Shown one piece after another: positions 1 through 64,000 of a stretch of DNA of 64,000 nucleotides (positions within the stretch are counted from its first letter, which is position 1; the number at the start of each line of letters is the position of its first letter). The notes beneath the pieces were generated by a model. It saw nothing but the letters and a program-made list of their open reading frames with translations, did not search any database and was not told where the DNA came from. The stretch comes from a virus, in the IMG/VR virus record IMGVR_UViG_3300050821_010655, positions 12,697-76,696 of that record. One strand, 5' to 3'. Both the position numbers and the translations under genes were made by a program.

Positions 1-1080
1 TTCTTGTAATTCAGAACATGCGGTTTCCAGTCTGCCAGTAAGCCGATTAATTGTGTCCTCGTTGCCTTTGCTTAGGATGGGAATTTCCCTAATTTCTGAT
101 GGCAAGAAGGATTTTTCAACAGTTGTTGGTTTTGAAAGCTGTCGCCTTAACTCCAAGATGGTTTTCTTCAGTTCACGCGGATCATTAGCCTTCTGTTCCT
201 CAATCACCACTGCTAATTTGGATTTTACCGCCTCCAAATCCACGCTGGCCCAACCTTCACTGGCAACCTTCTTCTGTAACTGAGGAGGTGCAAAAGAATC
301 GAATGTCATAAACATCGGAAAACTTAATCGCTTGGGTCCAAATCCAATCTCTGGCGACCAGACAAATGCTTCACCGCGAGCCATTCCTGCCAATGAATTC
401 AATACCTCTTTTCCTTGATCCATATCACCACAACCCTCGATCCAGTCCTGCACGGCGTCACGGTCGCTCTTGTGAATCACGCGCATGGCTACCAAGGTTT
501 CACAGGAAGTCAGGGTGTCATTATGAACTTTCTGGGGACGCTGACTGGCAATAAGGCAGACAATACCCAAGCCGCGCCCTTCTGCCATTAATCTATTTGA
601 CCAGTGAAGGCACTTGCCTGATTCAGGGTCCATTATTTTACCCTTGGGTGCGAAATTATGAAACTCGTCACCTATCAGGTAAAGTTCACCACTGTTTGCA
701 TTAAAAATACCTGCCGCAAAGTCGATCCAAAACCGTACCATGTACGAAGTCATCCAACCTCGAAATCCGATAATGCAAGGACGATTTCCGCTGGTGATTA
801 ATTCCGAGACGTGCTTGCCTGAAGTCTCGTTGATAGGAACGTCTGATGCCTTAGCCTCTTTGAAGTCCCCAAATGCAATAATCGGAAAACCAGCACCCTT
901 GCCATTAGCAGATGATTTAAGACCCCACCAGTCGCCTTTCGGGTCAATAATACAGACTCTTTTCCCGTGCGCCAAAAGATGCTCAACGATATGACGTAGA
1001 GCAGATGACTTCCCCGCTCCGGTTTTACCCAAAACAACCAAATGTTGGTCGAGTATCTTAGATGGAAATATCAAACTCAT
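1..1080 (-). CDS. HerA/FtsK-like (DUF87-type) P-loop ATPase, runs off the left edge
   Basis: Manual translation from ATG 1080 (ATGA overlap with upstream gene): MSLIFPSKILDQHLVVLGKTGAGKSS (Walker A), VCIIDPKGDWWG, LIGDEFHNFAP (Walker B), EGRGLGIVCLIASQRPQKV. Not in the ORF track because no stop lies in the window. Confidence 0.85.
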   Translation of the reverse strand, partial: MSLIFPSKILDQHLVVLGKTGAGKSSALRHIVEHLLAHGKRVCIIDPKGDWWGLKSSANGKGAGFPIIAFGDFKEAKASDVPINETSGKHVSELITSGNRPCIIGFRGWMTSYMVRFWIDFAAGIFNANSGELYLIGDEFHNFAPKGKIMDPESGKCLHWSNRLMAEGRGLGIVCLIASQRPQKVHNDTLTSCETLVAMRVIHKSDRDAVQDWIEGCGDMDQGKEVLNSLAGMARGEAFVWSPEIGFGPKRLSFPMFMTFDSFAPPQLQKKVASEGWASVDLEAVKSKLAVVIEEQKANDPRELKKTILELRRQLSKPTTVEKSFLPSEIREIPILSKGNEDTINRLTGRLETACSELQE

Positions 1081-1460
1081 TCATCCTCCTTGCGCCCGCC
1101 ATTCACCCGCCGCTTCTCGCGCACCCGGCGCTGAATCTCACGCCTCGCCCACGCGACGAGTGCCATTTCGGAAGGTTGGAACAGAGCGTGGTGTTTGCCA
1201 AGCCTGTCTTTCAACTCCTGCTTGGCCCAGTAGAGATACGAGCGAACGATGTGCTTGCACGTTGATTCTCTCAGTGATCGCCCGCCCCTGCGCCGATTTG
1301 GATTCTTGACCTTCTCGTAATCGGCACAAACGCAGCCAGCCATTCCACCATGCGCCTCCAGATCCACCAAATAGGGCGGCAAGCCCAAGGTATCGCTCGG
1401 GCAGTGAAACCGATAAGGTTCGCCCGCGATGGGCTTGGGGAGTTTGGAGCGGCGCGGCAT
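1077..1460 (-). CDS. SWIM-type zinc finger protein
   Basis: CVCADY...TCKHI matches CxC...CxH. Confidence 0.6.
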   Translation of the reverse strand: MPRRSKLPKPIAGEPYRFHCPSDTLGLPPYLVDLEAHGGMAGCVCADYEKVKNPNRRRGGRSLRESTCKHIVRSYLYWAKQELKDRLGKHHALFQPSEMALVAWARREIQRRVREKRRVNGGRKEDE

Positions 1461-1463
1461 GGC

Positions 1464-1778
1464 TTAGTCGGACACTTCACGAACGTGAATCCAGTGATAA
1501 TCAGACGGAGGTGGGTTCAGTGGTTTTCTACATGGACCACCGATTACTTCACCATTTTTTAATGATTCCATGATCCACCATTCTCTTGGTTTAGGCTTGA
1601 TGCGATATTCATAATTGCTTTGAGAAAAATCAACTATCCAATCTTTCTGAATATCTGTCCACTTGGTGTGGTTGAAATTTTTAGATTGAATTTCCTCACC
1701 ATTCGCAAATGCCTGAATTACCGGCAGCAACTCCTTGGCTCGCTCACATGTCATAAGATTAGTAGGGATCGCGTTCAT
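1464..1778 (-). CDS. hypothetical phage protein
   Basis: Packed ORF in operon; AFANGEEIQ...EYRIKP resembles a common phage hypothetical. Confidence 0.6.
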   Translation of the reverse strand: MNAIPTNLMTCERAKELLPVIQAFANGEEIQSKNFNHTKWTDIQKDWIVDFSQSNYEYRIKPKPREWWIMESLKNGEVIGGPCRKPLNPPPSDYHWIHVREVSD

Positions 1779-2241
1779 CCGCCCGCCGCTTTCTGCGTGA
1801 AGATAGGCGTTCCCTCCTACTTAGCCGCTCATCCTCACGCGGGCGACGGCGAGGCTCATCGCGATCACGCTGGCGGGGGCGATCCTCAGACTCGCCGTTG
1901 TCCTTGCCCTTGCCACCAATGAATTGAAATTGTTCCACCACTACTTTGAAGGCGCGGCGTTCTTCGCCTGATTTCTTGTCCTCCCATTTGTCCTCCTGTA
2001 ACCGCCCCTCAAAATAACCGGGATCTCCCTTCTTTTGATACTCAGCCAGAGTTTCCGCCGCTTTATCCCAAACTACCAATGGAATAAAAATGGCCTCTTC
2101 CTTGGTGTCGCCATTGCCATCTTTCCACTTGCGATTGACCGCCAGCGAGTTGTTTCCAACTGCCGTGCCCTTACCTGTAAACCTAATCTCCCAATTCCTT
2201 GCGAGATTGCCCAAAAGAATCACTCTGCATACGCCAGTCAT
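1759..2241 (-). CDS. ssb: single-stranded DNA-binding protein
   Basis: VILLGNLAR..EIRFT..G.AV...SLAVNRKWK...F...VVW...AE...Y.KKG...EGRL...W: bacterial SSB OB fold. Confidence 0.92.
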   Translation of the reverse strand: MTGVCRVILLGNLARNWEIRFTGKGTAVGNNSLAVNRKWKDGNGDTKEEAIFIPLVVWDKAAETLAEYQKKGDPGYFEGRLQEDKWEDKKSGEERRAFKVVVEQFQFIGGKGKDNGESEDRPRQRDRDEPRRRPREDERLSRRERLSSRRKRRADERDPY

Positions 2242-2265
2242 AATTAATTCCCTTTCGTTCTGTGG

Positions 2266-2700
2266 TTAATCCTCCGACGCCCCGGCATGCACTCGCGGCG
2301 GCTCCTCGACTTCCGGCTCGGGTTCGATTCCCGGCAGTTCCTTCTGGTCGGGGTCCGGGCAATCACTCTCGGCCTTCATCTTCTTGCGCTTGGCCCCATA
2401 CCCGCCGCTTACTTTGACCGTGGGCGGCGTGACGCTACGATCCGACTGCCACGCCCAAGCCACCGCCAGTTTATCTTCATTGGCGCTCGCCACCTTGTTG
2501 ATGGCGTCCCAATTCTCAACCACCAGCCCAGTTTGGAGTCTCAGGATAACCGCCATCTCCATCTGCCTCCACTCACTCTCTTCGTCAGGCAGGAGCGCCC
2601 GCACGACCGAGAGCCAGAATTGAATAGACTCGGGGTTTATGCCGTTGGATTCGGGTTGTGATTTTGCCGGTTTGGATTTCTTGTTTTTCTTTGTGCTCAT
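2266..2700 (-). CDS. hypothetical protein
   Basis: ORF track; probable start MSTKK at 2700. Confidence 0.6.
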   Translation of the reverse strand: MSTKKNKKSKPAKSQPESNGINPESIQFWLSVVRALLPDEESEWRQMEMAVILRLQTGLVVENWDAINKVASANEDKLAVAWAWQSDRSVTPPTVKVSGGYGAKRKKMKAESDCPDPDQKELPGIEPEPEVEEPPRVHAGASED

Positions 2701-2714
2701 AGTTTGTGGATTTA

Positions 2715-2837
2715 CTACATCGGAATTGTACAAGTGACTTTGTATTTTGTTTTACCGGGTAATTTATATGTGATGGATTTCGCGAAAGCTTTAGATGTTT
2801 TTTGCTTTCGTTTTGTGGTCTTTTTCTTTGTGCTCAT
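2715..2837 (-). CDS. 40-aa basic peptide
   Basis: MSTKKKTTKRKQKTSKAFAKSITYKLPGKTKYKVTCTIPM*; preceded by GAAAGG and a promoter. Confidence 0.5.
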   Translation of the reverse strand: MSTKKKTTKRKQKTSKAFAKSITYKLPGKTKYKVTCTIPM

Positions 2838-2862
2838 GTGTGCCTTTCTTTTATGTGGTTTC

Positions 2863-2896
2863 ACTATGCCCCATCGCGGGACCACCTGTCAATACA
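2863..2896 (-). promoter_or_regulatory. promoter TGTATTGACA-N18-CATAGT
   Basis: Member of a repeated motif family in this window. Confidence 0.65.
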
Positions 2897-2907
2897 TGAA
2901 TTACAAT

Positions 2908-4701
2908 TTAATCATCCGGGTATGCCCGCGCCCTGGTCGCCTTGCGCTGGCGCACCTGCGGCGGGGGTGCTGGAATGTCGGCGGGGTCGATCTTGGGTCG
3001 CTCGGTGATCATCATGCGCGAGCCGTCAAAGTTGAAATCGGTTTCCAACCCGCTCTTACCTTTGGTCATTTTCAAAATCCTGCTGTGGATAATCTGCCAG
3101 TTCTTCTCGTCCCGCCAAAAACCCAGCATGAATCCCGAACTGGATTCAATCTCGCCCGCCTCTTTGGCTGAATGAAGTCCAATCGCTTTCTCACCTTCCT
3201 TGGGTCGGGCTACCTGGCTAGTCACAATCACGATCACGTTGCGCTCTTTAGCCAACACCTTTATGTCCTCTGCAATTTGGGCGATCCGCTCGCGCCTGCC
3301 ATCACCCTTGCCTTTGACCAACTGCACGTAATCTATGCCTACCACTTTGGGTCGTTCGCCAATCTTCAACTCGCTGCGGCAAATATAATCGTCAATCTGT
3401 TCGATGGTCAGCCTCGATTTGGTGCAAACATAAAGATTGTTGAACTCCTCACGCAATGCCGCCTCTCCAATGTGCCTGCCTTCGACATACTGGCGCTCCA
3501 CATCGATGCACATCATTTGTCGGCGCATGGCCACAAACCGCTCAAACATTAAATCGTCGGGAAGTTCCAACTCAAACAAAACGGTAGGCATGGGAATAGC
3601 CGAAACGAAGATGGCCTGCGTTAGCGCGGTCTTGCAACTGCCGGTATCTCCAACCAACGTCATCACCTCTCCCGGCACCAACGGACGCACCTGCCCCCTC
3701 CATGACGGGATCATTTTAGACAGGTCCAGCGAGTAGTCAGCCAGCATGGTGGCATGGCGGGCGTAGTTCCTCTCCAACTCCCAAACCCCATAAATAGGCA
3801 GCTCCTTGCCTTTTATAAGGGGTGGTGCGGCCCCCACAATGGCTTCCAGCGAGTTTTTAGCCTCTTGGGGGGTCTTGAACGTGGCTATGTAATCAGACAC
3901 GTCCTTAACCGATTTGGGGAGGTGCAGGATTTTGACCACCTTTGCCTTGTCTGCCACCGAATCAAAGACTTGCCGGACGTGCTTCTGCCCCGGCTCGTCG
4001 TTGTCGCCGCAGATTATGATTTCCTTGCCTTCCAAGTGCTCGGAATAGCTGTCCAGCCACTTGCCTGCTCCACCTACATTGGTGGTCGCCACAAACCCCA
4101 AACCAACCAAACTGTCACAATCGCGCTCGCCTTCGGCTACAATGACCGTTGGGCTTTGATTCACTTCAGGGAGGTGGTACAAAACCCTCTCCACATTTTG
4201 CATGCTCCAGACCCACCTGTCGTCCTCGCGGTGGCGCTGACGGAAGTCTTTGGGTTTGTATCGCACCACCTGATAAACCTCCAACCCAAACACATCCTGA
4301 TACGAATAAATCTTTTCAATGTTGGAATCTTCTTCCTCTGGCGGTTTGATCTTGGTGCGGGGCGTGAACAACGATTTGATTTCAGGCTTAACCTTGGGCT
4401 TTAACTTCTCGACCGCCCGCCTGAAGAACCCTCGCGGCTCGCCATTGCCAATCTCGTGCTTCACGCAAAAATCATGGGGCGAGATATTATCCAACTTGCA
4501 CAACAGGTCGATCACACTGCCGCCACCGCAACCGGCGTAGCAGGTCCAAAGTTGTTTACTGATAGTAACGCAGAAAGAAGGCTTTCTATCGGCGTGCATC
4601 GGACAGCGAGCCATTCGCTCATTGCCGCTGCCAATCAATTTAATCCCCCGCTCGGCGCAGACCTGCTCGATGGGGTGGCGGGAGATGAAGTCCTCTCGCA
4701 T
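2908..4701 (-). CDS. primase-helicase (CHC2 Zn finger + TOPRIM + DnaB-like helicase)
   Basis: CPMHADRKPSF...CYAGCG; VAEGERD; GDNDEPG; GDTGSCKT; IDYVQL; VTSQ. Start at 4701 from TGATG overlap. Confidence 0.92.
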   Translation of the reverse strand: MREDFISRHPIEQVCAERGIKLIGSGNERMARCPMHADRKPSFCVTISKQLWTCYAGCGGGSVIDLLCKLDNISPHDFCVKHEIGNGEPRGFFRRAVEKLKPKVKPEIKSLFTPRTKIKPPEEEDSNIEKIYSYQDVFGLEVYQVVRYKPKDFRQRHREDDRWVWSMQNVERVLYHLPEVNQSPTVIVAEGERDCDSLVGLGFVATTNVGGAGKWLDSYSEHLEGKEIIICGDNDEPGQKHVRQVFDSVADKAKVVKILHLPKSVKDVSDYIATFKTPQEAKNSLEAIVGAAPPLIKGKELPIYGVWELERNYARHATMLADYSLDLSKMIPSWRGQVRPLVPGEVMTLVGDTGSCKTALTQAIFVSAIPMPTVLFELELPDDLMFERFVAMRRQMMCIDVERQYVEGRHIGEAALREEFNNLYVCTKSRLTIEQIDDYICRSELKIGERPKVVGIDYVQLVKGKGDGRRERIAQIAEDIKVLAKERNVIVIVTSQVARPKEGEKAIGLHSAKEAGEIESSSGFMLGFWRDEKNWQIIHSRILKMTKGKSGLETDFNFDGSRMMITERPKIDPADIPAPPPQVRQRKATRARAYPDD

Positions 4702-4913
4702 CACACCCTGTATTTCTCCCACTCTTTCTTGGGCAGCTTTTGCCATTGCTCAACCATTTTCCAGAATCCAGTTGGGATTGTCTTGATCGGATCGAGCGTG
4801 CGCTTGTGGACTGGTATGGGACCGCAGAAGTAATGCCACTCAAAAGTGAATCCTTGGAATCGGTAGATGTCGGTAAGGGTTACAATGCCGCCGCCAAAAT
4901 GAACGCAGGACAT
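4701..4913 (-). CDS. hypothetical protein
   Basis: Tightly packed ORF. Confidence 0.5.
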   Translation of the reverse strand: MSCVHFGGGIVTLTDIYRFQGFTFEWHYFCGPIPVHKRTLDPIKTIPTGFWKMVEQWQKLPKKEWEKYRV

Positions 4914-4914
4914 A

Positions 4915-5187
4915 TTATTTCAAATCTCCAATGCACCGCAGGATGCGCTCCTGCAAATCCTCCAACTTCCACTTGTCCAACTCGTCGCAAAACTTAGTGC
5001 CGATATAGGAACGGGCGTAGTAGATTTGGCGCAGGAGAAGAGTGGCTTCCCCTAACGCACTCTGAGCTTGTGCCCAGTTGGATTTAACGGTTTCGATGGC
5101 ATCTCTAAATCGCTTGCGGCTTTCAGGTGTGTCGTACTCCGATTTGGCTCTCCGTAACTCCATCACTGTTTCGTAAAAATCGGTCAT
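4915..5187 (-). CDS. hypothetical protein
   Basis: Tightly packed ORF. Confidence 0.55.
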   Translation of the reverse strand: MTDFYETVMELRRAKSEYDTPESRKRFRDAIETVKSNWAQAQSALGEATLLLRQIYYARSYIGTKFCDELDKWKLEDLQERILRCIGDLK

Positions 5188-5188
5188 A

Positions 5189-5431
5189 TCATTCCAAGTC
5201 TATTGGTTTAGATAAAAGCCCTTCTTTAATTCTTGCAGCAACTTTCTTGGCGCATTTCAAGCACATATCTCTGCCTACACTGGAAGAAAACCCTGCGCTT
5301 CTAAAATTTGCCAGCACTGTATGAGTGGCTTCGCAGTCGCCGCAATCAACGCACAGTCGTTCCCGTAGTGTAATAACTTCAACATCATCGGCAACAAACT
5401 GGATTTCTGGATATGGAATTTTATTTTTCAT
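5189..5431 (-). CDS. small Cys-containing hypothetical protein
   Basis: MKNKIPY start (ATGA overlap); CVDC...CLKC. Confidence 0.55.
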   Translation of the reverse strand: MKNKIPYPEIQFVADDVEVITLRERLCVDCGDCEATHTVLANFRSAGFSSSVGRDMCLKCAKKVAARIKEGLLSKPIDLE

Positions 5432-5856
5432 ATATTCTCCCCCCGCAACGCCTCGCGCTGACGGCGCGAACCCACGATAGGATCGTTGAATCGCTCTTGG
5501 TGAAAATAAGTCGCCGCGTGCGGGCAGTAGCGCAGTTCTTCGGCATCTGCGTTCTTCCACGCCTCGGCAAACTTGCTCACTTGATTAGACAAGTCGTTGG
5601 CATTGTATTTCTTCATTGCCGCTATGATCGCCCGCAGGGCAGCAGGACGAGCACACTTGCGCGGATAAATACTATATATCTTCAACGCCTGCGCTTCCAG
5701 TTTTGGATTTGAATGTCCTTCTTTTACTTTCAACTCCCTCTCAAGATACTTGGCTAGGTAGGCGCAAATGGCGTCCCAACACCGCTCGGCGTTCTTGAGC
5801 ATTGATCGGTCAATATCAATGCGCTGGAGTGCCTTGTAGATTTGTTTCTCGGTCAT
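5428..5856 (-). CDS. replisome-organiser/DnaD-like C-terminal domain protein
   Basis: YSIYPRK..R..A...YCPHAATYFHQERFND resembles the C-terminus of phage replication proteins. Confidence 0.55.
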   Translation of the reverse strand: MTEKQIYKALQRIDIDRSMLKNAERCWDAICAYLAKYLERELKVKEGHSNPKLEAQALKIYSIYPRKCARPAALRAIIAAMKKYNANDLSNQVSKFAEAWKNADAEELRYCPHAATYFHQERFNDPIVGSRRQREALRGENI

Positions 5857-5859
5857 AAA

Positions 5860-7470
5860 TCACACCTTGATAATGTTCATCTCACGCGCCTGAACGCCGT
5901 AGGGTTCGGCTTCATTATCGACCAATAAAAATTGTGATAAGGTTCCGTCCTTGACCAACTCCAGCAGCCGCCGCACAATCGCCTGCCGCTTGTTGCCCGT
6001 CCGTTGCATCTCGTCAAAGATTAGGATTTTGGCGGGACTGTTCTGGCAGAGCGAGATTTGCAGGCCGGCATAGACCAGCAGTTTTTCAGTCCCGCTAAAG
6101 ACCTCGTGGGCAATCCACCGCCCGACCGGCGCGTCCATTCCCATTTTGCGATCCTGCTCGCTCACCCGCCGTCCAAAGTCTCCGTCCTTGTATTCCAGTG
6201 GCGAGTTCAAAATGCCGTCCGTGAACTTGCGGGCGATCTTGAGCAGCGTGCCAAATGCCTTCTCGGCCAACGACTGTTGGTGTTTCTCAAGTTGGGCTTT
6301 CATGTGCTTGATCACCACCTGCTCGGCCTCGGCTTGTCCAATCTTTTCTTTGGCTTTTGTCACCGCTTCTTTGTTCTGTTGGTGGGCGGTCCATTGGGTG
6401 TGCTGCTTGTCCAACAGATCAAACTTCTCCCATGCCTCATCCTTTGCCTTTTCAAGTTTCTTTGCCTGCGGGTCGTGCGGCTTCTTGTCAAACGCCGCCA
6501 GTTTGTTCTTGGCGTCGCCCAACGCCTTGCGAGTGCCCACTAAGTCAGCTTCCACTTCTTTGCGGTTTGCGTTTTTCATTTTCAACCATGCCTTCCGCCA
6601 GTCTGTTCCTTCATTCAGACAAGTCGGGCAACGGTCGAATTTCTTCATGCGGGTGATCTCACCATCAATCTCATCAATATCGTCCTTGGCTTCCCGCACC
6701 TTCTTTTCCGCCGCGTCAACCGCTACCGCCAGTTCATTGCGCTTGGTATCCTTGGGGATTGCCGCCGCCAAATCTGCCGCTTGAGATGCCTGCCGCGCTT
6801 TCTCACGCTCGGCGCTCACGTCCTTAGGTTCGTCCTGTGTTTTGAACGCGCTTACGACTGCCGATTGAGTTTTAATTGTGTCCTTGGCTTCCTTGTCAGC
6901 CGTTTCAAGCTGGGCCATCAGGGTTTTCATCCACAGGCAAATATTCTGTTTCTGCTTATTGCGCCACTCTATTCCTTTCATCAATAAGTCATACCACTTC
7001 CTGATCGCCACTTCGTTTCCGTTCTCGGGTAATTGCATGTCCTTGAGCAATTCACTTTCGTCATATCCCATCTTTTTCAAATCCACCCGTTCCAGCACGT
7101 AGGCCAGTTGGCGCTGCCCCGTCAGTTTGAAATACTCGTTAATGTCCATCATCACGTCAGGGAATCCAACTTGCAGGTCCATGCTCTTGCTATACCGCCC
7201 GTCGCTGTCGCGGCTGATCGTCACGCTATTGGTCATGCCGTTGTCAAAGGTCAGGCGGCAAAACAATTCCTTGTCGTCCGAACAAGGCTTGAATGTCGCG
7301 CTGTGCTCTTTACCTAGCGAGGCGATAACGCCATACATGCCTAATCTCAAGGCGCTGCCGATGGCGCTCTTGCCAGAAAACGGGTTGCCTACTATGAGGT
7401 TGGCCGATTGAAGACTGAGTTTGAGGTTGCGCCCCTGCCAAGAGGGGCATTTAAGTTCGGTAATGGTCAC
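5860..7470 (-). CDS. Rad50/SbcC-like ABC ATPase with zinc hook
   Basis: Walker A GNPFSGKS, coiled coils, central CPTC, signature FSGTE, Walker B ILIFDE; GTG start 7470 after GAAAGG. Confidence 0.85.
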   Translation of the reverse strand: MTITELKCPSWQGRNLKLSLQSANLIVGNPFSGKSAIGSALRLGMYGVIASLGKEHSATFKPCSDDKELFCRLTFDNGMTNSVTISRDSDGRYSKSMDLQVGFPDVMMDINEYFKLTGQRQLAYVLERVDLKKMGYDESELLKDMQLPENGNEVAIRKWYDLLMKGIEWRNKQKQNICLWMKTLMAQLETADKEAKDTIKTQSAVVSAFKTQDEPKDVSAEREKARQASQAADLAAAIPKDTKRNELAVAVDAAEKKVREAKDDIDEIDGEITRMKKFDRCPTCLNEGTDWRKAWLKMKNANRKEVEADLVGTRKALGDAKNKLAAFDKKPHDPQAKKLEKAKDEAWEKFDLLDKQHTQWTAHQQNKEAVTKAKEKIGQAEAEQVVIKHMKAQLEKHQQSLAEKAFGTLLKIARKFTDGILNSPLEYKDGDFGRRVSEQDRKMGMDAPVGRWIAHEVFSGTEKLLVYAGLQISLCQNSPAKILIFDEMQRTGNKRQAIVRRLLELVKDGTLSQFLLVDNEAEPYGVQAREMNIIKV

Positions 7471-7688
7471 TGCGGTCCTTTCGTTTTGTGGTTTGCGACG
7501 AATTGAGCAACGGCCCAACGCCGCTCAAATTGTTCTTTATAATGACCTGACAGTTCCGGGAGATAAGGAACCGCCTTCGACGCGGCAGCACAACTTCCGC
7601 AAGTGCATTCAATGGAATGCACCGAAACTTCACAGCACAGCCACATGGCAGCTTCGGTCAGCACTTTAAGTTTGTCATCTGTGTTCAT
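7467..7688 (-). CDS. hypothetical protein
   Basis: ORF with GTGA overlap to the next gene. Confidence 0.4.
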   Translation of the reverse strand: MNTDDKLKVLTEAAMWLCCEVSVHSIECTCGSCAAASKAVPYLPELSGHYKEQFERRWAVAQFVANHKTKGPQ

Positions 7689-7992
7689 AATTTTACCAAA
7701 GTTTGGCCGCAAACCCCGAGGCGTTCGTGCTGCCCTTGCTTAAGTTCGTGCCCGCCCATTGCTGAAAGTTACGCACGTCCGCCAGCAGCGTGTCCCAGGC
7801 TGACGCGCCGTGCAAGTTGGACACCATGAGTACAGCATCCATGACATCCATCCCCAAGCACAATCATGGTCGCTATACCTAGCGAGATAAAAAAATAAGT
7901 CAGCAGGCCATCTTTTCATTTTCTTCTTTTCCATTCAATTTTACTCCAGTTGAAACTGCCAGAGCATGTCTGATCAGTAAATGGCAGGCAGG

Positions 7993-8784
7993 CTATCTTT
8001 TGGATCGACCTTGTTTCTCGGGTTCCGGTTCTTCCTCGATGGGATCACACGGCAGATCGTCGGCGTAGCTGTGAGTGTCGGCATAAGGCTGGGCGTTCAT
8101 CGCAATAAACAACGTGCTGACCAACGCCTGAAACCATTCCGGCCCGATAGAGATGTCTTTCAAGTCCGGGTTTTCGTCCATGCACCGCTGGCCAATACTC
8201 GCCGCCGTCTTGAAGCACATGCAATAGAGGTTTTCCAACTGTCCAAGCCGATCTAGTGCGTCGTCTACGCCATTATCGCTCTCTTGCTTATGGCTTCTGG
8301 ATTCTTCACGTTCACTGCGGTCATCCTCACGTTCTCGACGGCGTGGGCGTTCTTCGGGTTCATCTGCTTCTGGCTCGTCCTCGCGTTGTCGGCGTCTAGG
8401 CTTTTCGTCCTCATCTTCATCGGTTGTGGCCGCGCCATTCACCACCTCAGCACTCTTGCTCACCTCCAGAATGCGCGTCACCTTGTCCTTGTATTCGTCG
8501 TCGCGGGCGAGCAAGCCATCGAGTTTGTTTCTCTTGTCTCGCGTGGCGACAAAATTGAATTCCTTGCCTTTGTCCTTGTCGGAGATGCGATCATGATCCC
8601 AGATCTTCACCTTTATCTCGTTGCCAGCGCGATCCTTCATCATTAGAATCTGAATCGACCCGTCGCTATTCTTGCCCACGCCGTCTTTCCAAGTGAAGAA
8701 TTGGGTGACCTTCCCGCGAAACGCCTTTACGATGTCACCGTCCTCTAAATCTTTTATGTCTTGAACTGTGAATACCTGCGGCAT
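7993..8784 (-). CDS. OB-fold (RPA-like) ssDNA-binding protein with acidic linker
   Basis: IKDLEDG..V..FRGKV...G.I..L.MKD.AGNEIKVKIWD resembles RPA-type OB folds; RBS GAAAGGA. Confidence 0.55.
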   Translation of the reverse strand: MPQVFTVQDIKDLEDGDIVKAFRGKVTQFFTWKDGVGKNSDGSIQILMMKDRAGNEIKVKIWDHDRISDKDKGKEFNFVATRDKRNKLDGLLARDDEYKDKVTRILEVSKSAEVVNGAATTDEDEDEKPRRRQREDEPEADEPEERPRRREREDDRSEREESRSHKQESDNGVDDALDRLGQLENLYCMCFKTAASIGQRCMDENPDLKDISIGPEWFQALVSTLFIAMNAQPYADTHSYADDLPCDPIEEEPEPEKQGRSKR

Positions 8785-8825
8785 TTGATTTCCTTTCGTT
8801 CTGTGGTTTGTGAATTTTTTCTAAA

Positions 8826-8867
8826 AGTTAAAGAGGGGGCGGTTGCTTATCACGCAAGCCCGCCCCC
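8826..8867 (-). terminator. GC hairpin followed by a U-rich tail; probable 3' end of the ncRNA
   Basis: GGGGGCGG...CCGCCCCC followed by TCTTTAACT on the minus strand. Confidence 0.65.
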
Positions 8868-9142
8868 AAGGTTAAAACGACGCCTTTTAGCTGTGTTCCA
8901 CAGATCGCCTGACACATCTTGAACCTAATCACAACGCCTTACCCCTAGACCACCCCGCCACATGGAGGCGGGGACGGGAATTGAACCCGCGTCTTTGCTT
9001 TGGGTTGTACCATCGATCCGTTTCACTTGTCGTTTCGTTTCTAAGCCTTCGGGTGAAAACTTAAGCCTTTATCCAGTGATCTTAAGTCTGACCTTGAGCC
9101 TTGGATGGGCTTTTCGCCAAAGCTACTAAGCCCCACCCGAAA
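8830..9142 (-). ncRNA. structured ncRNA with a permuted tRNA-like domain (Y-RNA/YrlA-like topology)
   Basis: T arm GCGGG-TTCAATT-CCCGT (8990-8974), acceptor CCCCGCC-TCCATGT-GGCGGGG (8973-8953), D arm GTCT-AGGGGTA-AGGC (8950-8936); enclosing helices CGGATCG/CGATCTG and AAACGAC/GTCGTTT; 5' domain closed by TTCGGGTG/CACCCGAA. Confidence 0.75.
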
Positions 9143-9910
9143 TTATGGTTTCTTGCCGTCAAAAACAAACCCAAGCAGGGCTTTGCCCATTTTTAGATTT
9201 GTCTCAACCTCCTGATCATTCGCCCGCGAACGCGCCTTGCGTACCGCCCGAATCGTCTGTTCCGCCCGATCAAGAATCTCCGATTTTTCAGCCGGGGTGA
9301 TCAACCCGGACCACTCTTGCTCCGAGATAGTGCCAACCACCAAGTCAACAGGCACGAGTTGCGTCTGCGCCGGGTGCTCTTTGGTTGGCTCGTGCAACAC
9401 CACCACCCGCACGTCTTTCTTGGTCCGTGCTTTGTTTACTTCGCGAGCCTTATAAATTCCACCGCCGCGTTGGGGGTCGTCCTGAAATCCCTTGGCGGGA
9501 TCGAGCGTCGGAATCGCCTTGGACAAATGAAGCACCCAATCGGTCAGCCGCTTTTCCAATTCCAAAAGGGCGGTGGCGGGAATGTCTTTGAGCAAGACCG
9601 TTCCGGCGTCATCGTCCAGAACCACATCGGCTCGTGCCTTGGTGTTGGCGTCCGCCACCTGCAACCCGGCATCCATTGCCTTTGCCAAATGTGGAACAAT
9701 CCATGCCAGTTCTCTACGCACCGTGCTTTGAATATCCGACTGCGCTTCGGTGGTGGCGGGTTTGCCCTCTTCGTTGGATTGGAAAGTGGTTCGCTTTTCC
9801 TCAAACAGATGGCGTTTCTTTTCAAAGGTGTTCGCCAAATCGGTTCGGGTTTGAATGGCTTGGGTTTCCAGATTTCCTTCGGCAGCTAACAGTTCGTGTA
9901 GTTTCGTCAT
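9143..9910 (-). CDS. conserved helical protein of unknown function, adjacent to the ncRNA
   Basis: KLHELLA, LLELEKRL, IPTLDP, RTKK, HPAQ, WSG, AVRKARSRAN motifs recall an uncharacterised family seen in actinomycetes and phages; has its own promoter. Confidence 0.8.
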   Translation of the reverse strand: MTKLHELLAAEGNLETQAIQTRTDLANTFEKKRHLFEEKRTTFQSNEEGKPATTEAQSDIQSTVRRELAWIVPHLAKAMDAGLQVADANTKARADVVLDDDAGTVLLKDIPATALLELEKRLTDWVLHLSKAIPTLDPAKGFQDDPQRGGGIYKAREVNKARTKKDVRVVVLHEPTKEHPAQTQLVPVDLVVGTISEQEWSGLITPAEKSEILDRAEQTIRAVRKARSRANDQEVETNLKMGKALLGFVFDGKKP

Positions 9911-9954
9911 ATTTTTGTGCTCTGCGGTTTATGGTTTCTCGGTCAACTGAAACC

Positions 9955-9988
9955 ACCTTGCCACACCAAGCCGAAAGGTGTCAATACA
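9955..9988 (-). promoter_or_regulatory. promoter TGTATTGACA-N18-CAAGGT
   Basis: Member of the repeated motif family. Confidence 0.65.
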
Positions 9989-10126
9989 TTGTTCAACTTT
10001 TTATTCCAACCACTCCTGACCTGCCGCTGATTGAAATTTAACCCCTCGAATTGCCCATAAAACCGCCCTGTCCTGCGCCACAAATCGTTTGAGACGGGCT
10101 TTTATTGCAAAAAGGTAGTCAGACAC

Positions 10127-10166
10127 CAAGAAAACGCCCCGGCAGGCCGAGAAACCCACCGGGGCG
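10127..10166 (-). terminator. intrinsic terminator
   Basis: CGCCCCGG-N16-CCGGGGCG followed by TTTTCTT. Confidence 0.7.
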
Positions 10167-10205
10167 CACCACAACGAATGAACGATCCGCTTCGCTATAC
10201 GCGAG
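10127..10205 (-). ncRNA. candidate ~80-nt small RNA
   Basis: Lies between a TTGACG-N18-TAAGGT promoter (10241-10212) and a terminator; two small hairpins. Confidence 0.4.
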
Positions 10206-10244
10206 AGCCTCACCTTACCGCACTTCAACCGCTGGCGTCAAGCC

Positions 10245-10424
10245 CTAATCCCGCACGCTTTGCAGGGGCGGTTCCGCCGTGTCGGTCACTGGCTGGTTCA
10301 AAATCTTCTGCTTAATCTCTTTACGCATCACCCGCATGGCGAGCACCGTCTTGGTGCAGTGCTCCGACGATTCATCAAGACTGGCCAGTTGCTCCTTAAG
10401 GTGGCGCAGTTCCTTGCGATTCAT
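10245..10424 (-). CDS. small coiled-coil hypothetical protein
   Basis: MNRKELRHLKEQ start just after the stop of the upstream gene. Confidence 0.5.
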   Translation of the reverse strand: MNRKELRHLKEQLASLDESSEHCTKTVLAMRVMRKEIKQKILNQPVTDTAEPPLQSVRD

Positions 10425-10426
10425 AA

Positions 10427-11062
10427 TCACTCCACGTTTTTGTTCCACCAGTCGTACAGCCCTTTCAAGATCGGGTGAAATCCATATTGTTTCATCTCGA
10501 CATAAGCCGTTGCTTCGGTCCAGTGATCCGACCAAACACGATAGACACCGCAAACCAAACCAGTACGATCGTTTCCACCAGCACTCTTGAGTACCGCATC
10601 TATTCTTGAGCGAGTGCGGCTGTCGCTTCCGCAATGGACGTAACAATGCCCAACCTGCATAATCGCTACCGCCTTGGCCACCGTGCTTACTTTGGGTCCA
10701 CCCTCCAACTGTTCACCCACCGAGATTGGAAAACGATAGACCTTCATGCCCATCCGTTCAGCCAAGTTGTCACTGCCCTCGGCGTCGGTGTTGAGCTTCA
10801 CCACGCTTCGCACCCCCGCCAGCCAGATATTGGTCCAACCCTGCGCCGTGGGTTGACCGCCACGCAGGATTACTTTGTCGGCGTCAACGGTGTGGAGGTT
10901 GGGGATTGGCGGAAGTGGTGTTGTGCAACAGGACTCCAGCAAAAGGCAAAACCACGCGCCCAGCCAAAGCAGATTGCGTTGGAGCAGGCGAATGCGTATG
11001 TTACGGAGCACAGCGCAACAGGAACTACACATCCGCACCGCAATCAGCCAGGGAGGGCGCAT
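10427..11062 (-). CDS. protein tyrosine/dual-specificity phosphatase-like protein with an interrupted P-loop
   Basis: LRGGQPT, GVRSVVKLN, YVHC...GGNDRTG, W....AY.EM..YGFH; start uncertain. Confidence 0.75.
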   Translation of the reverse strand: MRPPWLIAVRMCSSCCAVLRNIRIRLLQRNLLWLGAWFCLLLESCCTTPLPPIPNLHTVDADKVILRGGQPTAQGWTNIWLAGVRSVVKLNTDAEGSDNLAERMGMKVYRFPISVGEQLEGGPKVSTVAKAVAIMQVGHCYVHCGSDSRTRSRIDAVLKSAGGNDRTGLVCGVYRVWSDHWTEATAYVEMKQYGFHPILKGLYDWWNKNVE

Positions 11063-11083
11063 GGCAAAATATCAACCGGGATA

Positions 11084-11776
11084 TCATTTCCCCTTTGGCT
11101 CAATAATGATTAGCCGCACCCTGTCTTTGTTGGTGCTATAGAGGTGAACCAGTTCGGCGGGGGTATAGACCGTCATGGGCACCAACTTGAGGGTGTGACC
11201 GCTCGGCGTGGAGAGGACGTAGAAATTGGTATTCGCCCCTGAATTGGTGCTTAACAAGTGGACTGGAATCTGCGGCGGTCGCATGAAGTGCTGGGGCATT
11301 GGCGGAACCTGAACTGATTCTGCAATCACCTCGGGTTCGTTGGAAACGTAAGCCATGTTCTTGGCCGTGAACTTGGCTTCGCAACTGGGGCACTTCAACT
11401 TCACCAGCCGGTGATAGTTCGTCCCGCCCGGAGCCAGTTGAAAACTGTTGGTGGCGATACTTAACGAAGGTCCGGTAAATGGACGCTTGCAGGACGGACA
11501 GCGGACGGTGAACAACTCCTGCGCCGAGCAGGAGAGCCACATCAATGACGCTATCACCAGTGGCATTATCTTCCTCATCGCGCTTTCCATCTTGCCTCTG
11601 TGGACTTTGTTTTTCATGTTTTTGCCTTCCTTTTCATAACACTCAATACAGATGGGATATTTACTGCCCTTGTGTACCGGGTCGGGAAACCATTTCATTT
11701 TGTCCTTGGTGAGCTTTCGCCTGCAAGGTCCAGTACACTCATAAAGTTTTGATTTAGATTTGCGCTCACGCTTCAT
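11084..11776 (-). CDS. Zn-ribbon/membrane hypothetical protein
   Basis: CxxxC, CxxC x3 and a central hydrophobic segment. Confidence 0.5.
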   Translation of the reverse strand: MKRERKSKSKLYECTGPCRRKLTKDKMKWFPDPVHKGSKYPICIECYEKEGKNMKNKVHRGKMESAMRKIMPLVIASLMWLSCSAQELFTVRCPSCKRPFTGPSLSIATNSFQLAPGGTNYHRLVKLKCPSCEAKFTAKNMAYVSNEPEVIAESVQVPPMPQHFMRPPQIPVHLLSTNSGANTNFYVLSTPSGHTLKLVPMTVYTPAELVHLYSTNKDRVRLIIIEPKGK

Positions 11777-11970
11777 GTTCTTTTCTCTGGGGGTCCAAAT
11801 TTGCATGAGTAAGCCCTGACTACTTCGTCCCTGACTTTTTCCATTGCCTCGACTGCCAGTCGGTATTCTTCGTTGGCAGAATTGTAATCGCCCGGATAAA
11901 GGCTCATCGCTTTTAGCGCCTTCACCTCTTCATCTGAAAGGGTGAGATCAATTTGAAATGCACCGCTCAC
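11773..11970 (-). CDS. hypothetical protein
   Basis: Packed ORF. Confidence 0.5.
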   Translation of the reverse strand: MSGAFQIDLTLSDEEVKALKAMSLYPGDYNSANEEYRLAVEAMEKVRDEVVRAYSCKFGPPEKRT

Positions 11971-11971
11971 T

Positions 11972-12181
11972 CTATTTTTGATTTATCTGCTTCTCCAACT
12001 CCGCTATGCGTTCCAATTCATGCTTTTGGTCTGTCTTACATTGGGCAATGGCGCTGTAGAATGCAGGCAAACCCGCGGAAGGAGTGTCGTCTATGCTTTC
12101 TTCCAAAGACGACTGCTCCTCCCGCAATCGGCTCAACCGATCCAGGCAGTTCTTTAACTGGAGATTCAACCAGTCAGGCAT
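11972..12181 (-). CDS. coiled-coil hypothetical protein
   Basis: Packed ORF. Confidence 0.55.
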   Translation of the reverse strand: MPDWLNLQLKNCLDRLSRLREEQSSLEESIDDTPSAGLPAFYSAIAQCKTDQKHELERIAELEKQINQK

Positions 12182-12423
12182 CAGGGAGGAGTTAACGCCA
12201 GAAACGCCTTGCCTTGGTCGCTATTGGGGTCAATCCCAGCGGCGACCAACGCTTGGAGCATATTGCTGCGGGCGCTGTTCTTTGAGAGCGCGATTAAACC
12301 ATCCCATTGTGCTTGGCTCGGTGCGGTCGGACTGGAGAATATTCCAGAAATGGCCGCAACCACTTCGGGTCCATATTTTTCAAGCAGGCTCAAGAGCAGA
12401 GGAGCGAGTGTTACCCAGTTCAT
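12181..12423 (-). CDS. hypothetical protein
   Basis: Packed ORF, amphipathic N-terminus. Confidence 0.55.
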   Translation of the reverse strand: MNWVTLAPLLLSLLEKYGPEVVAAISGIFSSPTAPSQAQWDGLIALSKNSARSNMLQALVAAGIDPNSDQGKAFLALTPP

Positions 12424-12776
12424 GGCAGACCTCCTTTCGCTGCGGTGATTGAGTTGAGAACGTTTGTTCCTGCCATCAGCACATTTGCCGGGGCAGGACT
12501 CGTGAGGTTGTTTTCAGCCGCCACCACAGCCAGTCCAAAAACCTGCTGAAAGGTATTAAAGTACTGGCTGACTTGCGGAACCGAATTGGTTGCAACCTGA
12601 TGACTAACCACCAACAGCGTGTACGAATAGTCCGCTGCGTTGACGGCATTGCCGATAGCCGCCAAGGATGTGTAAGCCGCCGATTGAGGCGTTGACGATT
12701 TGAAGATCCCGCAACCTGCAAGCAGGAGGCAGGACACTGCCAGTGATGGCAATGTGCATTTAAGTTTTTTTGTCAT
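12420..12776 (-). CDS. lipoprotein (possibly spanin-like)
   Basis: Lipobox LLLAGC. Confidence 0.65.
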   Translation of the reverse strand: MTKKLKCTLPSLAVSCLLLAGCGIFKSSTPQSAAYTSLAAIGNAVNAADYSYTLLVVSHQVATNSVPQVSQYFNTFQQVFGLAVVAAENNLTSPAPANVLMAGTNVLNSITAAKGGLP

Positions 12777-12784
12777 GTTTTGTT

Positions 12785-12985
12785 TTACTTGTAACCACCG
12801 GCCTCGTTTTCAAGGTCAGCGATAGTTTTTAGAATATCCTTCATCATGTCGGGATACTCCTTGAGCGCCTTTAGCATGTCATCCCTGTGTCCGAAACAGA
12901 TTCTTTCCACGTTGCAGGGCTTTCTTGGAGCTGTCCTGCAAGCAGAAAGTCCAATCAGCATCAGGATGAATGCGGCTCGTTTCAT
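12785..12985 (-). CDS. small lipoprotein (possibly o-spanin-like)
   Basis: MKRAAFILMLIGLSAC lipobox. Confidence 0.6.
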   Translation of the reverse strand: MKRAAFILMLIGLSACRTAPRKPCNVERICFGHRDDMLKALKEYPDMMKDILKTIADLENEAGGYK

Positions 12986-12998
12986 GTTGTCAGTTTAT

Positions 12999-13241
12999 TC
13001 AGGAGTTCCAACGGATGTGAGGCCCTCCAGCCAGCCCCAGTAGAATGTTAATCAGGATGATAACCGCCGCAATGGCGAGAATAACTCGCGCCACTTTAGC
13101 AAACGGTTCAGGCAATGCGATGTAGTTTATCAGCCACCACAGCAGCCAGAACACCACTCCGATCACAATGAGGTAAATCAGTCCATGAATCACGGACTCC
13201 CCACTTACGTTCATGTCGGCCAGTATTAACGCGAGGTTCAT
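12999..13241 (-). CDS. two-TM small membrane protein
   Basis: LIVIGVVFWLLWWLINYI.LPEPF.KV..VIL. Confidence 0.7.
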   Translation of the reverse strand: MNLALILADMNVSGESVIHGLIYLIVIGVVFWLLWWLINYIALPEPFAKVARVILAIAAVIILINILLGLAGGPHIRWNS

Positions 13242-13292
13242 TGTTTCCTTTTGGGTTGAGCAGCCTGCATAAAGTATGTAACTCGTGATCGG

Positions 13293-13673
13293 TCACACTG
13301 CGATTGCCCCCTTGGGCGCGGTTCTCACCACTTTGGGAATATCCTCATCCTCTTTGGCGGCGACCGCCACGGTTGCGGTGTCGTCAGGACCAGGCACGGA
13401 CCAAAATACCTCGTAACTGGTTTCGACAATATGATCGTGCCCCTTGCGGCGGACCACCACCTTGGCTTCCTTGTTGCCGGGCTCTCCTTCTCCGTGGAAA
13501 AAGACAGCAAACTTTTTGTCCGTTCCCTTGGGGTCAACCGTGGCGACAGATTCACCGAACGGAACAATAGTAGCGTAGGTTCCGTCATCATTCTTCAATA
13601 CCGGGTTGGCAAAGGTGAAATCCACCTTGCGCCTCTTGCCTGCAAGAACTGTTCCTAACTTTAATGTTTCCAT
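13293..13673 (-). CDS. hypothetical beta-rich protein
   Basis: ORF with upstream AACGAAAG. Confidence 0.6.
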   Translation of the reverse strand: METLKLGTVLAGKRRKVDFTFANPVLKNDDGTYATIVPFGESVATVDPKGTDKKFAVFFHGEGEPGNKEAKVVVRRKGHDHIVETSYEVFWSVPGPDDTATVAVAAKEDEDIPKVVRTAPKGAIAV

Positions 13674-13713
13674 GTTTTTTCTTTCGTTTGTTGTTTAAGT
13701 TGAACTGCAAATC

Positions 13714-14223
13714 TTAGGGCACGGGAGGTGGTTTCGGAGCCGCCAAATCTCCAGCCTTCTGTTGAACTTGATCTTTAATCTCACGCAACCCCACCCCAGC
13801 CAATCCATAGGCTGCTCCGATTAATGGACCTGCGTTGTTCATGCCCGCCAATCCAAGCAGATAGTCCGCTCCCGCCCCCAATAGTGGCGCAAGAATCGGC
13901 AAAGCCCAGCCAGGTAACTTCGGTATCTCCTGCTTTGCTAGGGCGATTAATAACGGCACGGCAATTCCAACCAACATCATCCACGGGTTGCTCGCCACCG
14001 TAGGTTGCCCCGGCTTGAGCACAATCGGGGCATTAGTGCTCGCCTGTGGGGTGCTGGACACCACTGCGGCGGTATTGGTCGCCGGATGATTGGTGGGAGC
14101 CTCGGCATTCCAAATGATATAGGGATTGGTTGGGTTAATCTGGGCGGGCAGTCTGGATGGCAGAAGGCAGGCAAAGGCAACCAACACGGTTAAGGTGAAG
14201 TGCCAGATTGTTCTCATGGTCAT
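13714..14223 (-). CDS. holin-like membrane protein with a signal-like N-terminus
   Basis: VPLLIALAK..IP.LP.WALPILAPLLG...GLAGVGLRE. Confidence 0.55.
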   Translation of the reverse strand: MTMRTIWHFTLTVLVAFACLLPSRLPAQINPTNPYIIWNAEAPTNHPATNTAAVVSSTPQASTNAPIVLKPGQPTVASNPWMMLVGIAVPLLIALAKQEIPKLPGWALPILAPLLGAGADYLLGLAGMNNAGPLIGAAYGLAGVGLREIKDQVQQKAGDLAAPKPPPVP

Positions 14224-14248
14224 AATTTACAGTTTTTTTGTTATAAGG

Positions 14249-14563
14249 TCAAACACCGGTTGTTTTGGGAATAGGTTGAACTTTGGAAATTGGATTTAGA
14301 CTAATCTGTTCCTGAGTACCATAAAACGGAGGCGAGCTGTCTGAGGACGGAGGTAACGGATTGGCGGACCACCATTGAAAAAACCGGATGCCACCGTTAA
14401 TCGCAAATGTGCCCGTAAGCATCTTGAAAAAGTTAGGACTTAAAAATGCCCAGTCCTTCGAGTCGATCAACCACGCGGTCAATGTGGATACGATAGCTGC
14501 GGCACCGCCATGAATCAATGTCTCAATACCAGCCCTAAGCCATTTGCGCGTTGCGTTTGTCAT
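14249..14563 (-). CDS. holin-like membrane protein
   Basis: Two hydrophobic segments followed by NPLP. Confidence 0.5.
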   Translation of the reverse strand: MTNATRKWLRAGIETLIHGGAAAIVSTLTAWLIDSKDWAFLSPNFFKMLTGTFAINGGIRFFQWWSANPLPPSSDSSPPFYGTQEQISLNPISKVQPIPKTTGV

Positions 14564-15039
14564 GGCTTTTTGAGAATTAATCCGATGACTCCAATGGCAA
14601 TAATTGCCAGAGTAATCACCAATGCCCAGGTGGCGTTGACCCCCGCCGTTCGGCCTTTTGTCTCTGATAAAATTTTCTTCACCTCCTCTATTTTGTCGTT
14701 CAGACCATCGAACTTGGCGACCGCTTCCGGACGCGGAACCATCTCCTTGTATTGAGCATCCATCTTCCGAGTCAGGTCATTGTGGCTGGCGTTGTAATTA
14801 TTCTGAAAGCCCTCCTGTTTCAGAATCGCCTTGTCGGATGCCGCCAGAGCCGAAGCCGTAGCTTCTTTTTGAGCAGCCAAGGCGTTCTTGGTTTCCCTTT
14901 CCTGGCCGTCGAATCGCTCTTTGTAACGAGTGTCACGCTCGTTCATAAGCTCTTTGAAAGCGTAAAACTCAGCCGCAAGTTGATAAATGTCCGGGGATCG
15001 AAACCTGCAATTCTCCACTCTCTGGTTGTCGTCGCTCAT
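14560..15039 (-). CDS. coiled-coil protein with C-terminal TM
   Basis: Heptad-rich, ends WALVITLAIIAIGVIGLILKKP. Confidence 0.65.
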   Translation of the reverse strand: MSDDNQRVENCRFRSPDIYQLAAEFYAFKELMNERDTRYKERFDGQERETKNALAAQKEATASALAASDKAILKQEGFQNNYNASHNDLTRKMDAQYKEMVPRPEAVAKFDGLNDKIEEVKKILSETKGRTAGVNATWALVITLAIIAIGVIGLILKKP

Positions 15040-15371
15040 TGTTTGTATTTCCCATCGGCAGGCGGTCCGATGCGGTGACGCAGCCCTTCAATCTCTCTTT
15101 TCAAATCAGTAATTTCATTGTCGCGAGCGGAGATCTCAGACCTGAATTCTGATCTCGTAATGAACTCGCGCATCGAGAATACAATCTCTGACAGAGTTTT
15201 CCCTTGGTCGTCCTGAATCTTCTCCATGTGATCCAGGTGCCGGGATGCACCCCATCCGATGATGATCATCAGGATGCCGAGCAGCCCGCTAAACGCCGAT
15301 ACAACTATGGTGTTTAGGTTTATCTTCATGAATTTCTCTGGACTGTTGTGACTTAGGGTTTGATGTCCCAT
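15036..15371 (-). CDS. N-terminal TM plus coiled-coil protein
   Basis: TM then F.TRSEF coiled region; lysis-region position. Confidence 0.6.
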   Translation of the reverse strand: MGHQTLSHNSPEKFMKINLNTIVVSAFSGLLGILMIIIGWGASRHLDHMEKIQDDQGKTLSEIVFSMREFITRSEFRSEISARDNEITDLKREIEGLRHRIGPPADGKYKQ

Positions 15372-15372
15372 A

Positions 15373-16083
15373 TCATTTTAGGACGTTAATCTGTAACCTA
15401 AAGTACATCTTCGGATCAGGCGAGTTGGTAAGCCCAAGCGCATTTCTGAAGTTGGTAAATGGACCGTTAAGGTTGATGGCTGACTGGACCTGGACCAAAT
15501 AAACAAGGTTGCTGACCGGCACGGTGTAGCTTACCTCGGGACTGTAATCGCCTTCAAGACCATTATAGAGTTTGCTGGTCGCCGCGAAATAATACGTCGC
15601 CCCGGCCACAAGCGGTCCAATCCTCGCCGTGGTGTTGGTCGCCGGGCCGACCGTCACCGAGTTGGTATAGGCCAGACTGACGCCGCCCCAGTGGATTCCA
15701 TAGGCAGTTATCAATGGATCGGTGTCCGCAATCCATGCGAGCGTGACCCCGGGGCCGGATGGAGGCACCAAAGACATATCCATAGCCCGCCTGGGTATCT
15801 TTGAAAAGCTGGGAGGTATCGGCGGAGATTTTGGTTTAGGCGCAGCACAACCTCCGGCAATTAGCATGGACGCCACAATCATGAATCGCGCAATGCGATG
15901 CTTGAGCGCATATTGAACCAACAGGGCTACTGAATAAATCCCAAGCCTCCGCTTCACTTTAAGCAGGTGGTCGTCGATTGTTTTTGGGCTGAGTTTAATT
16001 GCAAATGCCGCTTCCTTGCGGTTCTTTCCTTCCGCAATGAGCTTGAGCACCTGTTGCTGGCGCGGGCTGAGAGTGCTTTTCAT
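15373..16083 (-). CDS. LuxR-type HTH fused to a lipobox-like segment and a fibronectin type III domain
   Basis: LSPRQQQVLKLIAEG...A..I.LSPKTI..H; MIVASMLIAGGC; VTLAW...Y.IHWG...YTNS...L..GATYYFAAT...GLE.DYS.EVSYT. Confidence 0.75.
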   Translation of the reverse strand: MKSTLSPRQQQVLKLIAEGKNRKEAAFAIKLSPKTIDDHLLKVKRRLGIYSVALLVQYALKHRIARFMIVASMLIAGGCAAPKPKSPPIPPSFSKIPRRAMDMSLVPPSGPGVTLAWIADTDPLITAYGIHWGGVSLAYTNSVTVGPATNTTARIGPLVAGATYYFAATSKLYNGLEGDYSPEVSYTVPVSNLVYLVQVQSAINLNGPFTNFRNALGLTNSPDPKMYFRLQINVLK

Positions 16084-17834
16084 TTGATGTTCATCCCGCT
16101 CGTACTCCCGCTGCTCCATTGCTGGCCCATGGCCACCTGGCCCCCACCCGCCGGAGGGTCCACGCCGTAAACGTCCCGGTAGCCTGCCGGTATGTTGGTG
16201 TAGCTGCTCGAATATGCGGGCGAGGCCGGGTCCACCGCAGGCCACGCCAGGAATCCGAACCATGCAGGCTTGCTGGCGAGATAGTAACTCGGCGGAAGGT
16301 CGGCGCTCGCAAATCCATCCGGCACAATACCGCTATTCGTGGCCGTGGCGCTGGTCCAGTTGTATGCCCGAGTCAAAGTACTGCGCGGAAGCAGGTCGGT
16401 TACGGCGGCGTTGCAACTCACGTCCCACCACCCTAGGTAATAGATCGCGTTGGCCTTGCAGCCGCCAGCTTGCCCGGCGTAATCCTCATAATTCGTGGTA
16501 ATGCCGGTTGTGCCAAGGACGTTCCCAATGCTGCATTCGTAACGGTTGGTGACGTTCGCGGCGAAGGCGTATTGAAGCCCCTCCCCCGTTCCGGCGCTTG
16601 GATTGTAGCCAAGCGTACGGCTCCTGAACGCCACGTTGCGAGACGACCCACCCCAGGTGTTATCGAAGCCAATCGCTGGCGAATAGTTCCCTTCGTAGAG
16701 GTTCATGTTCGGGTTGCCGCCATGCTGCAAGAGTCCCTGCAAAATCACTGTGAAGAATGGAACCTGATTCGTCATCACGTTGTAAGCCCAGACCCCTCCG
16801 TGCGAGCCGTTCGGGTAAAGCCCAGTGTTGACCGAACGGGAGATGTTGTTCTGCACGAGTATCCCGGCGCTGGCCCTGGTTCCGAATCCATAGGTATCAA
16901 GCCCGGCAGTTGCGTCACATGTGCAATGGTCAATCTGACAGCGCAAGGTCCAATGAGCATAAATCGCGGGAGTGTGCTGAGTCGTTCCCAAGTGGACGAC
17001 GACGTTCGACATCCAGCAATCGACCGCGCAATTGAAATCCGCTCGGCCTTGGCTGAAAGTGCAGTTGGCAATCCAGGATTTCCGCACCGGCCCGCCCGAG
17101 TTGAACCGCCATACCTGCGGCTGCTGGCTTGACCCATATTGAAGATTCACGTTCTGGTTGTTCCAGTTGGTCATGTAGAGCGGTTCGCGCAGCGTGATCG
17201 TGGTGCCGTTAATGGCCGTGATGTAGTTGACCTGAAACTGAGCGCGGTCCCTTCCGTCATTGGGGAAACTGACACTCGTGTATTCGTAGAGCGAGTAGGG
17301 TCCGTTGGATGAGTTGCCGTAAATGTCTGTGTCCACGTCGTCGTTTTGGTCCAGCACAATCATCTGGCCCACGGCGTATCCGTTCACACCTGCCACAGTG
17401 ATTTGCGTCGTTCCCTGCGAGTAGCCCGCCGTCCAGTTCGTGTGATTGCCGGTGCTCGGCGTCACCGTTTCGTTCACGCCCCACCATTGCCAGTTGCCTA
17501 TTTGCGCGTCAGGATAGTTCGCGCTCGTGAACGTCACCCCTGGAGCGCCGTTCAATCCAACGCCGTCGTTGAAGATGTTGATCGTCGTGCCGCCCAAATT
17601 GTAAGTGCCGTTCGTGGCGAGTTGCACGTAGCTGTTGCTCGGACAGGTGCTCAGAGCGGTGTTGATGTTGCCACCAGAGGCCAGCAGGATCGGCGTCATG
17701 CTGGATAACGGAGGGATGCCGCCAGGGACGCCGACTTGATTGGTCCAGCCTGTTCCTGCGGGCTTCTGGACCTGCTGTAAGGGGTCCGAGGCGAGCGCGG
17801 AAAGAGCAAAGAAGAATGGAAGTAGGTAACGCAT
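16080..17834 (-). CDS. secreted right-handed beta-helix (pectin-lyase-like) protein, possible tailspike/depolymerase
   Basis: Signal MRYLLPFFFALSALA; GVPGGIP, INTAL..CP...V.L..GTY, N-rich beta-helix pattern, LPPSYYL.SKPAWFG. Confidence 0.7.
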   Translation of the reverse strand: MRYLLPFFFALSALASDPLQQVQKPAGTGWTNQVGVPGGIPPLSSMTPILLASGGNINTALSTCPSNSYVQLATNGTYNLGGTTINIFNDGVGLNGAPGVTFTSANYPDAQIGNWQWWGVNETVTPSTGNHTNWTAGYSQGTTQITVAGVNGYAVGQMIVLDQNDDVDTDIYGNSSNGPYSLYEYTSVSFPNDGRDRAQFQVNYITAINGTTITLREPLYMTNWNNQNVNLQYGSSQQPQVWRFNSGGPVRKSWIANCTFSQGRADFNCAVDCWMSNVVVHLGTTQHTPAIYAHWTLRCQIDHCTCDATAGLDTYGFGTRASAGILVQNNISRSVNTGLYPNGSHGGVWAYNVMTNQVPFFTVILQGLLQHGGNPNMNLYEGNYSPAIGFDNTWGGSSRNVAFRSRTLGYNPSAGTGEGLQYAFAANVTNRYECSIGNVLGTTGITTNYEDYAGQAGGCKANAIYYLGWWDVSCNAAVTDLLPRSTLTRAYNWTSATATNSGIVPDGFASADLPPSYYLASKPAWFGFLAWPAVDPASPAYSSSYTNIPAGYRDVYGVDPPAGGGQVAMGQQWSSGSTSGMNIK

Positions 17835-20023
17835 TAATGAAATGTAGCTACACTCATCGAACCGCTCGTGGCGTTGCGTGGTGTGCAAGAGGACGATGCG
17901 GGTCCGGTAGCACGCTGGAATGAATCACAGGTGGTCAGTGCGCTTGGCTGGACAGTCTCCCCCATGCTCTCTCCTGATGGGACGCTTACCAAAAGTCCGT
18001 TACCGGAATCCACCATCAGCCCGAACACAAGTTCATCAGTGAAGCTTGTTGCCGCTGTATTACCGCTGTTGAACGCCGTGGTGCTGCTCATGTTCGCCGT
18101 GTGGGTTTTGTCGAACGGCTGGTAGAGTGCGAACCCGGCATATTCGTGAATGGCATAATGGAGGTCACTGCTCGTTGCCCCACTGATACTCACGGTAACG
18201 GTGTTGGCTCCCGCCACGCTGTTGCTGGCATAATAAATCCACGAATCATCTGCTGCGAGGCCGGTGTCGGTGGGTGCCTGCGCCACTGTATAGGTATTGT
18301 GACTGTCGGTAACTGTGACCGTTCGACCATGCACACTACCTCCGGCAACTACGAGCAGGCTTGCGGCCCGGTTCGTGATTGGAAACTGAACAGACAAACT
18401 CGATACCGCAGACCCCGCCGCGATGTTCGTGCTTTGAACAAAGAACTTTGGAGACGCTTGAGCCGTCCCGCCGCTAGGAAGAAATCCGACCATGTAGAAC
18501 GACATATCCCCACGAGGGGCAGTCGGAAGTCCCTGGTAATAGTTCGCTATAATGATTGGGGACGTGTCAGGAGTAATGCAGTGCGACCATGAATTATTCT
18601 GGTCTGGGTTGGAGGGTCCGTCCCTGGATTCGTTTGTCCAGACCTCGCAGTCAAAGCGCATGTTCCCGCCGAGTATGTTGGAAGTCGTCATAAACACTTC
18701 CTGCGCTTGGTTCAGAACAAATTCACCCGCAACCGAAGGCGTGAACCAGTGAGGCAACGCAAGCCCGTTCGTGTATTGGCCATTATCGTTGATGACCTGC
18801 TGCACGCCGTAATCGAATGGATAAAGTGAAGCTCCAACAATGTCATAAGCCATGATGGTCATGTCGCCGTTTTGTCCTACCTGATTCGTAACGTAAAGGT
18901 TCGCGCTGGCTACCAAGTTGCTGGCATAAACACAACAGGTGTTCGCACCACCAGACTGGATATGAACGACTACAGGATGACCAGCGGCAAGCGTGTAAGT
19001 GTTCCCTTGAGTATCAGTAGCATTTGTGGGATAACAAAGTGAACCGCCCGCCTGACACCCGAGCACAAGCAGATTGCCCACAGTCGGGAATTGAGAAACG
19101 CAGATTCGTCCTGCTGGCACTAAGGGTCCAGGCCAAGACTGATGTGAGATTCCAGCAACATACATTCCCGCTGGTCGTCCTACGCCTTGGGCCGTGGCAC
19201 TGGCTTTGAGAGCAATCGTCGCTGCGATGTATCGGGTAGCGTTGACGGTGCAGGTCATCTGAGGATTGATTGCCGCTGTCGCGCTATCGATTCCCCACTG
19301 CAAAGCATGGCCATCGTTCACGTCAACCGTCGTCAACGCCCATGTAATGTTGGCTTGGCTACCGGCAGTCCAAAACGATTGAATGGTCGAGCCGGTTCCG
19401 TATCTAACACCCCACTCTAGAATCAAGTCACCCGTCTGAGTTGGCGTGATACTTCCGGCGCTAATAGTTCCGCTGGCCGCTGACGTGAACGTGTTCGTCA
19501 CATCCATTGGACTATAAGGGATGATATCGTTTGCTTCCAACGCAACAGCTACAATATTCGACATGATGACCGTGCCGTTCGTGACGTAGATAAAATGAGT
19601 TCCCGCAGTGATGTTCGTTGCCGCATACCACCAGATAGCCTGGTTCCCGGTCGCATCATATCCATAAGTTTGCTGGCGGTAAACATTTCCCACATCATCA
19701 CCTATCCCGGCCCACACAGCAGGAGAAGTGGTCCGAGCTGATATGCCCATGAGCGCGGTATTTCCAGTCTGAGTGGGACTTGGAAAGTTGAACCGGACAA
19801 TCCCATTGGCCATCAAGTTTGTCCCTTGACCACTCACAGAATTGGAAAGGGAAGAAAAGCTAGTGCGTTGGAGGATGCTTGGAACAACTGCGCCGCTTGC
19901 AGGGACGGCCATGTAAGGCACGTTTCCGAGCGTTTGCATGTTGGGCTGCGCTGAGCCTCCCACGGTCTGAGCCTTTGCCGTAAATCCAAAGACCAGAGCC
20001 GCAATAAAAATCAACATCCTCAT
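17834..20023 (-). CDS. secreted beta-rich repeat protein (fibre/adhesin-like)
   Basis: Signal MRMLIFIAALVFGFTAKAQ; three similar domains (T.GN.L......D..GN.Y). Confidence 0.7.
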   Translation of the reverse strand: MRMLIFIAALVFGFTAKAQTVGGSAQPNMQTLGNVPYMAVPASGAVVPSILQRTSFSSLSNSVSGQGTNLMANGIVRFNFPSPTQTGNTALMGISARTTSPAVWAGIGDDVGNVYRQQTYGYDATGNQAIWWYAATNITAGTHFIYVTNGTVIMSNIVAVALEANDIIPYSPMDVTNTFTSAASGTISAGSITPTQTGDLILEWGVRYGTGSTIQSFWTAGSQANITWALTTVDVNDGHALQWGIDSATAAINPQMTCTVNATRYIAATIALKASATAQGVGRPAGMYVAGISHQSWPGPLVPAGRICVSQFPTVGNLLVLGCQAGGSLCYPTNATDTQGNTYTLAAGHPVVVHIQSGGANTCCVYASNLVASANLYVTNQVGQNGDMTIMAYDIVGASLYPFDYGVQQVINDNGQYTNGLALPHWFTPSVAGEFVLNQAQEVFMTTSNILGGNMRFDCEVWTNESRDGPSNPDQNNSWSHCITPDTSPIIIANYYQGLPTAPRGDMSFYMVGFLPSGGTAQASPKFFVQSTNIAAGSAVSSLSVQFPITNRAASLLVVAGGSVHGRTVTVTDSHNTYTVAQAPTDTGLAADDSWIYYASNSVAGANTVTVSISGATSSDLHYAIHEYAGFALYQPFDKTHTANMSSTTAFNSGNTAATSFTDELVFGLMVDSGNGLLVSVPSGESMGETVQPSALTTCDSFQRATGPASSSCTPRNATSGSMSVATFH

Positions 20024-23000
20024 GGATAAGTCAAAGTCTGCCACATTCCATTGGTCGTCGGAATCGAGATTGAGGCGTTCAACAGCCACTCAATATTCGT
20101 CGAGGTCCAGTAGGGCGAGCCGCCCCAGCTAGCAACTTGGATGTAGCAGTCGTCACCTGGATTCGGAGTGCCCGCGAGAGTGAATCCTGCCGTCATGTGC
20201 CAGTTCGTGCTGCAAGTCCCCGTCGTAATCGGTAGATTATTTGTGAACGTCACGGCAGTCCCGAGAGCCGTTCCGGCTCGCGCTCCCGCGAATGACCATA
20301 CGTTTGTAACCTTTGTGCTGAAATTAGTTCCCGAGGCCACGCCGACGGCCCCGGTTATCGATCCGCCTGTCGCGTAGTTCGGAGGCATCTTGAACTCAAG
20401 AATTGCGTTGTTCGTTCCGCTCGTGGACATCTGCCAGCCGAGGAATGTAAGCCCGGCGCTTTGGAGAAGGTTGAAGGCGGTTCCGGGAGTGTTGGTGGTC
20501 CACGTCATTGGGAGCGTATCTCCGGGACGGATGGCGACTGCTTTCCAAGTGATAACGGCCACGCCTCCTGTCAAAGCCCCAGAGTTTAGGTTAGTTAAAT
20601 TTCCTCCGTTGAACAAAGGCGCACGAGTATCATTGTTGGTCAACACACCTCCAGGTAACGCTCCCTGAGGGATAGTTCCGATAAGATTAGCAGCTTGTGG
20701 AGGCCAAATCTGATTGGTGGATGCTGTGCCTGTAATAGGATTGGTTTCAACTAGCCAGAGTCCGTAGCTATTCGAGTTCCAAAATATCATACCACCATTC
20801 CCGAGATTGGCGTAGCTTGCCGTCACTGGGAATGTATTGGAAGCCAGAACACCAGATGGAGGCGTGTTCGTGAGATTGACCCCATTAACTCCTGAACCGA
20901 TAGTGCCACCAGCAGCCAGAGCGTTTGCGGTCGTGGCAGTGGTTGCTGTGGTTGCCGTAGTCGCCAAGTCGGCAACTCCTGCGGTCGGCCAGATTTTATT
21001 GGTGTATCCCAATCCAGTTAGTGCATTCGTGCCTATCAAATAGAGCGCGTATCCATTGGAGTTCCAGAAGATCACGCTGGCTGTCGAAAGATTCGCAAAG
21101 CTCGCCGTAATCGGCAGTGTATTGCTCGCCAGGATGTATCCGCTAGAAGCGTTGACTAAACCATTGGTAACGGTCACAGTGTTAGCGGTAGTCAGGTTCT
21201 CCACGATTAATCCATCCGCCACCTCCAAGGCAAAATCTCCGTTGGCGAATGCTTGTACATTCGTTGAGACAACGGCATTAGTTAAAGTCCCGCCCCAAAT
21301 GTTGGTTCCTCCTGGAACCATGAGTTGCCCGCCGAATAGAGTGGCAGTGTCTCCCGCCCCCGCTAAATTATTCGTGAACGTGTACGCGAATCCCGCAGGA
21401 ATCATGCCGGCAATGATGTTCGTGTAATCCGCCGCAAATCCGAGAGTGGACGATGTGACTCCGACGCTATTGGTCACCGCGCCCGGTATCCACAGGTTAA
21501 CGTCCGATTGACCGGATACATTCGATACGTGCAGGTCAACGTTGGCCTGGACGATGATCGGGGCTCCGTAGAAATTGGTGTACCATTGGCTTGATATAAA
21601 GTTGGTCTGAATCAGAAGTCCGTTCGTGAACCCCGTGGCGAAGTCGGTCAAGGCGTAGTTGATGCTGCCGTCAGCGTTATAGTTCGATGCAACGGAACCG
21701 CCGCTGGCAAAAGTAACGTAAACTTTTGTCAAATTCGACAAACCGGCACCGTAGTTAGTCGAGAGTAATTGCAGGCCAGGTGGTAGTGCTGCGGTGGGAA
21801 CCGTATTGCTTGCCAGGTTCGCGGCGCTGATTCGTACATTCCACAACGCGGACCCGTCGGAGGCCCCGATGCTAGCGCCCGCGAGCAGATTGTTCGCCCA
21901 AGCTATGTTCGTCGCGGTCTCGCTCCAGGCGTTGGTGCTTGCACCAATCCAAAACGTCGAGAAAGTGACGGCAGACGCCGGACATACAATGGAGGACACA
22001 CCGTTGGCTGTAATCGGAAAGCGCAACACACAATTCGTTGCCGCACCGTTTGTTACTATCAGCGTCACCTGCGCCGGGTAGGCCGCATTGATTGGCCCGT
22101 AATAATTCGTCACCTGCATGTCGTTGGTGGTGGAATACGTCTGGAGCGAGTTCGTGACCACCAGGTAATTAGTCGGACCATTGAACGGCTGCGCGATCAG
22201 GTAGAAGGCATTTGTCGTGAAGTGAACCGAGTCCGCCGCCGTCGCATAAACGTCCATATTCGTGGCTACGCTCAGCCCGTTCCCGCCAAAATCGGTAAGT
22301 GTACCATCGTGCCATAGCAGATAAGAACCGTCCGCGTTGGTGAAATAAATTCCAGTCGAGGTATCCCAGATAATTAGGTTCGTAAATGTCGGGCCGTAGT
22401 AAGTACTGCCCCCGGGAGTGACCCACGTTTGATCGCCGCGCAGGAAGGTGCTGGAAGTGGCGGAACCGCTGCCGAGGCGGGCGGTGGGAATCGTGTTGCT
22501 GGCGATATTCGCACCACTGATCCTGACATTCCAAAGCGCCGAACCGTCTGAGGCCCCGATCACCGCCCCCGCCGCTAAATTGCTGGCCCAGGCGATATTG
22601 GTCTGCGTCTCGCTCCAGGCGTTGGTGCTTGCGCCGAGCCAGAAGGTGCAGAAGGTGACCGAGGAAGCCGGACATAGTATGCTGGTCAAATTGTTGCCTG
22701 TGAGAGGAAACCTCAACGTGCAATTCGTCGCCGCGCCGTTCGTTATCCATAACGTCACCTGGCCCGGAATGGCCGCGCTGCCACCCACGTAGTTGGTGAT
22801 CTGCATGTCATTGGTCGTCGTATAGGTCTGCAACTCGTTGGTCACCGCCAACAGGTTCGTCGGCCCCGCCCAGGTCTGCGCGAGAGTGTATTGCTCGTTG
22901 GTGACGTAGCCAACCGCTGAGGCCACCGAGGATGCCGTCTGGATGGCGTTGGTGAGGATGTAGTTCGTGACGGTTCCAGCATAAGGGGCATACGTCGCCA

Positions 23001-26000
23001 CTCCGCCCTGATTCAACGTAGCTGTGATGGTGCGATCCGCATTGGTGATTGCCGAAGCCACTGCGCTCCCAAGGAAATACACCCCAGGCACGAACAGTGC
23101 CGGTGTCTGACCAGACAGGTTTGTGATCGTGCTCGATAAATAATTTGTGGAAATTTGATAGTCCTGTAGCGGTATATTTGTGGTGTGATTCCAATCGCCC
23201 CAGGTGTTCCAGAAATAACCGCCGCTCAGTCCCGGCACCTTGTCCGCGCTCGTCAGATTCTTATTCGCATCGTAGGCCGCTACCGTGCTAGCGCTGGCGA
23301 GTTGGTTGGTGAGTCCATTAGTGGTGACGCCGAAGTTGAAGGAGAGCAGAGAAAACACATCCAGGTTCGTGGCCGTGGTCAACCCGGTCCCGCCCACCAT
23401 CGTCCAAGTGCCGTCATGCCACAGAGCATAAGATCCGTCCGCGTTGGTGAAGTAGATCCCCGAGGCGGTGTCCCACACTATCAGGTTGGTAAACAGTGGA
23501 CCGTAGTAGGTCGGAAACAGCGTAATGACGTGGTTGTTTGTGGTCGCTCCGGTTTGGATGATGCCCTGAATCGCATTGGCCACAATCTGCCCGAGCGCGT
23601 TCGTGACCGTCGTGGACAGGTAGTTCGTTGAAATCTGCCAATCCTGCAAGGGGATATTGGTGAGATGATTCCAATCGCCCCAGGTGTTCCATAGTGCCGC
23701 CCCGCTGCCGTTCGACAGGTTTGTCAATGCCGTCGTTCCGAACTGCGCCTTCCAGAGAGAGGCCAGTGATTGTCCATCCGAGTTCGTTAGCCCAGCAGCG
23801 AGGCCGTTAAACTGTCCCCCGAACAGGGTTGTCACGTTGTTGCTGAATATGGCTTGCCCTCCGTTCGTGAGTGTGCCGGTAATCAAGCCCCAGCCTTGAA
23901 CCCAAAGATTGCTTACAATGGTCAGGTTCGTGACGTTGTAGGTCGTCAATATACCGCCGCACAGGATCGCGGAAGGCGAGTTCGCCGCCGTCACATTGGT
24001 TTCCGTGAGGCAGCCGTTCGCTATCGTCACAACGAGTCCGTCTGTATTCGTCTCGCCCCAGCCGCCCGGATATTCCCAAGACCAGTTCGTGTTCTGAGTG
24101 CTGCCTCGGGCAATGATGGAGTTTGTGAATGGAACTGCCGACCCGCTGGCCGTCGAAGAAATTACACCTCCAGCCGCAGTGATTGTGGTGCCGTCAACTT
24201 TAACCGCTCCGAATGCGCTGGACGTGGCCAGTGGCAATAATCCCGGAGATACGGTTCCGGTGGTGAGCGCGGAGGCGTTGAGGTTTGTCCCCTGTGACAG
24301 GTCAAAACTCCAAGCCCAATTCGTGTTTGAATCCTCGGTCATAAACGCCCCGGCCATCGGGTTATTCGGCCCACCCCAGGTTTTCACCCCGGAGTCCACC
24401 AGCGCATCGTAGTAGCCATGCCCATAGAAAGTGATGGAAGCATTATTGATGGCCGACGCCTGCTGAATGGTGGTGGCCCCACGGTTAGAACCCACCTTGA
24501 TGATTGTCCCAGCTACTTCCACCGCGCAACTTGGGGCGTTCGCAGCAGTGATGCCTTGGCACGTAAGCGACCCGTTCGTGGCGATGATTTCCCCACCCGT
24601 GACGTAGGTGTGACCCAGCTTCGTGTTGATCCCGCGCATGGTCTGTCCTAGAGCGCCAGCGTCGAGGTTCGTATTGTAGGCCGACACCAAGGAGCAATTC
24701 TCAACCCGCAGGATTGAGTTTGTGTTTGCGGAAGCAGAGAACCCGGTGGGCAGGATCGTGATGCAGTCAAATGAACTGAACATTTTGCAGTTGCGGAATG
24801 TCGCGTCAAACGCACCCTGCAATCCCGCCGCTCCCGCCCGGTAAATAATGTCGGAGTAGTTGGTGAAGAACACCCCGTCGAACAAGATGTTTGCTGTAGT
24901 CAGCACCTGCGGACAGTTCAGGTAAACCGGAAACGAGAAACCAGTATTTAATGTCGGCTGACCCCAAATCTCCCCACCCAGCATTGTAAAGTTTCCATCA
25001 ATACTCAGGAGCGTCTGGTGGGTGACATCGCCTACGTAATTTGTGAAGTACAAACGCGCTCCGTAAGCGAGGAAAATGTCATTGGACATTGTGATAAAAC
25101 CATTGGTGTTGATGTAGGTCGAGGCGTCGTAAATCTCACCCGGCGCAAATCGAGTCACCTGCGCCGTTCCGGGCACCCTCAGCGCCACCCACCGTGCCCA
25201 GGTCTTGATTGGGTGCTGGGAATCCGCCCCGTTCCAGGCATCGTTTCCGTTCGTCGCATCGAACCAGAGCGATGGAGATGACGATAGGAAAAAGTTGATA
25301 TTGGTGCCATAGAGATTGGTCAGGCCGGAGCCATCGCCGGTGAAACCTGGATGGCCCGAACCGGCATAATTAACAAAACCTGCATTCCATCCCTGTAGCA
25401 AACTTGGAGACGGACCCAAGACAAGTGTGGGAGTTACGCCAACCGATCCAACACTCAGGCTGATGGCATCTGTAGCAATGCCTGTATTCGTAATCGTAAC
25501 AGGACTGTCCGCTAAGGAGTTTGTCAAACGCGGATAGTTCAAATAAGTGTTTGTCGCACCTCCGTTTGCCATCTGCACAAATTGAGATTGATAAACAGAG
25601 TTGCTTTGGCTGGCTATGTTGGCCGACAAAATGTTGACCACGTTGGTATCGGTCTGGGCGCTGACAATATTGTTGGGCGCACTAAAAATCACCGTTGTAT
25701 TTGAACCCGCAACCAGCGGTACTCCGCCCCCTCCACCAGTGCTATTGATGGTCACTAGGTTTCCATTAGTGACCGCCACCACGTTGGTTCCCGCCGCCAC
25801 GCCCACTCCAGTTGTTCCTACTCGGGCATACCGACTATCCGTCACTGCCGCCGCCCACGCCACGCTGCCTGCCGGGAAGGTCGCCGCGCTGGAAGCCACC
25901 ATAATATCAGCCGCATTCACCACACCGGAAACCGTGTTGGTGACAAAAATCTTGAACTGCTCCTGCGCCCCGCCAAAGGGTGAGGCGCGGACGGTGATCA

Positions 26001-26265
26001 GGTAAAGGTAAGGTTGGGCGTTTGAGAAATAGTAAATGCCGTTGGAGTCGGTCAATCCCTGTACGGTTGCGCCCAGAACTACCGAAGGCGATTGCGCGTT
26101 GGGCACGCTCATAGCCTGCACCCAAATCACGCGATTGGTGTAGTAGGGGGCGGCTTGTAAGCGAGAGTCGGTTAAATTCACTGCCACCGTCGTTGTCGTT
26201 TGGGCGGTCGCCCCAAGACAGACTAACAAGACAAACAGGATTAAAAGTCTAATTAAAGTTTTCAT
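20020..26265 (-). CDS. giant Thr/Asn-rich fibre/adhesin-like protein with signal peptide
   Basis: Signal MKTLIRLLILFVLLVCLGATAQ; GNDAWNG...P.KT followed by a beta-helix region; internal duplications; tail-fibre position. Confidence 0.75.
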   Translation of the reverse strand: MKTLIRLLILFVLLVCLGATAQTTTTVAVNLTDSRLQAAPYYTNRVIWVQAMSVPNAQSPSVVLGATVQGLTDSNGIYYFSNAQPYLYLITVRASPFGGAQEQFKIFVTNTVSGVVNAADIMVASSAATFPAGSVAWAAAVTDSRYARVGTTGVGVAAGTNVVAVTNGNLVTINSTGGGGGVPLVAGSNTTVIFSAPNNIVSAQTDTNVVNILSANIASQSNSVYQSQFVQMANGGATNTYLNYPRLTNSLADSPVTITNTGIATDAISLSVGSVGVTPTLVLGPSPSLLQGWNAGFVNYAGSGHPGFTGDGSGLTNLYGTNINFFLSSSPSLWFDATNGNDAWNGADSQHPIKTWARWVALRVPGTAQVTRFAPGEIYDASTYINTNGFITMSNDIFLAYGARLYFTNYVGDVTHQTLLSIDGNFTMLGGEIWGQPTLNTGFSFPVYLNCPQVLTTANILFDGVFFTNYSDIIYRAGAAGLQGAFDATFRNCKMFSSFDCITILPTGFSASANTNSILRVENCSLVSAYNTNLDAGALGQTMRGINTKLGHTYVTGGEIIATNGSLTCQGITAANAPSCAVEVAGTIIKVGSNRGATTIQQASAINNASITFYGHGYYDALVDSGVKTWGGPNNPMAGAFMTEDSNTNWAWSFDLSQGTNLNASALTTGTVSPGLLPLATSSAFGAVKVDGTTITAAGGVISSTASGSAVPFTNSIIARGSTQNTNWSWEYPGGWGETNTDGLVVTIANGCLTETNVTAANSPSAILCGGILTTYNVTNLTIVSNLWVQGWGLITGTLTNGGQAIFSNNVTTLFGGQFNGLAAGLTNSDGQSLASLWKAQFGTTALTNLSNGSGAALWNTWGDWNHLTNIPLQDWQISTNYLSTTVTNALGQIVANAIQGIIQTGATTNNHVITLFPTYYGPLFTNLIVWDTASGIYFTNADGSYALWHDGTWTMVGGTGLTTATNLDVFSLLSFNFGVTTNGLTNQLASASTVAAYDANKNLTSADKVPGLSGGYFWNTWGDWNHTTNIPLQDYQISTNYLSSTITNLSGQTPALFVPGVYFLGSAVASAITNADRTITATLNQGGVATYAPYAGTVTNYILTNAIQTASSVASAVGYVTNEQYTLAQTWAGPTNLLAVTNELQTYTTTNDMQITNYVGGSAAIPGQVTLWITNGAATNCTLRFPLTGNNLTSILCPASSVTFCTFWLGASTNAWSETQTNIAWASNLAAGAVIGASDGSALWNVRISGANIASNTIPTARLGSGSATSSTFLRGDQTWVTPGGSTYYGPTFTNLIIWDTSTGIYFTNADGSYLLWHDGTLTDFGGNGLSVATNMDVYATAADSVHFTTNAFYLIAQPFNGPTNYLVVTNSLQTYSTTNDMQVTNYYGPINAAYPAQVTLIVTNGAATNCVLRFPITANGVSSIVCPASAVTFSTFWIGASTNAWSETATNIAWANNLLAGASIGASDGSALWNVRISAANLASNTVPTAALPPGLQLLSTNYGAGLSNLTKVYVTFASGGSVASNYNADGSINYALTDFATGFTNGLLIQTNFISSQWYTNFYGAPIIVQANVDLHVSNVSGQSDVNLWIPGAVTNSVGVTSSTLGFAADYTNIIAGMIPAGFAYTFTNNLAGAGDTATLFGGQLMVPGGTNIWGGTLTNAVVSTNVQAFANGDFALEVADGLIVENLTTANTVTVTNGLVNASSGYILASNTLPITASFANLSTASVIFWNSNGYALYLIGTNALTGLGYTNKIWPTAGVADLATTATTATTATTANALAAGGTIGSGVNGVNLTNTPPSGVLASNTFPVTASYANLGNGGMIFWNSNSYGLWLVETNPITGTASTNQIWPPQAANLIGTIPQGALPGGVLTNNDTRAPLFNGGNLTNLNSGALTGGVAVITWKAVAIRPGDTLPMTWTTNTPGTAFNLLQSAGLTFLGWQMSTSGTNNAILEFKMPPNYATGGSITGAVGVASGTNFSTKVTNVWSFAGARAGTALGTAVTFTNNLPITTGTCSTNWHMTAGFTLAGTPNPGDDCYIQVASWGGSPYWTSTNIEWLLNASISIPTTNGMWQTLTYP
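21790..23700 (-). repeat. interleaved internal duplications in the giant protein gene
   Basis: WNTWGDWNH.TNIPLQD.QISTNYLS x2; YYGP.FTNLI.WDT..GIYFTNADGSY.LWHDGT x2; ~130-aa GPTN...ASTNAWSET.TNIAWA...ASNT.PTA x2. Confidence 0.85.
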
Positions 26266-26599
26266 TTTCAATCGTGGGTTCCCACTTCAGCCATTTAGGT
26301 GGATGGTCGGGACACTGTTCGGTCGAGAGCATAATCTTATTCACGAGCCATCCCGAAGTCCGGCACCCGCATAAACTGCATCTTTTGTCCGACGGTCTAA
26401 ACTTGTCGCACTTTTCACAAACAGACCACCGCTCTGCCTGAACTTCTTTGGGGGCTAAAATAGGTCTGTCGCAAACCGCTTGTGCCACCGTTCGCCCAAA
26501 CGCCATCGTCACGCTCGCCGCCTGACGCGCCAAGGACGGCAGTGCCGGTTCAGGTCGAACAGGTCCACGGGACGGGAATGGGTTTATAATATTTGTCAT
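26249..26599 (-). CDS. Cys-rich small protein (DUF6171-like)
   Basis: R..VCEKC......RCSLCGC......K.....E.CP..PPKW. Confidence 0.7.
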   Translation of the reverse strand: MTNIINPFPSRGPVRPEPALPSLARQAASVTMAFGRTVAQAVCDRPILAPKEVQAERWSVCEKCDKFRPSDKRCSLCGCRTSGWLVNKIMLSTEQCPDHPPKWLKWEPTIENENFN

Positions 26600-27426
26600 C
26601 AAATTGTTTGGTAGACGGCTAATACCTCAGCCGGGGTAATGGAATTGATTTGAATGTCAGGGTGAACCACGGTTTTCATACCGGCAGGTACCCATTGCGG
26701 GTAAAGTTCGTTCCACAACGCCAAAGTAGGAATGCCCAAGGCATGTGCTAAATGTGAAATACCCGTCTCACTACCAATCAAGGCTCGACAGGCTTGCAGG
26801 GCGCTGGCAACCACGCTCAGGCTGGCGTTGCTCAACACCTTGGCGCTTCCGACAGGGAGTGCTTTGTAGAGGCGCGAGGCGGATAAGAAATCAACTCGCC
26901 CCTCGATCAACAACAACTTCACGCTTTTAACCAGTTCCTTGCACACCTCCAGCCACCTTTCAACAAACCAGTTCTTGCCAAGTTCACCCGTGGCATGGAT
27001 CGCCACATAACCGTTATACTCGGGGTTGGGCGTCACCCTGAAACTTGGGGTGTAATTCACGGTAGGCACGCTCAAGGAACTCAGGTGTTGCAACCGCTGG
27101 AGTCCGGGTGGAACGGCGCTGGCTAGATCAAGGACGCTGTTGACGGTGCTTGCCGCGCCATTCACGTTGGAAGTCTGGAAACCGCAGTTGATCCCAAGAT
27201 CGTAGCCTGAAGAATCGGAGTAGATGATGGGCGATTCGCTGGTTCTCATCCGTCCATTCCACGCGCAGTCGCTCACCAGATTTGCGTCTTTCAAGAACTG
27301 GCTGTATTCAAAATCAACGTAACTGTGAATCACTGCCGTTGGGTAGAGCACGCGCAGGGCTTGGAGCATGGGCGATGCGATGATCAGGTCGCCCAAGGTC
27401 TGGTTTTGGCAAAAGGCGATTTTCAT
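26599..27426 (-). CDS. glycosyltransferase family 9 (heptosyltransferase-like)
   Basis: LGDLII.SP.L.ALR..YP.A.I; IGSETGISHLAHALGIPTLALW. Confidence 0.85.
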   Translation of the reverse strand: MKIAFCQNQTLGDLIIASPMLQALRVLYPTAVIHSYVDFEYSQFLKDANLVSDCAWNGRMRTSESPIIYSDSSGYDLGINCGFQTSNVNGAASTVNSVLDLASAVPPGLQRLQHLSSLSVPTVNYTPSFRVTPNPEYNGYVAIHATGELGKNWFVERWLEVCKELVKSVKLLLIEGRVDFLSASRLYKALPVGSAKVLSNASLSVVASALQACRALIGSETGISHLAHALGIPTLALWNELYPQWVPAGMKTVVHPDIQINSITPAEVLAVYQTI

Positions 27427-30400
27427 GGGCAGTTCACCTTAATTCCTTGCGCCAAATAATCTGCCTCAAATCGACCATGAGCGCATTCGCACAAGTACGA
27501 TCGGATATATCGGCCCCAGACCGTATCAAATGCCAACGGGATAGCAGAATTAAAGGTATCTGGCGAAGCGTATCCTGGTCCAAAAGGTGGAATTAAAACG
27601 TTCCCGTTCACCGGACTCAACGTGTCCAACGCTGCCAACGAAAGATAACCGATATAAATTCCAGTCGGCAATACCGGTGCGCCTGCCGGAACTGCCAGAA
27701 TATTCTCAGCGTAAGGTTCACGAAAATAGTAACGCGTACCCCCGCCAGAGGTATCATCCGGGCAGGTATCGGTCAGGCAGCTTCCGTCATCTTCCCCCCA
27801 GGTGCAAACCGTTGGACCTTCCCCGCTGGTCGAATATGTGACGCACGGGATGTGGGGCTTCATCCAGAATGGGTCTTGGATATGTTGAATGATTGCCGAC
27901 TGTTGCATCGCCCCAAACCTGCCATCCAAGGTCAGAGTCGCCGGGACCGCCACAAAGGCGTTGGGCCACTGCTCACCGCTGGGATTGGTGATCGCGTCGT
28001 AACCGTTGCTGGTGATCGCCATGACTTGGGGATTGCACGGATCAAACGCAAGACACTCCTGAGTGGCGGTAAAGGTTGAAACCGCCTGCGGCATTCCGTG
28101 GGTGACTTGCTTGGCGCGAATCAGAGTCGAAGATGCAGGCGCGGCGTCAGCGCATGATCCGGTGGCGGCGTACTGGTCCACCACTCGCTGGCGCTCCTGA
28201 TAATCCCTAAGATTAAAAAGCCAAACAACGTAAGCAAACTGCCCCTTGCTTTGATCGTCATCCCACCAGTAATCCGGTGCGCCGTTGACCGCGACAAAAC
28301 CCGGACCTGAGAAAGTCCCAGTGGGCGAGTGGTTGATTACGAAATGGCTGCTATCAATGGTCGAATCAACTGTGAACGTGGCGTTGACATCGATGCCGGA
28401 AACCCCACTGATCACCACCGAATCGCCCTTGGCTAACTGGGTGGCGTTGCCGGTAGTGATTTCGGTTTTGGTCACCCCGCCAATCACCGTGCTGTAGGCG
28501 TTGATGACCGACACTCGCCCGCAAATCCCCGGCGCAGACGGAAATCTGAGTTTGCCCATGATGCCGTTTCCGCCAAAACTATTGCAGTCCAGAGGATAGA
28601 CATAACCCGGCGCAAAGTCTTTCAGAACCAAGGTGTAGTTGGTGCTGGAGTTTTTGGTTGCCTGATAAAGCCCGGTCGGCACCACGGATGAGCCACAGAC
28701 CCAAACCAAATCCGCCGTGTTGATGGCGGTCGCGCTGTTAATATCGACACTGGCGATCCCGCTGCTGCTGGCTTGAATACAACGCACGGTCGTCTCATCC
28801 AAGTCGTACCGATCCGCCCCGCAAGGACGATCAAAGTTGACTGATGGACGCGGCACTTTTATTTCCGCCCACTCCTGACCGATTAACACGCCGTTCCAAA
28901 AGTATTTCCACTGCCCATAAGGCAAACTCCCCGGCGCTCCGATACAGGGAATCGGGATAGCCAGTCCGCTATAGCCCGTTCCAGGTCCAAACGGATAACC
29001 GTCAGCACAAGGAGGCGTCCCGCAACTCACACCGGTAAAGGCATTGTAGTTCTCAGTCCATTCGGTGGCGGTCTTGGGGATTCCCGCATCGGTCGGGTCG
29101 GTGGCGTTGGTCTCGCCCGCAAACGCCCCGTAGGCGTAGCGGTAAGAACCCACCGTGCTGGAATCTCCACAGCACGCCCGCCATGTCACATGGTTAAAAT
29201 CAAAGTAACCTCTGTCCAGACCGTCAAAAGGAACCGGCGCACCCTTTATACTCCCATCATAAAGCAATGAGTTGCCGTCCACCCAAGGAACGGTGTTGGT
29301 GGGGTAATCCGCCCAGCATTCGCCAATCGCAGGAGCCACACCACCCATCGGCTCGCTGTAGTGGACGATTGGGGCGACATTGCAATGCTCGTCCGCCCGC
29401 CACGGATATTGCAGGTCGTCTGAGAGATTCCACTTCTTTCTCAACGTTATCCAATCTGCATTTACGTCAGCCGAAGTATAGGGGACGGTTAGACTGCCGG
29501 TAACAGTGATGGTTACAGTTGAACTTCCAAAACTGCCCATGCCAATCCCGTTGGCTCCATGCGTGTAGGCAGTGTCACTGCTGTAAGTGATGTACTCGTG
29601 CCACTGAAGGACACCACCGCCGTCGTATCGGTTGTAACTAAAGTTTCCGGTGGAAGTATCCACTGTGGCGATCTTATAAATGTTTCCCGTGCCCGCATAA
29701 TAGGATGTAAAAGTCAGGGATGATCCTGATTTAACAATCGTGATGTCATAGGCGCAAGGCACGTTGACGCACGCCACTTCCAGCACAATCCGGTAAAAAA
29801 GTGACAACGATTGATTCTTGTTGACCAGCATTCCGGCAGGAGGCGGACAATAGGTGTCGCCGCAGGTCACACTGGGGCAACTCACATCGCTGAATCCATT
29901 AAATAGCAAGTCATGCGCTTCCTGCGTCCAAATGTCCGCACCTGAACCGCCGCCGCTGCATGCGCGGGTCATTACTCCGCTATAACGGTCGATTGAAGCC
30001 GAACGTGAGACACTGCCGCTGCCGGGATTGCTCCCACCCGCAGCAACAAAAGAACAGGTAACGGTTTCAGTTAGATAATGGTTGGTGTCGGGCGTTGTCT
30101 GCTCAAACTCAATATCCAACCCATTGCACTCAGATGGCAGTGATCCACCACCGGCACAAGTGGCCGATCCAAACCCAACCTGCTTGCCAAGGTCGGTTAA
30201 CCCCGATGGGTCGTGACTGCGGTAAGAAAATTTTCCGTGCCACGACTTCCACACCTGAATATTTTTGAAGCCGATCTTCCGGCACAGCGACATATCCACG
30301 TTTTTGCCGGATGAAATAAAACAGTTAAACCCCACCGTCTTGTGCGTGGTGTCCACCGAATGGCAGGCAATCCAATCTGATGGGTTGTCCGCCAAATTGC

Positions 30401-31043
30401 CCGTAACCCATGTATCGCACTTGGGTTCGCCCCCGCGATTTCCACAACCCGAGGCGCAGGGACCGGGGCAGTTGCCGGTTGTGCTGGCAGGCCAAATGGT
30501 GTCGCACCGATTGGGACCGCCGCAGGTGCCGCCTCCGCCTGAGTCTGACAGTCTTGGATAGGGCAATATTCCAGTCGAACTCCAAAGCCGGTTGCTGAAC
30601 ACCAGTCCAAGTTGACATCCAGTGCCCAATCCGCCTGAGACTGAGTTGGGGGTTGTGGGGTCAACCGTATAAAGACCCGCATTAGCCAGCGTCACGGTCT
30701 TAACCCCGCCTGTTCCGTCAATCGTTGCCACCGTGGCTTGGGCTGACGTGCCGGTGCCGCCCACTACGGTCAGGGCGTCACTAACATGATAACCTGATCC
30801 TTTGGCAAAGACCGAGAAAGATGAGACTACGTTGGTCGGCTGTGAACAGGCTTGATCGGCGTTGCAACTCTCGGGGATTGTACCGCCCGGAGGACACATC
30901 CAGTCATTAACCTTTGTGGACTGAATCCAACCCGGAACCGCCTTCTCGGAGGCTCTTTGATGGCGATAACACGCGCCGGATGTGGGCGTTCTCCACCCCA
31001 AACAAGGACTCCTCCAAGGGGGACCAACCCCACCAGAACTCAT
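27423..31043 (-). CDS. large Cys-rich tail/structural protein
   Basis: 1206 aa; GSGY.V.D.LTV.GG...A..TV..ID..GGV..V.L...G.Y motif typical of tail proteins; tail-module position. Confidence 0.65.
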   Translation of the reverse strand: MSSGGVGPPWRSPCLGWRTPTSGACYRHQRASEKAVPGWIQSTKVNDWMCPPGGTIPESCNADQACSQPTNVVSSFSVFAKGSGYHVSDALTVVGGTGTSAQATVATIDGTGGVKTVTLANAGLYTVDPTTPNSVSGGLGTGCQLGLVFSNRLWSSTGILPYPRLSDSGGGGTCGGPNRCDTIWPASTTGNCPGPCASGCGNRGGEPKCDTWVTGNLADNPSDWIACHSVDTTHKTVGFNCFISSGKNVDMSLCRKIGFKNIQVWKSWHGKFSYRSHDPSGLTDLGKQVGFGSATCAGGGSLPSECNGLDIEFEQTTPDTNHYLTETVTCSFVAAGGSNPGSGSVSRSASIDRYSGVMTRACSGGGSGADIWTQEAHDLLFNGFSDVSCPSVTCGDTYCPPPAGMLVNKNQSLSLFYRIVLEVACVNVPCAYDITIVKSGSSLTFTSYYAGTGNIYKIATVDTSTGNFSYNRYDGGGVLQWHEYITYSSDTAYTHGANGIGMGSFGSSTVTITVTGSLTVPYTSADVNADWITLRKKWNLSDDLQYPWRADEHCNVAPIVHYSEPMGGVAPAIGECWADYPTNTVPWVDGNSLLYDGSIKGAPVPFDGLDRGYFDFNHVTWRACCGDSSTVGSYRYAYGAFAGETNATDPTDAGIPKTATEWTENYNAFTGVSCGTPPCADGYPFGPGTGYSGLAIPIPCIGAPGSLPYGQWKYFWNGVLIGQEWAEIKVPRPSVNFDRPCGADRYDLDETTVRCIQASSSGIASVDINSATAINTADLVWVCGSSVVPTGLYQATKNSSTNYTLVLKDFAPGYVYPLDCNSFGGNGIMGKLRFPSAPGICGRVSVINAYSTVIGGVTKTEITTGNATQLAKGDSVVISGVSGIDVNATFTVDSTIDSSHFVINHSPTGTFSGPGFVAVNGAPDYWWDDDQSKGQFAYVVWLFNLRDYQERQRVVDQYAATGSCADAAPASSTLIRAKQVTHGMPQAVSTFTATQECLAFDPCNPQVMAITSNGYDAITNPSGEQWPNAFVAVPATLTLDGRFGAMQQSAIIQHIQDPFWMKPHIPCVTYSTSGEGPTVCTWGEDDGSCLTDTCPDDTSGGGTRYYFREPYAENILAVPAGAPVLPTGIYIGYLSLAALDTLSPVNGNVLIPPFGPGYASPDTFNSAIPLAFDTVWGRYIRSYLCECAHGRFEADYLAQGIKVNCP

Positions 31044-31126
31044 GTTGACCTCCTAAATGTTGTGGGGTATAAGAAAGAAGCGGCCCGACCGTCTGATAAA
31101 CAAAGTCGAGCCGCTAAAACTGAACT

Positions 31127-31657
31127 ATGAATAAAAAGTACTGCACGCCGGAGTTTTTGCAAGCCCAAGGTTTCTCCTCGACAATTATTGATCGGTTTTG
31201 GGCAAAGGTTAATAAGAATGGACCAATTCCTCCACATTGCCCAGAGTTGGGTCCATGTTGGGTTTGGACAGCGGGACGAAATAAGTATGGTTATGGAAGA
31301 ATCAATGGTGGGTACAAAAGAATCATCACATGTTCTCAACGAGTCAGTTGGATTATCCATTTTGGGGAAATTCCAAAAGAAAAACCATGCGTTTTGCATC
31401 ATTGTGATAACCGCCTGTGTGTACGTCCTAGCCATCTTTGGGTTGGAACAAGAACAGACAATAGTAGAGATATGGTCCAAAAAGGACGCAAAGAGCATGG
31501 AGAGGAACATCACAATCATACTCTTACAGAAAAAGAAGTTCTTCAAATAAGGGAAATCGGGACGGCTATGACACAACAACATATTGCCGATATTTTTCGA
31601 TGCTGTAGAAGAAACATAGGTAAAATTCTTCATCGAAAACTTTGGCGACATATTTAG
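31127..31657 (+). CDS. HNH homing endonuclease, antisense in the tail operon
   Basis: RFWAKV.K...CWVWT....GYG...RVSW...G.IP....VLHHCDNRLCVRPSHL..GT..DN..D plus C-terminal HTH. Confidence 0.9.
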   Translation: MNKKYCTPEFLQAQGFSSTIIDRFWAKVNKNGPIPPHCPELGPCWVWTAGRNKYGYGRINGGYKRIITCSQRVSWIIHFGEIPKEKPCVLHHCDNRLCVRPSHLWVGTRTDNSRDMVQKGRKEHGEEHHNHTLTEKEVLQIREIGTAMTQQHIADIFRCCRRNIGKILHRKLWRHI

Positions 31658-31672
31658 TCCGATAGGCATAGG

Positions 31673-32422
31673 CTATCCAAATGGGCAACTTCCACTTCCC
31701 GAGATTATATCACTAATCAAATACTGGCGAACGTAAGCCGTTGTAAAATCCACCCCAGTCAGAGTATCCACATAACCCACCGGAATATGATTCCCATCAA
31801 TTGTCGGAAAGGCTGTCCAAGGGTTAGTTGATGTCCATGTAGTATTCCCTTCCCCATCGCTATAGGTTGAAACCGTAGGATCATTTCCATAACGAATAAC
31901 CGCCGTGCCATCAGTCCTAATTTCAATCCAAAACCAGTAAGTCGCCATGCTGGCCGGAACTTGAATATCCGTAGCGTTAGGAGCAGCCACATTGTAGTTA
32001 TTGCTCAGGGTTACACCCGATTTGCTGGTGACAAAAACCTCATCATGCGGAGTCTGAATCAAATCAGTTCCATCAGGCAACACCCCATTGGCGTTGGTCG
32101 TTAAAATTAATCCGCTGCGCACACGGAACGTCCTCCAGGCTTTTGAAACATCAGTCGCCGCTGTCCTGAAAAATATCGGCAACTGATAAATTTTAAAAGG
32201 GTGATAGTTTGAAAGCGATTGATTAGGAATCGCCAGATGAGACATGCGCCGCTGTAACTGAGAAACCGAACTGGTCAGCCGCTCGCCCCGAATGCGGACC
32301 GCCTGATTTCGCTTCCAGGAATTAAGCAAACTACCCGGCTCCCGCATTGATTGCAGGCTCGAACTTTCGTAACTGTCCGGCAAATCAGAACGAGGAATTA
32401 AATTATTAAAAGCCGGGTTCAC
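31673..32422 (-). CDS. putative tail protein
   Basis: Position after TMP; HPFKI motif. Confidence 0.55.
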   Translation of the reverse strand: MNPAFNNLIPRSDLPDSYESSSLQSMREPGSLLNSWKRNQAVRIRGERLTSSVSQLQRRMSHLAIPNQSLSNYHPFKIYQLPIFFRTAATDVSKAWRTFRVRSGLILTTNANGVLPDGTDLIQTPHDEVFVTSKSGVTLSNNYNVAAPNATDIQVPASMATYWFWIEIRTDGTAVIRYGNDPTVSTYSDGEGNTTWTSTNPWTAFPTIDGNHIPVGYVDTLTGVDFTTAYVRQYLISDIISGSGSCPFG

Positions 32423-33447
32423 GAAACAACGCGATCTGGAGGTGGTGGATAAGGGCTGGGTTTATTTGTGTAAATATCCGCATCCCAATGCGCGTAAGGA
32501 GCGCCAATCCAGGTGCGGGTAATCCGAAACCAGGTTCTAGCGTACTCCACATTATCGCATTGCCTCAACCAGCTTATGAAGGTGAAATTCGTTCCATCTG
32601 AATAAAGCTGGGGATTCACCTTGGCGCAGTACTTAAAAATGTTATCGTTCGTATCTGCCGGGTCCAGCGGCCAGTTCGGATTCCAGAAATAAGCAGGCAG
32701 TCCTCCGTTTAAAATTGGATCTTCGATATAACCCCCAGGATTAATCGGCGGAGAATACCAATAATATTGGGACCAGGAGACTCTGAATCCGGGAAGATAA
32801 AAAGTATCCTCACCTACCCGACGCTTAAGCAGCAACTCATTGGCCGCAATTTGGGCAATCGCCCATGTCCACGTCACCCCCTGGGGTAACTTATTTGGGT
32901 TCCATGAAGCTAAAGATGCAATAAGAACCAAAGCATCCTTCTGACCAAGAATCTGAGCAGAGTTGGCATTTCTATTTACCAAATCCCTGGCATCGGCAGG
33001 CAGAAAGGCATAGCGAGGATGTTTCTCCAAAGCCGGGTTTAACTCAATAACTTCAAGACGAAATTCATCCGGCGGATTATCAAAAGACACCCCCTCGGCC
33101 ACCACAACCAGTTCAGCCATATTCCCGGTCATGCGGCGAAGCGTGGTAGTCTGAATCTTGGATATATTGCCAAATGAATCCTGCAATAATACCCCACGCC
33201 CAAGGCCAGCCAGATAGATCGAGGCGGTTAAAAAATCCATCCTGAACCGATGCCGAATAGTAGCCTGCTCGCCCCGCTCAATTTCCGGCGAATCCGGCGC
33301 TTCCTCAATCACTACGCCGGGAATGGCAGTTCCCGATTGCTGAATAATCAAAGCCTTTGAACTGGTGGGACTCCCCGGCCTTCCACTCAACCCATCAGCC
33401 CAATCCAAACCATTGGGAACTAGATTGCTCTGGAGGATAGTTGGCAT
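32419..33447 (-). CDS. putative distal tail/hub protein
   Basis: Position; P.LEKHPRY and W..T.TW..A...HWD.DIY. Confidence 0.55.
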   Translation of the reverse strand: MPTILQSNLVPNGLDWADGLSGRPGSPTSSKALIIQQSGTAIPGVVIEEAPDSPEIERGEQATIRHRFRMDFLTASIYLAGLGRGVLLQDSFGNISKIQTTTLRRMTGNMAELVVVAEGVSFDNPPDEFRLEVIELNPALEKHPRYAFLPADARDLVNRNANSAQILGQKDALVLIASLASWNPNKLPQGVTWTWAIAQIAANELLLKRRVGEDTFYLPGFRVSWSQYYWYSPPINPGGYIEDPILNGGLPAYFWNPNWPLDPADTNDNIFKYCAKVNPQLYSDGTNFTFISWLRQCDNVEYARTWFRITRTWIGAPYAHWDADIYTNKPSPYPPPPDRVVS

Positions 33448-33448
33448 T

Positions 33449-34282
33449 TTAAGTCACAGTCAGGGTTGCCGAGTTGCTGGTCGTGCTTTGATTATTTCCA
33501 TCTGTGATTATTACTCGATACTGGTAGCCGTTCATGCTGGTCGCAGTCGTCCCAACGGTCAGTGTAGCGGTAGTCCAATTGGAATAGTTTGGAGTTCCAG
33601 CCGATGTAATACTGACCCAAGTGTTTCCGCTATCAATCGAAACCTGCCATTGATAAGCCAAAACTGCCGTTCCAGAAGCTGTAACTGAAAACGTGGCGGC
33701 AGCGGGATGAACAACTGAAGTATTGGCTGGCTGAACTGAAATAGCAGGCACTACCGTCAAAGTCGCCCCCAAACTATTGACTGCCACCAAGGTTGTAACT
33801 TGAGTCGCTACGCATCGGTACTGATTGCTATGGAGCCCACTGACGCTGCTGATATTAAGCGTAGCAGTGGTAACTGTGGAATAAACCCCGGTATTAGTCA
33901 GGTTTCCCCAAGTGGCCCCCGCATTGGTGCTCAACTGCCATTGATAGGTCACTGAAAGTTCAGATAAAACCACCACCGTAAAGCTTGTTGATGCCCCGAA
34001 AGCAACTGAGGAAGATAATGGATTGGTTGTAAAATACGGCGGATAAGCCAGAGTCGGTTCAAGTGTAATCAAAGCCGCCGCCAGGTCCGAAAGCAAAACT
34101 CCAGCCGCCGTAGTGCCTCGAATAATACGTATGCCCTGATTGGTCATTATGAAATTGCGCGGAAAACTGGGATTGGTGGCATCCAAAATTGTGATCTGCT
34201 GCCCAGGCTGGTTCCAAGTGGTGGTGGACTGCCCCGGCGTCGCACCAATTCCAAAAGTTTGTAAAATCTTGTTATTCGCCAT
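33449..34282 (-). CDS. Ig-like domain virion protein (two Ig domains)
   Basis: P.S.SV..G.S.SF.V......TYQWQ.S...G.TW......TATL.......QYRC x2. Confidence 0.85.
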   Translation of the reverse strand: MANNKILQTFGIGATPGQSTTTWNQPGQQITILDATNPSFPRNFIMTNQGIRIIRGTTAAGVLLSDLAAALITLEPTLAYPPYFTTNPLSSSVAFGASTSFTVVVLSELSVTYQWQLSTNAGATWGNLTNTGVYSTVTTATLNISSVSGLHSNQYRCVATQVTTLVAVNSLGATLTVVPAISVQPANTSVVHPAAATFSVTASGTAVLAYQWQVSIDSGNTWVSITSAGTPNYSNWTTATLTVGTTATSMNGYQYRVIITDGNNQSTTSNSATLTVT

Positions 34283-34285
34283 AAG

Positions 34286-35707
34286 CTAAGGAAGATTCGG
34301 CAGCGCAAATCCACCCATCACTGGAAGTCCAAATTTATCTGTGCTGGATGCGTTATTTTTCCCACTCATAATATCTGCCATCTTCTTGGTGTTTTCCGCC
34401 GTTTGTCGGGCATAATCCTTCCCACTAACACCACCATAAATAATAAGTCCCATACGCTCCCATGCAGACTCAGGGCGACCACCCGTCATGCCTCCTACTT
34501 GACGTGAAAACTTGTCTCCATTGGTTCCAACTCTGGGAAGAACCCGTGCCGAAAACTCTTTTGCCAAGGCAAGAAACTGCCCCAGTGGTCCCCCAAGTAT
34601 GCCAAGCAACTGCGGAAACTTATTAAGCACCTCGGCGATCATATTCATCAAATGGAGAAACCCCACCGCAGTCATTTCCATTACATCAATAGCCCCTGAA
34701 AATATCGCCGTGAGTTGCTCCCAAAAAGTCTGCCATTCTTGAGTAATTTGCTTCCCGATAAACGACGTTCGGAACAAATCCCCCGCCACTGCCGCCGATT
34801 GACGGGCAGTATCCGCCGTCATATTCCACGCCGCCGCAATCTCCTTGGAAAGGTTTAATAGCCCCTGCAACTCCTCCCTGCCCATAATCCCTGCCCCCGC
34901 CCCTAAAAGTGCGCCCTGCATGGCTTGGGGCGTCATTTTGACCCCCCTGGAGAACTGACCTTGAGCCAAAAGCCGCTGGGCGGCATCGGCGGGCAGTCCG
35001 ACCATTTGAAACGTCTTTTCTATCTGGGAAAGGCGTGCCGGGGTGGTGCCCACCATGGCGGCGTGCAGGTACAACTCCGATCCGCGCTTGACCGCCTGCG
35101 TGAACTCCTCGGTCAGCACCCGTGCCGCTGTCTTGAGGGCTTGGATAAAAATGTACCATTCTCCAAACCCCGCCATGCCGCCTGCGCCAAAAATCCCGCT
35201 AACGATACCACCACCTTTATTGCCACCTCCACCTCTCGCCATGCCAGGAAATCCGCCAAACGCCTGATTTAACATTCGCGCCCCAATCCACGGGCTAAAT
35301 AGCGCGGCAATCCCACCCATGCCCGCTGTTTTCCAATCGGCAAAGGGTTGCTTGGCTCCCATAGGGAGGTTCCACTGCATGCCTGAGAAGGCGCTGACAA
35401 GGTTCTTGCGATATTCTTTAAGGGCGGGGTTTAACTCCGACATGGATTGGCGCATCTGCCGCTGAGCCGCGCCAAATTTGCTGGCAAACTTTTCGATTGG
35501 AAATTCCTGACCCCCAAAAGAGGCAAAGGGGATTCCGCCCGCTCCCTTAACACCCATCGCTGCCGCTAGTTCAGGATTTCGAGCAAGGGTCGATTTTGAA
35601 AAACTCGCCCCAAAAGAACCACCCAGTTTCTTTATCGCCGCATCCAACTCACCGACCTTCGCTTTGGCTTGGTCAGTATCGGCTTCAATTCGTATTTTGG
35701 CGCTCAT
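34286..35707 (-). CDS. tape measure protein (short, ~473 aa)
   Basis: MSAKIRIEADT start (ATGA overlap); Ala/Gly-rich helical; follows tail chaperones. Confidence 0.75.
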   Translation of the reverse strand: MSAKIRIEADTDQAKAKVGELDAAIKKLGGSFGASFSKSTLARNPELAAAMGVKGAGGIPFASFGGQEFPIEKFASKFGAAQRQMRQSMSELNPALKEYRKNLVSAFSGMQWNLPMGAKQPFADWKTAGMGGIAALFSPWIGARMLNQAFGGFPGMARGGGGNKGGGIVSGIFGAGGMAGFGEWYIFIQALKTAARVLTEEFTQAVKRGSELYLHAAMVGTTPARLSQIEKTFQMVGLPADAAQRLLAQGQFSRGVKMTPQAMQGALLGAGAGIMGREELQGLLNLSKEIAAAWNMTADTARQSAAVAGDLFRTSFIGKQITQEWQTFWEQLTAIFSGAIDVMEMTAVGFLHLMNMIAEVLNKFPQLLGILGGPLGQFLALAKEFSARVLPRVGTNGDKFSRQVGGMTGGRPESAWERMGLIIYGGVSGKDYARQTAENTKKMADIMSGKNNASSTDKFGLPVMGGFALPNLP

Positions 35708-35955
35708 CGAACCTGCTTCATGTATTTCTCGACCTCTTGTGCGATGTATGCAGGACTCGCCCGCTGCATGCCCGCAAACTGCAGCCAACCATCACTCTCC
35801 ATCGAGGCCGCGTGGTAGGCCATGCCGCGCATGATCGGCAACTCGTAGAGCACGAAACTTTCAGTGAATGACGGATACCAGTGCATGAGGCGGCTCACGT
35901 AGTCGAGCCACCAGCCAAGACCGTCGCCGGGGCTGGTCCGGCGTCTGAAAAACCC
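35704..35955 (-). CDS. tail assembly chaperone GT extension (-1 frame)
   Basis: -1 frame open from the slippery G GGT TTT: FFRRRTSPGDGLGWWLDYVSRLMHWYPSFTESFVLYELP. Confidence 0.7.
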   Translation of the reverse strand, partial: GFFRRRTSPGDGLGWWLDYVSRLMHWYPSFTESFVLYELPIMRGMAYHAASMESDGWLQFAGMQRASPAYIAQEVEKYMKQVR

Positions 35956-36464
35956 GGCTTACCTTCACCGTTCCTTTCTTCTTCCTCTTGTGGGGCGTAC
36001 TTCACCATGGTCGCCATAAAGCCTTGGACCTGCACGAAGCAGGCCGAACTAAGTTGGGCGATTTCCATGGGGTTCATTTCCATTCCAAACTCCTCGTCGG
36101 CGGCGTCCCGCAGTTTGTTCACCCCCTGATCGAACACTTTCTTCACCTCGCGGCAGGGACGAGTGAGAATGTAGATGAGTTGCCACAACTCCTGATCCTT
36201 GGGTTCCACAATCTCAGGTTTCTCGCTATTCTGCATGAACTCCAACATCTGCCGGTAAACCGGGGAGTTAATGAGTTTTAGAATCGCCCAGTCGTACGCC
36301 ACCAGAGGGCGAACCTGATACTTCCCGACCGTGATATTTTCAGGTCCAAAGGCTTGAGCCAGTGGACCAGGCAGGGGATCAGCGCTGGCTCGCTTGCCCG
36401 CTTCGCTCTTGAGGACTAAATCTTTGGCTGCGGCTTCAAGGGTCGCCTGATTGATATTTTCCAT
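35895..36464 (-). CDS. tail assembly chaperone G
   Basis: Between tail tube and TMP; slippery site near the 3' end. Confidence 0.7.
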   Translation of the reverse strand: MENINQATLEAAAKDLVLKSEAGKRASADPLPGPLAQAFGPENITVGKYQVRPLVAYDWAILKLINSPVYRQMLEFMQNSEKPEIVEPKDQELWQLIYILTRPCREVKKVFDQGVNKLRDAADEEFGMEMNPMEIAQLSSACFVQVQGFMATMVKYAPQEEEERNGEGKPGFSDAGPAPATVLAGGSTT

Positions 36465-36487
36465 GTGTGCTCTCTTCTGTCATCTGA

Positions 36488-36901
36488 CTATGCTTCCGTA
36501 GGCGGCGATCCGGCCCCTTCAACACCCGTGAGGAATTCAGCCACAATCACTCTCTGACCGGCTTCTTTTCGGGCGGCGTTGTAGGAGTTTTCAATCACCG
36601 TAAAATTCAATGATCCACTCCCTCCGCCAAGAGGATCAAACAAAGTGATAGTCTGGGCCGTCTTGGGAGGCGTCACTGTGCTATCATCAACCACCGTGAT
36701 ATTCACCCGACGCCCCTGCCAGAGGATGATACGGGTCACTTTAATCCCGGTTCCGTTCTCCACATACAGAGTTTCGATTTCTTCTGCTGGGGTGCAACTG
36801 ACGACTATGTAGGAGGCGTGAACACCCCCAGTCCCCCAGCGAATAGTGGTGAGTGTACCTTGAATGAAGAACGATCCTGAAGTTGGAGGCGGCCAAGACA
36901 T
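36488..36901 (-). CDS. putative tail tube protein
   Basis: Small beta-rich protein immediately before the chaperones. Confidence 0.6.
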   Translation of the reverse strand: MSWPPPTSGSFFIQGTLTTIRWGTGGVHASYIVVSCTPAEEIETLYVENGTGIKVTRIILWQGRRVNITVVDDSTVTPPKTAQTITLFDPLGGGSGSLNFTVIENSYNAARKEAGQRVIVAEFLTGVEGAGSPPTEA

Positions 36902-36916
36902 TTGTTTATCTTTCTC

Positions 36917-37282
36917 TTAGAGTTCTACTGCAAGCACAAGAATCTGCGGTGTTGCCGCCACCGAAATCGCGTAAATCACTGTTTGCCTTGTTGGGATGAT
37001 CGTAAACTCTCCAGGTTGCAGGGTGACGAAGGCGTTACCCGATGTGACAGGCGTTACAAGTCCAATCCGAACATTGTTCGTGGCGTCCAGATTCTTCACA
37101 TACAGATACCCCATCGTCACAATCGATCCGATGGAGATTTGTGAGGTGGTAGTCGAGAGCGCCGTTGTATCCTCGATGGCGTTAGTGCCCGCTTGAACCG
37201 CCGAGGCGCTTCCATTTCCGCTCAGGGAAATCCCGGTCCCGCTAAGGTTCAACCCCGCCGAAAAACTGATTGAATTTGCCAT
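36917..37282 (-). CDS. putative virion protein
   Basis: GYLYVKNLD.TN.V.IG......F..L.PGEF beta-sandwich. Confidence 0.55.
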   Translation of the reverse strand: MANSISFSAGLNLSGTGISLSGNGSASAVQAGTNAIEDTTALSTTTSQISIGSIVTMGYLYVKNLDATNNVRIGLVTPVTSGNAFVTLQPGEFTIIPTRQTVIYAISVAATPQILVLAVEL

Positions 37283-37285
37283 AGG

Positions 37286-37552
37286 TTAAGTTCCGGTTGC
37301 GACTACCACCGCTGGCGCTTCTGGGGTAGCGGGAGGTGTTGGGGAAGGTGCCGCTTTTTGGGTCTTGTAATTACCCATCAGGTTGCGCTGGTTCTCGACC
37401 ATCTGTAACCACATGTCCCAGTCGGCGGCTCCAAAGTTGTCGCGCTCGAATCGCGCTACCGCCTTGGCCATGCGATCCTTGCCGTTGGTCACGTCAACTG
37501 TTTCGTACGCGAAATCCAATGCACTTTTGTAAACATCTAATCGTGTTGCCAT
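37286..37552 (-). CDS. hypothetical protein
   Basis: Packed ORF. Confidence 0.55.
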   Translation of the reverse strand: MATRLDVYKSALDFAYETVDVTNGKDRMAKAVARFERDNFGAADWDMWLQMVENQRNLMGNYKTQKAAPSPTPPATPEAPAVVVATGT

Positions 37553-37564
37553 ATTTTTATTCGA

Positions 37565-38071
37565 TTAAGAAGATGCAGGAGGTGAAGGATTATCGGGCGT
37601 CACCGAGAGTCCCGGCAGGTCAGTCGCGCAGCTAAACTCAATCATGTAGGCGTCAATAATCTGGTCACCTAGTTGGACCGTCCGCACGCCCTTGTAGTCC
37701 ACCGGCAACTCCTCAGAGATTCCAATTATCGCTCGAATAATTTCACGAGCCTCTTCAACCAAATCAAACAGGGGACGAGCAGTCCCACGCTGGTCGGTCA
37801 GGCTGTCTCCTCTATCCGGGTTAAACCCCCGCCCGCGAGTCATCATCACGCTAAACTGGCGGTCCACTCGATGCAGAGACGCCGCCAGGGAAAAATCACC
37901 ACGAATATCTTCGCCCATGTAGCAAATAATCACCCTAGGAGAGTCAGGCTTGGCCCACGCAATCTCCCAAAGGTGAACCATATCCGACGCCACAAACGCT
38001 TTGCCGCCGTTCTGGTTGGCCCAAGGGTCTAATGTGTCTCTCAAGGCGCTCATCTGTTCAGCAATCGTCAT
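37565..38071 (-). CDS. putative tail terminator/completion protein
   Basis: Position after the morphogenesis gene; LFDLVEEARE.IR...AY.IEF. Confidence 0.55.
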   Translation of the reverse strand: MTIAEQMSALRDTLDPWANQNGGKAFVASDMVHLWEIAWAKPDSPRVIICYMGEDIRGDFSLAASLHRVDRQFSVMMTRGRGFNPDRGDSLTDQRGTARPLFDLVEEAREIIRAIIGISEELPVDYKGVRTVQLGDQIIDAYMIEFSCATDLPGLSVTPDNPSPPASS

Positions 38072-38559
38072 GCGCCCATTCCAATTCTCTGAACCTCACG
38101 TACCGCCACCCTGCCCAACTCACGCTCGGAATAAGGTGTCAGACGATAGCTTGTGCCGGTTCCAACAATCGGGAAATAAGGACGAGCGGGGAGCCTTGCC
38201 GCTGCCCGGCCAAACTGCTGCGCGGCGGCGTAGACTTTATCGGACCCCACCTCCACATACTCCGAACTGTTGGAGTTGATATAAATCTCCTGCATCAGCC
38301 GTCCGGTACGAATCAGCGTGGCGGGTCCGCCTTTGCGCTTGCCCCACTTTGGATAGTTGCGGGCGTAAGGTGCCCACGGGGTTGGGCGATCAATGCCAGC
38401 CATACCAAAGTTCTGGCGGGTGATTTCACGAAACCTCAACCCCATCGCCTGCAACATACGGCGCTTGCCAAAACCCGTCAGGCGGCGGTGAAGTAAACGA
38501 AAACCAGCACCCTGGCCATCCTCGGTGATTCTGACCGTCAATTTGATGGGGGCGAACAT
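38068..38559 (-). CDS. phage virion morphogenesis protein (Mu gpG-like)
   Basis: W.P...Y...K.......LIRTGRL...I......V.VGSDKVYAAAQQFG...LPARPYFP. Confidence 0.85.
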   Translation of the reverse strand: MFAPIKLTVRITEDGQGAGFRLLHRRLTGFGKRRMLQAMGLRFREITRQNFGMAGIDRPTPWAPYARNYPKWGKRKGGPATLIRTGRLMQEIYINSNSSEYVEVGSDKVYAAAQQFGRAAARLPARPYFPIVGTGTSYRLTPYSERELGRVAVREVQRIGMGA

Positions 38560-38976
38560 TTACAAAGTCGTCATGTTAACCGTCAGCGGCGTGCTGACCA
38601 CCGCGCCCTGCGGGTAATCACGGGGATAGTTCAGGTCAAACTCAAGATCGCCGTGCCCAATGGCTTTCAGGCGCTCGCGCATCATGTCAGCTTGAGGCTT
38701 AAAAGGATTTTTTTCATCCGGGGTAAGCCTGCGTTGATACATTGACTCACAGACAAAAACGGCACAGGCCGCTCTTAAGAGCGGCGGGGTCGGAATTACC
38801 GGCACATCAATAATGTTGGCAATGCTGCCGTCAATCAATGCACTGTGAAGGGAAATCAGATTGTTAAGGACCGTCAGACCGTTGGTAAGATTTGCCGCCC
38901 CGGTGTCGTCCAGCATGGCCGCCACGTCATTGATATTGATCAATGCAGAAACATCATCTTGATTGCAGTAAGGCAT
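38560..38976 (-). CDS. Mu gp36-like head-tail adaptor (DUF1320-like)
   Basis: MPYCNQDD...LDD.G......IDG......VP....P.LL...C...L.AI..G.L. Confidence 0.75.
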   Translation of the reverse strand: MPYCNQDDVSALININDVAAMLDDTGAANLTNGLTVLNNLISLHSALIDGSIANIIDVPVIPTPPLLRAACAVFVCESMYQRRLTPDEKNPFKPQADMMRERLKAIGHGDLEFDLNYPRDYPQGAVVSTPLTVNMTTL

Positions 38977-38978
38977 GG

Positions 38979-39755
38979 TTATTCCTTCACAACCGTATCA
39001 GACCTGCCTGCCGCACTAAAAACACGATGACCAAAGATTTGTTTCTCCTGATAAGAGAGTGGGTAAAGGCAGTTGCCTGAGTGGCGCAGGGTAATTCCAC
39101 GGTCCACCCAAATCTTGTAACCCAAATCGGTGGCCCGCTGGCACCAATACCAGTCCTCACTTAGCCAACGCTTCTTGCCCGTCGGGTATTTATAAACCCC
39201 CATCTGCCAGAAGTCGTATTCAGTAATCTCAGGCGCGTGGTCAAGACTGTATCCAATCTCATCTCCATAGACATCAATCATGCGTTCAAACACCTCGCGA
39301 GCGATACGCAGAAAACCCGTTCCGGCGTACTTGACTTGATACAACCCATTGTCCTGCATAATGGGGTTTTCACAGGCGTTGATAACCGGCTGGGGTTCGC
39401 CTTCCTGCTTCTTGTAATACAAGCCTGCCACAATCGGCTCATCGTACGACATGATACGCTGCACCTGTTGGGCGCTGAATACCAAATCGCTGTCGATCAT
39501 GAGCAGGTGGGTGCAATCGCTTTCCAGAAACTTTCGGGTAAGACTATTCCTAGCCCTGCCCACTGCGCTGTCGCCTATGTGGGGCTTTAGTTCTCCATAA
39601 AGCCCAAGCATCTGCATGTCTTGGGGGAGACGCATTAAAGACAACATGAAATTTGGATCTACCCAAAACATGATCGGAATCCCGATATACACCTTGCGTC
39701 CCGGCAGGCAGCTTCTCGGTAAATCCAGATTAATATCTTCAGTCTGTGTGCTCAT
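38979..39755 (-). CDS. GT-A fold glycosyltransferase (GT2-like)
   Basis: S.V.RARN.L...FL.SDCTHLLMIDSD, AGTGFL.I.REVF, SEDWYWC.RA..LG.KIWVD....L.H.G. Confidence 0.85.
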   Translation of the reverse strand: MSTQTEDINLDLPRSCLPGRKVYIGIPIMFWVDPNFMLSLMRLPQDMQMLGLYGELKPHIGDSAVGRARNSLTRKFLESDCTHLLMIDSDLVFSAQQVQRIMSYDEPIVAGLYYKKQEGEPQPVINACENPIMQDNGLYQVKYAGTGFLRIAREVFERMIDVYGDEIGYSLDHAPEITEYDFWQMGVYKYPTGKKRWLSEDWYWCQRATDLGYKIWVDRGITLRHSGNCLYPLSYQEKQIFGHRVFSAAGRSDTVVKE

Positions 39756-39762
39756 TTTACTG

Positions 39763-39795
39763 AAAAAGGCGATCCCCGGCTTTCCAAGGACCGCC
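39763..39795 (-). terminator. intrinsic terminator after the capsid genes
   Basis: GGCGGTCCTTGG-AAAG-CCGGGGATCGCC-TTTTT. Confidence 0.75.
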
Positions 39796-39832
39796 ATAGA
39801 ATCCTGTCCGGTTTAACTATTCTGACTGGCGG

Positions 39833-40267
39833 TTAGAACTGTAATTGGCAGGTCAAAACAACACCCGCCGCCGGATTGCCATTGGCCTCACCCGTGGCCT
39901 TGGCACGAATATACCGCCGCACGGTCGGAGGCAGCATGACCTGAACACTCTGAGCCGCCCAACCCGCGCCATTGTTGTCCGTCACCTGAAGCAACGGACT
40001 GGCAAAGATCGGGATGATGGCAAACGTCACGTTGTTGGCCGAGTCCTCCAGCGTGACGTTAATGTTCTTGTTGTTCGTGCTGGTTGCCGCCGCCGCCATG
40101 AGCACCTGGCACAGCACATACTCCGTGGTGGGGTAGGGCTTGGCCTGTATCATGTCCAGCGCATTGGTATTGGTATTGGCCGCACCGGCGGGAAGGTTGG
40201 CAGTACCAACGTAATTGATGTCGATGATCGCCCGAGTGTTGACCGGGGCATTGTTTGCAAGAGCCAT
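39833..40267 (-). CDS. capsid decoration/cement protein
   Basis: Follows MCP; V.LEDSANNVTF...LPPTVRRYIR (Bbp16-like motif). Confidence 0.7.
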   Translation of the reverse strand: MALANNAPVNTRAIIDINYVGTANLPAGAANTNTNALDMIQAKPYPTTEYVLCQVLMAAAATSTNNKNINVTLEDSANNVTFAIIPIFASPLLQVTDNNGAGWAAQSVQVMLPPTVRRYIRAKATGEANGNPAAGVVLTCQLQF

Positions 40268-40316
40268 AAGTTTGTTCTTTCTTTACTTAGTTACTTACCT
40301 GTTATAGATTTGAAAT

Positions 40317-41009
40317 ATGAACAAATCCGAATTGACTCAGTGGGGACTGAACCCCAATTTCATCACTCCAGAATTTCTTCACTCGATTGATTGCACTCCG
40401 ACACTGCCGGAACGATTCGTCAAACAGGTAACTAAGTCTGACGGATGCTGGCTGTGGCCATGGGGGGTTCCCTATGCGACCCTCAGTAGAGGCAAGGCGG
40501 GCGCTGGGATTATTGGCGCTCACGTCGTAAGTTTCATTCTTCACTTTGGACCCCTTAAACCAGGAAACCGAGTCTGTCACACATGCGACACACCTAGATG
40601 CGTTCGACCAGATCACTTGTTTCAGGGAACTCAAACAGACAACATGCAGGATGCCTCTAAAAAAGGCAGAGCAAAAAACCAGAAGTTTGAAGGTCAAAGA
40701 CGTGGAGATAACTGTCCTGCCAGAGTCCTTTGCGGAGAACAAGTTTTGAAAATACTTGAACTCCGAAAATCTGGCAGAACGCAACAATCCATTGCAGATG
40801 AGTTTGGTGTTACCCAAAGCTGCATCATGCTTATCTTGACTGGAAGAAGTTGGTCGCATTTGACTGGAATTAAACTTAATCCAAACCCAAAACCACGACT
40901 CAATTTGACTCAGTATTTACAATGGAGTCGCTCACTACCAGAGGGTAGCCCTCCAGCAAGTTGGCGGGTGGTGCCCAGCCGGGACGGCCCGTGCTGTCGC
41001 CGGGAATGA
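40317..41009 (+). CDS. HNH homing endonuclease, antisense, overlapping the MCP 3' end
   Basis: RF..QV.KSDGCWLW...AHVVS...G......VCHTCDTPRCVRPDHL..GT..DN..D plus HTH. Confidence 0.88.
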   Translation: MNKSELTQWGLNPNFITPEFLHSIDCTPTLPERFVKQVTKSDGCWLWPWGVPYATLSRGKAGAGIIGAHVVSFILHFGPLKPGNRVCHTCDTPRCVRPDHLFQGTQTDNMQDASKKGRAKNQKFEGQRRGDNCPARVLCGEQVLKILELRKSGRTQQSIADEFGVTQSCIMLILTGRSWSHLTGIKLNPNPKPRLNLTQYLQWSRSLPEGSPPASWRVVPSRDGPCCRRE

Positions 41010-41880
41010 ACATCGCGCCGGTCGATGGATTGAAGGCCGAACGCGATTGCTGGAGCAAGAAGTAGCTCGTGCGATTCACAAACCACACCAAGCCTTGGCG
41101 GCGAACCAGCGGAATGTTGCTGACCAAGAGCGCCGCCGACGAGTCAGTCAACGCCTGATCATACACGTTGGTAGTTTGGTGAGTCGTGATACCCGTCACC
41201 GCCCAGGTTGCGCCGCCACCCGCCGTCGAATTGGCGCTAATCACGTTGAACCCAACCCAACAGGACAGATTGGACACCCAGGCAAAGATTGTGCCGGTGG
41301 CTCCGATAGCCGGAGCGGTAATCTGCTGGCGAATTGGAGGAGGCAAAGCGACTTCGCCGTTCTCGCCCACATCGAAGTGACAACCCCAGGGGCCGTTGAG
41401 CCACAGGAGATAGGCGCTCGTGCTGTTGGTCGTGCCACCCACGCCGACCGAGCCGGCGGATTGAGCACGAACCCCGGCAAACCCATTGGCGTCGTTGGAT
41501 GTGCCATAGAAAGTTTGTGCGCCCAAGGTGATAAGGGCCGCTTGAAGAGCACCTTGCGCTTCATGCGTCCACGCATCGCCAGTGCTCTTGTCGTCGGCCT
41601 TCAAAATGGCCTCATCGACATTGATCGGCACGTCGATAAAGAACATCTGTTTAACCTCCTTTTTGTAGCTGGACTTGATGGGGGTCGCGCCGTTGTTAAC
41701 CTGCCGGAAGGCGGCGGTGCCAAGAGCGGTTCGCCGAACGATTTCATACCAGGTGCCGGGTCGCTTAACCACCGGAATGCGGCTGAACTCTGGAGCATAA
41801 GTGGTGACATCTTCCACCAAACCAGTGAGAATATCATCCCGCTGGAGAGCCAGAAGATCGAACAAGGTTAACATTGCCAT
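40900..41880 (-). CDS. major capsid protein (HK97 fold)
   Basis: P......PG..Y...RT.L....FR.VN.G, FYG...D..GF.G, G.P.VVSDSI.NTE; follows the protease. Confidence 0.85.
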   Translation of the reverse strand: MAMLTLFDLLALQRDDILTGLVEDVTTYAPEFSRIPVVKRPGTWYEIVRRTALGTAAFRQVNNGATPIKSSYKKEVKQMFFIDVPINVDEAILKADDKSTGDAWTHEAQGALQAALITLGAQTFYGTSNDANGFAGVRAQSAGSVGVGGTTNSTSAYLLWLNGPWGCHFDVGENGEVALPPPIRQQITAPAIGATGTIFAWVSNLSCWVGFNVISANSTAGGGATWAVTGITTHQTTNVYDQALTDSSAALLVSNIPLVRRQGLVWFVNRTSYFLLQQSRSAFNPSTGAMFIPGDSTGRPGWAPPANLLEGYPLVVSDSIVNTESN

Positions 41881-41915
41881 ATTAAAAATCCTTTAGAGGT
41901 TTTTCGTTGTTGGGG

Positions 41916-43526
41916 TTAATTGGGAAGAGCCTTGCCAAGATCGCTTGGCCCGGTCCAGATCACGCCTTCGCGTTGACTGGCAAACCACTCCGTCATTTTC
42001 TGAGCCGAACGCTCACGCGCCCCCTTAAGATCAGGCGTCTTGCCGTCGGAGGACAGGGGTTTAACCCCCCGTTTGCTGACATGCTCAAAATTCACCTCTG
42101 GCTTGAGGTTGCCTACAATCTTTTTGAGCGTCTCGACCGGGATCGTCTCAATATCCTCGGCAGAGAGCGGAATCACCTTGCCAGCCCGAGTCGCCTCGGC
42201 TTGCAAGTTCTTACGCTGCTCAGTTTCCAGATTTTTCTGGTCAGCCGCCGCTTTCTTGGCGTTGTTGTCGCGCTCAGTCTTAAGTGTTTCCAACTCGGCA
42301 GAGAGCGGGGCCAACTTGGCGGTCAGCAACTTTTCAATACTTTCAGCGGAATAGGTAATCGCGCCGTGAACGCTGCCGGGATGCTCTAATTCGGAGGCGG
42401 TTTCGTCGGGTGTGCCTTGCTCGCCGGGTTTGAACCCCGTAGGGCCACCGCGAGAACCATAGCCGGGGATCTGTTTGTTGCCAGGAGTCGCGCTAGGCAG
42501 CGGTTGTTCAACGGTTTTGAAACCTTCCCATTTGGCACGCAACATTTTCATAACGTCATCGGGTTCCGCATCATCTTCCATGTGGAGTTCAGCGCGGAAG
42601 AATTTAAGATGATCTTCGAGCATAGTATTTATCCATTGGTATGGGTCATCGACGTAGGCGTTGACTTTGGCACGCTCGTCCGCTGACTCCGATTTTAACT
42701 CAATTCCGAAGTGTTTGGCTTTTGCCGCGATCCTTCGTTTAATCGCGGAAATTTCTTCCTCTGAATATCCACCCTGATTTTTGGGCATGTGAATGTAACT
42801 CCAGGCGGCGCGTACATGTCCCTCAGTATTTATAGGATATTTTTTATGTGCCGTATCAGCATATTCACTTTCAACAACCTTAACCTTGCTGCCACGGCTC
42901 AAATCGGCAGCATAAGCAGTCGATTTCATACCATCCCCACCATCTTTCAACTTTTCCAACGGCATGAAATCACCGTCGGTCTTGCTGTTGACCTTGACCG
43001 AGCACTTATCCATCAGGTTGGGCATGGAATCCGCGCTGTAGAGCGAAAGACTGTCGGCGTTGTAGAACTGAAGATTGTCAATCTGTCCTGCCGGGGTAAG
43101 GGCCACGCTATGAATGCCAATCACCCTATCTTCTTCGTCAGTAATCACCGCTGGCGAAAGGTCAATATAATCACGGGCGCTCTTCTCCCCGCTAGGCGTG
43201 TAATTCATGTATTCGTAATACACACCATCATCAGGCACAACCGTCACCACGCCGTAGCCCGCAATCGCCCGAGGTTCCTTGTCCGCCGTGTACGCCTTGG
43301 TGCCCTGAACCGTGTTATGGTTGAAATCCAGAGGGGCCACCACCCGGCCTATTGCCTTTTGATTGGTGTACAGGCACTCAGCAGACTTGGCGTCAAAGAA
43401 AATATCCCCATCCAGCGTCTTGCTCTTGCCCCACCCCAGCACCTTGATACGCGACGGCAAATCGGAGCTTTTCAACGCTCCGTTTGAAATCGGTTTGGCG
43501 AATTTTAGGTTGGCACTGCTTGCCAT
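41916..43526 (-). CDS. Mu-like prohead protease/scaffold with a DUF6582-like insert
   Basis: LDFNH, YTPSG.....DY.DLSPA, IHSVALT..G; internal KYPINTEGHVRAAWSYI domain; coiled C-terminus. Confidence 0.85.
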   Translation of the reverse strand: MASSANLKFAKPISNGALKSSDLPSRIKVLGWGKSKTLDGDIFFDAKSAECLYTNQKAIGRVVAPLDFNHNTVQGTKAYTADKEPRAIAGYGVVTVVPDDGVYYEYMNYTPSGEKSARDYIDLSPAVITDEEDRVIGIHSVALTPAGQIDNLQFYNADSLSLYSADSMPNLMDKCSVKVNSKTDGDFMPLEKLKDGGDGMKSTAYAADLSRGSKVKVVESEYADTAHKKYPINTEGHVRAAWSYIHMPKNQGGYSEEEISAIKRRIAAKAKHFGIELKSESADERAKVNAYVDDPYQWINTMLEDHLKFFRAELHMEDDAEPDDVMKMLRAKWEGFKTVEQPLPSATPGNKQIPGYGSRGGPTGFKPGEQGTPDETASELEHPGSVHGAITYSAESIEKLLTAKLAPLSAELETLKTERDNNAKKAAADQKNLETEQRKNLQAEATRAGKVIPLSAEDIETIPVETLKKIVGNLKPEVNFEHVSKRGVKPLSSDGKTPDLKGARERSAQKMTEWFASQREGVIWTGPSDLGKALPN

Positions 43527-43549
43527 GTGGTCAATCTATCTGACCACAT
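43525..43549. promoter_or_regulatory. perfect 9-bp inverted repeat over the -10 region and start of the protease gene
   Basis: ATGTGGTCA-atctatc-TGACCACAT. Confidence 0.6.
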
Positions 43550-43616
43550 AAGTTTATTTTCAATACCTAAAGACAGCATTACATGTCGCTATTTCTCTAT
43601 TTTCTCTAAATTATTA

Positions 43617-43649
43617 CATAAGAGAGCCGGGAGGTTGAATTCCCGGCTC
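43617..43649 (-). terminator. hairpin terminator
   Basis: GAGCCGGGA-N8-TCCCGGCTC followed by TCTTAT. Confidence 0.55.
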
Positions 43650-43685
43650 GTGGGAGGAATGACCGGCAGAATCTATTATTTGGCG

Positions 43686-44219
43686 CTAGCTGTGCATTTT
43701 CTTGGGAATACCCGATCCCAAATCAGCAATCGGCTGACTGATCGACTCGCCTTCGCTCACGCCCGCCACAGTCGAACGGTAATCCTTGCAAAACTCCGGG
43801 GCGCGAATGTTGAAATTGGTGATGATGTCCCGACGCTGCGTACCATCCCCGGCGTCCACAAAGTTCCACTGCTCGACCACAAAGAAGCTCTTATATTCCG
43901 ATGGGTTGGAGGTCTGGTACTCGGGAAACCAGTGAACGATGCGATAGTAATCGCCGTCCTTAACCGGATTCTTGGTCTTGGGGTCCAGCCTCACATAGTC
44001 TTTTTCAGCCATGCGGTTGTACTTCTCGGCCTCTGCTGGAGTCGTCCAATTCTCACGATCCTGCGCCGGTTGCTTAGTGACAAACTCAACTGTGGTGGTG
44101 CGGGTGGTCAAGGCGTCAACCACACGATTAAACCCTGCCTCAATTTGATGCGCCCATTTGGGGTCCACTTGATTTTCGGGGCTGGCGGGGTCCTGGGGGT
44201 TCTTTGTTGTCGTTGCCAT
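43686..44219 (-). CDS. hypothetical protein
   Basis: ORF track. Confidence 0.6.
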   Translation of the reverse strand: MATTTKNPQDPASPENQVDPKWAHQIEAGFNRVVDALTTRTTTVEFVTKQPAQDRENWTTPAEAEKYNRMAEKDYVRLDPKTKNPVKDGDYYRIVHWFPEYQTSNPSEYKSFFVVEQWNFVDAGDGTQRRDIITNFNIRAPEFCKDYRSTVAGVSEGESISQPIADLGSGIPKKMHS

Positions 44220-44248
44220 AGATTTATCTGTGCTCTGTTATTGGTTGA

Positions 44249-44464
44249 TTAACTGTGTTTGTGCCCATTGAAAGTGTGGGCAACCACTTCACTTTTTAAA
44301 ACCCTCCACCATGAACGCTCGCCGTAGCCCGGTTTATGAGCGGTCTTAAAAACCCCCTGACGACACATCTGATCTACCCGGCGTCTGGAAAGCCCCAACA
44401 TTTCGGCAGCAGAATGCGTGCGAATGTAATAGTTGTTTGGAATGCTTGGAGGTTGGACGCTCAC
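44249..44464 (-). CDS. excisionase-like HTH DNA-binding protein
   Basis: T..AAEMLGLSRRRV.QMC.QG....A.K.G....WRV..SEV. Confidence 0.75.
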   Translation of the reverse strand: MSVQPPSIPNNYYIRTHSAAEMLGLSRRRVDQMCRQGVFKTAHKPGYGERSWWRVLKSEVVAHTFNGHKHS

Positions 44465-44733
44465 GATCTTAAAAGTCCATCAATTAAGTTCCTAAACAAA
44501 TCTTGAAATACCATCACACCGTCCACATTGGTTCTCGCCACATATTTCGGCACAGAGAAATCAGCATTAGGTGAAACATAGTTCACGCCATTCACATTCT
44601 TGATATACCAAGATGTAGGAACACTATAAAACCCACTCTGGCCCCAAAACGAATACGGCTGCGGCACGCCACCAGTCAAATCCTGAAACGCGCCAGTGCC
44701 GGCTGGGAAGTTAGGGTTGCCATCAATAATCAT
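44461..44733 (-). CDS. hypothetical protein
   Basis: Packed ORF. Confidence 0.5.
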   Translation of the reverse strand: MIIDGNPNFPAGTGAFQDLTGGVPQPYSFWGQSGFYSVPTSWYIKNVNGVNYVSPNADFSVPKYVARTNVDGVMVFQDLFRNLIDGLLRS

Positions 44734-44773
44734 ATCACTAAGGCAAATTTACCTCGTGTTAATTTAATCCGTC

Positions 44774-45730
44774 TCATTGTGCGGTCCCTTCCTTGGCCTT
44801 GGCTGGAAACCCATAATCCGCATCATGGAACGTCGCGAATCCACTCGACTTCGGATGGCCCCCACCCCCAAACTCCGTCGCAATCTTAGAACAATCAAAG
44901 TTATCGCGGCTCCTTAAGCTCCACTGCCTGCGCCCGTCGTTCAGATCGCGGTAACTGGCAACAAAAGGTGAGTCTGGATTAGCGTTTAAAAGTGAATGAC
45001 AAATCTCAGAAGTCAGGTCGGTGGCATTAACCACTGGAACGCGATAAACACCCTCGCCTTGAGTAACAGCATCAGGATCAAATGTAATTCGGCAAGTGCC
45101 GTTCACAATGAACGACGCCATCCTGGAGTTTTCCAGCGCGTCTTTCACCTGCTGGTCGGCAAACCGACGGCAGATTGTTCCTTCCCCCATCAAATCTTCT
45201 AAACATTGTGCTTCGGCCTCCAAGTCCCGAGGAATCGACACACAACTAATTCTTTCCCACGTCTCAAAATCCATCTGATAACTTTCAATCGCTAAATGAA
45301 TCTCCCGACTCATCGGCAAACCCCATGTCCACAAGTCAGCATCGCATATGTACCCAAAAAAGGCAGGCACATCTTGATCAGGGTGAAAATATTCCCAAGA
45401 CAAGACTGCCGCGCTCTTGCTGGTATCAAAGTGACAGTAAGACAAATCTCCCAATTCCAACTGCGCCGATTTATGGTGGTCGATCAAGCACAACCTTGGG
45501 TAGTCCGACGCATCGCCCAGCCGATTCAACAAATCCGCAAATAGAGACTGCATGACCTCTCGTGGGTAGGAAAAGTCTAAAATAAACACATGCTCTGCCT
45601 CGGGCATGGGCGGCAAAGGTGCTCCACGATTAACTGAAATATATTCAGCATTGCTGCCAAGTTTCAGGAAAGCCGCAAAGGCAGATCCAAAACCATCCGA
45701 ATCATTGTCATAGAGGACGTAGCTTTTCAA
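44774..45730 (-). CDS. DHH/DHHA1 phosphoesterase
   Basis: DSDGFGSA, ILDFS, IDHHKSA, DLW.W, SLRS, GGGGHP.SSGF. Confidence 0.9.
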   Translation of the reverse strand: MKSYVLYDNDSDGFGSAFAAFLKLGSNAEYISVNRGAPLPPMPEAEHVFILDFSYPREVMQSLFADLLNRLGDASDYPRLCLIDHHKSAQLELGDLSYCHFDTSKSAAVLSWEYFHPDQDVPAFFGYICDADLWTWGLPMSREIHLAIESYQMDFETWERISCVSIPRDLEAEAQCLEDLMGEGTICRRFADQQVKDALENSRMASFIVNGTCRITFDPDAVTQGEGVYRVPVVNATDLTSEICHSLLNANPDSPFVASYRDLNDGRRQWSLRSRDNFDCSKIATEFGGGGHPKSSGFATFHDADYGFPAKAKEGTAQ

Positions 45731-47358
45731 TTAGTCACAAGTTCTCCAACTTCTTCCGCTTCGTCAACACTGTTTGCCTTAACCTTCTTGGGCTTGGTTT
45801 TGGGCTTTTTCGCCCCACCACTTGGCGGTGCCGCTGCTTCTACGGGTTCGGGTGCCCGCTCAAATTCAATACCCGTCCGCTCATTGATCGTCTCAATCCC
45901 TCTGTCGGTCGGCTGCAATCCCGCATCCTTGAAGTTACTAACGCTCTGAGCGATCTGGAACACCTGCTTCTCATCCTTGCCACCCCAGATAATGCCCTTC
46001 ACACGACCCTTATAACCGTTGTATTCCAAATACTGGTTAAACAACTGCTTAACCAGCGTGTCGGAGAGCTTGCGCATATCGCTCTGCCGGTAGTCGTCCC
46101 GCACCTTGCCGTGCAGGTCGGCCACACCGCTGCCCAAGCCGGTGGACTTGGCGCTGGATGAAAGAGTCTGACCCACCACCACCTTGGAAACTTCATCGTG
46201 ACAAAAGTCCTCAAACACCTTATAGCCCTCCGAACCATTAAGGCTCGCCGCCTGCATGAGTTGGGCTTCGGCACCTTTATCAATTACCAAACCTCCAATT
46301 TCCATCGAGAGAGCCAGAGCGTTGACTATAAAATTAACCGTGTCCTTCTGCTGGGTGTCCACCTTAGCCACCACGTAGGGATGCCCCCACTTCTGCATGT
46401 ACCTTCCCCACCAGTCCCGCGCCTGGGTCGCCAGGAACCACCAGAACAGGATGGCCCGCATATGACCGCCGTAATTGTCGGGCACCACTTTGGAGAGGTT
46501 GGTTCCGCGATGGACCATGTGAATGCGCCGATCAGGTTTGTAGGTATCGGTGGGGGAAAAATTAGGGTAACCGTTGTCATTGACCGTGTAAAACCTCAGC
46601 CACGCCTCCCAATCGTCAGGGTTGAAATTGATTGAACTGTCGTTGGGAGGTTGGGCGTTGAAACCCGGCGCGGTCATGCCGCTAAAGCCCGCCGCAAGGT
46701 AAGGAATCTTGTAGCAATAGAGCACCGGATCGACCGGGCTAAGTTCGCGCAATCTGAAATTAACCGGGTGAGTGTATTTGGTTTTATCCTCCGGCTCAAC
46801 CGGTGAAAATATCTTTTCGCCCACCGAAACCGGCCAGAGCGTGGCGTCCAGCATGTCCCCCATCGCCTGATTCCAGTTGTCGCAGTTATCGATCATTTCG
46901 TCTATAACCTCGCAAGCTATCTCGTCATCTTTTTTGCCTTTTTTCTTGGGCAGTAGTGTATGGGGTTGGCCAACAACCGTCAGCTTTCGCTTGGCGAACT
47001 CGCTTTGGAAGTGGGTAAACCCCATCTCCATGTCACGATAGATCGTGAACAACATCCAACAGTCGCCTCGTTCGGCTGTCCTCAGTGCCGCCTGAATGCG
47101 TGACACATCCAGAGTCGTACTGAGGTTCATCGGCATACCCCAGCCTGAGAGGCGGGCTATTTTGGAGAGAGAGACACCAGGGGAACTATCCTTTTTAACT
47201 ACCTCAAGCTTTCCACTATTGACCGATGGAACGCTTGGTTGAGGAACACCAAAACTGGGGCGACTTTGAAAACCACCGATAGCAGGCAATCCTGTAACGG
47301 CCTGATTTCGCCAGTCGTTTAGAATTTGAACCTCAGGCTTACTTGTTTTCGTTGGCAT
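45727..47358 (-). CDS. Mu-like portal protein (DUF935)
   Basis: L..AE.GD, KRKL.V, W..Y.QKWG.P, E.SKVVVGQTL, G.G...LH..VR.D....D. Confidence 0.88.
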   Translation of the reverse strand: MPTKTSKPEVQILNDWRNQAVTGLPAIGGFQSRPSFGVPQPSVPSVNSGKLEVVKKDSSPGVSLSKIARLSGWGMPMNLSTTLDVSRIQAALRTAERGDCWMLFTIYRDMEMGFTHFQSEFAKRKLTVVGQPHTLLPKKKGKKDDEIACEVIDEMIDNCDNWNQAMGDMLDATLWPVSVGEKIFSPVEPEDKTKYTHPVNFRLRELSPVDPVLYCYKIPYLAAGFSGMTAPGFNAQPPNDSSINFNPDDWEAWLRFYTVNDNGYPNFSPTDTYKPDRRIHMVHRGTNLSKVVPDNYGGHMRAILFWWFLATQARDWWGRYMQKWGHPYVVAKVDTQQKDTVNFIVNALALSMEIGGLVIDKGAEAQLMQAASLNGSEGYKVFEDFCHDEVSKVVVGQTLSSSAKSTGLGSGVADLHGKVRDDYRQSDMRKLSDTLVKQLFNQYLEYNGYKGRVKGIIWGGKDEKQVFQIAQSVSNFKDAGLQPTDRGIETINERTGIEFERAPEPVEAAAPPSGGAKKPKTKPKKVKANSVDEAEEVGELVTN

Positions 47359-47530
47359 TGATTAAAGCTTCCAAAAATCCTTCAAGCCAGCAATTCCGGT
47401 AGTTTCGGATGCTATCTTCGTTTGGTGCTGGTTGGCGGGCATCTTCCAGTGATTTCAACCACGCTGATTTGTGCGCTTCCCAATTGTCCAGTGCTCTAAG
47501 AAAGTGTACAAAGTCATATCCGGTTCGCAT
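47339..47530 (-). CDS. hypothetical protein
   Basis: Small ORF overlapping the portal start. Confidence 0.4.
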   Translation of the reverse strand: MRTGYDFVHFLRALDNWEAHKSAWLKSLEDARQPAPNEDSIRNYRNCWLEGFLEALINANENK

Positions 47531-47628
47531 TTCACTACCATTAGAAACCCCACAACTCACAAATAGTCAAGACAGAAAATTAAAACCCACACTTGTCAAG
47601 ACATAGAATGGAGTGCAATACTCCCACC

Positions 47629-47994
47629 ATGTTCTTACTTTTAAATCAAAATCAATGCCCTCAATGCGGCAAAATCGGATCGATTCGCTGGGATCAACAC
47701 AGGTGCGCCGAATGCAACGCCAAGCTATTCCACCCATCCGATGATTTCGTCAGGTTAAAGCAGGATTGGGTGTTGTCTTTTTGGGTTTATTTCCATCCTA
47801 ACTCCTCTGGATTTTTCAGGGGATGGGCACACTCAGGACAATTAAACGATCCAAAACCACACGAAGAATTCCCCAAGAACGAAAAACCTCCCGAGAGCTA
47901 CGGCAGGACCGGCATGCGAACCAAGCTGGACCACTCGGCCAGGCACACACCATCGGAGTTGGGCGCAGAGAAGTTCAAGACAGTTCAACCTTAG
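47629..47994 (+). CDS. Zn-ribbon hypothetical protein
   Basis: CPQC...CAEC; preceded by TTGTCA-N18-AATACT-N6-ATG. Confidence 0.55.
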   Translation: MFLLLNQNQCPQCGKIGSIRWDQHRCAECNAKLFHPSDDFVRLKQDWVLSFWVYFHPNSSGFFRGWAHSGQLNDPKPHEEFPKNEKPPESYGRTGMRTKLDHSARHTPSELGAEKFKTVQP

Positions 47995-48535
47995 TTTTAA
48001 AAATCTTGTAACTCGCCAGCCGGTCACCCTCAAAAATCTCGACCGAAAATCCATAATGGGCACAAAAGTGATCGACCGCCTGCACCACTCCGGGATACTG
48101 CTGGTCGTAATCGTGCCCGCAAATAAACCCACCATCTTTGACCGCCACTAAAGCCGCCGCCAATTCTCCAATCGTCTGTTCAAATTGATGAGTTGTGTCG
48201 ATGTAAACCCAACTCAAACTCCCTGCCTCTCTCATGGTCAACCACGCGACACTCTCTGCCTGCACCACCTCCACTACATACTCAAAAGCAAACCGCCTCT
48301 CCACCTCCTCCTTCATCGCTACCATGTCATACCTGCTCATGTGCTCGCCATTTTCATCACCTGACATCACGCTCCCTCTAAATAAATCCACCAGATAAAG
48401 TTTTTCAGGATTGCACCGCTTTAGAATCTCAGCCGAGAAATCACCCGCCAAGACACCCGCCTCACAACACGTTCCACCCTTTGGAAGTGAATCAAGCAAC
48501 TGTAGTCGGTTCTGTTGGGTTTTTGTGATGGTCAT
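47975..48535 (-). CDS. class I SAM methyltransferase (Methyltransf_24-like)
   Basis: EAGV..GDFS, LVD, WVYIDTTH.FE, VKDGGFICGHDY...PGV.QAV. Confidence 0.85.
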   Translation of the reverse strand: MTITKTQQNRLQLLDSLPKGGTCCEAGVLAGDFSAEILKRCNPEKLYLVDLFRGSVMSGDENGEHMSRYDMVAMKEEVERRFAFEYVVEVVQAESVAWLTMREAGSLSWVYIDTTHQFEQTIGELAAALVAVKDGGFICGHDYDQQYPGVVQAVDHFCAHYGFSVEIFEGDRLASYKIFKTKVELS

Positions 48536-49157
48536 ATAATCCAAATCGTTCCTGCACCTCGCGCACACCAATGGCATTGCCTATCGAGCACGCATGGTAA
48601 TTCACGATATTTAAATCTTTTGCCTGTTGGGGCGTCATCGTACCGCCGTGAGCAAGATAGTTAAATCGCCTTGGCAATCGGCAGACCTCCACGCCGGTTT
48701 CCAACAGCGCAAGATTCAACGCCCCCTGCTCCAGCCACCGCCCGCACTTTGGATGGCACTTCCACACGGCGTCCCACACTGGTTTGTGTTCGCGACCAAA
48801 TATAGTCAGTCCGCCATTCACGTAAAAGTCAGGAAATGGGATTTCAAGATTGACGCATTCATGAAGAACATTATTTGAGCGATCATCGGGAACCGCCATG
48901 AATGGGCGATGCAGTTCTTCAAACAACGCCTCGGGTTGCCACGGTTGGAGGCAGATAATGTCGCTGTCGAAAACCAGAAATGAGTCAATCTCGGGGAAGT
49001 GATCGATCAACTTTGCTTTGATCCATGAGGGGTGGGGCACTTCGCAAAACACTTCATCTATAATGATGCAATCCAACCCCGTCATTTCCCCCATACGGTC
49101 GGCGGCGGCTTTGCCTATCCACTTATACTCACCCGTTGAAATACAGATACCAGTCAT
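48492..49157 (-). CDS. GT-A glycosyltransferase (GT8-like)
   Basis: W.K.......FDSDI, AVPD, YVNGG, EQGALN, LPRRFN. Confidence 0.75.
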   Translation of the reverse strand: MTGICISTGEYKWIGKAAADRMGEMTGLDCIIIDEVFCEVPHPSWIKAKLIDHFPEIDSFLVFDSDIICLQPWQPEALFEELHRPFMAVPDDRSNNVLHECVNLEIPFPDFYVNGGLTIFGREHKPVWDAVWKCHPKCGRWLEQGALNLALLETGVEVCRLPRRFNYLAHGGTMTPQQAKDLNIVNYHACSIGNAIGVREVQERFGLYDHHKNPTEPTTVA

Positions 49158-49432
49158 GGTAGGTAGTCGAGCTTGTCCGCCTCGGATGTGATGGTCGCAG
49201 TAACGAAATAACTCAACCCCGATAACGCCATTTCATCTGGTCCATGATCGGGTGGATCATCCCGAACGGCATACTTTGTGGCCTCTCGACGAATCACATC
49301 TGACGCGATGCCCTGCGCTGTCATCAAACCATCTTTTCGGGCGTCGTTTTGAAGGTCAATAACGTCCTTGATTGTTATTTTATCATCAAAGGTAAATCCC
49401 TTTTCTTTAAACCATTCGATTGCGTTTTTCAT
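49154..49432 (-). CDS. hypothetical protein
   Basis: Packed ORF. Confidence 0.45.
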   Translation of the reverse strand: MKNAIEWFKEKGFTFDDKITIKDVIDLQNDARKDGLMTAQGIASDVIRREATKYAVRDDPPDHGPDEMALSGLSYFVTATITSEADKLDYLP

Positions 49433-49436
49433 ACCT

Positions 49437-49697
49437 TCAAACAATTTTAAACCAGACATCGATTTGACCGCACTTGGGGCAGGGCTGGCCTTCAAACTTA
49501 ACTTTATCAAACAATACGCCAGCACCCATTTTCTTGATATGCTCCGGTCGGGCGAGCATTTTCCAACGGTAGTTGCAGTTCAAACAAGCCGCCTGTCCAA
49601 GAATCCAACCCTCATCCTTCATATACTTCAAGACCGACTCTTGGGTATGGCACCCTCCAAACCTTTCTGGCCTTTTGGTCGGGCGATTCACATTCAT
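49437..49697 (-). CDS. Zn-ribbon protein
   Basis: CLNC...CPKCG; TTGACG-N18-GACATT promoter just upstream. Confidence 0.55.
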   Translation of the reverse strand: MNVNRPTKRPERFGGCHTQESVLKYMKDEGWILGQAACLNCNYRWKMLARPEHIKKMGAGVLFDKVKFEGQPCPKCGQIDVWFKIV

Positions 49698-49731
49698 GCT
49701 TACCAAATGTCTCTCAGTTGTGTTTGTGGCG

Positions 49732-50304
49732 TCAACGTAAAACCAAGAGCGTATCGTCGTGGTTGAACTTTTTCAGATCATACCATTTAGAGACATGCTC
49801 CATACTTTCCTTCATCGACTGCGCCAGAGTGTCTTTATAATGGGCGTGCCACTCGACCGAGATTTGGTGGGCGACAGGTCCAGGCCAGTTCTTAAGCACC
49901 GAATATTCAGCCCCCTCTATGTCCAGTTTCACCGCGTCAAATATCTGGACGACATGATTCTCCATCAGCCATTCAATCGTGGTACACCACACCTGCCTTG
50001 AGTTTTCGCTGTCGGGGTCGTGTTCAGCTATGTGGTTGGTAGAGGGGTTGGGTTCGGTGACAAACCGCTGCAACCCACGGGTGCCATAGAGAGCCATGCG
50101 GTAGAACTTTATTTTGGGGTTGGGCGGGTCGCAGATGTCCCGCGACGGGTCAAGCGCAATGACGTTGCAACCGACCGCCGCTATGCGATTGGAAAAGCAG
50201 AACCCCCGGCACCCGGCGTCCAGCACCCAGCCGCCTTCGGTAATCAGGTTGATTTCGATGGAGTGGAAGTGTCCATCGTCGTTGCTGGGAAGTTTCAAAA
50301 TCAT
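49732..50304 (-). CDS. FkbM-family methyltransferase
   Basis: VLDAG, VIALDP, AVKLDIEGAEY.VL, QISVEWH. Confidence 0.8.
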   Translation of the reverse strand: MILKLPSNDDGHFHSIEINLITEGGWVLDAGCRGFCFSNRIAAVGCNVIALDPSRDICDPPNPKIKFYRMALYGTRGLQRFVTEPNPSTNHIAEHDPDSENSRQVWCTTIEWLMENHVVQIFDAVKLDIEGAEYSVLKNWPGPVAHQISVEWHAHYKDTLAQSMKESMEHVSKWYDLKKFNHDDTLLVLR

Positions 50305-51799
50305 CCCGATCCTATTGCCTTGTATCTGCCTGTGGACGGTCCAAAGCCCAATGACTGGTAGCCCCGCACGCCGACCGGCAGGGCGAACCGCCAGTCGCCA
50401 AAGGATTCCTGAAGGCACTCAATACATCCAGAACCACAATCGATCTGGTCATTCTTCTCATCACCACCTTTTGCAATTTCTGCCTCATCTAAAAAAGTTG
50501 AGTTCCATCGCCCCTGAACCAGCAATACATTCCCATGTTCTGCCGCCGCCGAAAATGGCTTCCACCGTAAAAGTTTTTTCCGGCGCGAAGGCAATTCCTT
50601 GAAATCTCTCCCCGGCAAAATATTGCGGGCGTAGTGATCAATCACTATCTTACCCGAGGCACCCGGTTCCTGCTCCATTCTGATGGCTGTCCCTTGGGGA
50701 TCAATCTTTGCTGTTTGGGCGATTCGCTCTTCCACCACCTTGGGAGTCCCACGCAACCTCTGCACATCCAAAATAATCCACTGACCATTTTTGAAAGACA
50801 TGAGCATGCCGCACGTCCAGTCAGGGTTTCCGCCATCTGAATCATCGGTCGCCGCCAAATCCCAATACCTCACAAACTGAGTCAGGTCGGCAGGCGCTTC
50901 TGGAATGATTTTAAACCACTCACGCCGGAATAGTGTTCCTACCGCTTCTGAGATTTTCCAATTTCCACCCAGATACCGCTCGCGATCCACGTACGGCAAA
51001 GCCATTAGGTTGGAAAGATAACCTGGGTCTTGCTGCATCAGGATTTTATTGTCATACACCTTGGCGGGGATAAACGTCACCGACTTGGGGACCACGCCGG
51101 GATGTTTGTTCATTAAGGTGTAGGGGTCGTCCGCCCACTCCATGCGATCTTTCACCCGACAGAACCACCTTAACTTTCCAGCCCGATCCTTAATCGGGTA
51201 TCCTGTATCCTGATCAATCCACCATTCAATGAACCTCGCCACCCATGATTTTGAGTCAGGATTGGTCGTGCATCTGATATAGGGGCGAACTCCGCAGGTC
51301 GAACGATTAGACCCAAGCATGAAGAAAAACATATCTTCCATGAATGAGGCAAGCTCATCAAAACAAATCAATGGTACTCCCGCCCCAAGCCATGCAAATC
51401 GGTCGTCAGGATTCTCCATGTGGCGGAACATCACCGTCGCCCCAAAACTTCCCGGTCGATTTGGATTTGGAAACCGCCAGTTCATAGTGTTCTGACTTCC
51501 AGCCGCGCCGATCAATGGGTAAAGCTTTTGAGATGTGATCCATGGTCCTTCGGGTTGTAGAATTTGGGGGAAGGTGCGGCGAAAAATGACCGCCGTGAAA
51601 TTTGGGTTAGAAATATGACGCAACGGCTCCATCACTAAAGCATAAGTTTTTCCTCCTCCCCTGGAACCTCCGTATATCGCTATGTCCGCCTGCGTGGACG
51701 GCGCTACAGGAAGTCAGATTGCGGTCCAGGTTGAGCCTGAAACATAGACTGACTTCCTTGTGATACACCTCCCTTCGGCTTCGCAGTTGCGACATTCAT
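50301..51799 (-). CDS. terL: terminase large subunit, interrupted near the N-terminus (51799-51704 and 51698-50301)
   Basis: Frame 1 MNVATAK...FQAQPGPQSDFL*; frame 2 STQADIAIYGGSRGGGKTYAL...CFDEL...TTNP...RYWDLAA...EQEPGASGK...NDQID. Confidence 0.9.
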
Positions 51800-51807
51800 T
51801 TATATCC

Positions 51808-51837
51808 ACCCTGCCCCACTGCCTCGCCTCGCGTCAA
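51808..51837 (-). promoter_or_regulatory. promoter TTGACG-N18-CAGGGT for terL
   Basis: 8 nt upstream of ATG 51799; same 18-bp spacing as the other promoters. Confidence 0.5.
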
Positions 51838-51844
51838 GGTAAAC

Positions 51845-52036
51845 TCACTTGCTGGGCTTTACGTGCTTGGGCAATCCGATGTATGGGGTGCGGGCGAAAT
51901 GCTCAAGAGTTTGGCTGGGCATTTTCGCCATCGACTTGGCTGCGGGTCCGAGTTTGCTGGCGGGGATCTCTCCCTTTTGAACAGCCCTAGCAATACCCGA
52001 TGCTTGCTGCTGACTTGTGCTGACACTCGGAGGCAT
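51845..52036 (-). CDS. DUF3008-like small protein
   Basis: S.SQQQA.G.A.A..KGE.....L...AKSM..M....LE.FA.T...GLP.H. Confidence 0.7.
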   Translation of the reverse strand: MPPSVSTSQQQASGIARAVQKGEIPASKLGPAAKSMAKMPSQTLEHFARTPYIGLPKHVKPSK

Positions 52037-52038
52037 TT

Positions 52039-52218
52039 TTAACCTTTCCCTTTTACGTTTTGAGTTTCACTAAACGGACAATAGCACGATCCCCAGTGAA
52101 TTCCACCACAATGCGGACACTCCTTACCCTGCTCGCATTTGATGGGTTTTGGATGATGGTTCGCCCCACAATACTGGCAAGGCTCATCTGGATTGGGTTG
52201 AATCATCTTCTGTTTCAT
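52039..52218 (-). CDS. 59-aa Zn-knuckle protein
   Basis: Manual translation MKQKMIQPNPDEPCQYCGANHH...CPHCGGIHWGSCYCP; ATGA overlap. Confidence 0.5.
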   Translation of the reverse strand: MKQKMIQPNPDEPCQYCGANHHPKPIKCEQGKECPHCGGIHWGSCYCPFSETQNVKGKG

Positions 52219-52454
52219 AACCGCACATTCCTCCCCTGTTCCAGATCATAATCCACCCGCCACACGTCGCCGTCGTCCACCAGAACAAAATGACGTATAC
52301 CTTCTGGGGTTTTTACAAACAACCTACCTGTGCTTTTTGCCCTGAATCTCAACCGTTGTTTTCCAAATGGGGCGTCGAAGATGGGTTTGATTTCTTTGGG
52401 GATTCCAAAAATCACTCTCTTGCCGGTCCAAACAGTTTTGATAGTAGTGCTCAC
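52215..52454 (-). CDS. hypothetical protein
   Basis: Packed ORF. Confidence 0.5.
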   Translation of the reverse strand: MSTTIKTVWTGKRVIFGIPKEIKPIFDAPFGKQRLRFRAKSTGRLFVKTPEGIRHFVLVDDGDVWRVDYDLEQGRNVRL

Positions 52455-53242
52455 AATCCAAGTTGAGTTTTAACCACCGTCACCGCCAGTTCGGCAATCC
52501 GGTCGGTGTCTGGAAATTCCGGCAGGGTCGATTTATCCTGCGCCTCTTTTGCCGCCACAAACAGGCGGTCGCTCTCCTGCTTCACTTCTGCCAACGTCCA
52601 TTCACCCCGCTTGATTTCCAACAACTCTTTGGCATCCGGTCGCACCACCGTCATTTCCCCGGTATTTAAAAACTCCACACACATCCGCAGCAGGCGTATC
52701 AGGTGCGCTCCGTTTTTGGTGTCATACCCAAATTTACCAATCAACTTCTTGCGCTTCTCGCCCATGTAGCCCATGCACGCGCCGTGCTCCATCCGATGGA
52801 GTTGCCCGTTGGCGTATCCCGCAAACGACTTGAACACATGCTTGCCGACAAAAATCGACCGAGCGTCCAGTAGCAACCTACCAGCGTATGTGATTTTCAA
52901 AAACATGCTTTTGTCCAACCAGAGTATGGAGAGCACGTTGGGGTTTCCCATTTGCAGCAGGTGAATAAACTTTCTCGCTTCGTAAATCACCACGTCCCAC
53001 TCGTCCTCTTTAATCTCTTTGGTGCCGCGAGAGCCGTACTCTTTCAGTCCAAGATAATATTGCTCGGGTGGAACACAGACACCCATCAGGTCTTTATCAT
53101 CAATACTGTTTGGGTCGGTGTTTGGCACATACATGCCGTGGCTGATACTGCCTCTGTAAACCATTAGGATCGACCACTCATGCGCCCCACTATCTCCAAG
53201 GTTGGGTATTTCCGAAATCTCAGGATTAATAAATGTGCTCAA
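52451..53242 (-). CDS. Pol-beta superfamily nucleotidyltransferase (YcgL/RlaP-like)
   Basis: RGSISHG......DDKDLMGV, KF..LL..GNPNVL..L, GYDTK..AHLIRLL.M, LL.IKRGE. Confidence 0.8.
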   Translation of the reverse strand: MSTFINPEISEIPNLGDSGAHEWSILMVYRGSISHGMYVPNTDPNSIDDKDLMGVCVPPEQYYLGLKEYGSRGTKEIKEDEWDVVIYEARKFIHLLQMGNPNVLSILWLDKSMFLKITYAGRLLLDARSIFVGKHVFKSFAGYANGQLHRMEHGACMGYMGEKRKKLIGKFGYDTKNGAHLIRLLRMCVEFLNTGEMTVVRPDAKELLEIKRGEWTLAEVKQESDRLFVAAKEAQDKSTLPEFPDTDRIAELAVTVVKTQLGL

Positions 53243-53745
53243 ACCACCCTCCTTTCCGCCGCCGCACCGGCCAGCCGGTCGCACCGCTCGTTGTGCTGGT
53301 CGCCCGCGTGCCCTCTAAGCCATGTGAACTTGCAGTGGCGTTTGTCCTTCAACGCTACCAGTTCTTGCCACAGGTCGGCGTTCTTGACGTTCTTCCACTT
53401 GCGTTTTGCCCATGCCGAGGTCCAGCAGTTTGCGCCGTTGACCACATAGCGGGAGTCGCTGAGGATTTCGATGTGGGTGTTTTCGGGGACCGCTTGCAAG
53501 GCTCGGATGACGGCGATGAGTTCGGCGCGGTTCGAGGTCGTCTCAGGCAGGTGGTCGCTAATCAGACAACTGGGGTTGACCGCCTTGCCGTCGCAAAAGA
53601 GCAAGAAAGACCAACCACCCGGACCACCAGGATTTTTCAAGCATGAACCATCCGTATAAGCTACCCACTGCTTGCCGTTGATTTTTGTGGGGTGAGGTTT
53701 TTCCAGTACAAACCCGAATTCAGATTGCGGGGCGATGTGTTTCAT
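53239..53745 (-). CDS. rnhA: ribonuclease HI
   Basis: YTDGSC..NPGGPGGW, TT.NRAEL.A.I.AL, SDSRYV, VKNADLW, W.RGHAG..NE.CD.LA. Confidence 0.95.
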   Translation of the reverse strand: MKHIAPQSEFGFVLEKPHPTKINGKQWVAYTDGSCLKNPGGPGGWSFLLFCDGKAVNPSCLISDHLPETTSNRAELIAVIRALQAVPENTHIEILSDSRYVVNGANCWTSAWAKRKWKNVKNADLWQELVALKDKRHCKFTWLRGHAGDQHNERCDRLAGAAAERRVV

Positions 53746-53993
53746 TCCTTTTTGGGATTCGTCGCGTCCATCATAACCTTAAACTTGGCGTAAGAATCCC
53801 TGCTCTGCGCCCGACCACCCTCAACCTTGTCGATAAAATCCTGAATTGTAGCACGAAGCATTATGATGTGTTGTTGAAGTTTTTGATTCTCAACCAAATT
53901 GGTGCTCGTGACTGCCGTTCGTTGCTTCATTTGATACTCCACAAATCGTAATGTATTCTTTACCGATTCGGAAACTTTTGTGCCGTTAAACAT
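53742..53993 (-). CDS. hypothetical protein
   Basis: Packed ORF. Confidence 0.5.
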   Translation of the reverse strand: MFNGTKVSESVKNTLRFVEYQMKQRTAVTSTNLVENQKLQQHIIMLRATIQDFIDKVEGGRAQSRDSYAKFKVMMDATNPKKE

Positions 53994-53996
53994 ATT

Positions 53997-55142
53997 TTAA
54001 ACCGCCAACTCCGGTTGATCTATTTCTTCTCGCATGATTTCATAGCCCAGTTTTTTATACAGGGCTTGGCGAGCCATCGCGTGTTTTCGCATCATGGCGA
54101 ACCCAAAATCTTCAAAATCATAAATCGTTCCTTGATTTTTCTCCTGCATGATTCGGAGCGCCCGACCCGTCCGTTGCTCCGTCTTGGCATTAGACCGTCC
54201 GCCGCTCACCAAGATTAAAACCCTGATCATCGGAAGGTCTAAGCCTTCATCAGCTAGACTCGTTGAAATCAGGCACTTGATATTCCCCGCCGCGAATCCC
54301 TCCAACGCCTCGCGCCGTTTCTTAACCCCCATCTTGGAGAAGCACAACCGCGCTCCCGGTACCTGTTCGGCCAGCCGGTGTCCGTGCTCAATCTGATTGA
54401 CCAAAATCAAAGTAGGGTCTTGGGCGTGGCGCTTGGCGAGTTCAATCACCGCCTCATTGCGCCGCTGGTTGTTCACAATCCCGTCCTCGACGCAGACGCC
54501 CCACGCAATCCGCGCCCACAACTCGCCGTCGGATATACCGCTCTTAATCTTGGCGTGCCATGCCTTGCGGCGTTGAAAGAGTGAGTCGATCTTGCCCTGC
54601 ATCCAACCCATGTCGGGTTCGTTGGCGTCCACCAGCACCACCTTGGCTTTGGCTATCGCGTGGGCGCAGTCCTCGCGGCTGACGGTAAAGACCTGGCGGT
54701 TAAAAAAGTTGAGCAACCATTGGTAACGCTCGGGGTCGCCCAGATCGGGCGTGGCGGTAAAGCCCCAGATGGCCCCTTTGCAGGTTTGGGCTTGGGTGAG
54801 CCATATCCCTTGCGGAGACAGGTGTTGGACCTCATCTATAATCAACACCTCACAATCACTCCAGTTCTCCTCTGCCGCCGCGCAGGCTGCTTTTATTTTT
54901 AGTTGGGCAAGTTCTGGAAAACAGGCGACTGCTTTTTCGTGCTGGCTGACCTGCTCAAGGGTATTCGCCTGCCAGCCGACGTGATCGCCCTCCACTAAAT
55001 ATCCATCGGCCAGTGATTGCGCCAACGCCGCTGCCGCCATCACGGTCTTGCCGCTGCCCGCGCTGGACACCACCAACCCCCGGCGCTTGGGAGCCAGCCA
55101 GAGGGCGGCACGGGATTGGTAGGGGTGAAGTTGAATAGGCAT
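53997..55142 (-). CDS. superfamily 2 helicase
   Basis: L.PYQ, GSGKT, IIDEVQH, FTATP, EGLDLP, QRTGRALR. Confidence 0.92.
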   Translation of the reverse strand: MPIQLHPYQSRAALWLAPKRRGLVVSSAGSGKTVMAAAALAQSLADGYLVEGDHVGWQANTLEQVSQHEKAVACFPELAQLKIKAACAAAEENWSDCEVLIIDEVQHLSPQGIWLTQAQTCKGAIWGFTATPDLGDPERYQWLLNFFNRQVFTVSREDCAHAIAKAKVVLVDANEPDMGWMQGKIDSLFQRRKAWHAKIKSGISDGELWARIAWGVCVEDGIVNNQRRNEAVIELAKRHAQDPTLILVNQIEHGHRLAEQVPGARLCFSKMGVKKRREALEGFAAGNIKCLISTSLADEGLDLPMIRVLILVSGGRSNAKTEQRTGRALRIMQEKNQGTIYDFEDFGFAMMRKHAMARQALYKKLGYEIMREEIDQPELAV

Positions 55143-55143
55143 A

Positions 55144-55950
55144 TTATTCTACAGCGCACCCGCAACCACCCCACTCAAATTCATCAAACTCTTTCTGCTG
55201 ATCAAGTCGCTCCCTGAAGTCTTTCATGGTTAGGGTTTTTGTGGTGCCTCCTTTTCGGTCTTTCATTATTGATACATCGCTGCCAATAAATTTCCTAAAT
55301 TCCTGCTCCTTTTCTTCGTGATACAAATACCTGTCTCGGTTAGTCCGAAGCAACAGGGCAAACTGTGCCTGACCACCTTTAACACAAAACCCACCACAGT
55401 TAGCATGTGGATAACCCGCCGAATACAATCTTGGCGGACAAATCCCTTCATCGTGGAGTTTTTGAATAATTTGCAATTTATTCAGGTATGGGGGGGCACA
55501 CATTAAGGACTCCACCTTGAATGGTGCCCTCATCGCACGCAAAGACTCAAGCCTGTGAGATTCGTCCCAATTAATTCCAAAATGAAGTGTGGTGGTTTCT
55601 GGATCGCAGTTTTCTTCCTGCCACTTGTCGAGTATTTCCCTCTTCAATTCCACACTACAAATCGGCACTCTTGAGTTTCCCATCATGCCCTTTTTGAAGA
55701 AATGCTGCCACACTGAGACGCCTTTTGTGATTTTTACTAGTGGCGCTCCGACATTCTTAGCCGCCTGATCCAAAAACCTATAATTATCCAAATCCTCACC
55801 GTCATTGGGGTTCGTGCTGTGACCTTTTACATCGGCAAACAAAAGACACATTCCATCTATTCCATACTTCGCCGCCGTACGCTTCGCCTCTAACCACGAG
55901 CATGCCCCGCTTGAAAACATACAGAGATGTTTTATTATTTTAGGAATCAC
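55144..55950 (-). CDS. PAPS-reductase-like (PP-loop/AANH fold) protein
   Basis: FSSGACS, E..DNYRFL, CS.ELK, GI.WDE.HR, Y..GY.HANCGGFCVKGG, C-terminal GCGC. Confidence 0.75.
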   Translation of the reverse strand: MIPKIIKHLCMFSSGACSWLEAKRTAAKYGIDGMCLLFADVKGHSTNPNDGEDLDNYRFLDQAAKNVGAPLVKITKGVSVWQHFFKKGMMGNSRVPICSVELKREILDKWQEENCDPETTTLHFGINWDESHRLESLRAMRAPFKVESLMCAPPYLNKLQIIQKLHDEGICPPRLYSAGYPHANCGGFCVKGGQAQFALLLRTNRDRYLYHEEKEQEFRKFIGSDVSIMKDRKGGTTKTLTMKDFRERLDQQKEFDEFEWGGCGCAVE

Positions 55951-56384
55951 TCGCTCTTGCGGTACAATTGATCAACCAGTCCGCCGCCATCCTCCGCCCG
56001 GCCATAGAACGCCCCGCCCTCCTGATAAGCTCTGGACTCTGCTTTAAGTTTGGGGTGGCGCTTGATCTGCGCCATCGCCTCGGCGTTGCGGCGGGCCAAC
56101 TGGTCGTCGGTTGGTTGGTAAATGGGTGAGGTTTGCTTTTTAATCATATCTTCGTAATGTGTCGTCCATTCTCTGTGTGTCATGCTGGACCAATAACAGA
56201 ATAAAAGTTCCCGTATCGGCACCCATTTGTAACCCACCACGTCATAAATCTGAATATCGACCAGTGAGGTTGTTCGTGCGATTTTCCACCCCGGCACCAC
56301 CAGTTTTGGCAGGAACAGGGCGGCACACAGGCCGCTGGCGAGGCGGGTGACAAACAGGCGGCGGTCGATTTGGATTTCAGCCAT
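55947..56384 (-). CDS. hypothetical protein with Tat-like N-terminus
   Basis: IDRRLFV..LA.GL.AALFLP. Confidence 0.5.
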   Translation of the reverse strand: MAEIQIDRRLFVTRLASGLCAALFLPKLVVPGWKIARTTSLVDIQIYDVVGYKWVPIRELLFCYWSSMTHREWTTHYEDMIKKQTSPIYQPTDDQLARRNAEAMAQIKRHPKLKAESRAYQEGGAFYGRAEDGGGLVDQLYRKSE

Positions 56385-56389
56385 GTGAG

Positions 56390-56554
56390 TTACGGGTGTT
56401 TAGCCCCGCAAATAGGGCAACATTTCCAACCATCGGCCCAACAATCATCCCCATCCCTATCCCCAACCTCAAAAACATACCGTCTTTCATTCAGAGATCG
56501 AATAATGGCATACTTGATATGCTGACACCACTTTTTCTTGCGCTTGGATTTCAT
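56390..56554 (-). CDS. 54-aa Zn-ribbon protein
   Basis: Manual translation MKSKRKKKWCQHI...WKCCPICGAKHP*; ATGA overlap. Confidence 0.5.
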   Translation of the reverse strand: MKSKRKKKWCQHIKYAIIRSLNERRYVFEVGDRDGDDCWADGWKCCPICGAKHP

Positions 56555-56742
56555 TCAATCACCAGAAACTTTTCCAACCGCTCGACGCGCTGACGCAATT
56601 GATCGATCTGGTCAGTTAGTGGAGGTGGGTCTTTATGTGCGGCGGCAGCGCAACTGCCGCACATGCCATCAACGCCACCGGGAGGCTTGGACCGACCGCA
56701 AACCGGGCAGGGCACATATTCAGTGGTTTCAATCTCAACCAT
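56551..56742 (-). CDS. small Zn-finger protein
   Basis: CPVC...CGSC; directly downstream of a promoter. Confidence 0.55.
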   Translation of the reverse strand: MVEIETTEYVPCPVCGRSKPPGGVDGMCGSCAAAAHKDPPPLTDQIDQLRQRVERLEKFLVIE

Positions 56743-56751
56743 GTTGGTCAC

Positions 56752-56785
56752 AAGGTAGCGCGGGGGTGGGTGGGGTGTCAATACA
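56752..56785 (-). promoter_or_regulatory. promoter TGTATTGACA-N18-TACCTT
   Basis: Member of the repeated motif family. Confidence 0.65.
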
Positions 56786-56786
56786 G

Positions 56787-57422
56787 TTATTGGTGGGCAA
56801 ACTCCATTTGAGAGTCTCGCCAACCGTTAAAAAATGATTCAAGCCCGTGTTTCCCTCGGCCCCACTGGTTGCGATCATTTCCAACCCTCATCCAACCTGC
56901 ACCGTCGCATGATTCCGCTCCAATCGTTTCAGATACACACACTCGACCAATGCAGTTTACTCGACCAATATGCGTTGAGAACTTTTTGCACCACATGGCG
57001 GCGGTCTGCCATTTGAACTTTGTTGTGCCGCCAACAAAAACGCCATGCGAGTTTGGAGGCACCAAATCAATATGGTTTTCCATCCCATCCTGAACCACAA
57101 ACTTTGGCTTAAACCCAAAACCCTCAATCACAGAAGAATAATAACCCCACTTTTTCAAGGTGCCTTTAAAATCACCAACCACGTCGGGAACCGCCGCCCA
57201 CAATGGGGCATGTATTTTAGACGCTTTCCTGAGCATTAAAATCCACTCCTCTGAATCCCAATTATGGCGCTTGTTGAAGGCGTCGTTGTCTAGAACGTAA
57301 GGTATATTCTCTGGCGGTGAACTCCAATAAGAAGGTCCACAAATAAACCCAATCTTGCCCGGATGTTGTACCGCCATATCCTTACACCACCTGTTTCCAT
57401 TGACCGGCACCATTACCATCAT
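56787..57422 (-). CDS. TGT-fold, DpdA-like DNA transglycosylase candidate
   Basis: LDNDAF, VPDVVGD, VVQDG, FVGGT, HIGRVN, AESCDG; cotranscribed with queC and queD. Confidence 0.6.
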   Translation of the reverse strand: MMVMVPVNGNRWCKDMAVQHPGKIGFICGPSYWSSPPENIPYVLDNDAFNKRHNWDSEEWILMLRKASKIHAPLWAAVPDVVGDFKGTLKKWGYYSSVIEGFGFKPKFVVQDGMENHIDLVPPNSHGVFVGGTTKFKWQTAAMWCKKFSTHIGRVNCIGRVCVSETIGAESCDGAGWMRVGNDRNQWGRGKHGLESFFNGWRDSQMEFAHQ

Positions 57423-57784
57423 GGTCGTGGGCAGTAGATCACGTTGGTCTGCGGCGTCTCCTGAATGTGGACCGAGTAAAGGGTCGGCAACTTTGCCATC
57501 AACTCCCGGTAAAACCAGTACGCGACATTCTCAGCCGTGGTGTACGGGATTCCACCAAGGGTTTCGTTCAGGTTGGTGTGGTCCAGTTTTTGAATCGCCG
57601 GTTCAACCGCCGCCGCAATGTCCGCATAATCCACCACCCATGAAAACGCAGGTTGCAAATCACCCCGGCAGCACACCGTCACGCCATAATTATGTCCGTG
57701 CAGCCGGTGACACTTGTGCGTCTCGGGCAAGTGATCTAACTGGTGAGCCGCTGGAAAATAAAACTGCTTGGTCACAGTCCACAT
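57419..57784 (-). CDS. queD: 6-carboxy-5,6,7,8-tetrahydropterin synthase
   Basis: F.AAH.L......KC.RLHGHNY, LDH.NLNE, TAEN.A, ETP. Confidence 0.93.
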   Translation of the reverse strand: MWTVTKQFYFPAAHQLDHLPETHKCHRLHGHNYGVTVCCRGDLQPAFSWVVDYADIAAAVEPAIQKLDHTNLNETLGGIPYTTAENVAYWFYRELMAKLPTLYSVHIQETPQTNVIYCPRP

Positions 57785-58353
57785 AAGGCAACCTCTCTCT
57801 TTTTGCACGCATCGCACTTTCCGCACCCGCCGTCCACTCCGCTATAGCAGGACATGGTTTCGGAAAAGTCCACCCCCAATTCCTTCCCGCGCTGCGCGAT
57901 CTCGCGCTTGGTTAAATCCTGGTAGGGAGCCACCACCCGGACGTTCAACTGTGCCGCCATGAGGGTTTGGTTCAGGCGCTCCACAAACTCCGGCCGGCAG
58001 TCTGGAAATCCTTCATAATCATCCTTATTCGCCCCAAACAACACCTGCTCGTACCCGCCGCTCTCAGCCACAGCACAAGCAAGGTGCAGGAAGCAGGCGT
58101 TGCGGTTCTCGACCACGGGCGAGCCAAGTCCGCCCAAGAGTTGGGATTGCCCGCCAAAAACCCCACAAAGATTAATCACCTTGAACGGCACGGCTTTCTT
58201 GAGCGCAATCCGCTTGGCGTAGTCCAGTTCGATATAGTGCTTTTGCCCATAGTCGAACCCAAGGCACAGCACTTTATTTTCCTGCGCTTGGGTGGCGTCC
58301 TCCAAGAGCACCCGCGAGTCCATGCCACCAGAGAGTAAAACGATGTATTTCAT
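57772..58353 (-). CDS. queC: 7-cyano-7-deazaguanine synthase
   Basis: LLSGGMDS, FDYGQKH..E, RN..FL, FPDCRPEF, T.SCY....GCGKCDAC..R. Confidence 0.93.
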   Translation of the reverse strand: MKYIVLLSGGMDSRVLLEDATQAQENKVLCLGFDYGQKHYIELDYAKRIALKKAVPFKVINLCGVFGGQSQLLGGLGSPVVENRNACFLHLACAVAESGGYEQVLFGANKDDYEGFPDCRPEFVERLNQTLMAAQLNVRVVAPYQDLTKREIAQRGKELGVDFSETMSCYSGVDGGCGKCDACKKREVALCGL

Positions 58354-58359
58354 TGGTTG

Positions 58360-58393
58360 AGTGTGGGGTTGGGTTGGGTGAACTGTCAATACA
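58360..58393 (-). promoter_or_regulatory. promoter TGTATTGACA-N18-CACACT-N6-ATG (leaderless queC)
   Basis: Member of the repeated motif family. Confidence 0.65.
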
Positions 58394-59125
58394 TTAAATG
58401 TTTGTGCCACGCAGGGGTTCTGGTTCTTTCTGCTTCCAATTAGAACGCGACTTCCATTTTATCACCCAACAATCTGCCATTGTTCGCCAGTCATGGATTT
58501 GTTCTCCGTGGTAGAGCCACCTTTTTCTCTCATTGTACTCCATAAATGCCTCAAAACATTGCTGGTTTGACCCAATGCCGTCGAAATACTTCGCGATCTT
58601 TTTCTCATCTGCTGGCTGTACTCCGCTCTTCAACAATATGGCTGATCTTCGCTCCGCGTCCTCCTCATCATCTTCTTTAGAATGGATAACCTTACGGGGG
58701 ACCTCCTTTGTGTTGCTCTTTTTATAAGGGGTAGCCGTTGCTCTTTTTATAAGGCCACCCGTTGCCCATTTTATAAGGGGTTGGGTTTCGTAGAGGGTGG
58801 TTCTTCCGGGGCGCTCCTCTTTAAATATTGCTCCCAACTTAAGAAGTTTAGAGAGCGCCTTGCGGACGGTATGCTCATTCAAACGGCAATGCTCGCAAAT
58901 ATCATTAATGGTTCCGAAACACTGTCCGCGCCTACTGATATGACAATAAACTCGGAATTCAGAAGCCAATAATCCGGCATCATCCAAAATGGATGGGATA
59001 AATGGATCAAAAACCTTTTTACCGTTGACGGCACCGTTCTTCTCTGGCACCTTCTGGTTGTCCGAGCCTGAGTCCCTGTAGCCGCCCTTCGCCGGGGCGG
59101 CTCTTTTATTTTTGTGTGTTTCCAT
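58394..59125 (-). CDS. replication initiator (winged HTH, lambda O-like)
   Basis: L..SEFRVY.HI.RR...F..I..I...C.L...TV.KAL..L...G.I....R.GRT..Y; C-terminal F..YN....W......I.DW; internal iterons. Confidence 0.7.
   Translation of the reverse strand: METHKNKRAAPAKGGYRDSGSDNQKVPEKNGAVNGKKVFDPFIPSILDDAGLLASEFRVYCHISRRGQCFGTINDICEHCRLNEHTVRKALSKLLKLGAIFKEERPGRTTLYETQPLIKWATGGLIKRATATPYKKSNTKEVPRKVIHSKEDDEEDAERRSAILLKSGVQPADEKKIAKYFDGIGSNQQCFEAFMEYNERKRWLYHGEQIHDWRTMADCWVIKWKSRSNWKQKEPEPLRGTNI
58712..58778. repeat. three 18-bp iterons, putative replication origin
   Basis: GTTGCTCTTTTTATAAGG at 58712 and 58737; GTTGCCCATTTTATAAGG at 58761. Confidence 0.75.
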
Positions 59126-59423
59126 TTTTAAGGATGTCTCTGACGAACGCCTTTGCGGCCTTACGAGAACTCTCCCAACGGTTCCAAATCTTTCGCCCGC
59201 CGTAACGCACGCGCAGACTTTTTCCGTTCCACGCTATGGCTGTTTGAAAGCCTTTTGGTCCGGGCTGGATAATACAGGCAATTCCACGGTAGATAAAAAA
59301 AGTGCCCGTGGAGGAGTTGCGCTCACTCGACGGGCGTTTATGGAAGTGCGGACGGATCGAACTGTCCGCGAAGGTTTCCGACTTTAGCGGAAATTCAAAT
59401 CTATCGATCCCGCTTTCTTCCAC
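59106..59423 (-). CDS. hypothetical protein
   Basis: GTG start preceded by TTGACG-N18-TAATGG-N6. Confidence 0.5.
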   Translation of the reverse strand: MEESGIDRFEFPLKSETFADSSIRPHFHKRPSSERNSSTGTFFIYRGIACIIQPGPKGFQTAIAWNGKSLRVRYGGRKIWNRWESSRKAAKAFVRDILKNGNTQK

Positions 59424-59455
59424 ATAAAACCATTACCAGAACGCCCCACCTAGCG

Positions 59456-60580
59456 TCAAGCCCTTTCCGCCTCACTTTGACCCACCTCCCCCTCCAAAAC
59501 CTCTCCTGCGCCCGCTGGCGGCTCGCCACGGTGGTATTTGTAGGCTTTTTTGACCTCAATGGCGTCCACAATCTCCTGCTCGGTCACAGCCACGCCTGCT
59601 GCTTGGGCTTTGGCGACCTCGGCCTTAATCAGAGTCAAAAACTCGGGGTCGGATAGGTAAAGCGAGGCAAAACCACCGGCACGCCACTTGGGTTTGGGCG
59701 CAAAGTGTAGAGAACGAATGGCCGCCACGGTGTTTTGATCCTTGCGTTTCCAAATCCGCTGGAGCCACAGGTTGGGCAGATCAAAGTTCATGGGCGTTTC
59801 GCTTTCCGGTCCCCATTTCCACCGCCTGCTCCAGTTAAATTTGATGCCTGATTCTTTAATGATGAGTAGTTTTCTAGGACGCTGCTGAGTGCCGGGCATT
59901 TGTGCCGCCACTTCGTAAACTGATTTGCCTTCAATCTCAGCGCGGTTCTTGAACAACCACTCCCAGCAGGCGCGATCCACTTGCGACTTGTGTTTCAAAA
60001 CACACACCGGCTTTTTCAACTCCAATCGCAACTGCCTCACCCGCTCCCGCGAGATGCCCCACAACCTTTTCAGGTCCGTATCGGTCTGCCATTCCCAATC
60101 GGCGGAAGCCAGTTGTTCGTCGGAGACTTTTAGATGGGCGCTGGCACGGCGGTTGTGCGGTTGCTTTTTAAGAAACGCTCTGGCTTGGGCGACCCCGGCA
60201 ACGGTATAGCCATTCATTTTGGCAATCTGGCTGTTGCTCTGGGTCCAGTCCACACCGTCCCACTTGTGTTCACGAATGGATTTTGGGGGCGATTTGTGTC
60301 CGACAAGCCTTCGATACTTACAAATCGTTTGGGTGTTTATCTGATGTTCGGCTGTAAGCTCCAAGTTGGTCTTATTCCAGTCCACCGATTTCCAGAACTC
60401 AGTAGTTTCTGGATTGGCGACCACATCGCTATAAACCCTTGGAACTGTCCGCCACTCCTCCACCTCGGCGGTGTAGCCGTTGGGGTAGATTTGGGAAATC
60501 AATAGTTTTTGCTCCAAGTGTTTCCCGTTGTGGCGCAACTCTCGGATGCACAATATTTTTTCAGTGATGTGGTCGTTCAC
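59456..60580 (-). CDS. multi-HTH DNA-binding protein
   Basis: Repeated VDW.KTN.EL / VDWTQSN.QIA / ADW.WQTD.DL...GISRERVRQLR units; leaderless GTG at 60580. Confidence 0.65.
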   Translation of the reverse strand: MNDHITEKILCIRELRHNGKHLEQKLLISQIYPNGYTAEVEEWRTVPRVYSDVVANPETTEFWKSVDWNKTNLELTAEHQINTQTICKYRRLVGHKSPPKSIREHKWDGVDWTQSNSQIAKMNGYTVAGVAQARAFLKKQPHNRRASAHLKVSDEQLASADWEWQTDTDLKRLWGISRERVRQLRLELKKPVCVLKHKSQVDRACWEWLFKNRAEIEGKSVYEVAAQMPGTQQRPRKLLIIKESGIKFNWSRRWKWGPESETPMNFDLPNLWLQRIWKRKDQNTVAAIRSLHFAPKPKWRAGGFASLYLSDPEFLTLIKAEVAKAQAAGVAVTEQEIVDAIEVKKAYKYHRGEPPAGAGEVLEGEVGQSEAERA

Positions 60581-60586
60581 GCCTGC

Positions 60587-60674
60587 AATATAGGCGGACA
60601 GGACGCCGCCTGTCAATACATACTGGTTGACGCTTTTTATTGTATTGACAGGGTTGGACTCCTTGTGAGACGTT
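60587..60674. promoter_or_regulatory. divergent promoter pair
   Basis: Minus strand TGTATTGACA-N18-TATATT-N6-GTG(60580); plus strand TGTATTGACA-N18-GACGTT-N6-ATG(60681). Confidence 0.75.
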
Positions 60675-60680
60675 TGAGCT

Positions 60681-61136
60681 ATGACGGCAAATGAGATAGA
60701 CCAGTTCATGCGCGAGCGGGTGGGCAAGGGCATGGCCACGATGGACCGCATTATCGACCACCCCGAGTACTCTTTGCCCGACTGGCAGTGGGTGATAACG
60801 ACGTTTGCCGATGCGCTGGCCGAGGATCAGAAACGTCTTGGCATTTACGATTACGATCCCAACCTCAATAATTGCGTCGATTACTGCCTGCATGCCCGGT
60901 CGATCTTCAACTTGTGCAATCGCGACACTCCCAACGCCGCTTTTCATGTGCTGTTTGGCGAGGTGGGTTACATGAAGTTGCAAGATGCGGTTCAAGAGGA
61001 GGGTCACCGCATAAACTTCACCATCGTAAACATCAACGGCGTGCGGACCCTCAAATTTTTTGAACCCCAACAGCACCGCGCCGAGGTCTTTCTTATAGAC
61101 GCCGAACTGGATTCAGTGCATAGTTATCACGTCTGA
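60681..61136 (+). CDS. papain/transglutaminase-like Cys protease fold protein
   Basis: NCVDYC, GHRIN, FFEPQ give a Cys-His-Glu triad. Confidence 0.55.
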   Translation: MTANEIDQFMRERVGKGMATMDRIIDHPEYSLPDWQWVITTFADALAEDQKRLGIYDYDPNLNNCVDYCLHARSIFNLCNRDTPNAAFHVLFGEVGYMKLQDAVQEEGHRINFTIVNINGVRTLKFFEPQQHRAEVFLIDAELDSVHSYHV

Positions 61137-61154
61137 TCAATCAAACTTAAAACC

Positions 61155-61445
61155 GTGAATCGAGTTAAAAACAGCACCAACCAAGTCCTCCCATCGGTCC
61201 ACTGGACCGGCGACAACTGGCCCGAGGTCCAAAAGTTTCTGGATACTCCCAAGTTTCTCGACGGCGGCACCCACAACGTTGCCACCTACAGTTTGGACAC
61301 CAACAATAACCTAACGATCAAGCACAAGACCGGGCCGGTCGTGCAGGTTGCCAAAGGCGATTATCTGGTGCGGGATCTGGCCGGGGTGCATACTACCACG
61401 GCGTCAGGATCTTTTGCGTCCAACTACACGGCGATTGTGGAATGA
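61155..61445 (+). CDS. hypothetical protein
   Basis: WTGDN..EV..F...V.KGDYLV, a common phage motif. Confidence 0.6.
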   Translation: MNRVKNSTNQVLPSVHWTGDNWPEVQKFLDTPKFLDGGTHNVATYSLDTNNNLTIKHKTGPVVQVAKGDYLVRDLAGVHTTTASGSFASNYTAIVE

Positions 61446-61753
61446 AAAATCTTAGAAGAAAAGTGCAGTCAATCGTTGTGTTTTTGGAATGCGGTCACAA
61501 TTTTATTGCGATTCCTCCCTATCGTACTCCCAAAAAAACTTCGTGTTCATTTTGCAATCCAAAGATAATGAAACAAATCATAAAGCACGCCAAGAAATTA
61601 GAGCCAACTGCCAAAAAACTTTTATCAACTTCTGCGCTTGCTGCCCTACTACTCATTGCCGGGTGCTCGACACCCACCCCAACCAACAGTTCGGGGCTTC
61701 TGCTGCCGCCCGTGAGGTTCAGTGAAATACCCACCAACAGTCCATCACAATAA
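61442..61753 (+). CDS. hypothetical protein (Zn motif plus lipobox-like segment)
   Basis: LECGH..CSFC; LLIAGCS. Confidence 0.45.
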   Translation: MKNLRRKVQSIVVFLECGHNFIAIPPYRTPKKTSCSFCNPKIMKQIIKHAKKLEPTAKKLLSTSALAALLLIAGCSTPTPTNSSGLLLPPVRFSEIPTNSPSQ

Positions 61754-61759
61754 AAACCT

Positions 61760-62017
61760 ATGAACGTTCGCGCTAAATTCTACGTCCAGTCCATCACCCG
61801 CACCCAATCATTAATCTATCAGGATGGTCAATCCATTCCGCAGGAGGTTCAAACTATCAAACTGTTTCCGGTAGTGGGCAACAGTGAGGAAAACAAACAG
61901 TTCTTTGCCTCCACGCCGACCGGAACCATCGAGGTGGGCACAGTCAATCTCGATGCGGCCAAACAGTTTGAGTTAAACAAGTCGGTAATGGGCTACTTTG
62001 AAATCCTTTCAAAATGA
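61760..62017 (+). CDS. conserved phage hypothetical protein
   Basis: VRAKF.V...L.PV..NSEENK.FF..TP.G.I. Confidence 0.65.
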   Translation: MNVRAKFYVQSITRTQSLIYQDGQSIPQEVQTIKLFPVVGNSEENKQFFASTPTGTIEVGTVNLDAAKQFELNKSVMGYFEILSK

Positions 62018-62523
62018 AAATGAAAAATATAACGATAGCCGTTCTCTGCTTGGCGTTTGTCGGCTGCACATTCGTTGGCAACAGCCCTGAAGAGCGCAAG
62101 CACCGCGAGACGTTTCAGGGCCCAGATCCGACCAGCCAAATTATTGAAGTTGCTAACCCAAACCCAAGCGACGCAAATCCAACTAATCTGGTTGATTTTC
62201 GACTTAAAACAGATGCCGAGAACTCTGAGCCTCTCAGCCAGTTAGCTAAGACAATTCATAATCGAGACGGCACTAACTTCATTGGGCAATACCTCGGAAT
62301 GATTGCTGAGTGGGATGGATCAACCAGTGTTTACAAGCCGAAAGTTGATGCCAAAGGATCTCCAATTTTCGGAGAGACCGGGACTATGGTTCCCAACATG
62401 AAGCCGCAGGGCGTGATGATGTTTAGCGCCACTAGCGGCGAGCTGTTGCGCTGGATTTCCTACGAAGAGTTCCGGCAGGTTTACGTGCTCAAAACACGGC
62501 CGGAATACCCACAGCCAAAGTAG
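62014..62523 (+). CDS. lipoprotein
   Basis: LCLAFVGC lipobox. Confidence 0.6.
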   Translation: MKMKNITIAVLCLAFVGCTFVGNSPEERKHRETFQGPDPTSQIIEVANPNPSDANPTNLVDFRLKTDAENSEPLSQLAKTIHNRDGTNFIGQYLGMIAEWDGSTSVYKPKVDAKGSPIFGETGTMVPNMKPQGVMMFSATSGELLRWISYEEFRQVYVLKTRPEYPQPK

Positions 62524-62545
62524 CCCATTACCAACAAGTCTTACT

Positions 62546-62923
62546 ATGTGGACTTCACACCCGCCGAATAAATCTATGATTAAACTCGGCTATTGCCTCG
62601 CTCTAACCGCTCTCACTGGCTGCTTCTCTGGCTGCTCGACCGCCGGGTTCTTCCGCAGCAAAGCCACTGCCGGGTGGACGGTCGCCAGTCTGTGCCCTTA
62701 CGACGGCAACCCACTAATTGTGGAGGATCAATCTTTCCTGCCCGCCAGCAAGGAACATCCTTACGGCGGCATGGATATTTACGAGGAGTGCTCGTTCTAT
62801 GGCGGGAACGGTCCAGTGCATGGAATAGACAACACCAACTGGTATAACTGCGCTATCCCAGCCATCAAGCCTTGGACCCCGGCGATGGGCACAAATGTTG
62901 CGCCGCTGATTCAGGCTCCGTGA
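62546..62923 (+). CDS. lipoprotein
   Basis: LALTALTGC lipobox. Confidence 0.55.
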   Translation: MWTSHPPNKSMIKLGYCLALTALTGCFSGCSTAGFFRSKATAGWTVASLCPYDGNPLIVEDQSFLPASKEHPYGGMDIYEECSFYGGNGPVHGIDNTNWYNCAIPAIKPWTPAMGTNVAPLIQAP

Positions 62924-63238
62924 ATATTTTACCGCCCACCTTCCAAGGCGACCTGCGGCGTCTCCAGCCACGATGCGTGTGACGGGCGGGCGGTTAAAAA
63001 CCTCATAACAGTGCCCTAATCGTGGCGTCTGCAGACCGAGCACGGCGCACTGACCAGTCGGTCTGGCGGTGCGCGATTTGAAATGAAAGCCCTAGCGGCG
63101 GAGTCGATCCCCGCAGCGTGAACCAGGCGAGCATTCAGGTTCTTAATGCCGCTGGAAAAAGTTGGCAGGGAAAAGTCACTGATAAAATAGCAAGAGATAT
63201 TTCTTGCCTTGCCTGACCCGATGGGGTAATGTCGCGGC

Positions 63239-63583
63239 ATGAGTCTAACAATTAAACCAAAGGCAAAAAAAATGAAAAGCTACCGACAGGGTGATGTGTT
63301 AATCGAAGCCATCGCTAAAATTCCCAAGGATGCACAACGTCAAAAGTCTGCCAACCGAATTGTTTTGGCGCTCGGCGAAGCGACCGGCCATCACCATGCG
63401 CTGGAGACGACGGACGATCCGGCTGATTGGTGGAAATGCGGCGACGAGCAATACGTTACTTTGGCTCAACCTGCTCGGTTGACGCACCAGGAACATGCGA
63501 TCGTCGAACTTCCTGTCGGAACTTTTCGCGTCACTCGCCAACGTGAGTACACCCCGGAGGCCATTCGTAATGTCGCCGATTAA
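63239..63583 (+). CDS. conserved phage protein (RQGDV...GEATGHHH family)
   Basis: YRQGDVLI, LGEATGHHH, HQEH..V.LP.G.F.V.RQREY; TTGCCT-N17-TAATGT-N6-ATG upstream. Confidence 0.75.
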   Translation: MSLTIKPKAKKMKSYRQGDVLIEAIAKIPKDAQRQKSANRIVLALGEATGHHHALETTDDPADWWKCGDEQYVTLAQPARLTHQEHAIVELPVGTFRVTRQREYTPEAIRNVAD

Positions 63584-64000
63584 AACACTGCCGAAAAAAC
63601 TGGAACGGCGCTTACCGGAAATCAGGAAACGCTGGCTCAATATTGGCCTTCGCCTTGCGACTGAAGGCGACCGTGAGCGGGCTTGGATTGCCATAAAGAA
63701 GACATATACCCTGGCCGGCAGAGCAGAACCAAAATTATGGATTTGGATGGACTCCCCTTTCCGTGCAGCAATCGCGTGTACTTTACTTCCCGATATTCTA
63801 CTAAAAGTCCGCGACCAGGTCAGCGCCCAGGTCCGCGACCAGGTCAGCGCCCAGGTCAGCGACCAGGTCCGCGCCCAGGTCAGCGCCCAGGTCCGCGCCC
63901 AGGTCAGCGCCCAGGTCAGCGCCCAGGTCCGCGCCCAGGTCCGCGCCCAGGTCCACGACCAGGTCAGCGCCCAGGTCAGCGACCAGGTCATCGCCCAGGT
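63570..64000 (+). CDS. DUF6745-like protein with QVxx repeats, runs off the right edge
   Basis: Manual translation MSPIKTLPKKLERRLPEIRKRWLNIGL...IWMDSPF...VRDQVSAQVRDQVSAQ. Confidence 0.75.
   Translation, partial: MSPIKTLPKKLERRLPEIRKRWLNIGLRLATEGDRERAWIAIKKTYTLAGRAEPKLWIWMDSPFRAAIACTLLPDILLKVRDQVSAQVRDQVSAQVSDQVRAQVSAQVRAQVSAQVSAQVRAQVRAQVHDQVSAQVSDQVIAQ
63807..64000 (+). repeat. 12-bp coding tandem repeat (about 16 units)
   Basis: GTC(C/A)GCG(A/C)CCAG encoding V-R/S-A/D-Q. Confidence 0.9.

What the first reader, a model, noticed from the sequence alone, without database searches (positions are those of the whole stretch)
8830..9988. Protein plus large ncRNA module with a circularly permuted tRNA-like domain
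Seen: a promoter (9988-9955) precedes a 255-aa helical protein gene. Right after its stop comes ~310 nt of heavily base-paired sequence with no long ORF, ending in a GC hairpin and U-rich tail. Inside, tRNA parts occur in permuted order: T arm (GCGGG-TTCAATT-CCCGT), acceptor 3' strand plus UCCA, a 3-nt linker, acceptor 5' strand GGCGGGG, then the D arm (GTCT-AGGGGTA-AGGC). There is no anticodon loop; that stem (GCAA/TTGT) leads into long enclosing helices (CGGATCG/CGATCTG, AAACGAC/GTCGTTT). Known: a T/closed-acceptor/D arrangement is the YrlA Y-RNA architecture, normally found next to Ro60/Rsr, and no Ro60 is visible here. The GGC...GCC-UCCA end and the D arm resemble tRNA-Cys. Inference: the adjacent uncharacterised protein and this RNA form a phage ribonucleoprotein, for example a tRNA decoy against anticodon nucleases, or a two-piece aminoacylatable RNA after RNase P/3' trimming.
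Basis: partly seen in the sequence, partly recalled or inferred. Interest (0 to 1): 0.9.

Follow-up and report, generated by a model that had tools for sequence, protein, structure and literature searches.

The report
Phage tRNA-mimic RNA paired with DUF7873
A soil phage carries an unstudied protein gene (DUF7873) followed by a folded RNA of about 310 bases. The tip of the RNA is a tRNA with its two halves in swapped order and no anticodon. This gene-plus-RNA pair recurs in many phages and bacteria and I found it in no paper or RNA library, so it is probably an undescribed RNA-protein unit.

Summary
On the minus strand, the 255-aa gene at 9143-9910 (Pfam DUF7873, 209 bits) is followed by a structured RNA of about 310 nt (9142 to about 8823). 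Its core (8998-8931) is a complete tRNA elbow in permuted order: anticodon-stem stub, T arm, 7-bp acceptor closed by a UCCA-UGU loop, then D arm. All four helices covary.

- **Adjacency:** a covariance model built here finds the element after DUF7873 in all 49 viral relatives and in 5 of 5 cultured phages checked.
- **Co-occurrence:** in 151 Cytophagales-type genomes, gene and RNA co-occur (24/26 against 13/125) even where they lie about 100 kb apart. The RNA is therefore a gene of its own, functionally tied to the protein.
- **Family-wide features:** NCCA after the acceptor in 44/69 elements, an A/U-rich linker ending UAU, and a 5' domain with NAG repeats about 6 nt apart.
- **Not a known family:** it scores below threshold for Rfam YrlA (23 against 69 bits) and permuted tmRNA. 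It has no Ro60 motif, no G3:U70 pair and no tag frame.
- **Protein:** a confident model with no recognisable fold.

Best reading: an RNA-protein particle built on the plan of YrlA Y RNAs but with a different protein partner, probably cut by RNase P. Binding, processing and expression are all untested. This scan has flagged the same family on other DNA before.

The parts
9143..9910 (-). DUF7873 protein gene (255 aa), the conserved partner of the RNA
   Evidence: Pfam PF25283, E 9e-62, 209 bits against a cut-off of 27. AlphaFold model pLDDT 92, pTM 0.80, four long helices plus beta hairpins. No fold match.
9955..9984 (-). Possible promoter: perfect -35 TTGACA (9984-9979), 18-nt spacer, poor -10 CAAGGT (9960-9955)
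   Evidence: Read. Not reported by the consensus scan. A terminator-like hairpin of the upstream gene at 10167-10134 makes a transcription start in this interval plausible.
8823..9142 (-). Whole structured non-coding RNA, from just after the stop codon to the U-rich tail
   Evidence: Fold -112 kcal/mol, z -2.6. No ORF of 40 aa or more on this strand. Homologous RNA found after DUF7873 in relatives.
9048..9141 (-). 5' domain closed by helix P1 (9141-9134 with 9055-9048). It contains hairpin P2 (9133-9128 with 9112-9107) and single-stranded NAG repeats.
   Evidence: P1 is 85% paired with compensatory changes at 2 pairs. P2 is 77% paired with 4 of 5 pairs changing on both sides, and is GNRA-capped in most relatives.
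9042..9103 (-). NAG repeat units spaced 5-7 nt: AG at 9101, 9094, 9089, 9082; 9068, 9061; 9048, 9042
   Evidence: Family-wide, AGRYU occurs 147 times against 58 expected, and AG-to-AG spacing peaks at 6 nt in both the close and the distant clades.
8875..9035 (-). Long irregular stem carrying the tRNA-like head: AAACGAC/GUCGUUU, CGGAUCG/CGAUCUG, UGGUAC/GUGUCA. A conserved asymmetric internal loop lies under the head (AACCCAAA against GAUUAGGUUCAAGAU).
   Evidence: Helices are in the minimum-energy fold. The homologous inner helix is 69% paired, with changes on both sides at all 4 tested pairs. The outer helix was not tested for covariation.
8931..8998 (-). Circularly permuted tRNA-like core: anticodon-stem stub, variable loop, T arm, acceptor 3' strand, U-CCA, UGU linker, acceptor 5' strand, D arm, anticodon-stem stub
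   Evidence: RNAalifold: 18 of 20 pairs compensatory in 14 sequences. 96% of cells paired and covariation 0.93 against 0.22 shuffled in 49 sequences. Model R1: 78 bits, E 1.6e-29.
8960..8966 (-). Loop closing the acceptor stem: discriminator U, CCA, linker UGU. The predicted RNase P site lies between 8960 and 8959.
   Evidence: NCCA in 44 of 69 non-redundant elements; U at -1 in 31 of 44; G at +1 in 53 of 69. Cleavage itself is inferred from M. smegmatis YrlA (PMC4201824).
8919..8930 (-). Two more NAG units (UUAGGUU, CAAGAUG) in the 3' strand of the internal loop under the tRNA-like head
   Evidence: GAUUAGRYU is conserved at this place in close relatives.
8823..8867 (-). Terminal GC-rich hairpin (8867-8835) and U-rich tail, the likely intrinsic terminator. 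The loop sequence resembles that of close relatives.
   Evidence: -22.9 kcal/mol, z -3.9. Not flagged by the strict terminator pattern because the U tract is interrupted. Similar hairpins end the RNA in relatives.

Best explanation
The gene at 9143-9910 and the RNA at 9142-8823 form a self-contained two-part module that makes an RNA-protein particle built on tRNA mimicry.

The RNA has three parts:
- a 5' domain closed by helix P1, which displays about eight single-stranded NAG repeats roughly 6 nt apart;
- a long irregular stem;
- at the tip, a full tRNA elbow and 7-bp acceptor stem in permuted order, with no anticodon loop.

I think several copies of DUF7873 bind the NAG repeats (inferred). 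I think the tRNA-like head is read by enzymes that handle tRNA. RNase P would cut before G8959 and leave a two-piece RNA, held together by its helices, with a tRNA-like NCCA 3' end (inferred from M. smegmatis YrlA). The particle would then act as an adaptor in tRNA or RNA surveillance during infection, in the way Ro60-Y RNA particles tether an exonuclease, but with a different protein.

Shown: the RNA structure, the gene-RNA coupling, and the lack of any need for a Ro60 gene. Inferred: binding, cleavage and biological role.
For: **RNA structure**
- 18 of 20 core pairs are compensatory.
- 96% of cells are paired and covariation is 0.93 against 0.22 shuffled. The anticodon-stem stub, which was not part of my search pattern, is 85% paired.
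- P1 and P2 covary.

**Gene-RNA coupling**
- A 7/7-paired element lies downstream of DUF7873 in all 49 viral loci and in 5 of 5 cultured phages.
- No other neighbouring gene is conserved.
- Among 151 genomes, 24 of 26 with the gene have the RNA against 13 of 125 without (p 2e-16).
- In Bernardetia the complete RNA, with its own terminator, sits in three tandem copies 135 kb from the gene.

**Processing signals**
- NCCA in 44/69 elements, an A/U-rich linker ending UAU in 31/44, and G at +1 in 53/69.
- Precedent for RNase P cutting and CCA addition on a 7-bp-acceptor YrlA (PMC4201824).

**Repeats**
- AGRYU occurs 147 times against 58 expected, with a spacing peak at 6 nt in both clades.

**Independence from Ro60**
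- No TROVE gene in five complete related phage genomes or in three one-contig DUF7873-positive bacterial genomes.

**tRNA context**
- tRNA genes lie within 3 kb in 27 of 49 viral loci.
Against: - No transcript, binding or cleavage data exist for any member. No RNA run holds this sequence.
- 25 of 69 elements lack CCA, and about half of those close the acceptor with an extended hairpin that RNase P should not cut. A free CCA end therefore cannot be a universal requirement.
- In the window the linker is only 3 nt, giving a tight 7-nt loop.
- The protein fold matches nothing, so no RNA-binding domain is recognised.
- In the window the repeat spacing is 5-7 nt rather than a strict 6.
- Ro60 co-occurs with DUF7873 in 19 of 26 genomes, so a link to Ro60 is not excluded.
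- This window has no tRNA genes at all.
Confidence: 0.5

Rival explanations
1. The RNA is a Y RNA after all. It works with a Ro60 protein encoded elsewhere in the phage or by the host, and DUF7873 is an accessory factor of the Ro60 pathway rather than the RNA's main partner.
For: - Best Rfam hit is YrlA over the full model (23 bits, E 0.04).
- My model also scores Ro60-adjacent YrlA arrays at 35-62 bits.
- TROVE is present in 3 of 10 related phage records. In L005 it lies 1.3 kb downstream of the module.
- 19 of 26 DUF7873-positive genomes have TROVE against 21 of 125 negative ones (p 4e-8).
- The window's record is only 64% complete.
Against: - Five complete phage genomes and three one-contig bacterial genomes have DUF7873 plus the RNA but no TROVE.
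- The Ro60-binding motif GNCGAAN0-1G is absent from the conserved stem.
- In L005 the Ro60 gene has its own, different YrlA (short loop, no CCA) beside it.
- The co-occurrence statistic is not corrected for shared ancestry.
Confidence: 0.15
2. The RNA, once cut, is a decoy or sponge. Its free acceptor and CCA end soaks up host defence toxins that attack tRNA 3' ends or acceptor stems, and DUF7873 only stabilises it.
For: - Conserved NCCA, 7-bp acceptor and intact elbow.
- Frequent placement inside phage tRNA clusters, which from general knowledge are linked to tRNA-directed defence.
- Some relatives carry two or three tRNA-like heads per RNA.
Against: - 25 of 69 elements lack CCA, and many have a closed acceptor.
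- The pair is also chromosomal, with unlinked gene and RNA, in many bacteria. That fits a cellular housekeeping or stress role better than a counter-defence role.
- No defence-family hit for the protein.
Confidence: 0.12
3. The RNA acts in cis or alone, as a 3' UTR element that stabilises or processes the DUF7873 mRNA or controls its translation. There is no stable protein-RNA particle.
For: - In the window the RNA starts at the stop codon, and no separate promoter is visible.
- tRNA-like structures can serve as processing signals (general knowledge).
Against: - Stand-alone RNA copies with their own terminators lie 76-151 kb from the gene in several genomes.
- An extra ORF sits between gene and RNA in L002 and L006.
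- An annotated promoter lies between gene and RNA in Klebsiella phage FBKp24.
- A 300-nt multi-domain covarying RNA is far more than a processing signal needs.
Confidence: 0.08
4. It is a two-piece tmRNA-like or otherwise aminoacylated RNA that takes part in translation.
For: - Same gene order as permuted tmRNA genes: T arm, acceptor 3' strand, CCA, spacer, acceptor 5' strand.
- Weak hit to the permuted tmRNA model (14.5 bits).
Against: - Pair 3:70 is C:G here and G:U in only 3 of 69 elements.
- ARAGORN finds no tmRNA.
- No conserved tag frame: a candidate frame starting at GCU runs on without a stop in L007.
- The discriminator base varies.
- L033 carries a normal tmRNA as well.
- Closed-acceptor variants exist.
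Confidence: 0.03

Closest known systems
YrlA (Y RNA-like A, Rfam RF02553) with Ro60/Rsr, especially the M. smegmatis form (Chen et al. 2014, PMC4201824)
   Same: - A tRNA-like module made of T arm, acceptor stem and D arm in permuted order, with RNA ends where the anticodon loop would be.
- The module sits on a long stem.
- The RNA is encoded next to its protein partner.
- It is found in both bacteria and phages.
- The M. smegmatis form has a 7-bp acceptor, is cut by RNase P and carries CCA.
   Different: - Scores 23 bits against a threshold of 69.
- No Ro60-binding motif.
- The partner gene is DUF7873, not TROVE.
- CCA is encoded rather than added.
- It has an extra 95-nt 5' domain with NAG repeats, and it is two to three times longer.
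- Where one phage has both (L005), the two RNAs differ clearly.
Two-piece (circularly permuted) tmRNA with SmpB (Rfam RF04321)
   Same: - Permuted gene order with an encoded CCA, followed by a spacer and the acceptor 5' strand.
- Matured into two base-paired pieces.
- Has a dedicated protein partner.
   Different: - No alanine identity pair and no tag reading frame.
- A full D arm is present.
- The protein is unrelated to SmpB.
- 14.5 bits against a threshold of 47.
TRAP and HutP, ring-shaped proteins that bind spaced (G/U)AG repeats (my own knowledge, not tested here)
   Same: NAG triplets repeated at a short, regular spacing in single-stranded RNA, which suits one repeat per subunit of an oligomer.
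   Different: - No sequence or fold similarity to DUF7873 was found.
- Those proteins regulate transcription attenuation, and their RNAs have no tRNA-like domain.
- This is an analogy only.

Membership tests
YrlA (Rfam RF02553) | Score at or above the curated gathering threshold (69 bits) | tested here: not met
   23.2 bits, E 0.038, full-length alignment. No gathering-level YrlA hit in 20 related loci either.
YrlA (Rfam RF02553) | tRNA-like module: T arm, closed acceptor stem and D arm in that order, with no anticodon loop | tested here: met
YrlA (Rfam RF02553) | Ro60-binding helix with the conserved GNCGAAN0-1G motif on its 5' strand (PMC4201824) | tested here: not met
   The only near match (GGCGAAAAG, 9118-9110) lies in the P2 loop, has a 2-nt spacer and is not conserved in relatives, whose P2 ends in GNRA tetraloops.
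YrlA (Rfam RF02553) | Encoded next to a Ro60/TROVE gene and bound by that protein | tested here: inconclusive
   No TROVE in the record, which is 64% complete. Absent in five complete related phage genomes and present in 3 of 10 related records. Binding is not testable here.
Permuted tmRNA (Rfam RF04321) | Gathering score of 47 bits, a G3:U70 alanine identity pair, and a tag reading frame | tested here: not met
   14.5 bits. C3:G70 here, and G:U in 3 of 69 elements. ARAGORN finds no tmRNA.
tRNA or permuted tRNA gene | Anticodon stem-loop with a 7-nt loop | tested here: not met
   The 4-bp stub leads into a long helix. ARAGORN and the Rfam tRNA model find nothing in the window.
DUF7873 (Pfam PF25283) | Full-length match above the curated cut-off (27 bits) | tested here: met
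   209 bits, residues 1-251 on profile positions 1-243 of 244.

The most novel reading that the evidence does not exclude
DUF7873 and its RNA are a previously undescribed class of ribonucleoprotein that does not depend on Ro60. An oligomer of DUF7873 reads the NAG repeats. It presents a two-piece tRNA mimic, cut by RNase P and ending in CCA, to tRNA-directed enzymes or toxins, as an adaptor or a decoy. Bacteria use the particle and phages have borrowed it into their tRNA clusters.
Probability: 0.2. Interest if true: 0.9.

Novelty: new variant of a known kind. Interest (0 to 1): 0.72.

Why it matters
If the pair is a real particle, it is a second, widespread way of building an RNA-protein machine around a tRNA look-alike, after Ro60-Y RNA and SmpB-tmRNA.

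- **An uncharacterised partner.** The protein has no recognisable fold.
- **A new RNA domain.** The NAG-repeat domain is not described for Y RNAs.
- **Tractable systems.** It occurs in cultured phages of Gordonia, Vibrio, Rhizobium, Ralstonia and Klebsiella, and in cultivable bacteria such as Bernardetia.
- **Annotation.** In current phage records the region is labelled as tiny hypothetical genes or odd tRNAs.
- **A possible link to Ro60.** The frequent co-occurrence with Ro60, and the placement in phage tRNA clusters, may tie it to tRNA surveillance or to conflicts over tRNA during infection.

Tried and rejected
**RNA searches**
- ARAGORN: no tRNA or tmRNA in the window.
- Rfam at gathering thresholds: nothing in the window.
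- A tag-peptide reading of the 5' repeats (GCU CAA GGU CAG ACU UAA in the window) was rejected because the frame is not kept in relatives. L007 runs on without a stop.
- A K-turn reading of the conserved GA/AAA internal loop was rejected because the bulge is on the wrong side of the GA.

**Protein searches**
- PDB sequence profile search: best E 0.54.
- NCBIfam and PADLOC: nothing. PHROGs: only marginal hits.
- Foldseek against PDB and BFVD: no match at E 0.001 or better. The weak Cas7 and ribosomal-protein rows have TM scores below 0.2.
- VIA-align wide search: best Z 7.9, helical bundles only.
- ESM Atlas: only DUF7873 clusters.

**Context**
- Conserved neighbour genes: none beyond DUF7873.

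**Expression and literature**
- Sequencing runs: no RNA holder is listed.
- Literature: 'DUF7873' occurs in no paper. Searches for permuted or tRNA-like phage RNAs found only YrlA work and unrelated items. AcrIIIA1, a phage protein that binds tRNA fragments, is only a loose analogy.
Full report
**What is there**

All genes in this part of the window run on the minus strand. The 255-aa ORF at 9143-9910 is a full-length member of Pfam DUF7873 (209 bits). From its stop codon (9145-9143) to a GC-rich hairpin and U-rich tail at 8867-8823 lie about 320 nt. This stretch has no ORF of 40 aa or more on that strand and folds well (-112 kcal/mol, z -2.6).

In order they are:
- stub GCAA and a 4-nt variable loop;
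- T arm;
- acceptor 3' strand, then U-CCA;
- UGU linker;
- acceptor 5' strand, then UG;
- D arm, then G;
- stub UUGU.

The record is an IMG/VR virus contig of 76.7 kb, estimated 64% complete. It carries a Mu-type portal, a large terminase and a primase-helicase. ARAGORN finds no tRNA or tmRNA in the window, and Rfam finds nothing at gathering level. At relaxed thresholds the best hits are YrlA (23.2 bits against 69) and permuted tmRNA (14.5 against 47).

**Is the structure real?**

I collected 52 viral and 44 bacterial or archaeal loci that encode relatives of the protein, at 30-64% identity.
- In 14 close relatives, RNAalifold predicts the four helices by itself, and 18 of 20 pairs keep pairing through changes on both sides.
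- In 49 diverse sequences, 96% of cells are paired and the covariation score is 0.93. Shuffled columns give 0.22, and slid partners give at most 0.19.
- Those 49 were picked by a pattern that required perfect T and acceptor stems, so those two helices are partly circular evidence. The anticodon-stem stub was not in the pattern, and it is 85% paired with both-side changes at all four pairs.
- Outside the core, helix P1 (9141-9134 with 9055-9048) and hairpin P2 are also supported. P2 ends in a GNRA tetraloop in most relatives.
- The inner helix of the carrying stem is moderately supported (69%). The outermost helix was not tested.

**Is the RNA tied to the gene?**

A covariance model of the core (R1) finds an element with 7 of 7 acceptor pairs 50-1600 nt downstream of the gene in all 49 non-redundant viral loci. 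It finds the same in 19 of 40 genomic loci with enough flank. No other protein gene is conserved in the 3 kb on either side.

The 21 loci without a neighbouring element are Cytophagales-type chromosomal copies, where a terminator follows the gene directly. In one of them, Bernardetia, the complete RNA sits 135 kb away in three tandem copies. Each copy has the repeat domain, the permuted head, a further tRNA-like unit and its own terminator.

I then ran a test at genome level on 151 genomes of that order.
- 24 of the 26 genomes with DUF7873 have an R1 hit at E 1e-19 or better, against 13 of 125 without it (p 2e-16).
- At a stricter cut the counts are 22 of 26 against 1 of 125.
- Three of the 13 RNA-only genomes are explained by YrlA beside a Ro60 gene. 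Some of the others (G048, G081) show hits spaced about 100 nt apart, which I take, without checking, to be junctions between tandem tRNA genes. The model also scores such junctions at lower levels.

The RNA is therefore a gene in its own right that travels with DUF7873, whether or not the two are adjacent.

**Features shared across the family**

Among 69 non-redundant elements:
- NCCA follows the acceptor 3' strand in 44. About one would be expected by chance.
- The linker after CCA is 3-79 nt, 78% A+U, and ends in UAU in 31 of 44.
- Position +1 is G in 53 of 69.
- The discriminator base varies (U 26, A 17, C 15, G 11), and pair 3:70 is G:U in only 3.
- Of the 25 elements without CCA, about half fold the linker into a hairpin that extends the acceptor stem.

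The 5' domain and the strand just 3' of the head carry NAG units. AGRYU occurs 147 times against 58 expected. The AG-to-AG spacing peaks sharply at 6 nt in both the close and the distant clades. In the window there are about ten units, in four groups, spaced 5-7 nt.

The 3' part of the RNA varies among relatives:
- nothing more, as in the window;
- a second permuted head (L016, L047);
- a tRNA-shaped unit in normal order, several with impossible anticodons.

tRNA genes lie within 3 kb in 27 of 49 viral loci. This window has none.

**The protein**

The AlphaFold model is confident (pLDDT 92, pTM 0.80). It shows four long helices and long beta hairpins. Nothing convincing matches it:
- Foldseek against PDB and BFVD gives E above 0.005 and TM below 0.2 for most rows.
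- The exhaustive aligner gives Z below 8 to generic helical bundles.
- PDB sequences, NCBIfam and PADLOC give nothing.

The N-terminal KLHELLA and a basic AxKKARxRAN stretch are almost invariant. I cannot assign a domain.

**Relation to Ro60 and YrlA**

The architecture is that of YrlA, and the M. smegmatis YrlA is the nearest described case. It has a 7-bp acceptor, is cut by RNase P in vitro and in vivo, gains CCA, and both halves stay in the particle (PMC4201824).

This RNA nonetheless fails the tests for YrlA membership. The score is too low, the Ro60-binding motif is missing, and the partner gene differs.

Ro60 is not required:
- Five complete related phage genomes lack TROVE.
- Three one-contig DUF7873-positive bacterial genomes lack TROVE.

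The two systems are still not strangers:
- TROVE is present in 3 of 10 related phage records.
- In L005 it lies 1.3 kb downstream of the module and is followed by its own, clearly different YrlA, with a short closing loop and no CCA.
- 19 of 26 DUF7873-positive genomes carry TROVE, against 21 of 125 negative ones (p 4e-8, not corrected for ancestry).

**What it most likely does**

I commit to this reading at about 0.5. It is an RNA-protein particle in which DUF7873, probably as several copies, binds the NAG repeats. The tRNA-like head engages tRNA-handling enzymes. In CCA-type members such as this one, RNase P cuts before +1 to give a two-piece RNA with a tRNA-like 3' end. The particle then serves as an adaptor in RNA or tRNA surveillance.

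Only the structure, the coupling and the independence from a Ro60 gene are shown. Rivals are:
- an accessory role in the Ro60 pathway (0.15);
- a decoy for toxins that attack tRNA 3' ends (0.12);
- a cis-acting UTR element (0.08);
- a tmRNA-like translation role (0.03).

**Novelty and prior notes**

'DUF7873' appears in no searchable paper, and the RNA is in no Rfam family. Cultured phages carry the pair unannotated or mis-annotated:
- 75 phage records hold the gene.
- The RNA follows the gene in 5 of 5 checked: Gordonia Ronaldo, Ralstonia phiRSL1, Vibrio D505, Rhizobium RHph_TM21B and Klebsiella FBKp24.

This scan has flagged the same family many times on other DNA. Those notes agree with what I found independently.
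- the genome-level co-occurrence test;
- the unlinked stand-alone RNA copies;
- the statistics on CCA, linker and closed-acceptor classes;
- the repeat periodicity in both clades;
- the Ro60 co-occurrence.

Noticed in passing
L005:5073-6741: In one related phage, a Ro60 (TROVE) gene lies 1.3 kb downstream of the DUF7873-RNA module. It is followed by its own YrlA-type RNAs, which have a short acceptor loop and no CCA. Both systems therefore sit side by side in one phage.
   Followed up: partly
151 genomes of the order of G001: DUF7873 and Ro60 genes co-occur far more often than chance: 19 of 26 against 21 of 125, p 4e-8. This is not corrected for shared ancestry. Seven DUF7873-positive genomes lack Ro60.
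   Followed up: partly
L104:300-1900 (Bernardetia chromosome, minus strand): Three tandem copies of the whole RNA, each about 520 nt with its own terminator and a trailing tRNA-shaped unit, lie 135 kb from the single DUF7873 gene. The same unlinked, multi-copy layout appears in several other genomes (G036, G117, G054).
   Followed up: partly
L035:4374-4445, L036:4370-4441, L041:3154-3229, L021:4640-4711, L023:3993-4067: The 'tRNA genes' called directly after the permuted element have A34 anticodons (att, atg) or malformed anticodon loops. They are probably a second tRNA-like domain of the same RNA, not working tRNAs.
   Followed up: no
L112:2518-2597 (Klebsiella phage FBKp24): A feature annotated as 'tRNA-OTHER / tRNA-Sup-TTA' lies just downstream of the partial first R1 match (2371-2431) and overlaps the start of the second (2547-2671). 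It looks like a mis-annotation. The record also marks a promoter between the DUF7873 gene and the RNA.
   Followed up: no
L033:2158-2525: A related 189-kb phage carries a standard tmRNA (tag DKSYALAA) about 500 nt upstream of its DUF7873 gene, within the same RNA-gene cluster.
   Followed up: no
window 8835-8867 and the ends of L004, L005, L007, L008, L015: The terminal hairpin of the RNA has a similar loop in close relatives (CGUG-N-UAG-CG type). It may be more than a plain terminator.
   Followed up: no
window 7993-8784 and 5860-7518 (minus strand): The genes downstream of the RNA are a 263-aa protein with a long acidic, arginine-rich low-complexity middle and no family match, and a 552-aa SMC/AAA_23-like ATPase. 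Neither is conserved next to DUF7873 in relatives.
   Followed up: partly
window 20020-26271 (minus strand): A 2083-aa ORF, the largest in the window. I did not examine it.
   Followed up: no

What the first reader, a model, noticed from the sequence alone, without database searches (positions are those of the whole stretch)
9040..9142. Hexamer-periodic repeats displayed in a loop of the ncRNA 5' domain
Seen: a long helix (TTCGGGTGGGGCTTAG / TTAAGTTTTCACCCGAA) and an inner ATCCA/TGGAT stem enclose AGGCTCAAGGTCAGACTTAAGATCA, a run of A-R-R-Y-T-Y hexamers (AGGCTC AAGGTC AGACTT AAGATC). Further AGGCTTA copies follow nearby. Inference: regularly spaced single-stranded sites for an oligomer (ring or filament) of the upstream protein, or a template/guide-like segment.
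Basis: partly seen in the sequence, partly recalled or inferred. Interest (0 to 1): 0.7.

Follow-up and report, generated by a model that had tools for sequence, protein, structure and literature searches.

The report
Six-base repeat array in phage RNA
The flagged stretch is the conserved front domain of a phage non-coding RNA: a stem enclosing phased six-base repeats, joined to a back-to-front tRNA look-alike and always encoded with one protein of unknown function (DUF7873), so it probably marks an undescribed RNA-protein particle.

Summary
On the minus strand, right after the stop codon of a DUF7873 gene, an 8-bp helix (9141-9134 with 9055-9048) encloses a hairpin and phased six-base units. 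There are four units at 9101-9078, two at 9068-9057 and one just after the helix at 9048-9043.

The same domain follows DUF7873 in 37 related loci, and the helix covaries. In 22 sequences not used to build the model, unit positions 1 (A) and 5 (U) are 20-22 of 22.

Across 51 more distant loci, AGNNT units lie exactly 6 nt apart 60 times, against 3.7 expected. The array sits 5' of a circularly permuted, anticodon-less tRNA-like module.

The units are not a reading frame, have no conserved pairing partner and are absent from the gene's leader.

My best reading is a phased binding platform for an oligomer of DUF7873, the only conserved neighbour. Binding is inferred, not shown.

The nearest known systems are YrlA Y RNAs with Ro60, but the defining features tested are not met.

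This scan has noted the same module in at least 36 other genomes. I found no description in Rfam or in the papers searched.

The parts
9143..9910 (-). DUF7873 gene (255 aa). Its stop codon TAA (9145-9143) lies 1 nt before the RNA's closing helix.
   Evidence: Pfam PF25283, E 9e-62. AF2 model has pLDDT 92.5. The family has 2,233 clusters at E<=1e-10.
9134..9141 (-). P1, 5' strand of the closing helix (TTCGGGTG)
   Evidence: Pairs with 9048-9055. In 35 distinct homologues 91.7% of cells are paired, and 7 of 8 pairs show changes on both sides.
9107..9133 (-). P2 hairpin (GGGC...GCCC). It is longer here than in most relatives, which carry GNRA-type loops.
   Evidence: Helix 2: 80-86% paired, all 4 pairs with double changes. 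Sequences printed.
9102..9106 (-). ATCCA, a conserved junction after P2. In this window it can pair with TGGAT at 9071-9075.
   Evidence: ATCC is conserved in the alignment. The TGGAT partner is present only in the window and L012.
9078..9101 (-). Run A: four phased six-base units, AGGCTC AAGGTC AGACTT AAGATC
   Evidence: The first three units fall on alignment columns 83-100. There A1 is 97-100%, U5 is 86-100% and G3 is 63-91%.
9057..9068 (-). Run B: two units (AGGCTT AAGTTT) ending directly at the P1 3' strand
   Evidence: Columns 152-160 of A8: A 100%, U 100%, G 83%. The same layout appears.
9048..9055 (-). P1, 3' strand (CACCCGAA)
9043..9048 (-). Run C: one unit (AGGCTT) directly after P1, sharing its first A with the helix
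   Evidence: Partly conserved directly after P1 in the A8 alignment (columns 170-173: G 84%, G 63%, C 49%, U 60%); an AGGCT-like unit is visible there in most printed homologues.
8995..9042 (-). Linker. Its 3' end forms a 4-bp helix, equivalent to an anticodon stem, with the bases just after the D arm.
   Evidence: RNAalifold columns 213-216 with 300-303; all four pairs show covariation.
8928..8994 (-). Circularly permuted tRNA-like module. In order: T arm 8990-8974, acceptor 3' strand 8973-8967, U-CCA 8966-8963, 3-nt loop, acceptor 5' strand 8959-8953, D arm 8950-8936.
   Evidence: Model R2 scores 69.2 bits. Pairing is 97.6% with covariation 0.87 against 0.23. Rfam YrlA scores 23.2 bits, below its threshold.
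8915..8929 (-). Further unit-like sequence (ATT AGGTTC AAGATG) at the place where an anticodon loop would open
   Evidence: GAUUAGRCU is conserved after the D arm in close homologues.
8821..8867 (-). GC-rich terminator-like hairpin (GGGGGCGG with CCGCCCCC) followed by a T-rich tail; probable 3' end of the RNA
   Evidence: Sequence. An equivalent hairpin is present in homologues. The simple terminator scan did not call it.

Best explanation
The stretch is the 5' domain of a phage non-coding RNA of about 320 nt, encoded directly behind a DUF7873 gene.

The domain has a covarying closing helix (P1) and a small hairpin (P2). It carries three runs of six-base units in a fixed layout: about four units after P2, two just before the P1 3' strand, and one just after P1. 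In this clade the unit is A-R-G-N-U-N; across the wider family it is U-Y-A-G-N-N.

I read the array as a multivalent, phased binding platform that takes one protein subunit per unit. The most likely partner is an oligomer of the co-encoded DUF7873.

The array is joined to a permuted, anticodon-less tRNA-like module. That module has a 7-bp acceptor stem, an encoded N-CCA, and a loop ending in UAU in many relatives (UGU here). These features make it a probable RNase P substrate, as was shown for M. smegmatis YrlA.

Shown: the conservation, phasing and layout of the units; the helix covariation; the linkage to DUF7873; and the tRNA-like fold.

Inferred: protein binding, the identity and stoichiometry of the partner, RNA processing, and the biological role.
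For: The domain was recovered by covariance model in 37 loci downstream of DUF7873. P1 is 91.7% paired, against 29-56% when the partner is slid, and 7 of 8 pairs change on both sides.

In 22 non-seed sequences A1 is 22/22 in four units, U5 is 20-22/22 and G3 is 17-21/22. Positions 4 and 6 vary.

In 51 wider loci AGNNT occurs 287 times against 168+-11 in shuffles. Successive units lie exactly 6 nt apart 60 times against 3.7+-1.9. Autocorrelation at lag 6 has z = 9.8.

There is no conserved pairing inside P1. No protein neighbour other than DUF7873 is conserved in 93 loci.

The tRNA-like module lies downstream on the same strand in 63 of the 93 homologous loci, as it does in the window. It is also present in five cultured phages.

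In Bernardetia sp. OM2101 the DUF7873 gene lacks an adjacent RNA. Three tandem copies of array plus tRNA-like RNA lie about 135 kb away in the same chromosome.

The unit sequence differs between lineages: AGGCUY, AGCNUY, AAACUN, UAGCGU. This fits a co-evolving partner better than a universal host factor.
Against: No binding data exist, and no RNA-seq run held this sequence.

DUF7873 is not basic (pI 6.3). It has no detectable relative among solved RNA-binding or ring-forming proteins.

Thermodynamic folding pairs the units about as often as the rest of the domain.

About a third of DUF7873 loci, mostly Cytophagales chromosomes, have no RNA within 2.5 kb.

Adjacency alone cannot tell a protein partner from simple co-expression.
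Confidence: 0.5

Rival explanations
1. The array binds a host factor rather than DUF7873, for example an RNA chaperone, a ribonuclease such as PNPase, or an anticodon-directed nuclease. It would act as a sponge, decoy or tether, as Y RNAs tether Ro60 to PNPase and CsrB sponges CsrA.
For: The multivalent short motifs resemble known sponge RNAs. The family-wide core U-Y-A-G preceded by C/U resembles a U33 plus NAG anticodon-loop segment. One unit sits exactly where the anticodon loop would open. In cultured phages the module sits among tRNA genes.
Against: The unit sequence changes between phage lineages infecting different phyla. The one constant companion is DUF7873. The position after AG shows no purine preference family-wide, which weakens the anticodon-loop mimicry idea.
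Confidence: 0.2
2. The units are an RNA-only architectural element. They would form tertiary contacts or imperfect pairing between run A and run B, or with the tRNA-like part, without serving as protein sites.
For: AGGCUU can pair with itself through G-U wobbles. Minimum-energy folds often pair run A with run B. The AUCC after P2 is complementary to the GGAU after the D arm in 5 of 12 close homologues, with one covarying position.
Against: AGACUY, AGCGUC and AAACUN units cannot self-pair. RNAalifold finds no conserved pairing inside P1. Direct repeats with fixed A1 and U5 are not what helices conserve.
Confidence: 0.15
3. The array is a guide or a template. It would either pair with periodic targets or be copied by a polymerase.
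Against: No reverse transcriptase, nuclease or polymerase is conserved nearby. Guides vary freely, whereas here a motif is fixed. The array occurs only once in the phage record.
Confidence: 0.05
4. The array is a short reading frame, either a tmRNA-like tag or a read-through extension of DUF7873. AGN-YUN would encode Ser/Arg-Leu/Phe/Val repeats.
For: Unit positions 3 and 6 are the most variable, like codon third positions. The frame after the DUF7873 stop stays open for 32 codons in the window. Rfam gave a faint permuted-tmRNA hit of 14.5 bits.
Against: Runs interrupted by insertions keep a multiple of 3 in only 25 of 75 cases, which is the chance rate. The AGR-CUY frame has no start codon in the window. 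ARAGORN finds no tmRNA. The acceptor stem has C3-G70, not the G3-U70 alanine identity pair. Acceptor sequences vary freely.
Confidence: 0.03

Closest known systems
YrlA-class bacterial and phage Y RNAs with Ro60/Rsr (Rfam RF02553; Chen et al. 2014, PMC4201824)
   Same: Both are modular non-coding RNAs with a circularly permuted tRNA-like module (T arm, closed acceptor stem, D arm) joined to a separate protein-binding part. Both are encoded next to their protein and occur in phages. M. smegmatis YrlA has a 7-bp acceptor stem, is cut by RNase P and receives CCA. Here the 7-bp stem, the encoded NCCA and a pyrimidine at -1 predict the same processing.
   Different: The partner gene is DUF7873, not a TROVE/Ro60 protein; none is present in the record. 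The Ro-binding motif GNCGAAN0-1G is absent. The Rfam score is 23.2 bits against a threshold of 69. YrlA has no six-base repeat domain.
Multivalent protein-binding RNAs: the trp leader with the TRAP 11-mer, hut mRNA with the HutP hexamer, CsrB/RsmZ with CsrA (from my own knowledge)
   Same: All carry several copies of a 3-4 nt core at regular short spacing, in segments without a conserved pairing partner. Each core is read by one subunit of an oligomer.
   Different: The period here is 6 nt, against 5 for TRAP and 7 for HutP. The core is U-Y-A-G or A-R-G-N-U. The units are split into three runs around a helix. The RNA is a stand-alone molecule with a tRNA-like head. No partner has been demonstrated.
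Cas7 backbone proteins on crRNA (Cascade, Csm, Cmr), which bind with a 6-nt period (from my own knowledge)
   Same: Both have a six-nucleotide period. The DUF7873 model has a long beta-hairpin with a conserved tip (HPAQ) that could play the role of a thumb. Weak Foldseek rows included several Cas7 chains.
   Different: VIA-align did not reproduce the Cas7 matches. crRNA spacers carry no sequence motif. No other CRISPR component is present.
Two-piece (permuted) tmRNA (Rfam RF04321)
   Same: Both have the permuted gene order: T arm, acceptor 3' strand with CCA, a removable loop, then the acceptor 5' strand.
   Different: It scores 14.5 bits against a threshold of 47, and ARAGORN is negative. There is no G3-U70 pair, no consistent tag frame, no pseudoknots and no SmpB link.

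Membership tests
YrlA Y RNA (RF02553) | Score at or above Rfam's gathering threshold (69 bits) | tested here: not met
   23.2 bits, E 0.015, at 8906-9013 (-). No hit at gathering level.
YrlA Y RNA (RF02553) | tRNA-like module with T arm, closed acceptor-like stem and D arm in permuted order | tested here: met
   97.6% of cells paired. The D stem, which my detector did not select for, is 91% paired with covariation.
YrlA Y RNA (RF02553) | Ro60/Rsr (TROVE) gene in the same locus or genome | tested here: not met
   PF05731 found 0 matches in the 76.7-kb virus record; positive controls rang. The record is about 64% complete, and the host was not searched.
YrlA Y RNA (RF02553) | Conserved GNCGAAN0-1G motif in the Ro-binding stem (PMC4201824) | tested here: not met
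   Regex search: absent from the window RNA, and at no consistent place in 13 homologues.
Permuted tmRNA (RF04321) | Family score, ARAGORN call, G3-U70 alanine identity pair, and a tag reading frame | tested here: not met
   14.5 bits against 47. ARAGORN found 0 genes. The acceptor stem GGCGGGG/CCCCGCC has C3-G70. Frame is not kept across interrupted runs.
Phased multivalent protein-binding RNA (TRAP, HutP or CsrB type) | Several copies of a short core at regular spacing, conserved as a pattern across relatives | tested here: met
Phased multivalent protein-binding RNA (TRAP, HutP or CsrB type) | Demonstrated binding of an oligomeric protein, one subunit per core | not testable with these tools
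   No binding, stoichiometry or complex prediction could be run.
Cas7 (RAMP) backbone on RNA | RRM/RAMP fold of the protein partner | tested here: inconclusive
   Foldseek rows for Cas7 chains had E 0.017-0.09 and TM about 0.15. They were not reproduced by VIA-align: best Z 8.0 and 5.2, on helical proteins only.

The most novel reading that the evidence does not exclude
DUF7873 and this RNA form a previously unknown, widespread ribonucleoprotein particle of phages and bacteria. Copies of a protein with a new fold would assemble one per six-base unit around the P1 helix (about 7 units per RNA). A processed, two-piece tRNA-like head with a free CCA end would plug the particle into tRNA-handling machinery: RNase P, the CCA-adding enzyme, and possibly tRNA-targeting defence or repair systems.
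Probability: 0.35. Interest if true: 0.85.

Novelty: new variant of a known kind. Interest (0 to 1): 0.72.

Why it matters
DUF7873 is a large family with no assigned function: 2,233 clusters at 50% identity. It occurs in phages of Proteobacteria, Actinobacteria, Cyanobacteria, Bacteroidota and the Planctomycetota-Verrucomicrobiota group.

Its only constant companion is this RNA. The six-base array is the part of the RNA with no counterpart in any described Y RNA, tmRNA or tRNA mimic. It gives a concrete handle that can be mutated to ask what the protein does.

The module is present in cultured phages: Ralstonia phiRSL1, Klebsiella FBKp24, Rhizobium RHph_TM21B, Vibrio D505 and Gordonia Ronaldo. 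Binding, stoichiometry, processing and phenotype are therefore directly testable.

If the array proves to be a phased assembly track, it would add a new type of sequence-specific periodic protein-RNA assembly. It would also add a second, Ro60-independent lineage of tRNA-mimic particles.

Tried and rejected
- Rfam at gathering level over the whole window: nothing. At permissive level, only sub-threshold YrlA, tmRNA and chance hits.
- ARAGORN: no tRNA or tmRNA in the window.
- Cas7/RAMP likeness of DUF7873: suggested by weak Foldseek rows, not reproduced by VIA-align wide or by re-ranking. BFVD gave nothing significant. PDB sequence search gave nothing. The ESM Atlas returned only DUF7873 clusters. 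PHROGs and NCBIfam had no hit.
- Reading-frame idea: rejected on frame statistics and the lack of a start codon.
Density is 0.014 per nt against 0.037 in the RNA, with one pair at 6-nt spacing.
- The ATCCA/TGGAT inner stem as a family feature: not conserved.
- Thermodynamic evidence that the units are unpaired: none.
- Conserved protein neighbours other than DUF7873: none.
- The simple promoter scan found none; the terminator scan did not call the GC hairpin at 8835-8867.
The closest relatives (75-84% identical proteins) could therefore not be fetched; I used metagenome loci at 54-66% identity instead.
- Papers: no hit for DUF7873. Nothing relevant came from four further searches.

Full report
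**Context.** The window is part of a 76.7-kb IMG/VR virus record. Genes around the finding run on the minus strand.

The finding (9040-9142) lies in a 358-nt gap. The gap separates a 255-aa gene (9143-9910) from a 263-aa ORF (7993-8784). The 255-aa gene matches Pfam DUF7873 at E 9e-62. The 263-aa ORF has no family match.

**Observation.** Read on the minus strand, TTCGGGTG (9141-9134) pairs with CACCCGAA (9055-9048). ATCCA (9106-9102) can pair with TGGAT (9075-9071).

Between those two stems lie AGGCTC AAGGTC AGACTT AAGATC (9101-9078). Two more units (AGGCTT AAGTTT, 9068-9057) abut the 3' strand of the long helix. One further unit (AGGCTT, 9048-9043) follows it.

ARRNTY repeated four times occurs once in the window, against none in 100 shuffles.

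**The rest of the RNA.** Downstream on the same strand lies a circularly permuted tRNA-like module, in this order:
- T arm, 8990-8974
- acceptor 3' strand, 8973-8967
- U-CCA, 8966-8963
- a 3-nt loop
- acceptor 5' strand, 8959-8953
- D arm, 8950-8936

A GC-rich hairpin with a T-rich tail follows at 8867-8821.

Rfam gives only a sub-threshold YrlA match: 23.2 bits against a threshold of 69. ARAGORN finds nothing.

**Conservation of the 5' domain.** DUF7873 homologues were fetched from viral contigs, genomes and metagenomes.

In all close relatives the gene is followed by the same domain: P1, a small hairpin that often carries a GNRA loop, and runs of six-base units.

A covariance model built from 14 sequences recovers the domain in 37 loci, always downstream on the gene's strand.
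- P1 is 91.7% paired, against 29-56% when the partner is slid. Seven of its 8 pairs change on both sides.
- In 22 distinct sequences that were not model seeds, unit position 1 is A in 22/22 for three successive units and for the last unit before P1.
- Position 5 is U in 20-22/22, position 3 is G in 17-21/22, and position 2 is a purine in 15-22/22.
- Positions 4 and 6 vary.

That alignment is fitted to the model, which favours the pattern somewhat.

The layout recurs: about four units after P2, then a variable insert or hairpin, then two units ending at the P1 3' strand, then one unit after P1.

**Wider family.** I took 51 loci with 30-65% protein identity, and in each the segment of up to 170 nt upstream of the T arm.
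- AGNNT occurs 287 times, against 168+-11 in dinucleotide shuffles.
- Successive occurrences are exactly 6 nt apart 60 times, against 3.7+-1.9 (maximum 10 of 300 shuffles).
- They are 12 nt apart 17 times, against 3.2.
- Autocorrelation peaks at lag 6 (z = 9.8) and lag 12 (z = 4.5).

The family-wide unit is U(78%)-Y(78%)-A-G-N-N. Its flavour differs by lineage:
- AGGCUY or AGACUY in this clade
- AGCNUY in Bacteroidota-associated loci
- AAACUN in Vibrio and Rhizobium phages
- UAGCGU in Ralstonia phage phiRSL1

**What the units are not.**
- Not a reading frame. Runs separated by insertions keep a multiple of three in 25 of 75 cases, which is chance. The AGR-CUY frame has no start codon in the window.
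- Not a helix with a conserved partner. RNAalifold predicts only P1. Single-sequence folds do pair the units about as often as other bases.
- Not present in the gene's leader.
- Not repeated elsewhere in the phage record.

**The tRNA-like module and linkage to DUF7873.**
- T, acceptor and D stems are 97.6% paired, with covariation 0.87 against 0.23 in shuffles. Acceptor pairing was a selection criterion; D-stem pairing was not.
- N-CCA, an A-rich loop and UAU before the 5' acceptor strand are common.
- A 4-bp helix equivalent to the anticodon stem closes the junction and covaries.
- The module lies downstream of DUF7873 on the same strand in 63 of the 93 homologous loci, as it does in the window.
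- It is also present in five cultured phages: Rhizobium RHph_TM21B, Ralstonia phiRSL1, Klebsiella FBKp24, Vibrio D505 and Gordonia Ronaldo.
- No other protein neighbour is conserved.
- In the complete Bernardetia sp. OM2101 chromosome the DUF7873 gene has no adjacent RNA. Three tandem copies of array plus tRNA-like RNA lie about 135 kb away. The RNA can therefore be a separate gene, and the array and the head form one unit.

**The protein.** The AF2 model is confident (pLDDT 92.5). It shows a four-helix bundle, small sheets and a long beta-hairpin (residues 158-201). The hairpin tip motif HPAQ is nearly invariant.

No solved or viral structure matches convincingly. Weak Cas7 rows in Foldseek were not reproduced by VIA-align. 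The pI is 6.3. The family has 2,233 clusters at E<=1e-10, all about 245-275 aa.

**Interpretation.** The fixed positions within a drifting unit, the strict local 6-nt phase and the lack of a pairing partner all point one way. So do the fixed layout around P1 and the exclusive linkage to one protein family. Together they best fit a phased, multivalent protein-binding platform, with a DUF7873 oligomer as the likeliest partner.

This is inference; no binding evidence exists.

The tRNA-like head resembles YrlA. M. smegmatis YrlA, with a 7-bp acceptor stem, is cut by RNase P and gains CCA (PMC4201824). The same processing is predicted here.

The defining YrlA features tested are not met: the Rfam threshold, a Ro60 partner and the GNCGAAN0-1G motif. 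I therefore do not file it as a YrlA member.

**Prior notes and literature.** This scan has already noted the same DUF7873 plus hexamer plus permuted-tRNA module in at least 36 other genomes. Two notes on this genome agree with my reading.

I found no description in Rfam or in the papers searched.

Noticed in passing
L007, L008, L011, L017 (about 165 nt after the tRNA-like module): A canonical tRNA gene directly follows the RNA. By eye the anticodons are TCT, TGT and CAT in three of them. Its 5' end would set the RNA's 3' end by RNase P cleavage. In cultured phages the module also sits among tRNA genes.
   Followed up: partly
window 9102-9106 versus 8925-8934; A7 columns 45-53 versus 300-307: The conserved (G/A)AUCC after P2 is complementary to the GGAU(C/U) after the D arm in 5 of 12 close homologues, with one covarying position (GAUCC/GGAUC against AAUCC/GGAUU). 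This may be a long-range contact. In the window the local TGGAT replaces it.
   Followed up: partly
G001:C1:2738601-2739737 (-), Bernardetia sp. OM2101: Three tandem copies, about 520 nt apart, of the complete RNA (six-base array plus tRNA-like head). They lie about 135 kb from an RNA-less DUF7873 gene.
   Followed up: partly
L104 (Klebsiella phage FBKp24) and L105 (Ralstonia phage phiRSL1): A second tRNA-like module is inserted inside the repeat domain, giving a two-headed form. In FBKp24 an annotated 'tRNA-Sup-TTA' (locus 2518-2597) overlaps the module hit at 2566-2656 and may be a misannotation.
   Followed up: partly
L077 (just after the DUF7873 stop) and L094 (about 130-260 nt after it): Two Bacteroidota loci without the usual RNA carry tandem 7-nt repeats instead: ACGAGTT repeated about five times, and GGTAACT/GATTACT repeated about 18 times.
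   Followed up: no
window 8835-8867 (-) and homologous hairpins: The terminator-like hairpin keeps a similar loop sequence (CGTGATA or CGTGCTA) in the window, L009 and L010. That is unusual for a plain terminator.
   Followed up: no
window 9041-9142 (-): The DUF7873 reading frame stays open for 32 codons past its TAA stop, up to the TAG at 9043-9041. The chance of this is about 21%, and I take it as coincidence.
   Followed up: partly
window 9167-9183 (-): A terminator-like hairpin with a T-run lies inside the last 40 nt of the DUF7873 coding sequence. It is within the number of hits expected by chance.
   Followed up: no

Follow-up and report, generated by a model that had tools for sequence, protein, structure and literature searches.

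How could a full-length large terminase subunit (TerL) be made from a gene whose reading frame is closed by a stop codon ahead of Walker A? The question is raised by terL of an uncultured soil phage, which lies on the minus strand of the 64,000-nt stretch analysed here (the window) and is the sole terminase gene in the 76.7-kb record. The most probable answer, to which we give a probability of about 60%, is a short translational bypass, in which ribosomes would take off from a CUG codon, move by +8 and land imperfectly on CCG.

Reading frames and the 8-nt gap

The interrupted gene consists of the following features.

51707-51799, minus strand: terL 5' coding segment (ORF1), ending ...QAQPGPQSDFL; start at ATG 51799 or, more likely, ATG 51745
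51707-51709, minus strand: putative take-off codon CUG (Leu), the last homologue-aligned codon ahead of the stop
51699-51706, minus strand: 8-nt coding gap TAGCGCCG, with the UAG stop at 51706-51704 and the putative landing codon CCG at 51701-51699
50301-51698, minus strand: terL main segment, in which coding resumes at UCC 51698 (STQADIAIYGG...); Terminase_6N and Terminase_6C domains
51645-51668, minus strand: Walker A P-loop GSRGGGKT, aligning to GAAGGGK[ST] of homologues

ORF1 opens at ATG 51799 and reads to ...MFQAQPGPQSDFL, where it is closed by TAG. Walker A lies in another frame, which is open only from 51713 (LPVAPSTQADIAIYGGSRGGGKT...) and stops at 50301; its earliest ATG, GTG or TTG is GTG 51635, past Walker A. 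A stop-containing 8-nt insert and a downstream frame without a canonical start ahead of Walker A, the two observations behind the original prediction, are therefore both confirmed. Deletion of the 8 nt gives QPGPQSDFL-STQADIAIYGG, a seamless join to STQADIAIYGGSRGGGKT with Walker A, and restores the usual N-terminus as claimed. The joined protein, DFL|STQADIAIYGG, shows the colinearity expected of a bypassed gene once its gap is removed: it aligns gap-free with RPQPGPQTQFLSSAADIAIYGGSAGGGKT of the contiguous Rhizobium phage RHph_N28_2, with QFLSSAADIAIYGG and similar sequences, and with more than 80 further contiguous TerLs. A stop directly 3' of the take-off codon is likewise characteristic of bypassing, and here UAG follows CUG immediately. 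The putative landing codon CCG agrees with CUG in two of three bases, the middle one being mismatched; this is the best match among the in-frame options and a poorer one than in all other insert cases described below.

The main segment is a terminase large subunit by its Walker A motif and by both of its domains, with Pfam matches of 1.3e-24 (87.5 bits, curated cut-off 22) for Terminase_6N and 9.1e-11 (42.4 bits, cut-off 22.6) for Terminase_6C, and it has 48.7% identity to annotated terminase large subunits (tblastn). Its 464-codon frame retains Walker A, a Walker B-like LICFDE and the nuclease motifs. ORF1 contains the family motif P-Q-x-G-P-Q-x-x-F, invariant in 15 contiguous homologues, which by general analogy with terminases may be the adenine-binding "Q-motif" region of the ATPase. 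A search of PDB sequences with a contiguous homologue and a 15-sequence profile, aimed at placing this N-terminal motif, gave no match.

The same 8 nt occur in a Logan contig of 81.7 kb (k-mer depth 23.7), which was assembled independently and shows 0 differences; this support is at the level of contigs rather than raw reads and comes from a run that is probably the source sample. Apart from terL the phage is intact: it has genes for the portal, protease, major head protein, primase and helicase, and the standard code gives a coding density of 81%. The metagenomic contig is rated 64% complete.

It is scarcely credible that the 8 nt are removed or read differently in RNA, as a micro-intron or by editing, or that TAG is a sense codon. 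RlaP, an RNA-repair-type nucleotidyltransferase that would suit RNA-level removal, is encoded about 750 nt upstream, but a length of 5-9 nt is far under any known intron or bulge-helix-bulge substrate, and an Rfam search gave no family match. Reading TAG as sense would leave the frame wrong because of the 8-nt gap; moreover, TAG does end ORFs in the window, where it is the rarest stop (7 of 66), the coding density was obtained with the standard code, and no tRNA or suppressor tRNA genes were found. An intron, an intein or a homing-endonuclease cassette was rejected on the same grounds of size and Rfam result and for want of an adjoining endonuclease: no endonuclease families were detected among the ORFs on either side of terL, whether in the window or in the relatives L028, L052, L062, L065, L089, L093 and L103. 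Protection of the gap by a homing endonuclease, as in T4 gene 60/MobA, is neither supported nor excluded. Inteins are present in Walker A of other relatives.

Stop-led inserts in related terL genes

The codon junction that is interrupted in the window, which follows F-[L/M/I] and precedes [A/S][T/S]xA..IYGG, is also the site of stop-led inserts in at least 25 contigs from this TerL family. The inserts are 5, 6 or 9 nt long and belong to independent lineages, a recurrence that supports the bypass originally proposed. The CUU UAG CUU junction occurs in at least four lineages, and CUG UAG CUU was found in a soil Pyrinomonadaceae metagenome-assembled genome; the other junction types are CUU UAG CUG, CUU UAG CUC, CUU UAA CUA, CUU UAG GUG CUG, AUU UAG AAA AUC and AUG UAG UG. 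Relatives also use a second insert site, with GGC/GGU UAG GA and GGC UAG GC. The codons before the stop and before the point of resumption resemble each other, their first two bases being the same in 10 of 12 junction types. Between 8 and 12 insert gains or losses are needed on the tree. The uncultured phages with inserts range from gut Clostridia to soil Acidobacteria.

In a control of the pattern scan, all 19 TAG matches were true terL genes versus one of seven TAA/TGA matches, and a looser scan added only six matches, all due to chance. The insert is invariant in the AUG UAG UG lineage, and counts over the 16 codons upstream of it are 77 synonymous versus 28 non-synonymous differences in their own frame and 20 versus 86 in the Walker frame. 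Both frames are under purifying selection in the insert-bearing relatives.

Alignment of related terL 5' regions had been suggested as a check for a conserved insert and a covarying stem. Inserts at the same junction and compensatory pairs were indeed found, but the 8-nt form of the window is an unmatched singleton, and its nearest clade is contiguous throughout. The TerL of the window is on a long branch (0.92 versus a median of 0.15), and protein-pattern scans of viral and metagenome contigs returned no relative with more than 50% identity.

These properties could also be those of a recent inactivating insertion, by which terL and the phage variant would be defective and the likeness to hop sites coincidental. 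The absence of a conserved counterpart, the imperfect landing codon, the long branch and the incomplete metagenomic contig all fit such a dead indel. We nevertheless find it doubtful: a chance insertion would have to strike the junction used by at least eight other lineages, and also to be led by an in-frame TAG, to be seamlessly removable and to pair into a pre-existing hairpin. The downstream frame has kept its Walker A, LICFDE and nuclease motifs, the other phage genes are all intact, and the contig is abundant.

The original prediction left the choice between a hop and a -1 shift, and the comparative data favour the hop. Frameshifting is not the common mechanism in the family because some of the relatives' inserts are in frame. 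In the window, a -1 (or +2) frameshift in UUC CUG UAG would yield DF-PVAP-STQ, DFL-VAP-STQ or DFL-AP-STQ, that is, TerL with two or three additional residues. Relative to ORF1 the Walker frame is displaced by -1, and it stays open for the five codons ahead of the resume point; shifts are known to be stimulated by a stop codon in the A site. However, the overlap offers only C UUC CUG UAG and lacks an X XXY YYZ slippery heptamer, re-pairing by the P-site tRNA would involve at most one of three bases (CUG to CCU), and the options for downstream structure are weak, of 4 bp each. A shift could not account for the in-frame 6- and 9-nt inserts of relatives, and the junction falls in a conserved gap-free stretch of the family. 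For the window, too, we therefore consider a frameshift unlikely.

Start region and hairpin at the putative take-off codon

Two further features overlap the start region and the gap.

51743-51759, minus strand: candidate ribosome-binding site, AAGGAAG 51759-51753 with a 7-nt spacer to ATG 51745-51743
51700-51769, minus strand: hairpin with a 10-bp stem and an extension, and a small inner hairpin within the loop

The gene had been described as starting at ATG 51799 behind a promoter. Neither part of this description could be upheld: a sigma-70 promoter scan upstream of ATG 51799 found no site, and the start is ambiguous, since ATG 51745 has the better Shine-Dalgarno sequence. We regard ATG 51745 as the more likely start; the N-terminus would then be short, as is typical of many relatives, in which 13-17 codons separate the start from the junction.

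The Shine-Dalgarno sequence sits within the 5' arm of the hairpin. The 10-bp stem pairs AGGAAGTCAG (51758-51749) with CTGACTTCCT (51717-51708) and is extended by GGTGT (51769-51765) with GCGCC (51704-51700), so that five nucleotides of the insert are paired; the original prediction took this pairing as an argument against a random error. This hairpin, extension included, had been drawn in the original prediction and is the minimum-energy fold (-50.4 kcal/mol over 141 nt, z = -2.68). In stability it exceeds 96-99.5% of synonymous recodings, and the fold energy in the window is -35.3 kcal/mol versus a mean of -19.2 among 88 contiguous homologues.

In all 16 unique insert-bearing sequences a hairpin is predicted, the 3' arm of which extends to the take-off codon and ends there. 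Its arm sequences vary by lineage and include two compensatory pairs. The 12 nt 5' of the junction have on average 10.1 positions paired upstream in these 16 sequences versus 5.8 in the 88 contiguous ones (Mann-Whitney p = 1.5e-7). Relatives with the second insert site, at Walker A, lack the 5' hairpin and have instead a small stem-loop with UAG inside its loop. mRNA structure at the take-off site, a usual component of bypassing, is thus predicted in the window and enriched in the family, and may be stimulatory. Its role is conjectural because the hairpin cannot fold while a ribosome occupies the take-off codon.

The same structure could serve a split gene, in which termination at UAG would free a peptide of 13 or 31 residues and the remaining TerL would be made by termination-reinitiation or by hairpin-bridged initiation at a non-canonical codon. 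The hairpins do place the Shine-Dalgarno/start region beside the resume site, and the AUG UAG UG lineage has GUG as its "landing" codon and, in GUGGCAAC, a repeat of the start context AUGGCAAC. But the window has no AUG, GUG or UUG ahead of Walker A, and none of CCG, CUU, CUC, AUC and GGA is an initiation codon. A copy of the pre-stop codon just ahead of the resume point is not predicted by reinitiation, and the invariance of the N-terminal motif in contiguous TerLs suggests that it is part of the ATPase fold. We judge a split gene very unlikely.

Proposed bypass and comparison with known systems

The model that we infer for the window, which covers the hop with its length and efficiency and the part played by the hairpin, is as follows. 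Translation would start at AUG 51745 (or 51799) and bring CUG-Leu (51709-51707) into the P site and UAG into the A site. UAG, as the phage's rarest stop and one read by RF1 only, could terminate slowly and give the peptidyl-tRNA-Leu time to unpair. The mRNA would then slide by 8 nt, with UAGCGCCG skipped as a short non-coding gap, and the tRNA would re-pair imperfectly with CCG (51701-51699). Decoding from UCC would continue ...QSDFL into the Walker A segment and yield full-length TerL, with PQxGPQxxF joined to the ATPase. Ribosomes that terminate at UAG would release the 13- or 31-residue peptide, and the hop would therefore also restrain TerL output. The hairpin between the Shine-Dalgarno/start region and the take-off codon is probably part of the device; with its 3' arm inside the ribosome at take-off, it could act by re-folding behind the ribosome, which would favour forward movement, or by limiting initiation.

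We speculate, tentatively, that short stop-hops are a natural and recurrent route of terL expression with the hairpin from ribosome-binding site to take-off codon as an integral signal, and that the window is its extreme, in which a +8 hop from CUG would be out of frame and would end on CCG, a non-cognate codon. Landing would then be fixed by mRNA structure and distance rather than by codon-anticodon matching. So far, demonstrations of stop-hops have come mainly from synthetic constructs, along with a few phage genes. Stop-led gaps of 5, 6, 8 and 9 nt, each with its own hairpin solution, form a natural variant series in an essential phage gene, and could reveal what sets take-off, hop length and landing. 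The gap may also restrain or regulate how much terminase is produced. Such terL genes come out of gene callers truncated or split; that of the window would be called from GTG 51635, without Walker A. Miscalled terL genes affect phage annotation, completeness estimates and terL-based phylogenies.

To our knowledge, natural examples of bypassing are very few, namely T4 gene 60 and its homologues, yeast mitochondrial byps and the phiHau3 terminase. A related form of recoding is the programmed +1 frameshift of prfB, with a CUU UGA C "shifty stop" and a Shine-Dalgarno sequence 3 nt upstream. There, too, a Leu codon followed by a poorly read stop alters the reading of the message and sets the output of the product; however, that shift is by one overlapping base, whereas the displacement here would be +8 (or -1), and the terL relatives include in-frame gaps.

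In phage T4 gene 60, 50 nt are bypassed (Huang et al. 1988; Manning and Atkins, 10.1101/2022.08.31.505936). It shares with the window a UAG directly 3' of the take-off codon, a putative involvement of mRNA structure and the setting in a gene for an essential phage enzyme. The logic of matched take-off and landing codons would also be common to both, with two of three bases agreeing in the window; re-pairing in the P site has some latitude (10.1101/2022.08.31.505936). In contrast to the 50-nt gap, the one in the window is 8 nt long, and its UAG is not in a 3' take-off stem-loop, the 5' hairpin ending at the take-off codon. The window terL has no adjoining MobA-type homing-endonuclease cassette and no known nascent-peptide signal.

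Synthetic stop-hops of +5 and +6, for example on CUU UAG CUA, are described for E. coli (Weiss, Dunn, Atkins and Gesteland 1987, as reviewed in PMC5009743); the same 2016 recoding review knew of no natural in-frame stop-hops, though short ones had long been predicted. In these constructs peptidyl-tRNA leaves the pre-stop codon and pairs again with a matched codon that lies a few bases further 3', which is the arrangement of CUU UAG CUU, CUU UAA CUA and AUG UAG UG in the relatives. They are engineered and of low efficiency, whereas the natural cases are accompanied by a conserved 5' hairpin and the hop in the window would be +8 with a mid-codon mismatch.

The closest parallel in gene and gap is the terminase of Streptomyces phage phiHau3, which has two 10-nt UUA-led gaps (Smith et al. 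2013; PMC10732093), with 7-nt versions in prophage StrepC.1 and an S. catenulae prophage (PMC10732093). In both systems short, frame-disrupting non-coding blocks interrupt a phage large-terminase gene, their flanks are seamless relative to uninterrupted homologues, a slow-to-decode codon leads the gap, and a 5' stem-loop is proposed as stimulator. Bypass of the phiHau3 gap was demonstrated by mass spectrometry in E. coli, with a construct that had the stop UAA in place of the leading UUA (PMC10732093); bypass is thus supported over frameshifting there by protein data. The two terminases differ in family and in gap positions, the gap of the window lying 13 codons from the start and ahead of Walker A. 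In phiHau3 the trigger is UUA, a sense codon that is rare and linked to the life cycle of Streptomyces, whereas here it would be the stop UAG, and the arrangement recurs across many uncultured phages, from those of gut Clostridia to those of soil Acidobacteria.

The interrupted terL reading frame

On the minus strand, the terminase large subunit gene (terL) is divided between two frames. The upstream ORF, read from ATG 51799 (-) to ...MFQAQPGPQSDFL, is terminated by TAG 51706-51704, and the main TerL frame opens no earlier than 51713 (LPVAPSTQADIAIYGGSRGGGKT...) and extends for 470 codons to 50301 (-). The main frame matches Terminase_6N (1.3e-24) and Terminase_6C (9.1e-11); TerL is 48.7% identical to annotated Methanoculleus virus terminases and ~47% identical to Rhizobium phage terminases. 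As originally predicted, it has no canonical start before Walker A, the earliest being GTG 51635, 3' of that motif. Deletion of TAGCGCCG (51706-51699) in silico yields QPGPQSDFL-STQADIAIYGGSRGGGKT, and the joined protein aligns without gaps to TerL of Rhizobium phage RHph_N28_2 (RPQPGPQTQFLSSAADIAIYGGSAGGGKT) and to dozens of other contiguous (insert-free) TerLs. The frames and these alignments thus bear out an interruption by a stop-led 8 nt that is seamless on removal.

The possibility of an assembly error was addressed at the contig level in one public run. An 81.7-kb Logan contig (k-mer depth 23.7), produced by a second assembler from probably the same sample, is identical to the window over 51300-52100, the 8 nt included, so an assembler artefact is unlikely. 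We treat the insert as real DNA of the dominant genotype, without independent replication.

ATG 51745 (MFQAQPGPQSDFL) has a Shine-Dalgarno sequence, AAGGAAG, seven bases upstream, within the 5' arm of a hairpin. Starting there leaves 13 codons ahead of the stop, similar to the 16-17 of relatives. ATG 51799 is a possible start as well, since long N-terminal extensions occur in the nearest clade; the choice does not affect the bypass question. The gene had been placed behind a promoter, but a scan upstream of the terL start found no sigma-70-like promoter. Mis-called terL 5' ends in this family are illustrated by the related locus L003 (MW202897.1, CDS at locus 1588-2820), whose deposited annotation begins after Walker A. 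Homology and an open frame extend back to about 1429 with no ATG upstream, and the true start is probably a GTG.

Stop-led inserts in related terL genes

We inspected some 160 related terL loci at their 5' ends. The codon junction interrupted in the window, after F-[L/M/I] and before [A/S][T/S]xA..IYGG, is interrupted in many lineages, always by a stop-led insert. The pattern PQxGPQxxF-x-TAG retrieved true terL in 19/19 IMG/VR matches and in 5 of 13 matches in the genome collection; the TAA/TGA version gave seven IMG/VR matches, one of them true terL and six due to chance.

Stop-led inserts in related terL loci (L-numbers), written from the take-off codon, the last before the stop, to the landing codon, the last before coding resumes
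CUU UAG CUU, 6 nt, in frame: L062/L101, L085, L089/L097, L103
CUU UAG CUG, 6 nt: L091
CUU UAG CUC, 6 nt: L124
CUU UAA CUA, 6 nt: L190
CUG UAG CUU, 6 nt: L204, a soil Pyrinomonadaceae MAG
CUU UAG GUG CUG, 9 nt: L140/L142/L146
AUU UAG AAA AUC, 9 nt: L092
AUG UAG UG, 5 nt: about 20 contigs and four Clostridia MAGs
Second site, Walker A region, after ..IYGG; GGC UAG GA, GGU UAG GA, GGC UAG GC, 5 nt each: L065/L066/L158/L159, L157, L171

In every insert case the codon ahead of the resume point resembles the one ahead of the stop. The first two bases are identical in 10 of the 12 junction types, the exceptions being AUG/GUG and the window's CUG/CCG. Such matched pairs are the mark of peptidyl-tRNA re-pairing, as opposed to readthrough, reinitiation or frameshifting. 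The 6- and 9-nt inserts are in frame, which excludes frameshifting as the common mechanism. The -1 shift offered as an alternative for the window (-1/+2 in general) also has no slippery site there and would introduce extra residues into a gap-free conserved stretch; we consider it unlikely.

The search for relatives confirmed stop-led inserts at the same junction but did not match the 8-nt form. No TerL more than 50% identical to that of the window was present in IMG/VR or the metagenome collection contigs, and the insert is therefore untraceable in close kin. At 8 nt, out of frame and with an imperfect landing codon, it is the most unusual insert of the family. The pattern across the family is a stronger result than the case for the window itself.

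A tree of 104 unique TerL sequences requires 12 insert gains or losses, with well-supported branches forcing at least 8, and insert-bearing genes have contiguous sisters beside them, as with L052 and L061. In the AUG UAG UG lineage, the 16 codons before the stop show 77 synonymous and 28 non-synonymous changes in their own frame, versus 20 and 86 in the Walker frame, in which the downstream codons show 248 and 34. This synonymous excess indicates that both segments are translated and constrained. TAGTG is invariant among the seven distinct sequences of the lineage.

A split gene or reinitiation after UAG fits only this lineage, which has GUG as its landing codon and, in GUGGCAAC, a copy of the start context AUGGCAAC; the window lacks a usable start codon. 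In the L028 lineage (e.g. L028:2940-3005), CACTA at the start codon is exactly reverse-complementary to the insert TAGTG, and the start's AUGGCAAC recurs as GUGGCAAC where coding resumes. Both features hint that the insert was templated (a quasi-palindrome) or that GUG serves for reinitiation there.

Removal of the insert at the RNA level, or reading of TAG as sense, fits poorly with the 8-nt length and the standard code, and no Rfam family or tRNA was found. Because ORFs at the in-frame-insert loci reach 1243 codons with the standard code, TAG reassignment in general does not explain the inserts.

Separately, inteins ending in ..THNS/THNT occupy the terL Walker A P-loop in related loci (L014, L038, L043, L069, L070, L092); L092 appears to combine its 9-nt gap with an insertion right after GGGK.

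The hairpin and the proposed bypass

The predicted hairpin, a 10-bp stem (51758-51749 with 51717-51708) extendable into the insert, was recovered: it is the fold of lowest energy (z = -2.68) and exceeds 96-99.5% of synonymous recodings in stability. Its GGUGU/GCGCC extension draws five insert bases into pairing. [quoted passage not shown] On average 10.1 of 12 positions are paired in these 16, versus 5.8 in 88 contiguous homologues (Mann-Whitney p = 1.5e-7, a statistic that ignores phylogeny), with mean pairing probabilities of 0.82 and 0.45. The arms differ among lineages.

Hairpin arm pairs
Lineage: AAGAAAUGCC / GGCAUUUCUU
Lineage: AACUGUUCUU / AAGAGCAGUU, plus CACUA / UAGUG
Lineage: GUCGUUCUU / AGGAGCGAU
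Window: AGGAAGUCAG / CUGACUUCCU

In the alignable arms, 84.7% of cells pair, versus 35-62% with a slid partner, and two pairs are compensatory. At the second site the 5' hairpin is absent from those relatives, which have instead a small stem-loop with UAG in the loop.

In the proposed bypass, CUG-Leu would occupy the P site and UAG the A site. The peptidyl-tRNA would unpair, the mRNA would slide, and re-pairing at CCG, 8 nt downstream, would let decoding restart at UCC. Among the correct-frame triplets (CCU at -1, GUA at +2, GCG at +5, CCG at +8), CCG best matches CUG and is the sole in-frame option giving a seamless TerL junction. The chance expectation of this 2/3 match is about 0.16, so the match alone is weak evidence. 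P-site re-pairing is reported to have considerable latitude, with still larger deviations in yeast mitochondria (10.1101/2022.08.31.505936). The hairpin's 3' arm lies within the ribosome at take-off, and the helix cannot be folded then. One way it could act is to re-form behind the ribosome; forward bypassing in T4 gene 60 has been proposed to be driven by pairing of exiting mRNA (10.1101/2024.12.09.627546). Alternatively, it could cover the Shine-Dalgarno/start region.

With stop-led inserts and resembling codons at the same junction in relatives, we estimate the probability that ribosomes bypass the window's 8 nt at roughly 0.6. An indel that simply inactivates terL is possible, because the window's form has no counterpart and its TerL sits on a long branch. 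A chance insertion would have to strike the family's hot junction, lead with an in-frame TAG, be seamlessly removable and pair into the hairpin, in a phage otherwise intact and abundant.

Genome setting and known recoding systems

The source is a linear 76.7-kb IMG/VR viral contig (CheckV 64% complete), 64 kb of which form the window; the sequencing run is a soil metagenome. Genes lie on the minus strand, with a coding density of 81% under the standard code, and TAG is the rarest stop (7/66 ORFs). A single terminase large-subunit gene was found in the record; other genes in the window encode a primase/helicase, helicase, RNase H, portal, head protease and major head protein. The terL and portal genes, adjacent in relatives, are separated here by ~2.4 kb of extra genes.

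Accessory and long ORFs in the window
20020-26271 (-): very long ORF, 2083 codons, structural region
27423-31043 (-): very long ORF, 1206 codons, structural region
44774-45730 (-): DHH phosphoesterase, accessory, directly after the portal gene
47975-50418 (-): extra terL-portal block; FkbM-type methyltransferase, DNA-methyltransferase-like protein, three ORFs without family, the first of these overlapping the unconserved terL C-terminal tail by 118 nt
52451-53284 (-): RlaP-type RNA-repair nucleotidyltransferase, accessory, near the packaging module
53239-53745 (-): RNase H, accessory, near the packaging module
55144-55950 (-): PAPS-reductase-like protein, accessory, near the packaging module

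T4 gene 60 resembles the window in its UAG after take-off and, allowing for the window's imperfect landing codon, in its matched codons; it differs in its 50-nt gap, take-off stem-loop and MobA cassette, and no endonuclease gene was found among the neighbours of terL. The CUU UAG CUU of relatives reproduces the arrangement of the synthetic stop-hops of Weiss et al. 1987, as described in a review that knew of no natural in-frame stop-hops (PMC5009743). A literature search of limited extent found no published description of UAG-led hops in this terminase family. The closest published system is the phiHau3 terminase, with two 10-nt UUA-led gaps, 7 nt long in two prophages; mass spectrometry in E. 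coli, on a UAA-substituted construct, showed bypass at one of the junctions (PMC10732093). If its 8 nt are bypassed, the window's terL would be a new variant within known recoding by bypass.
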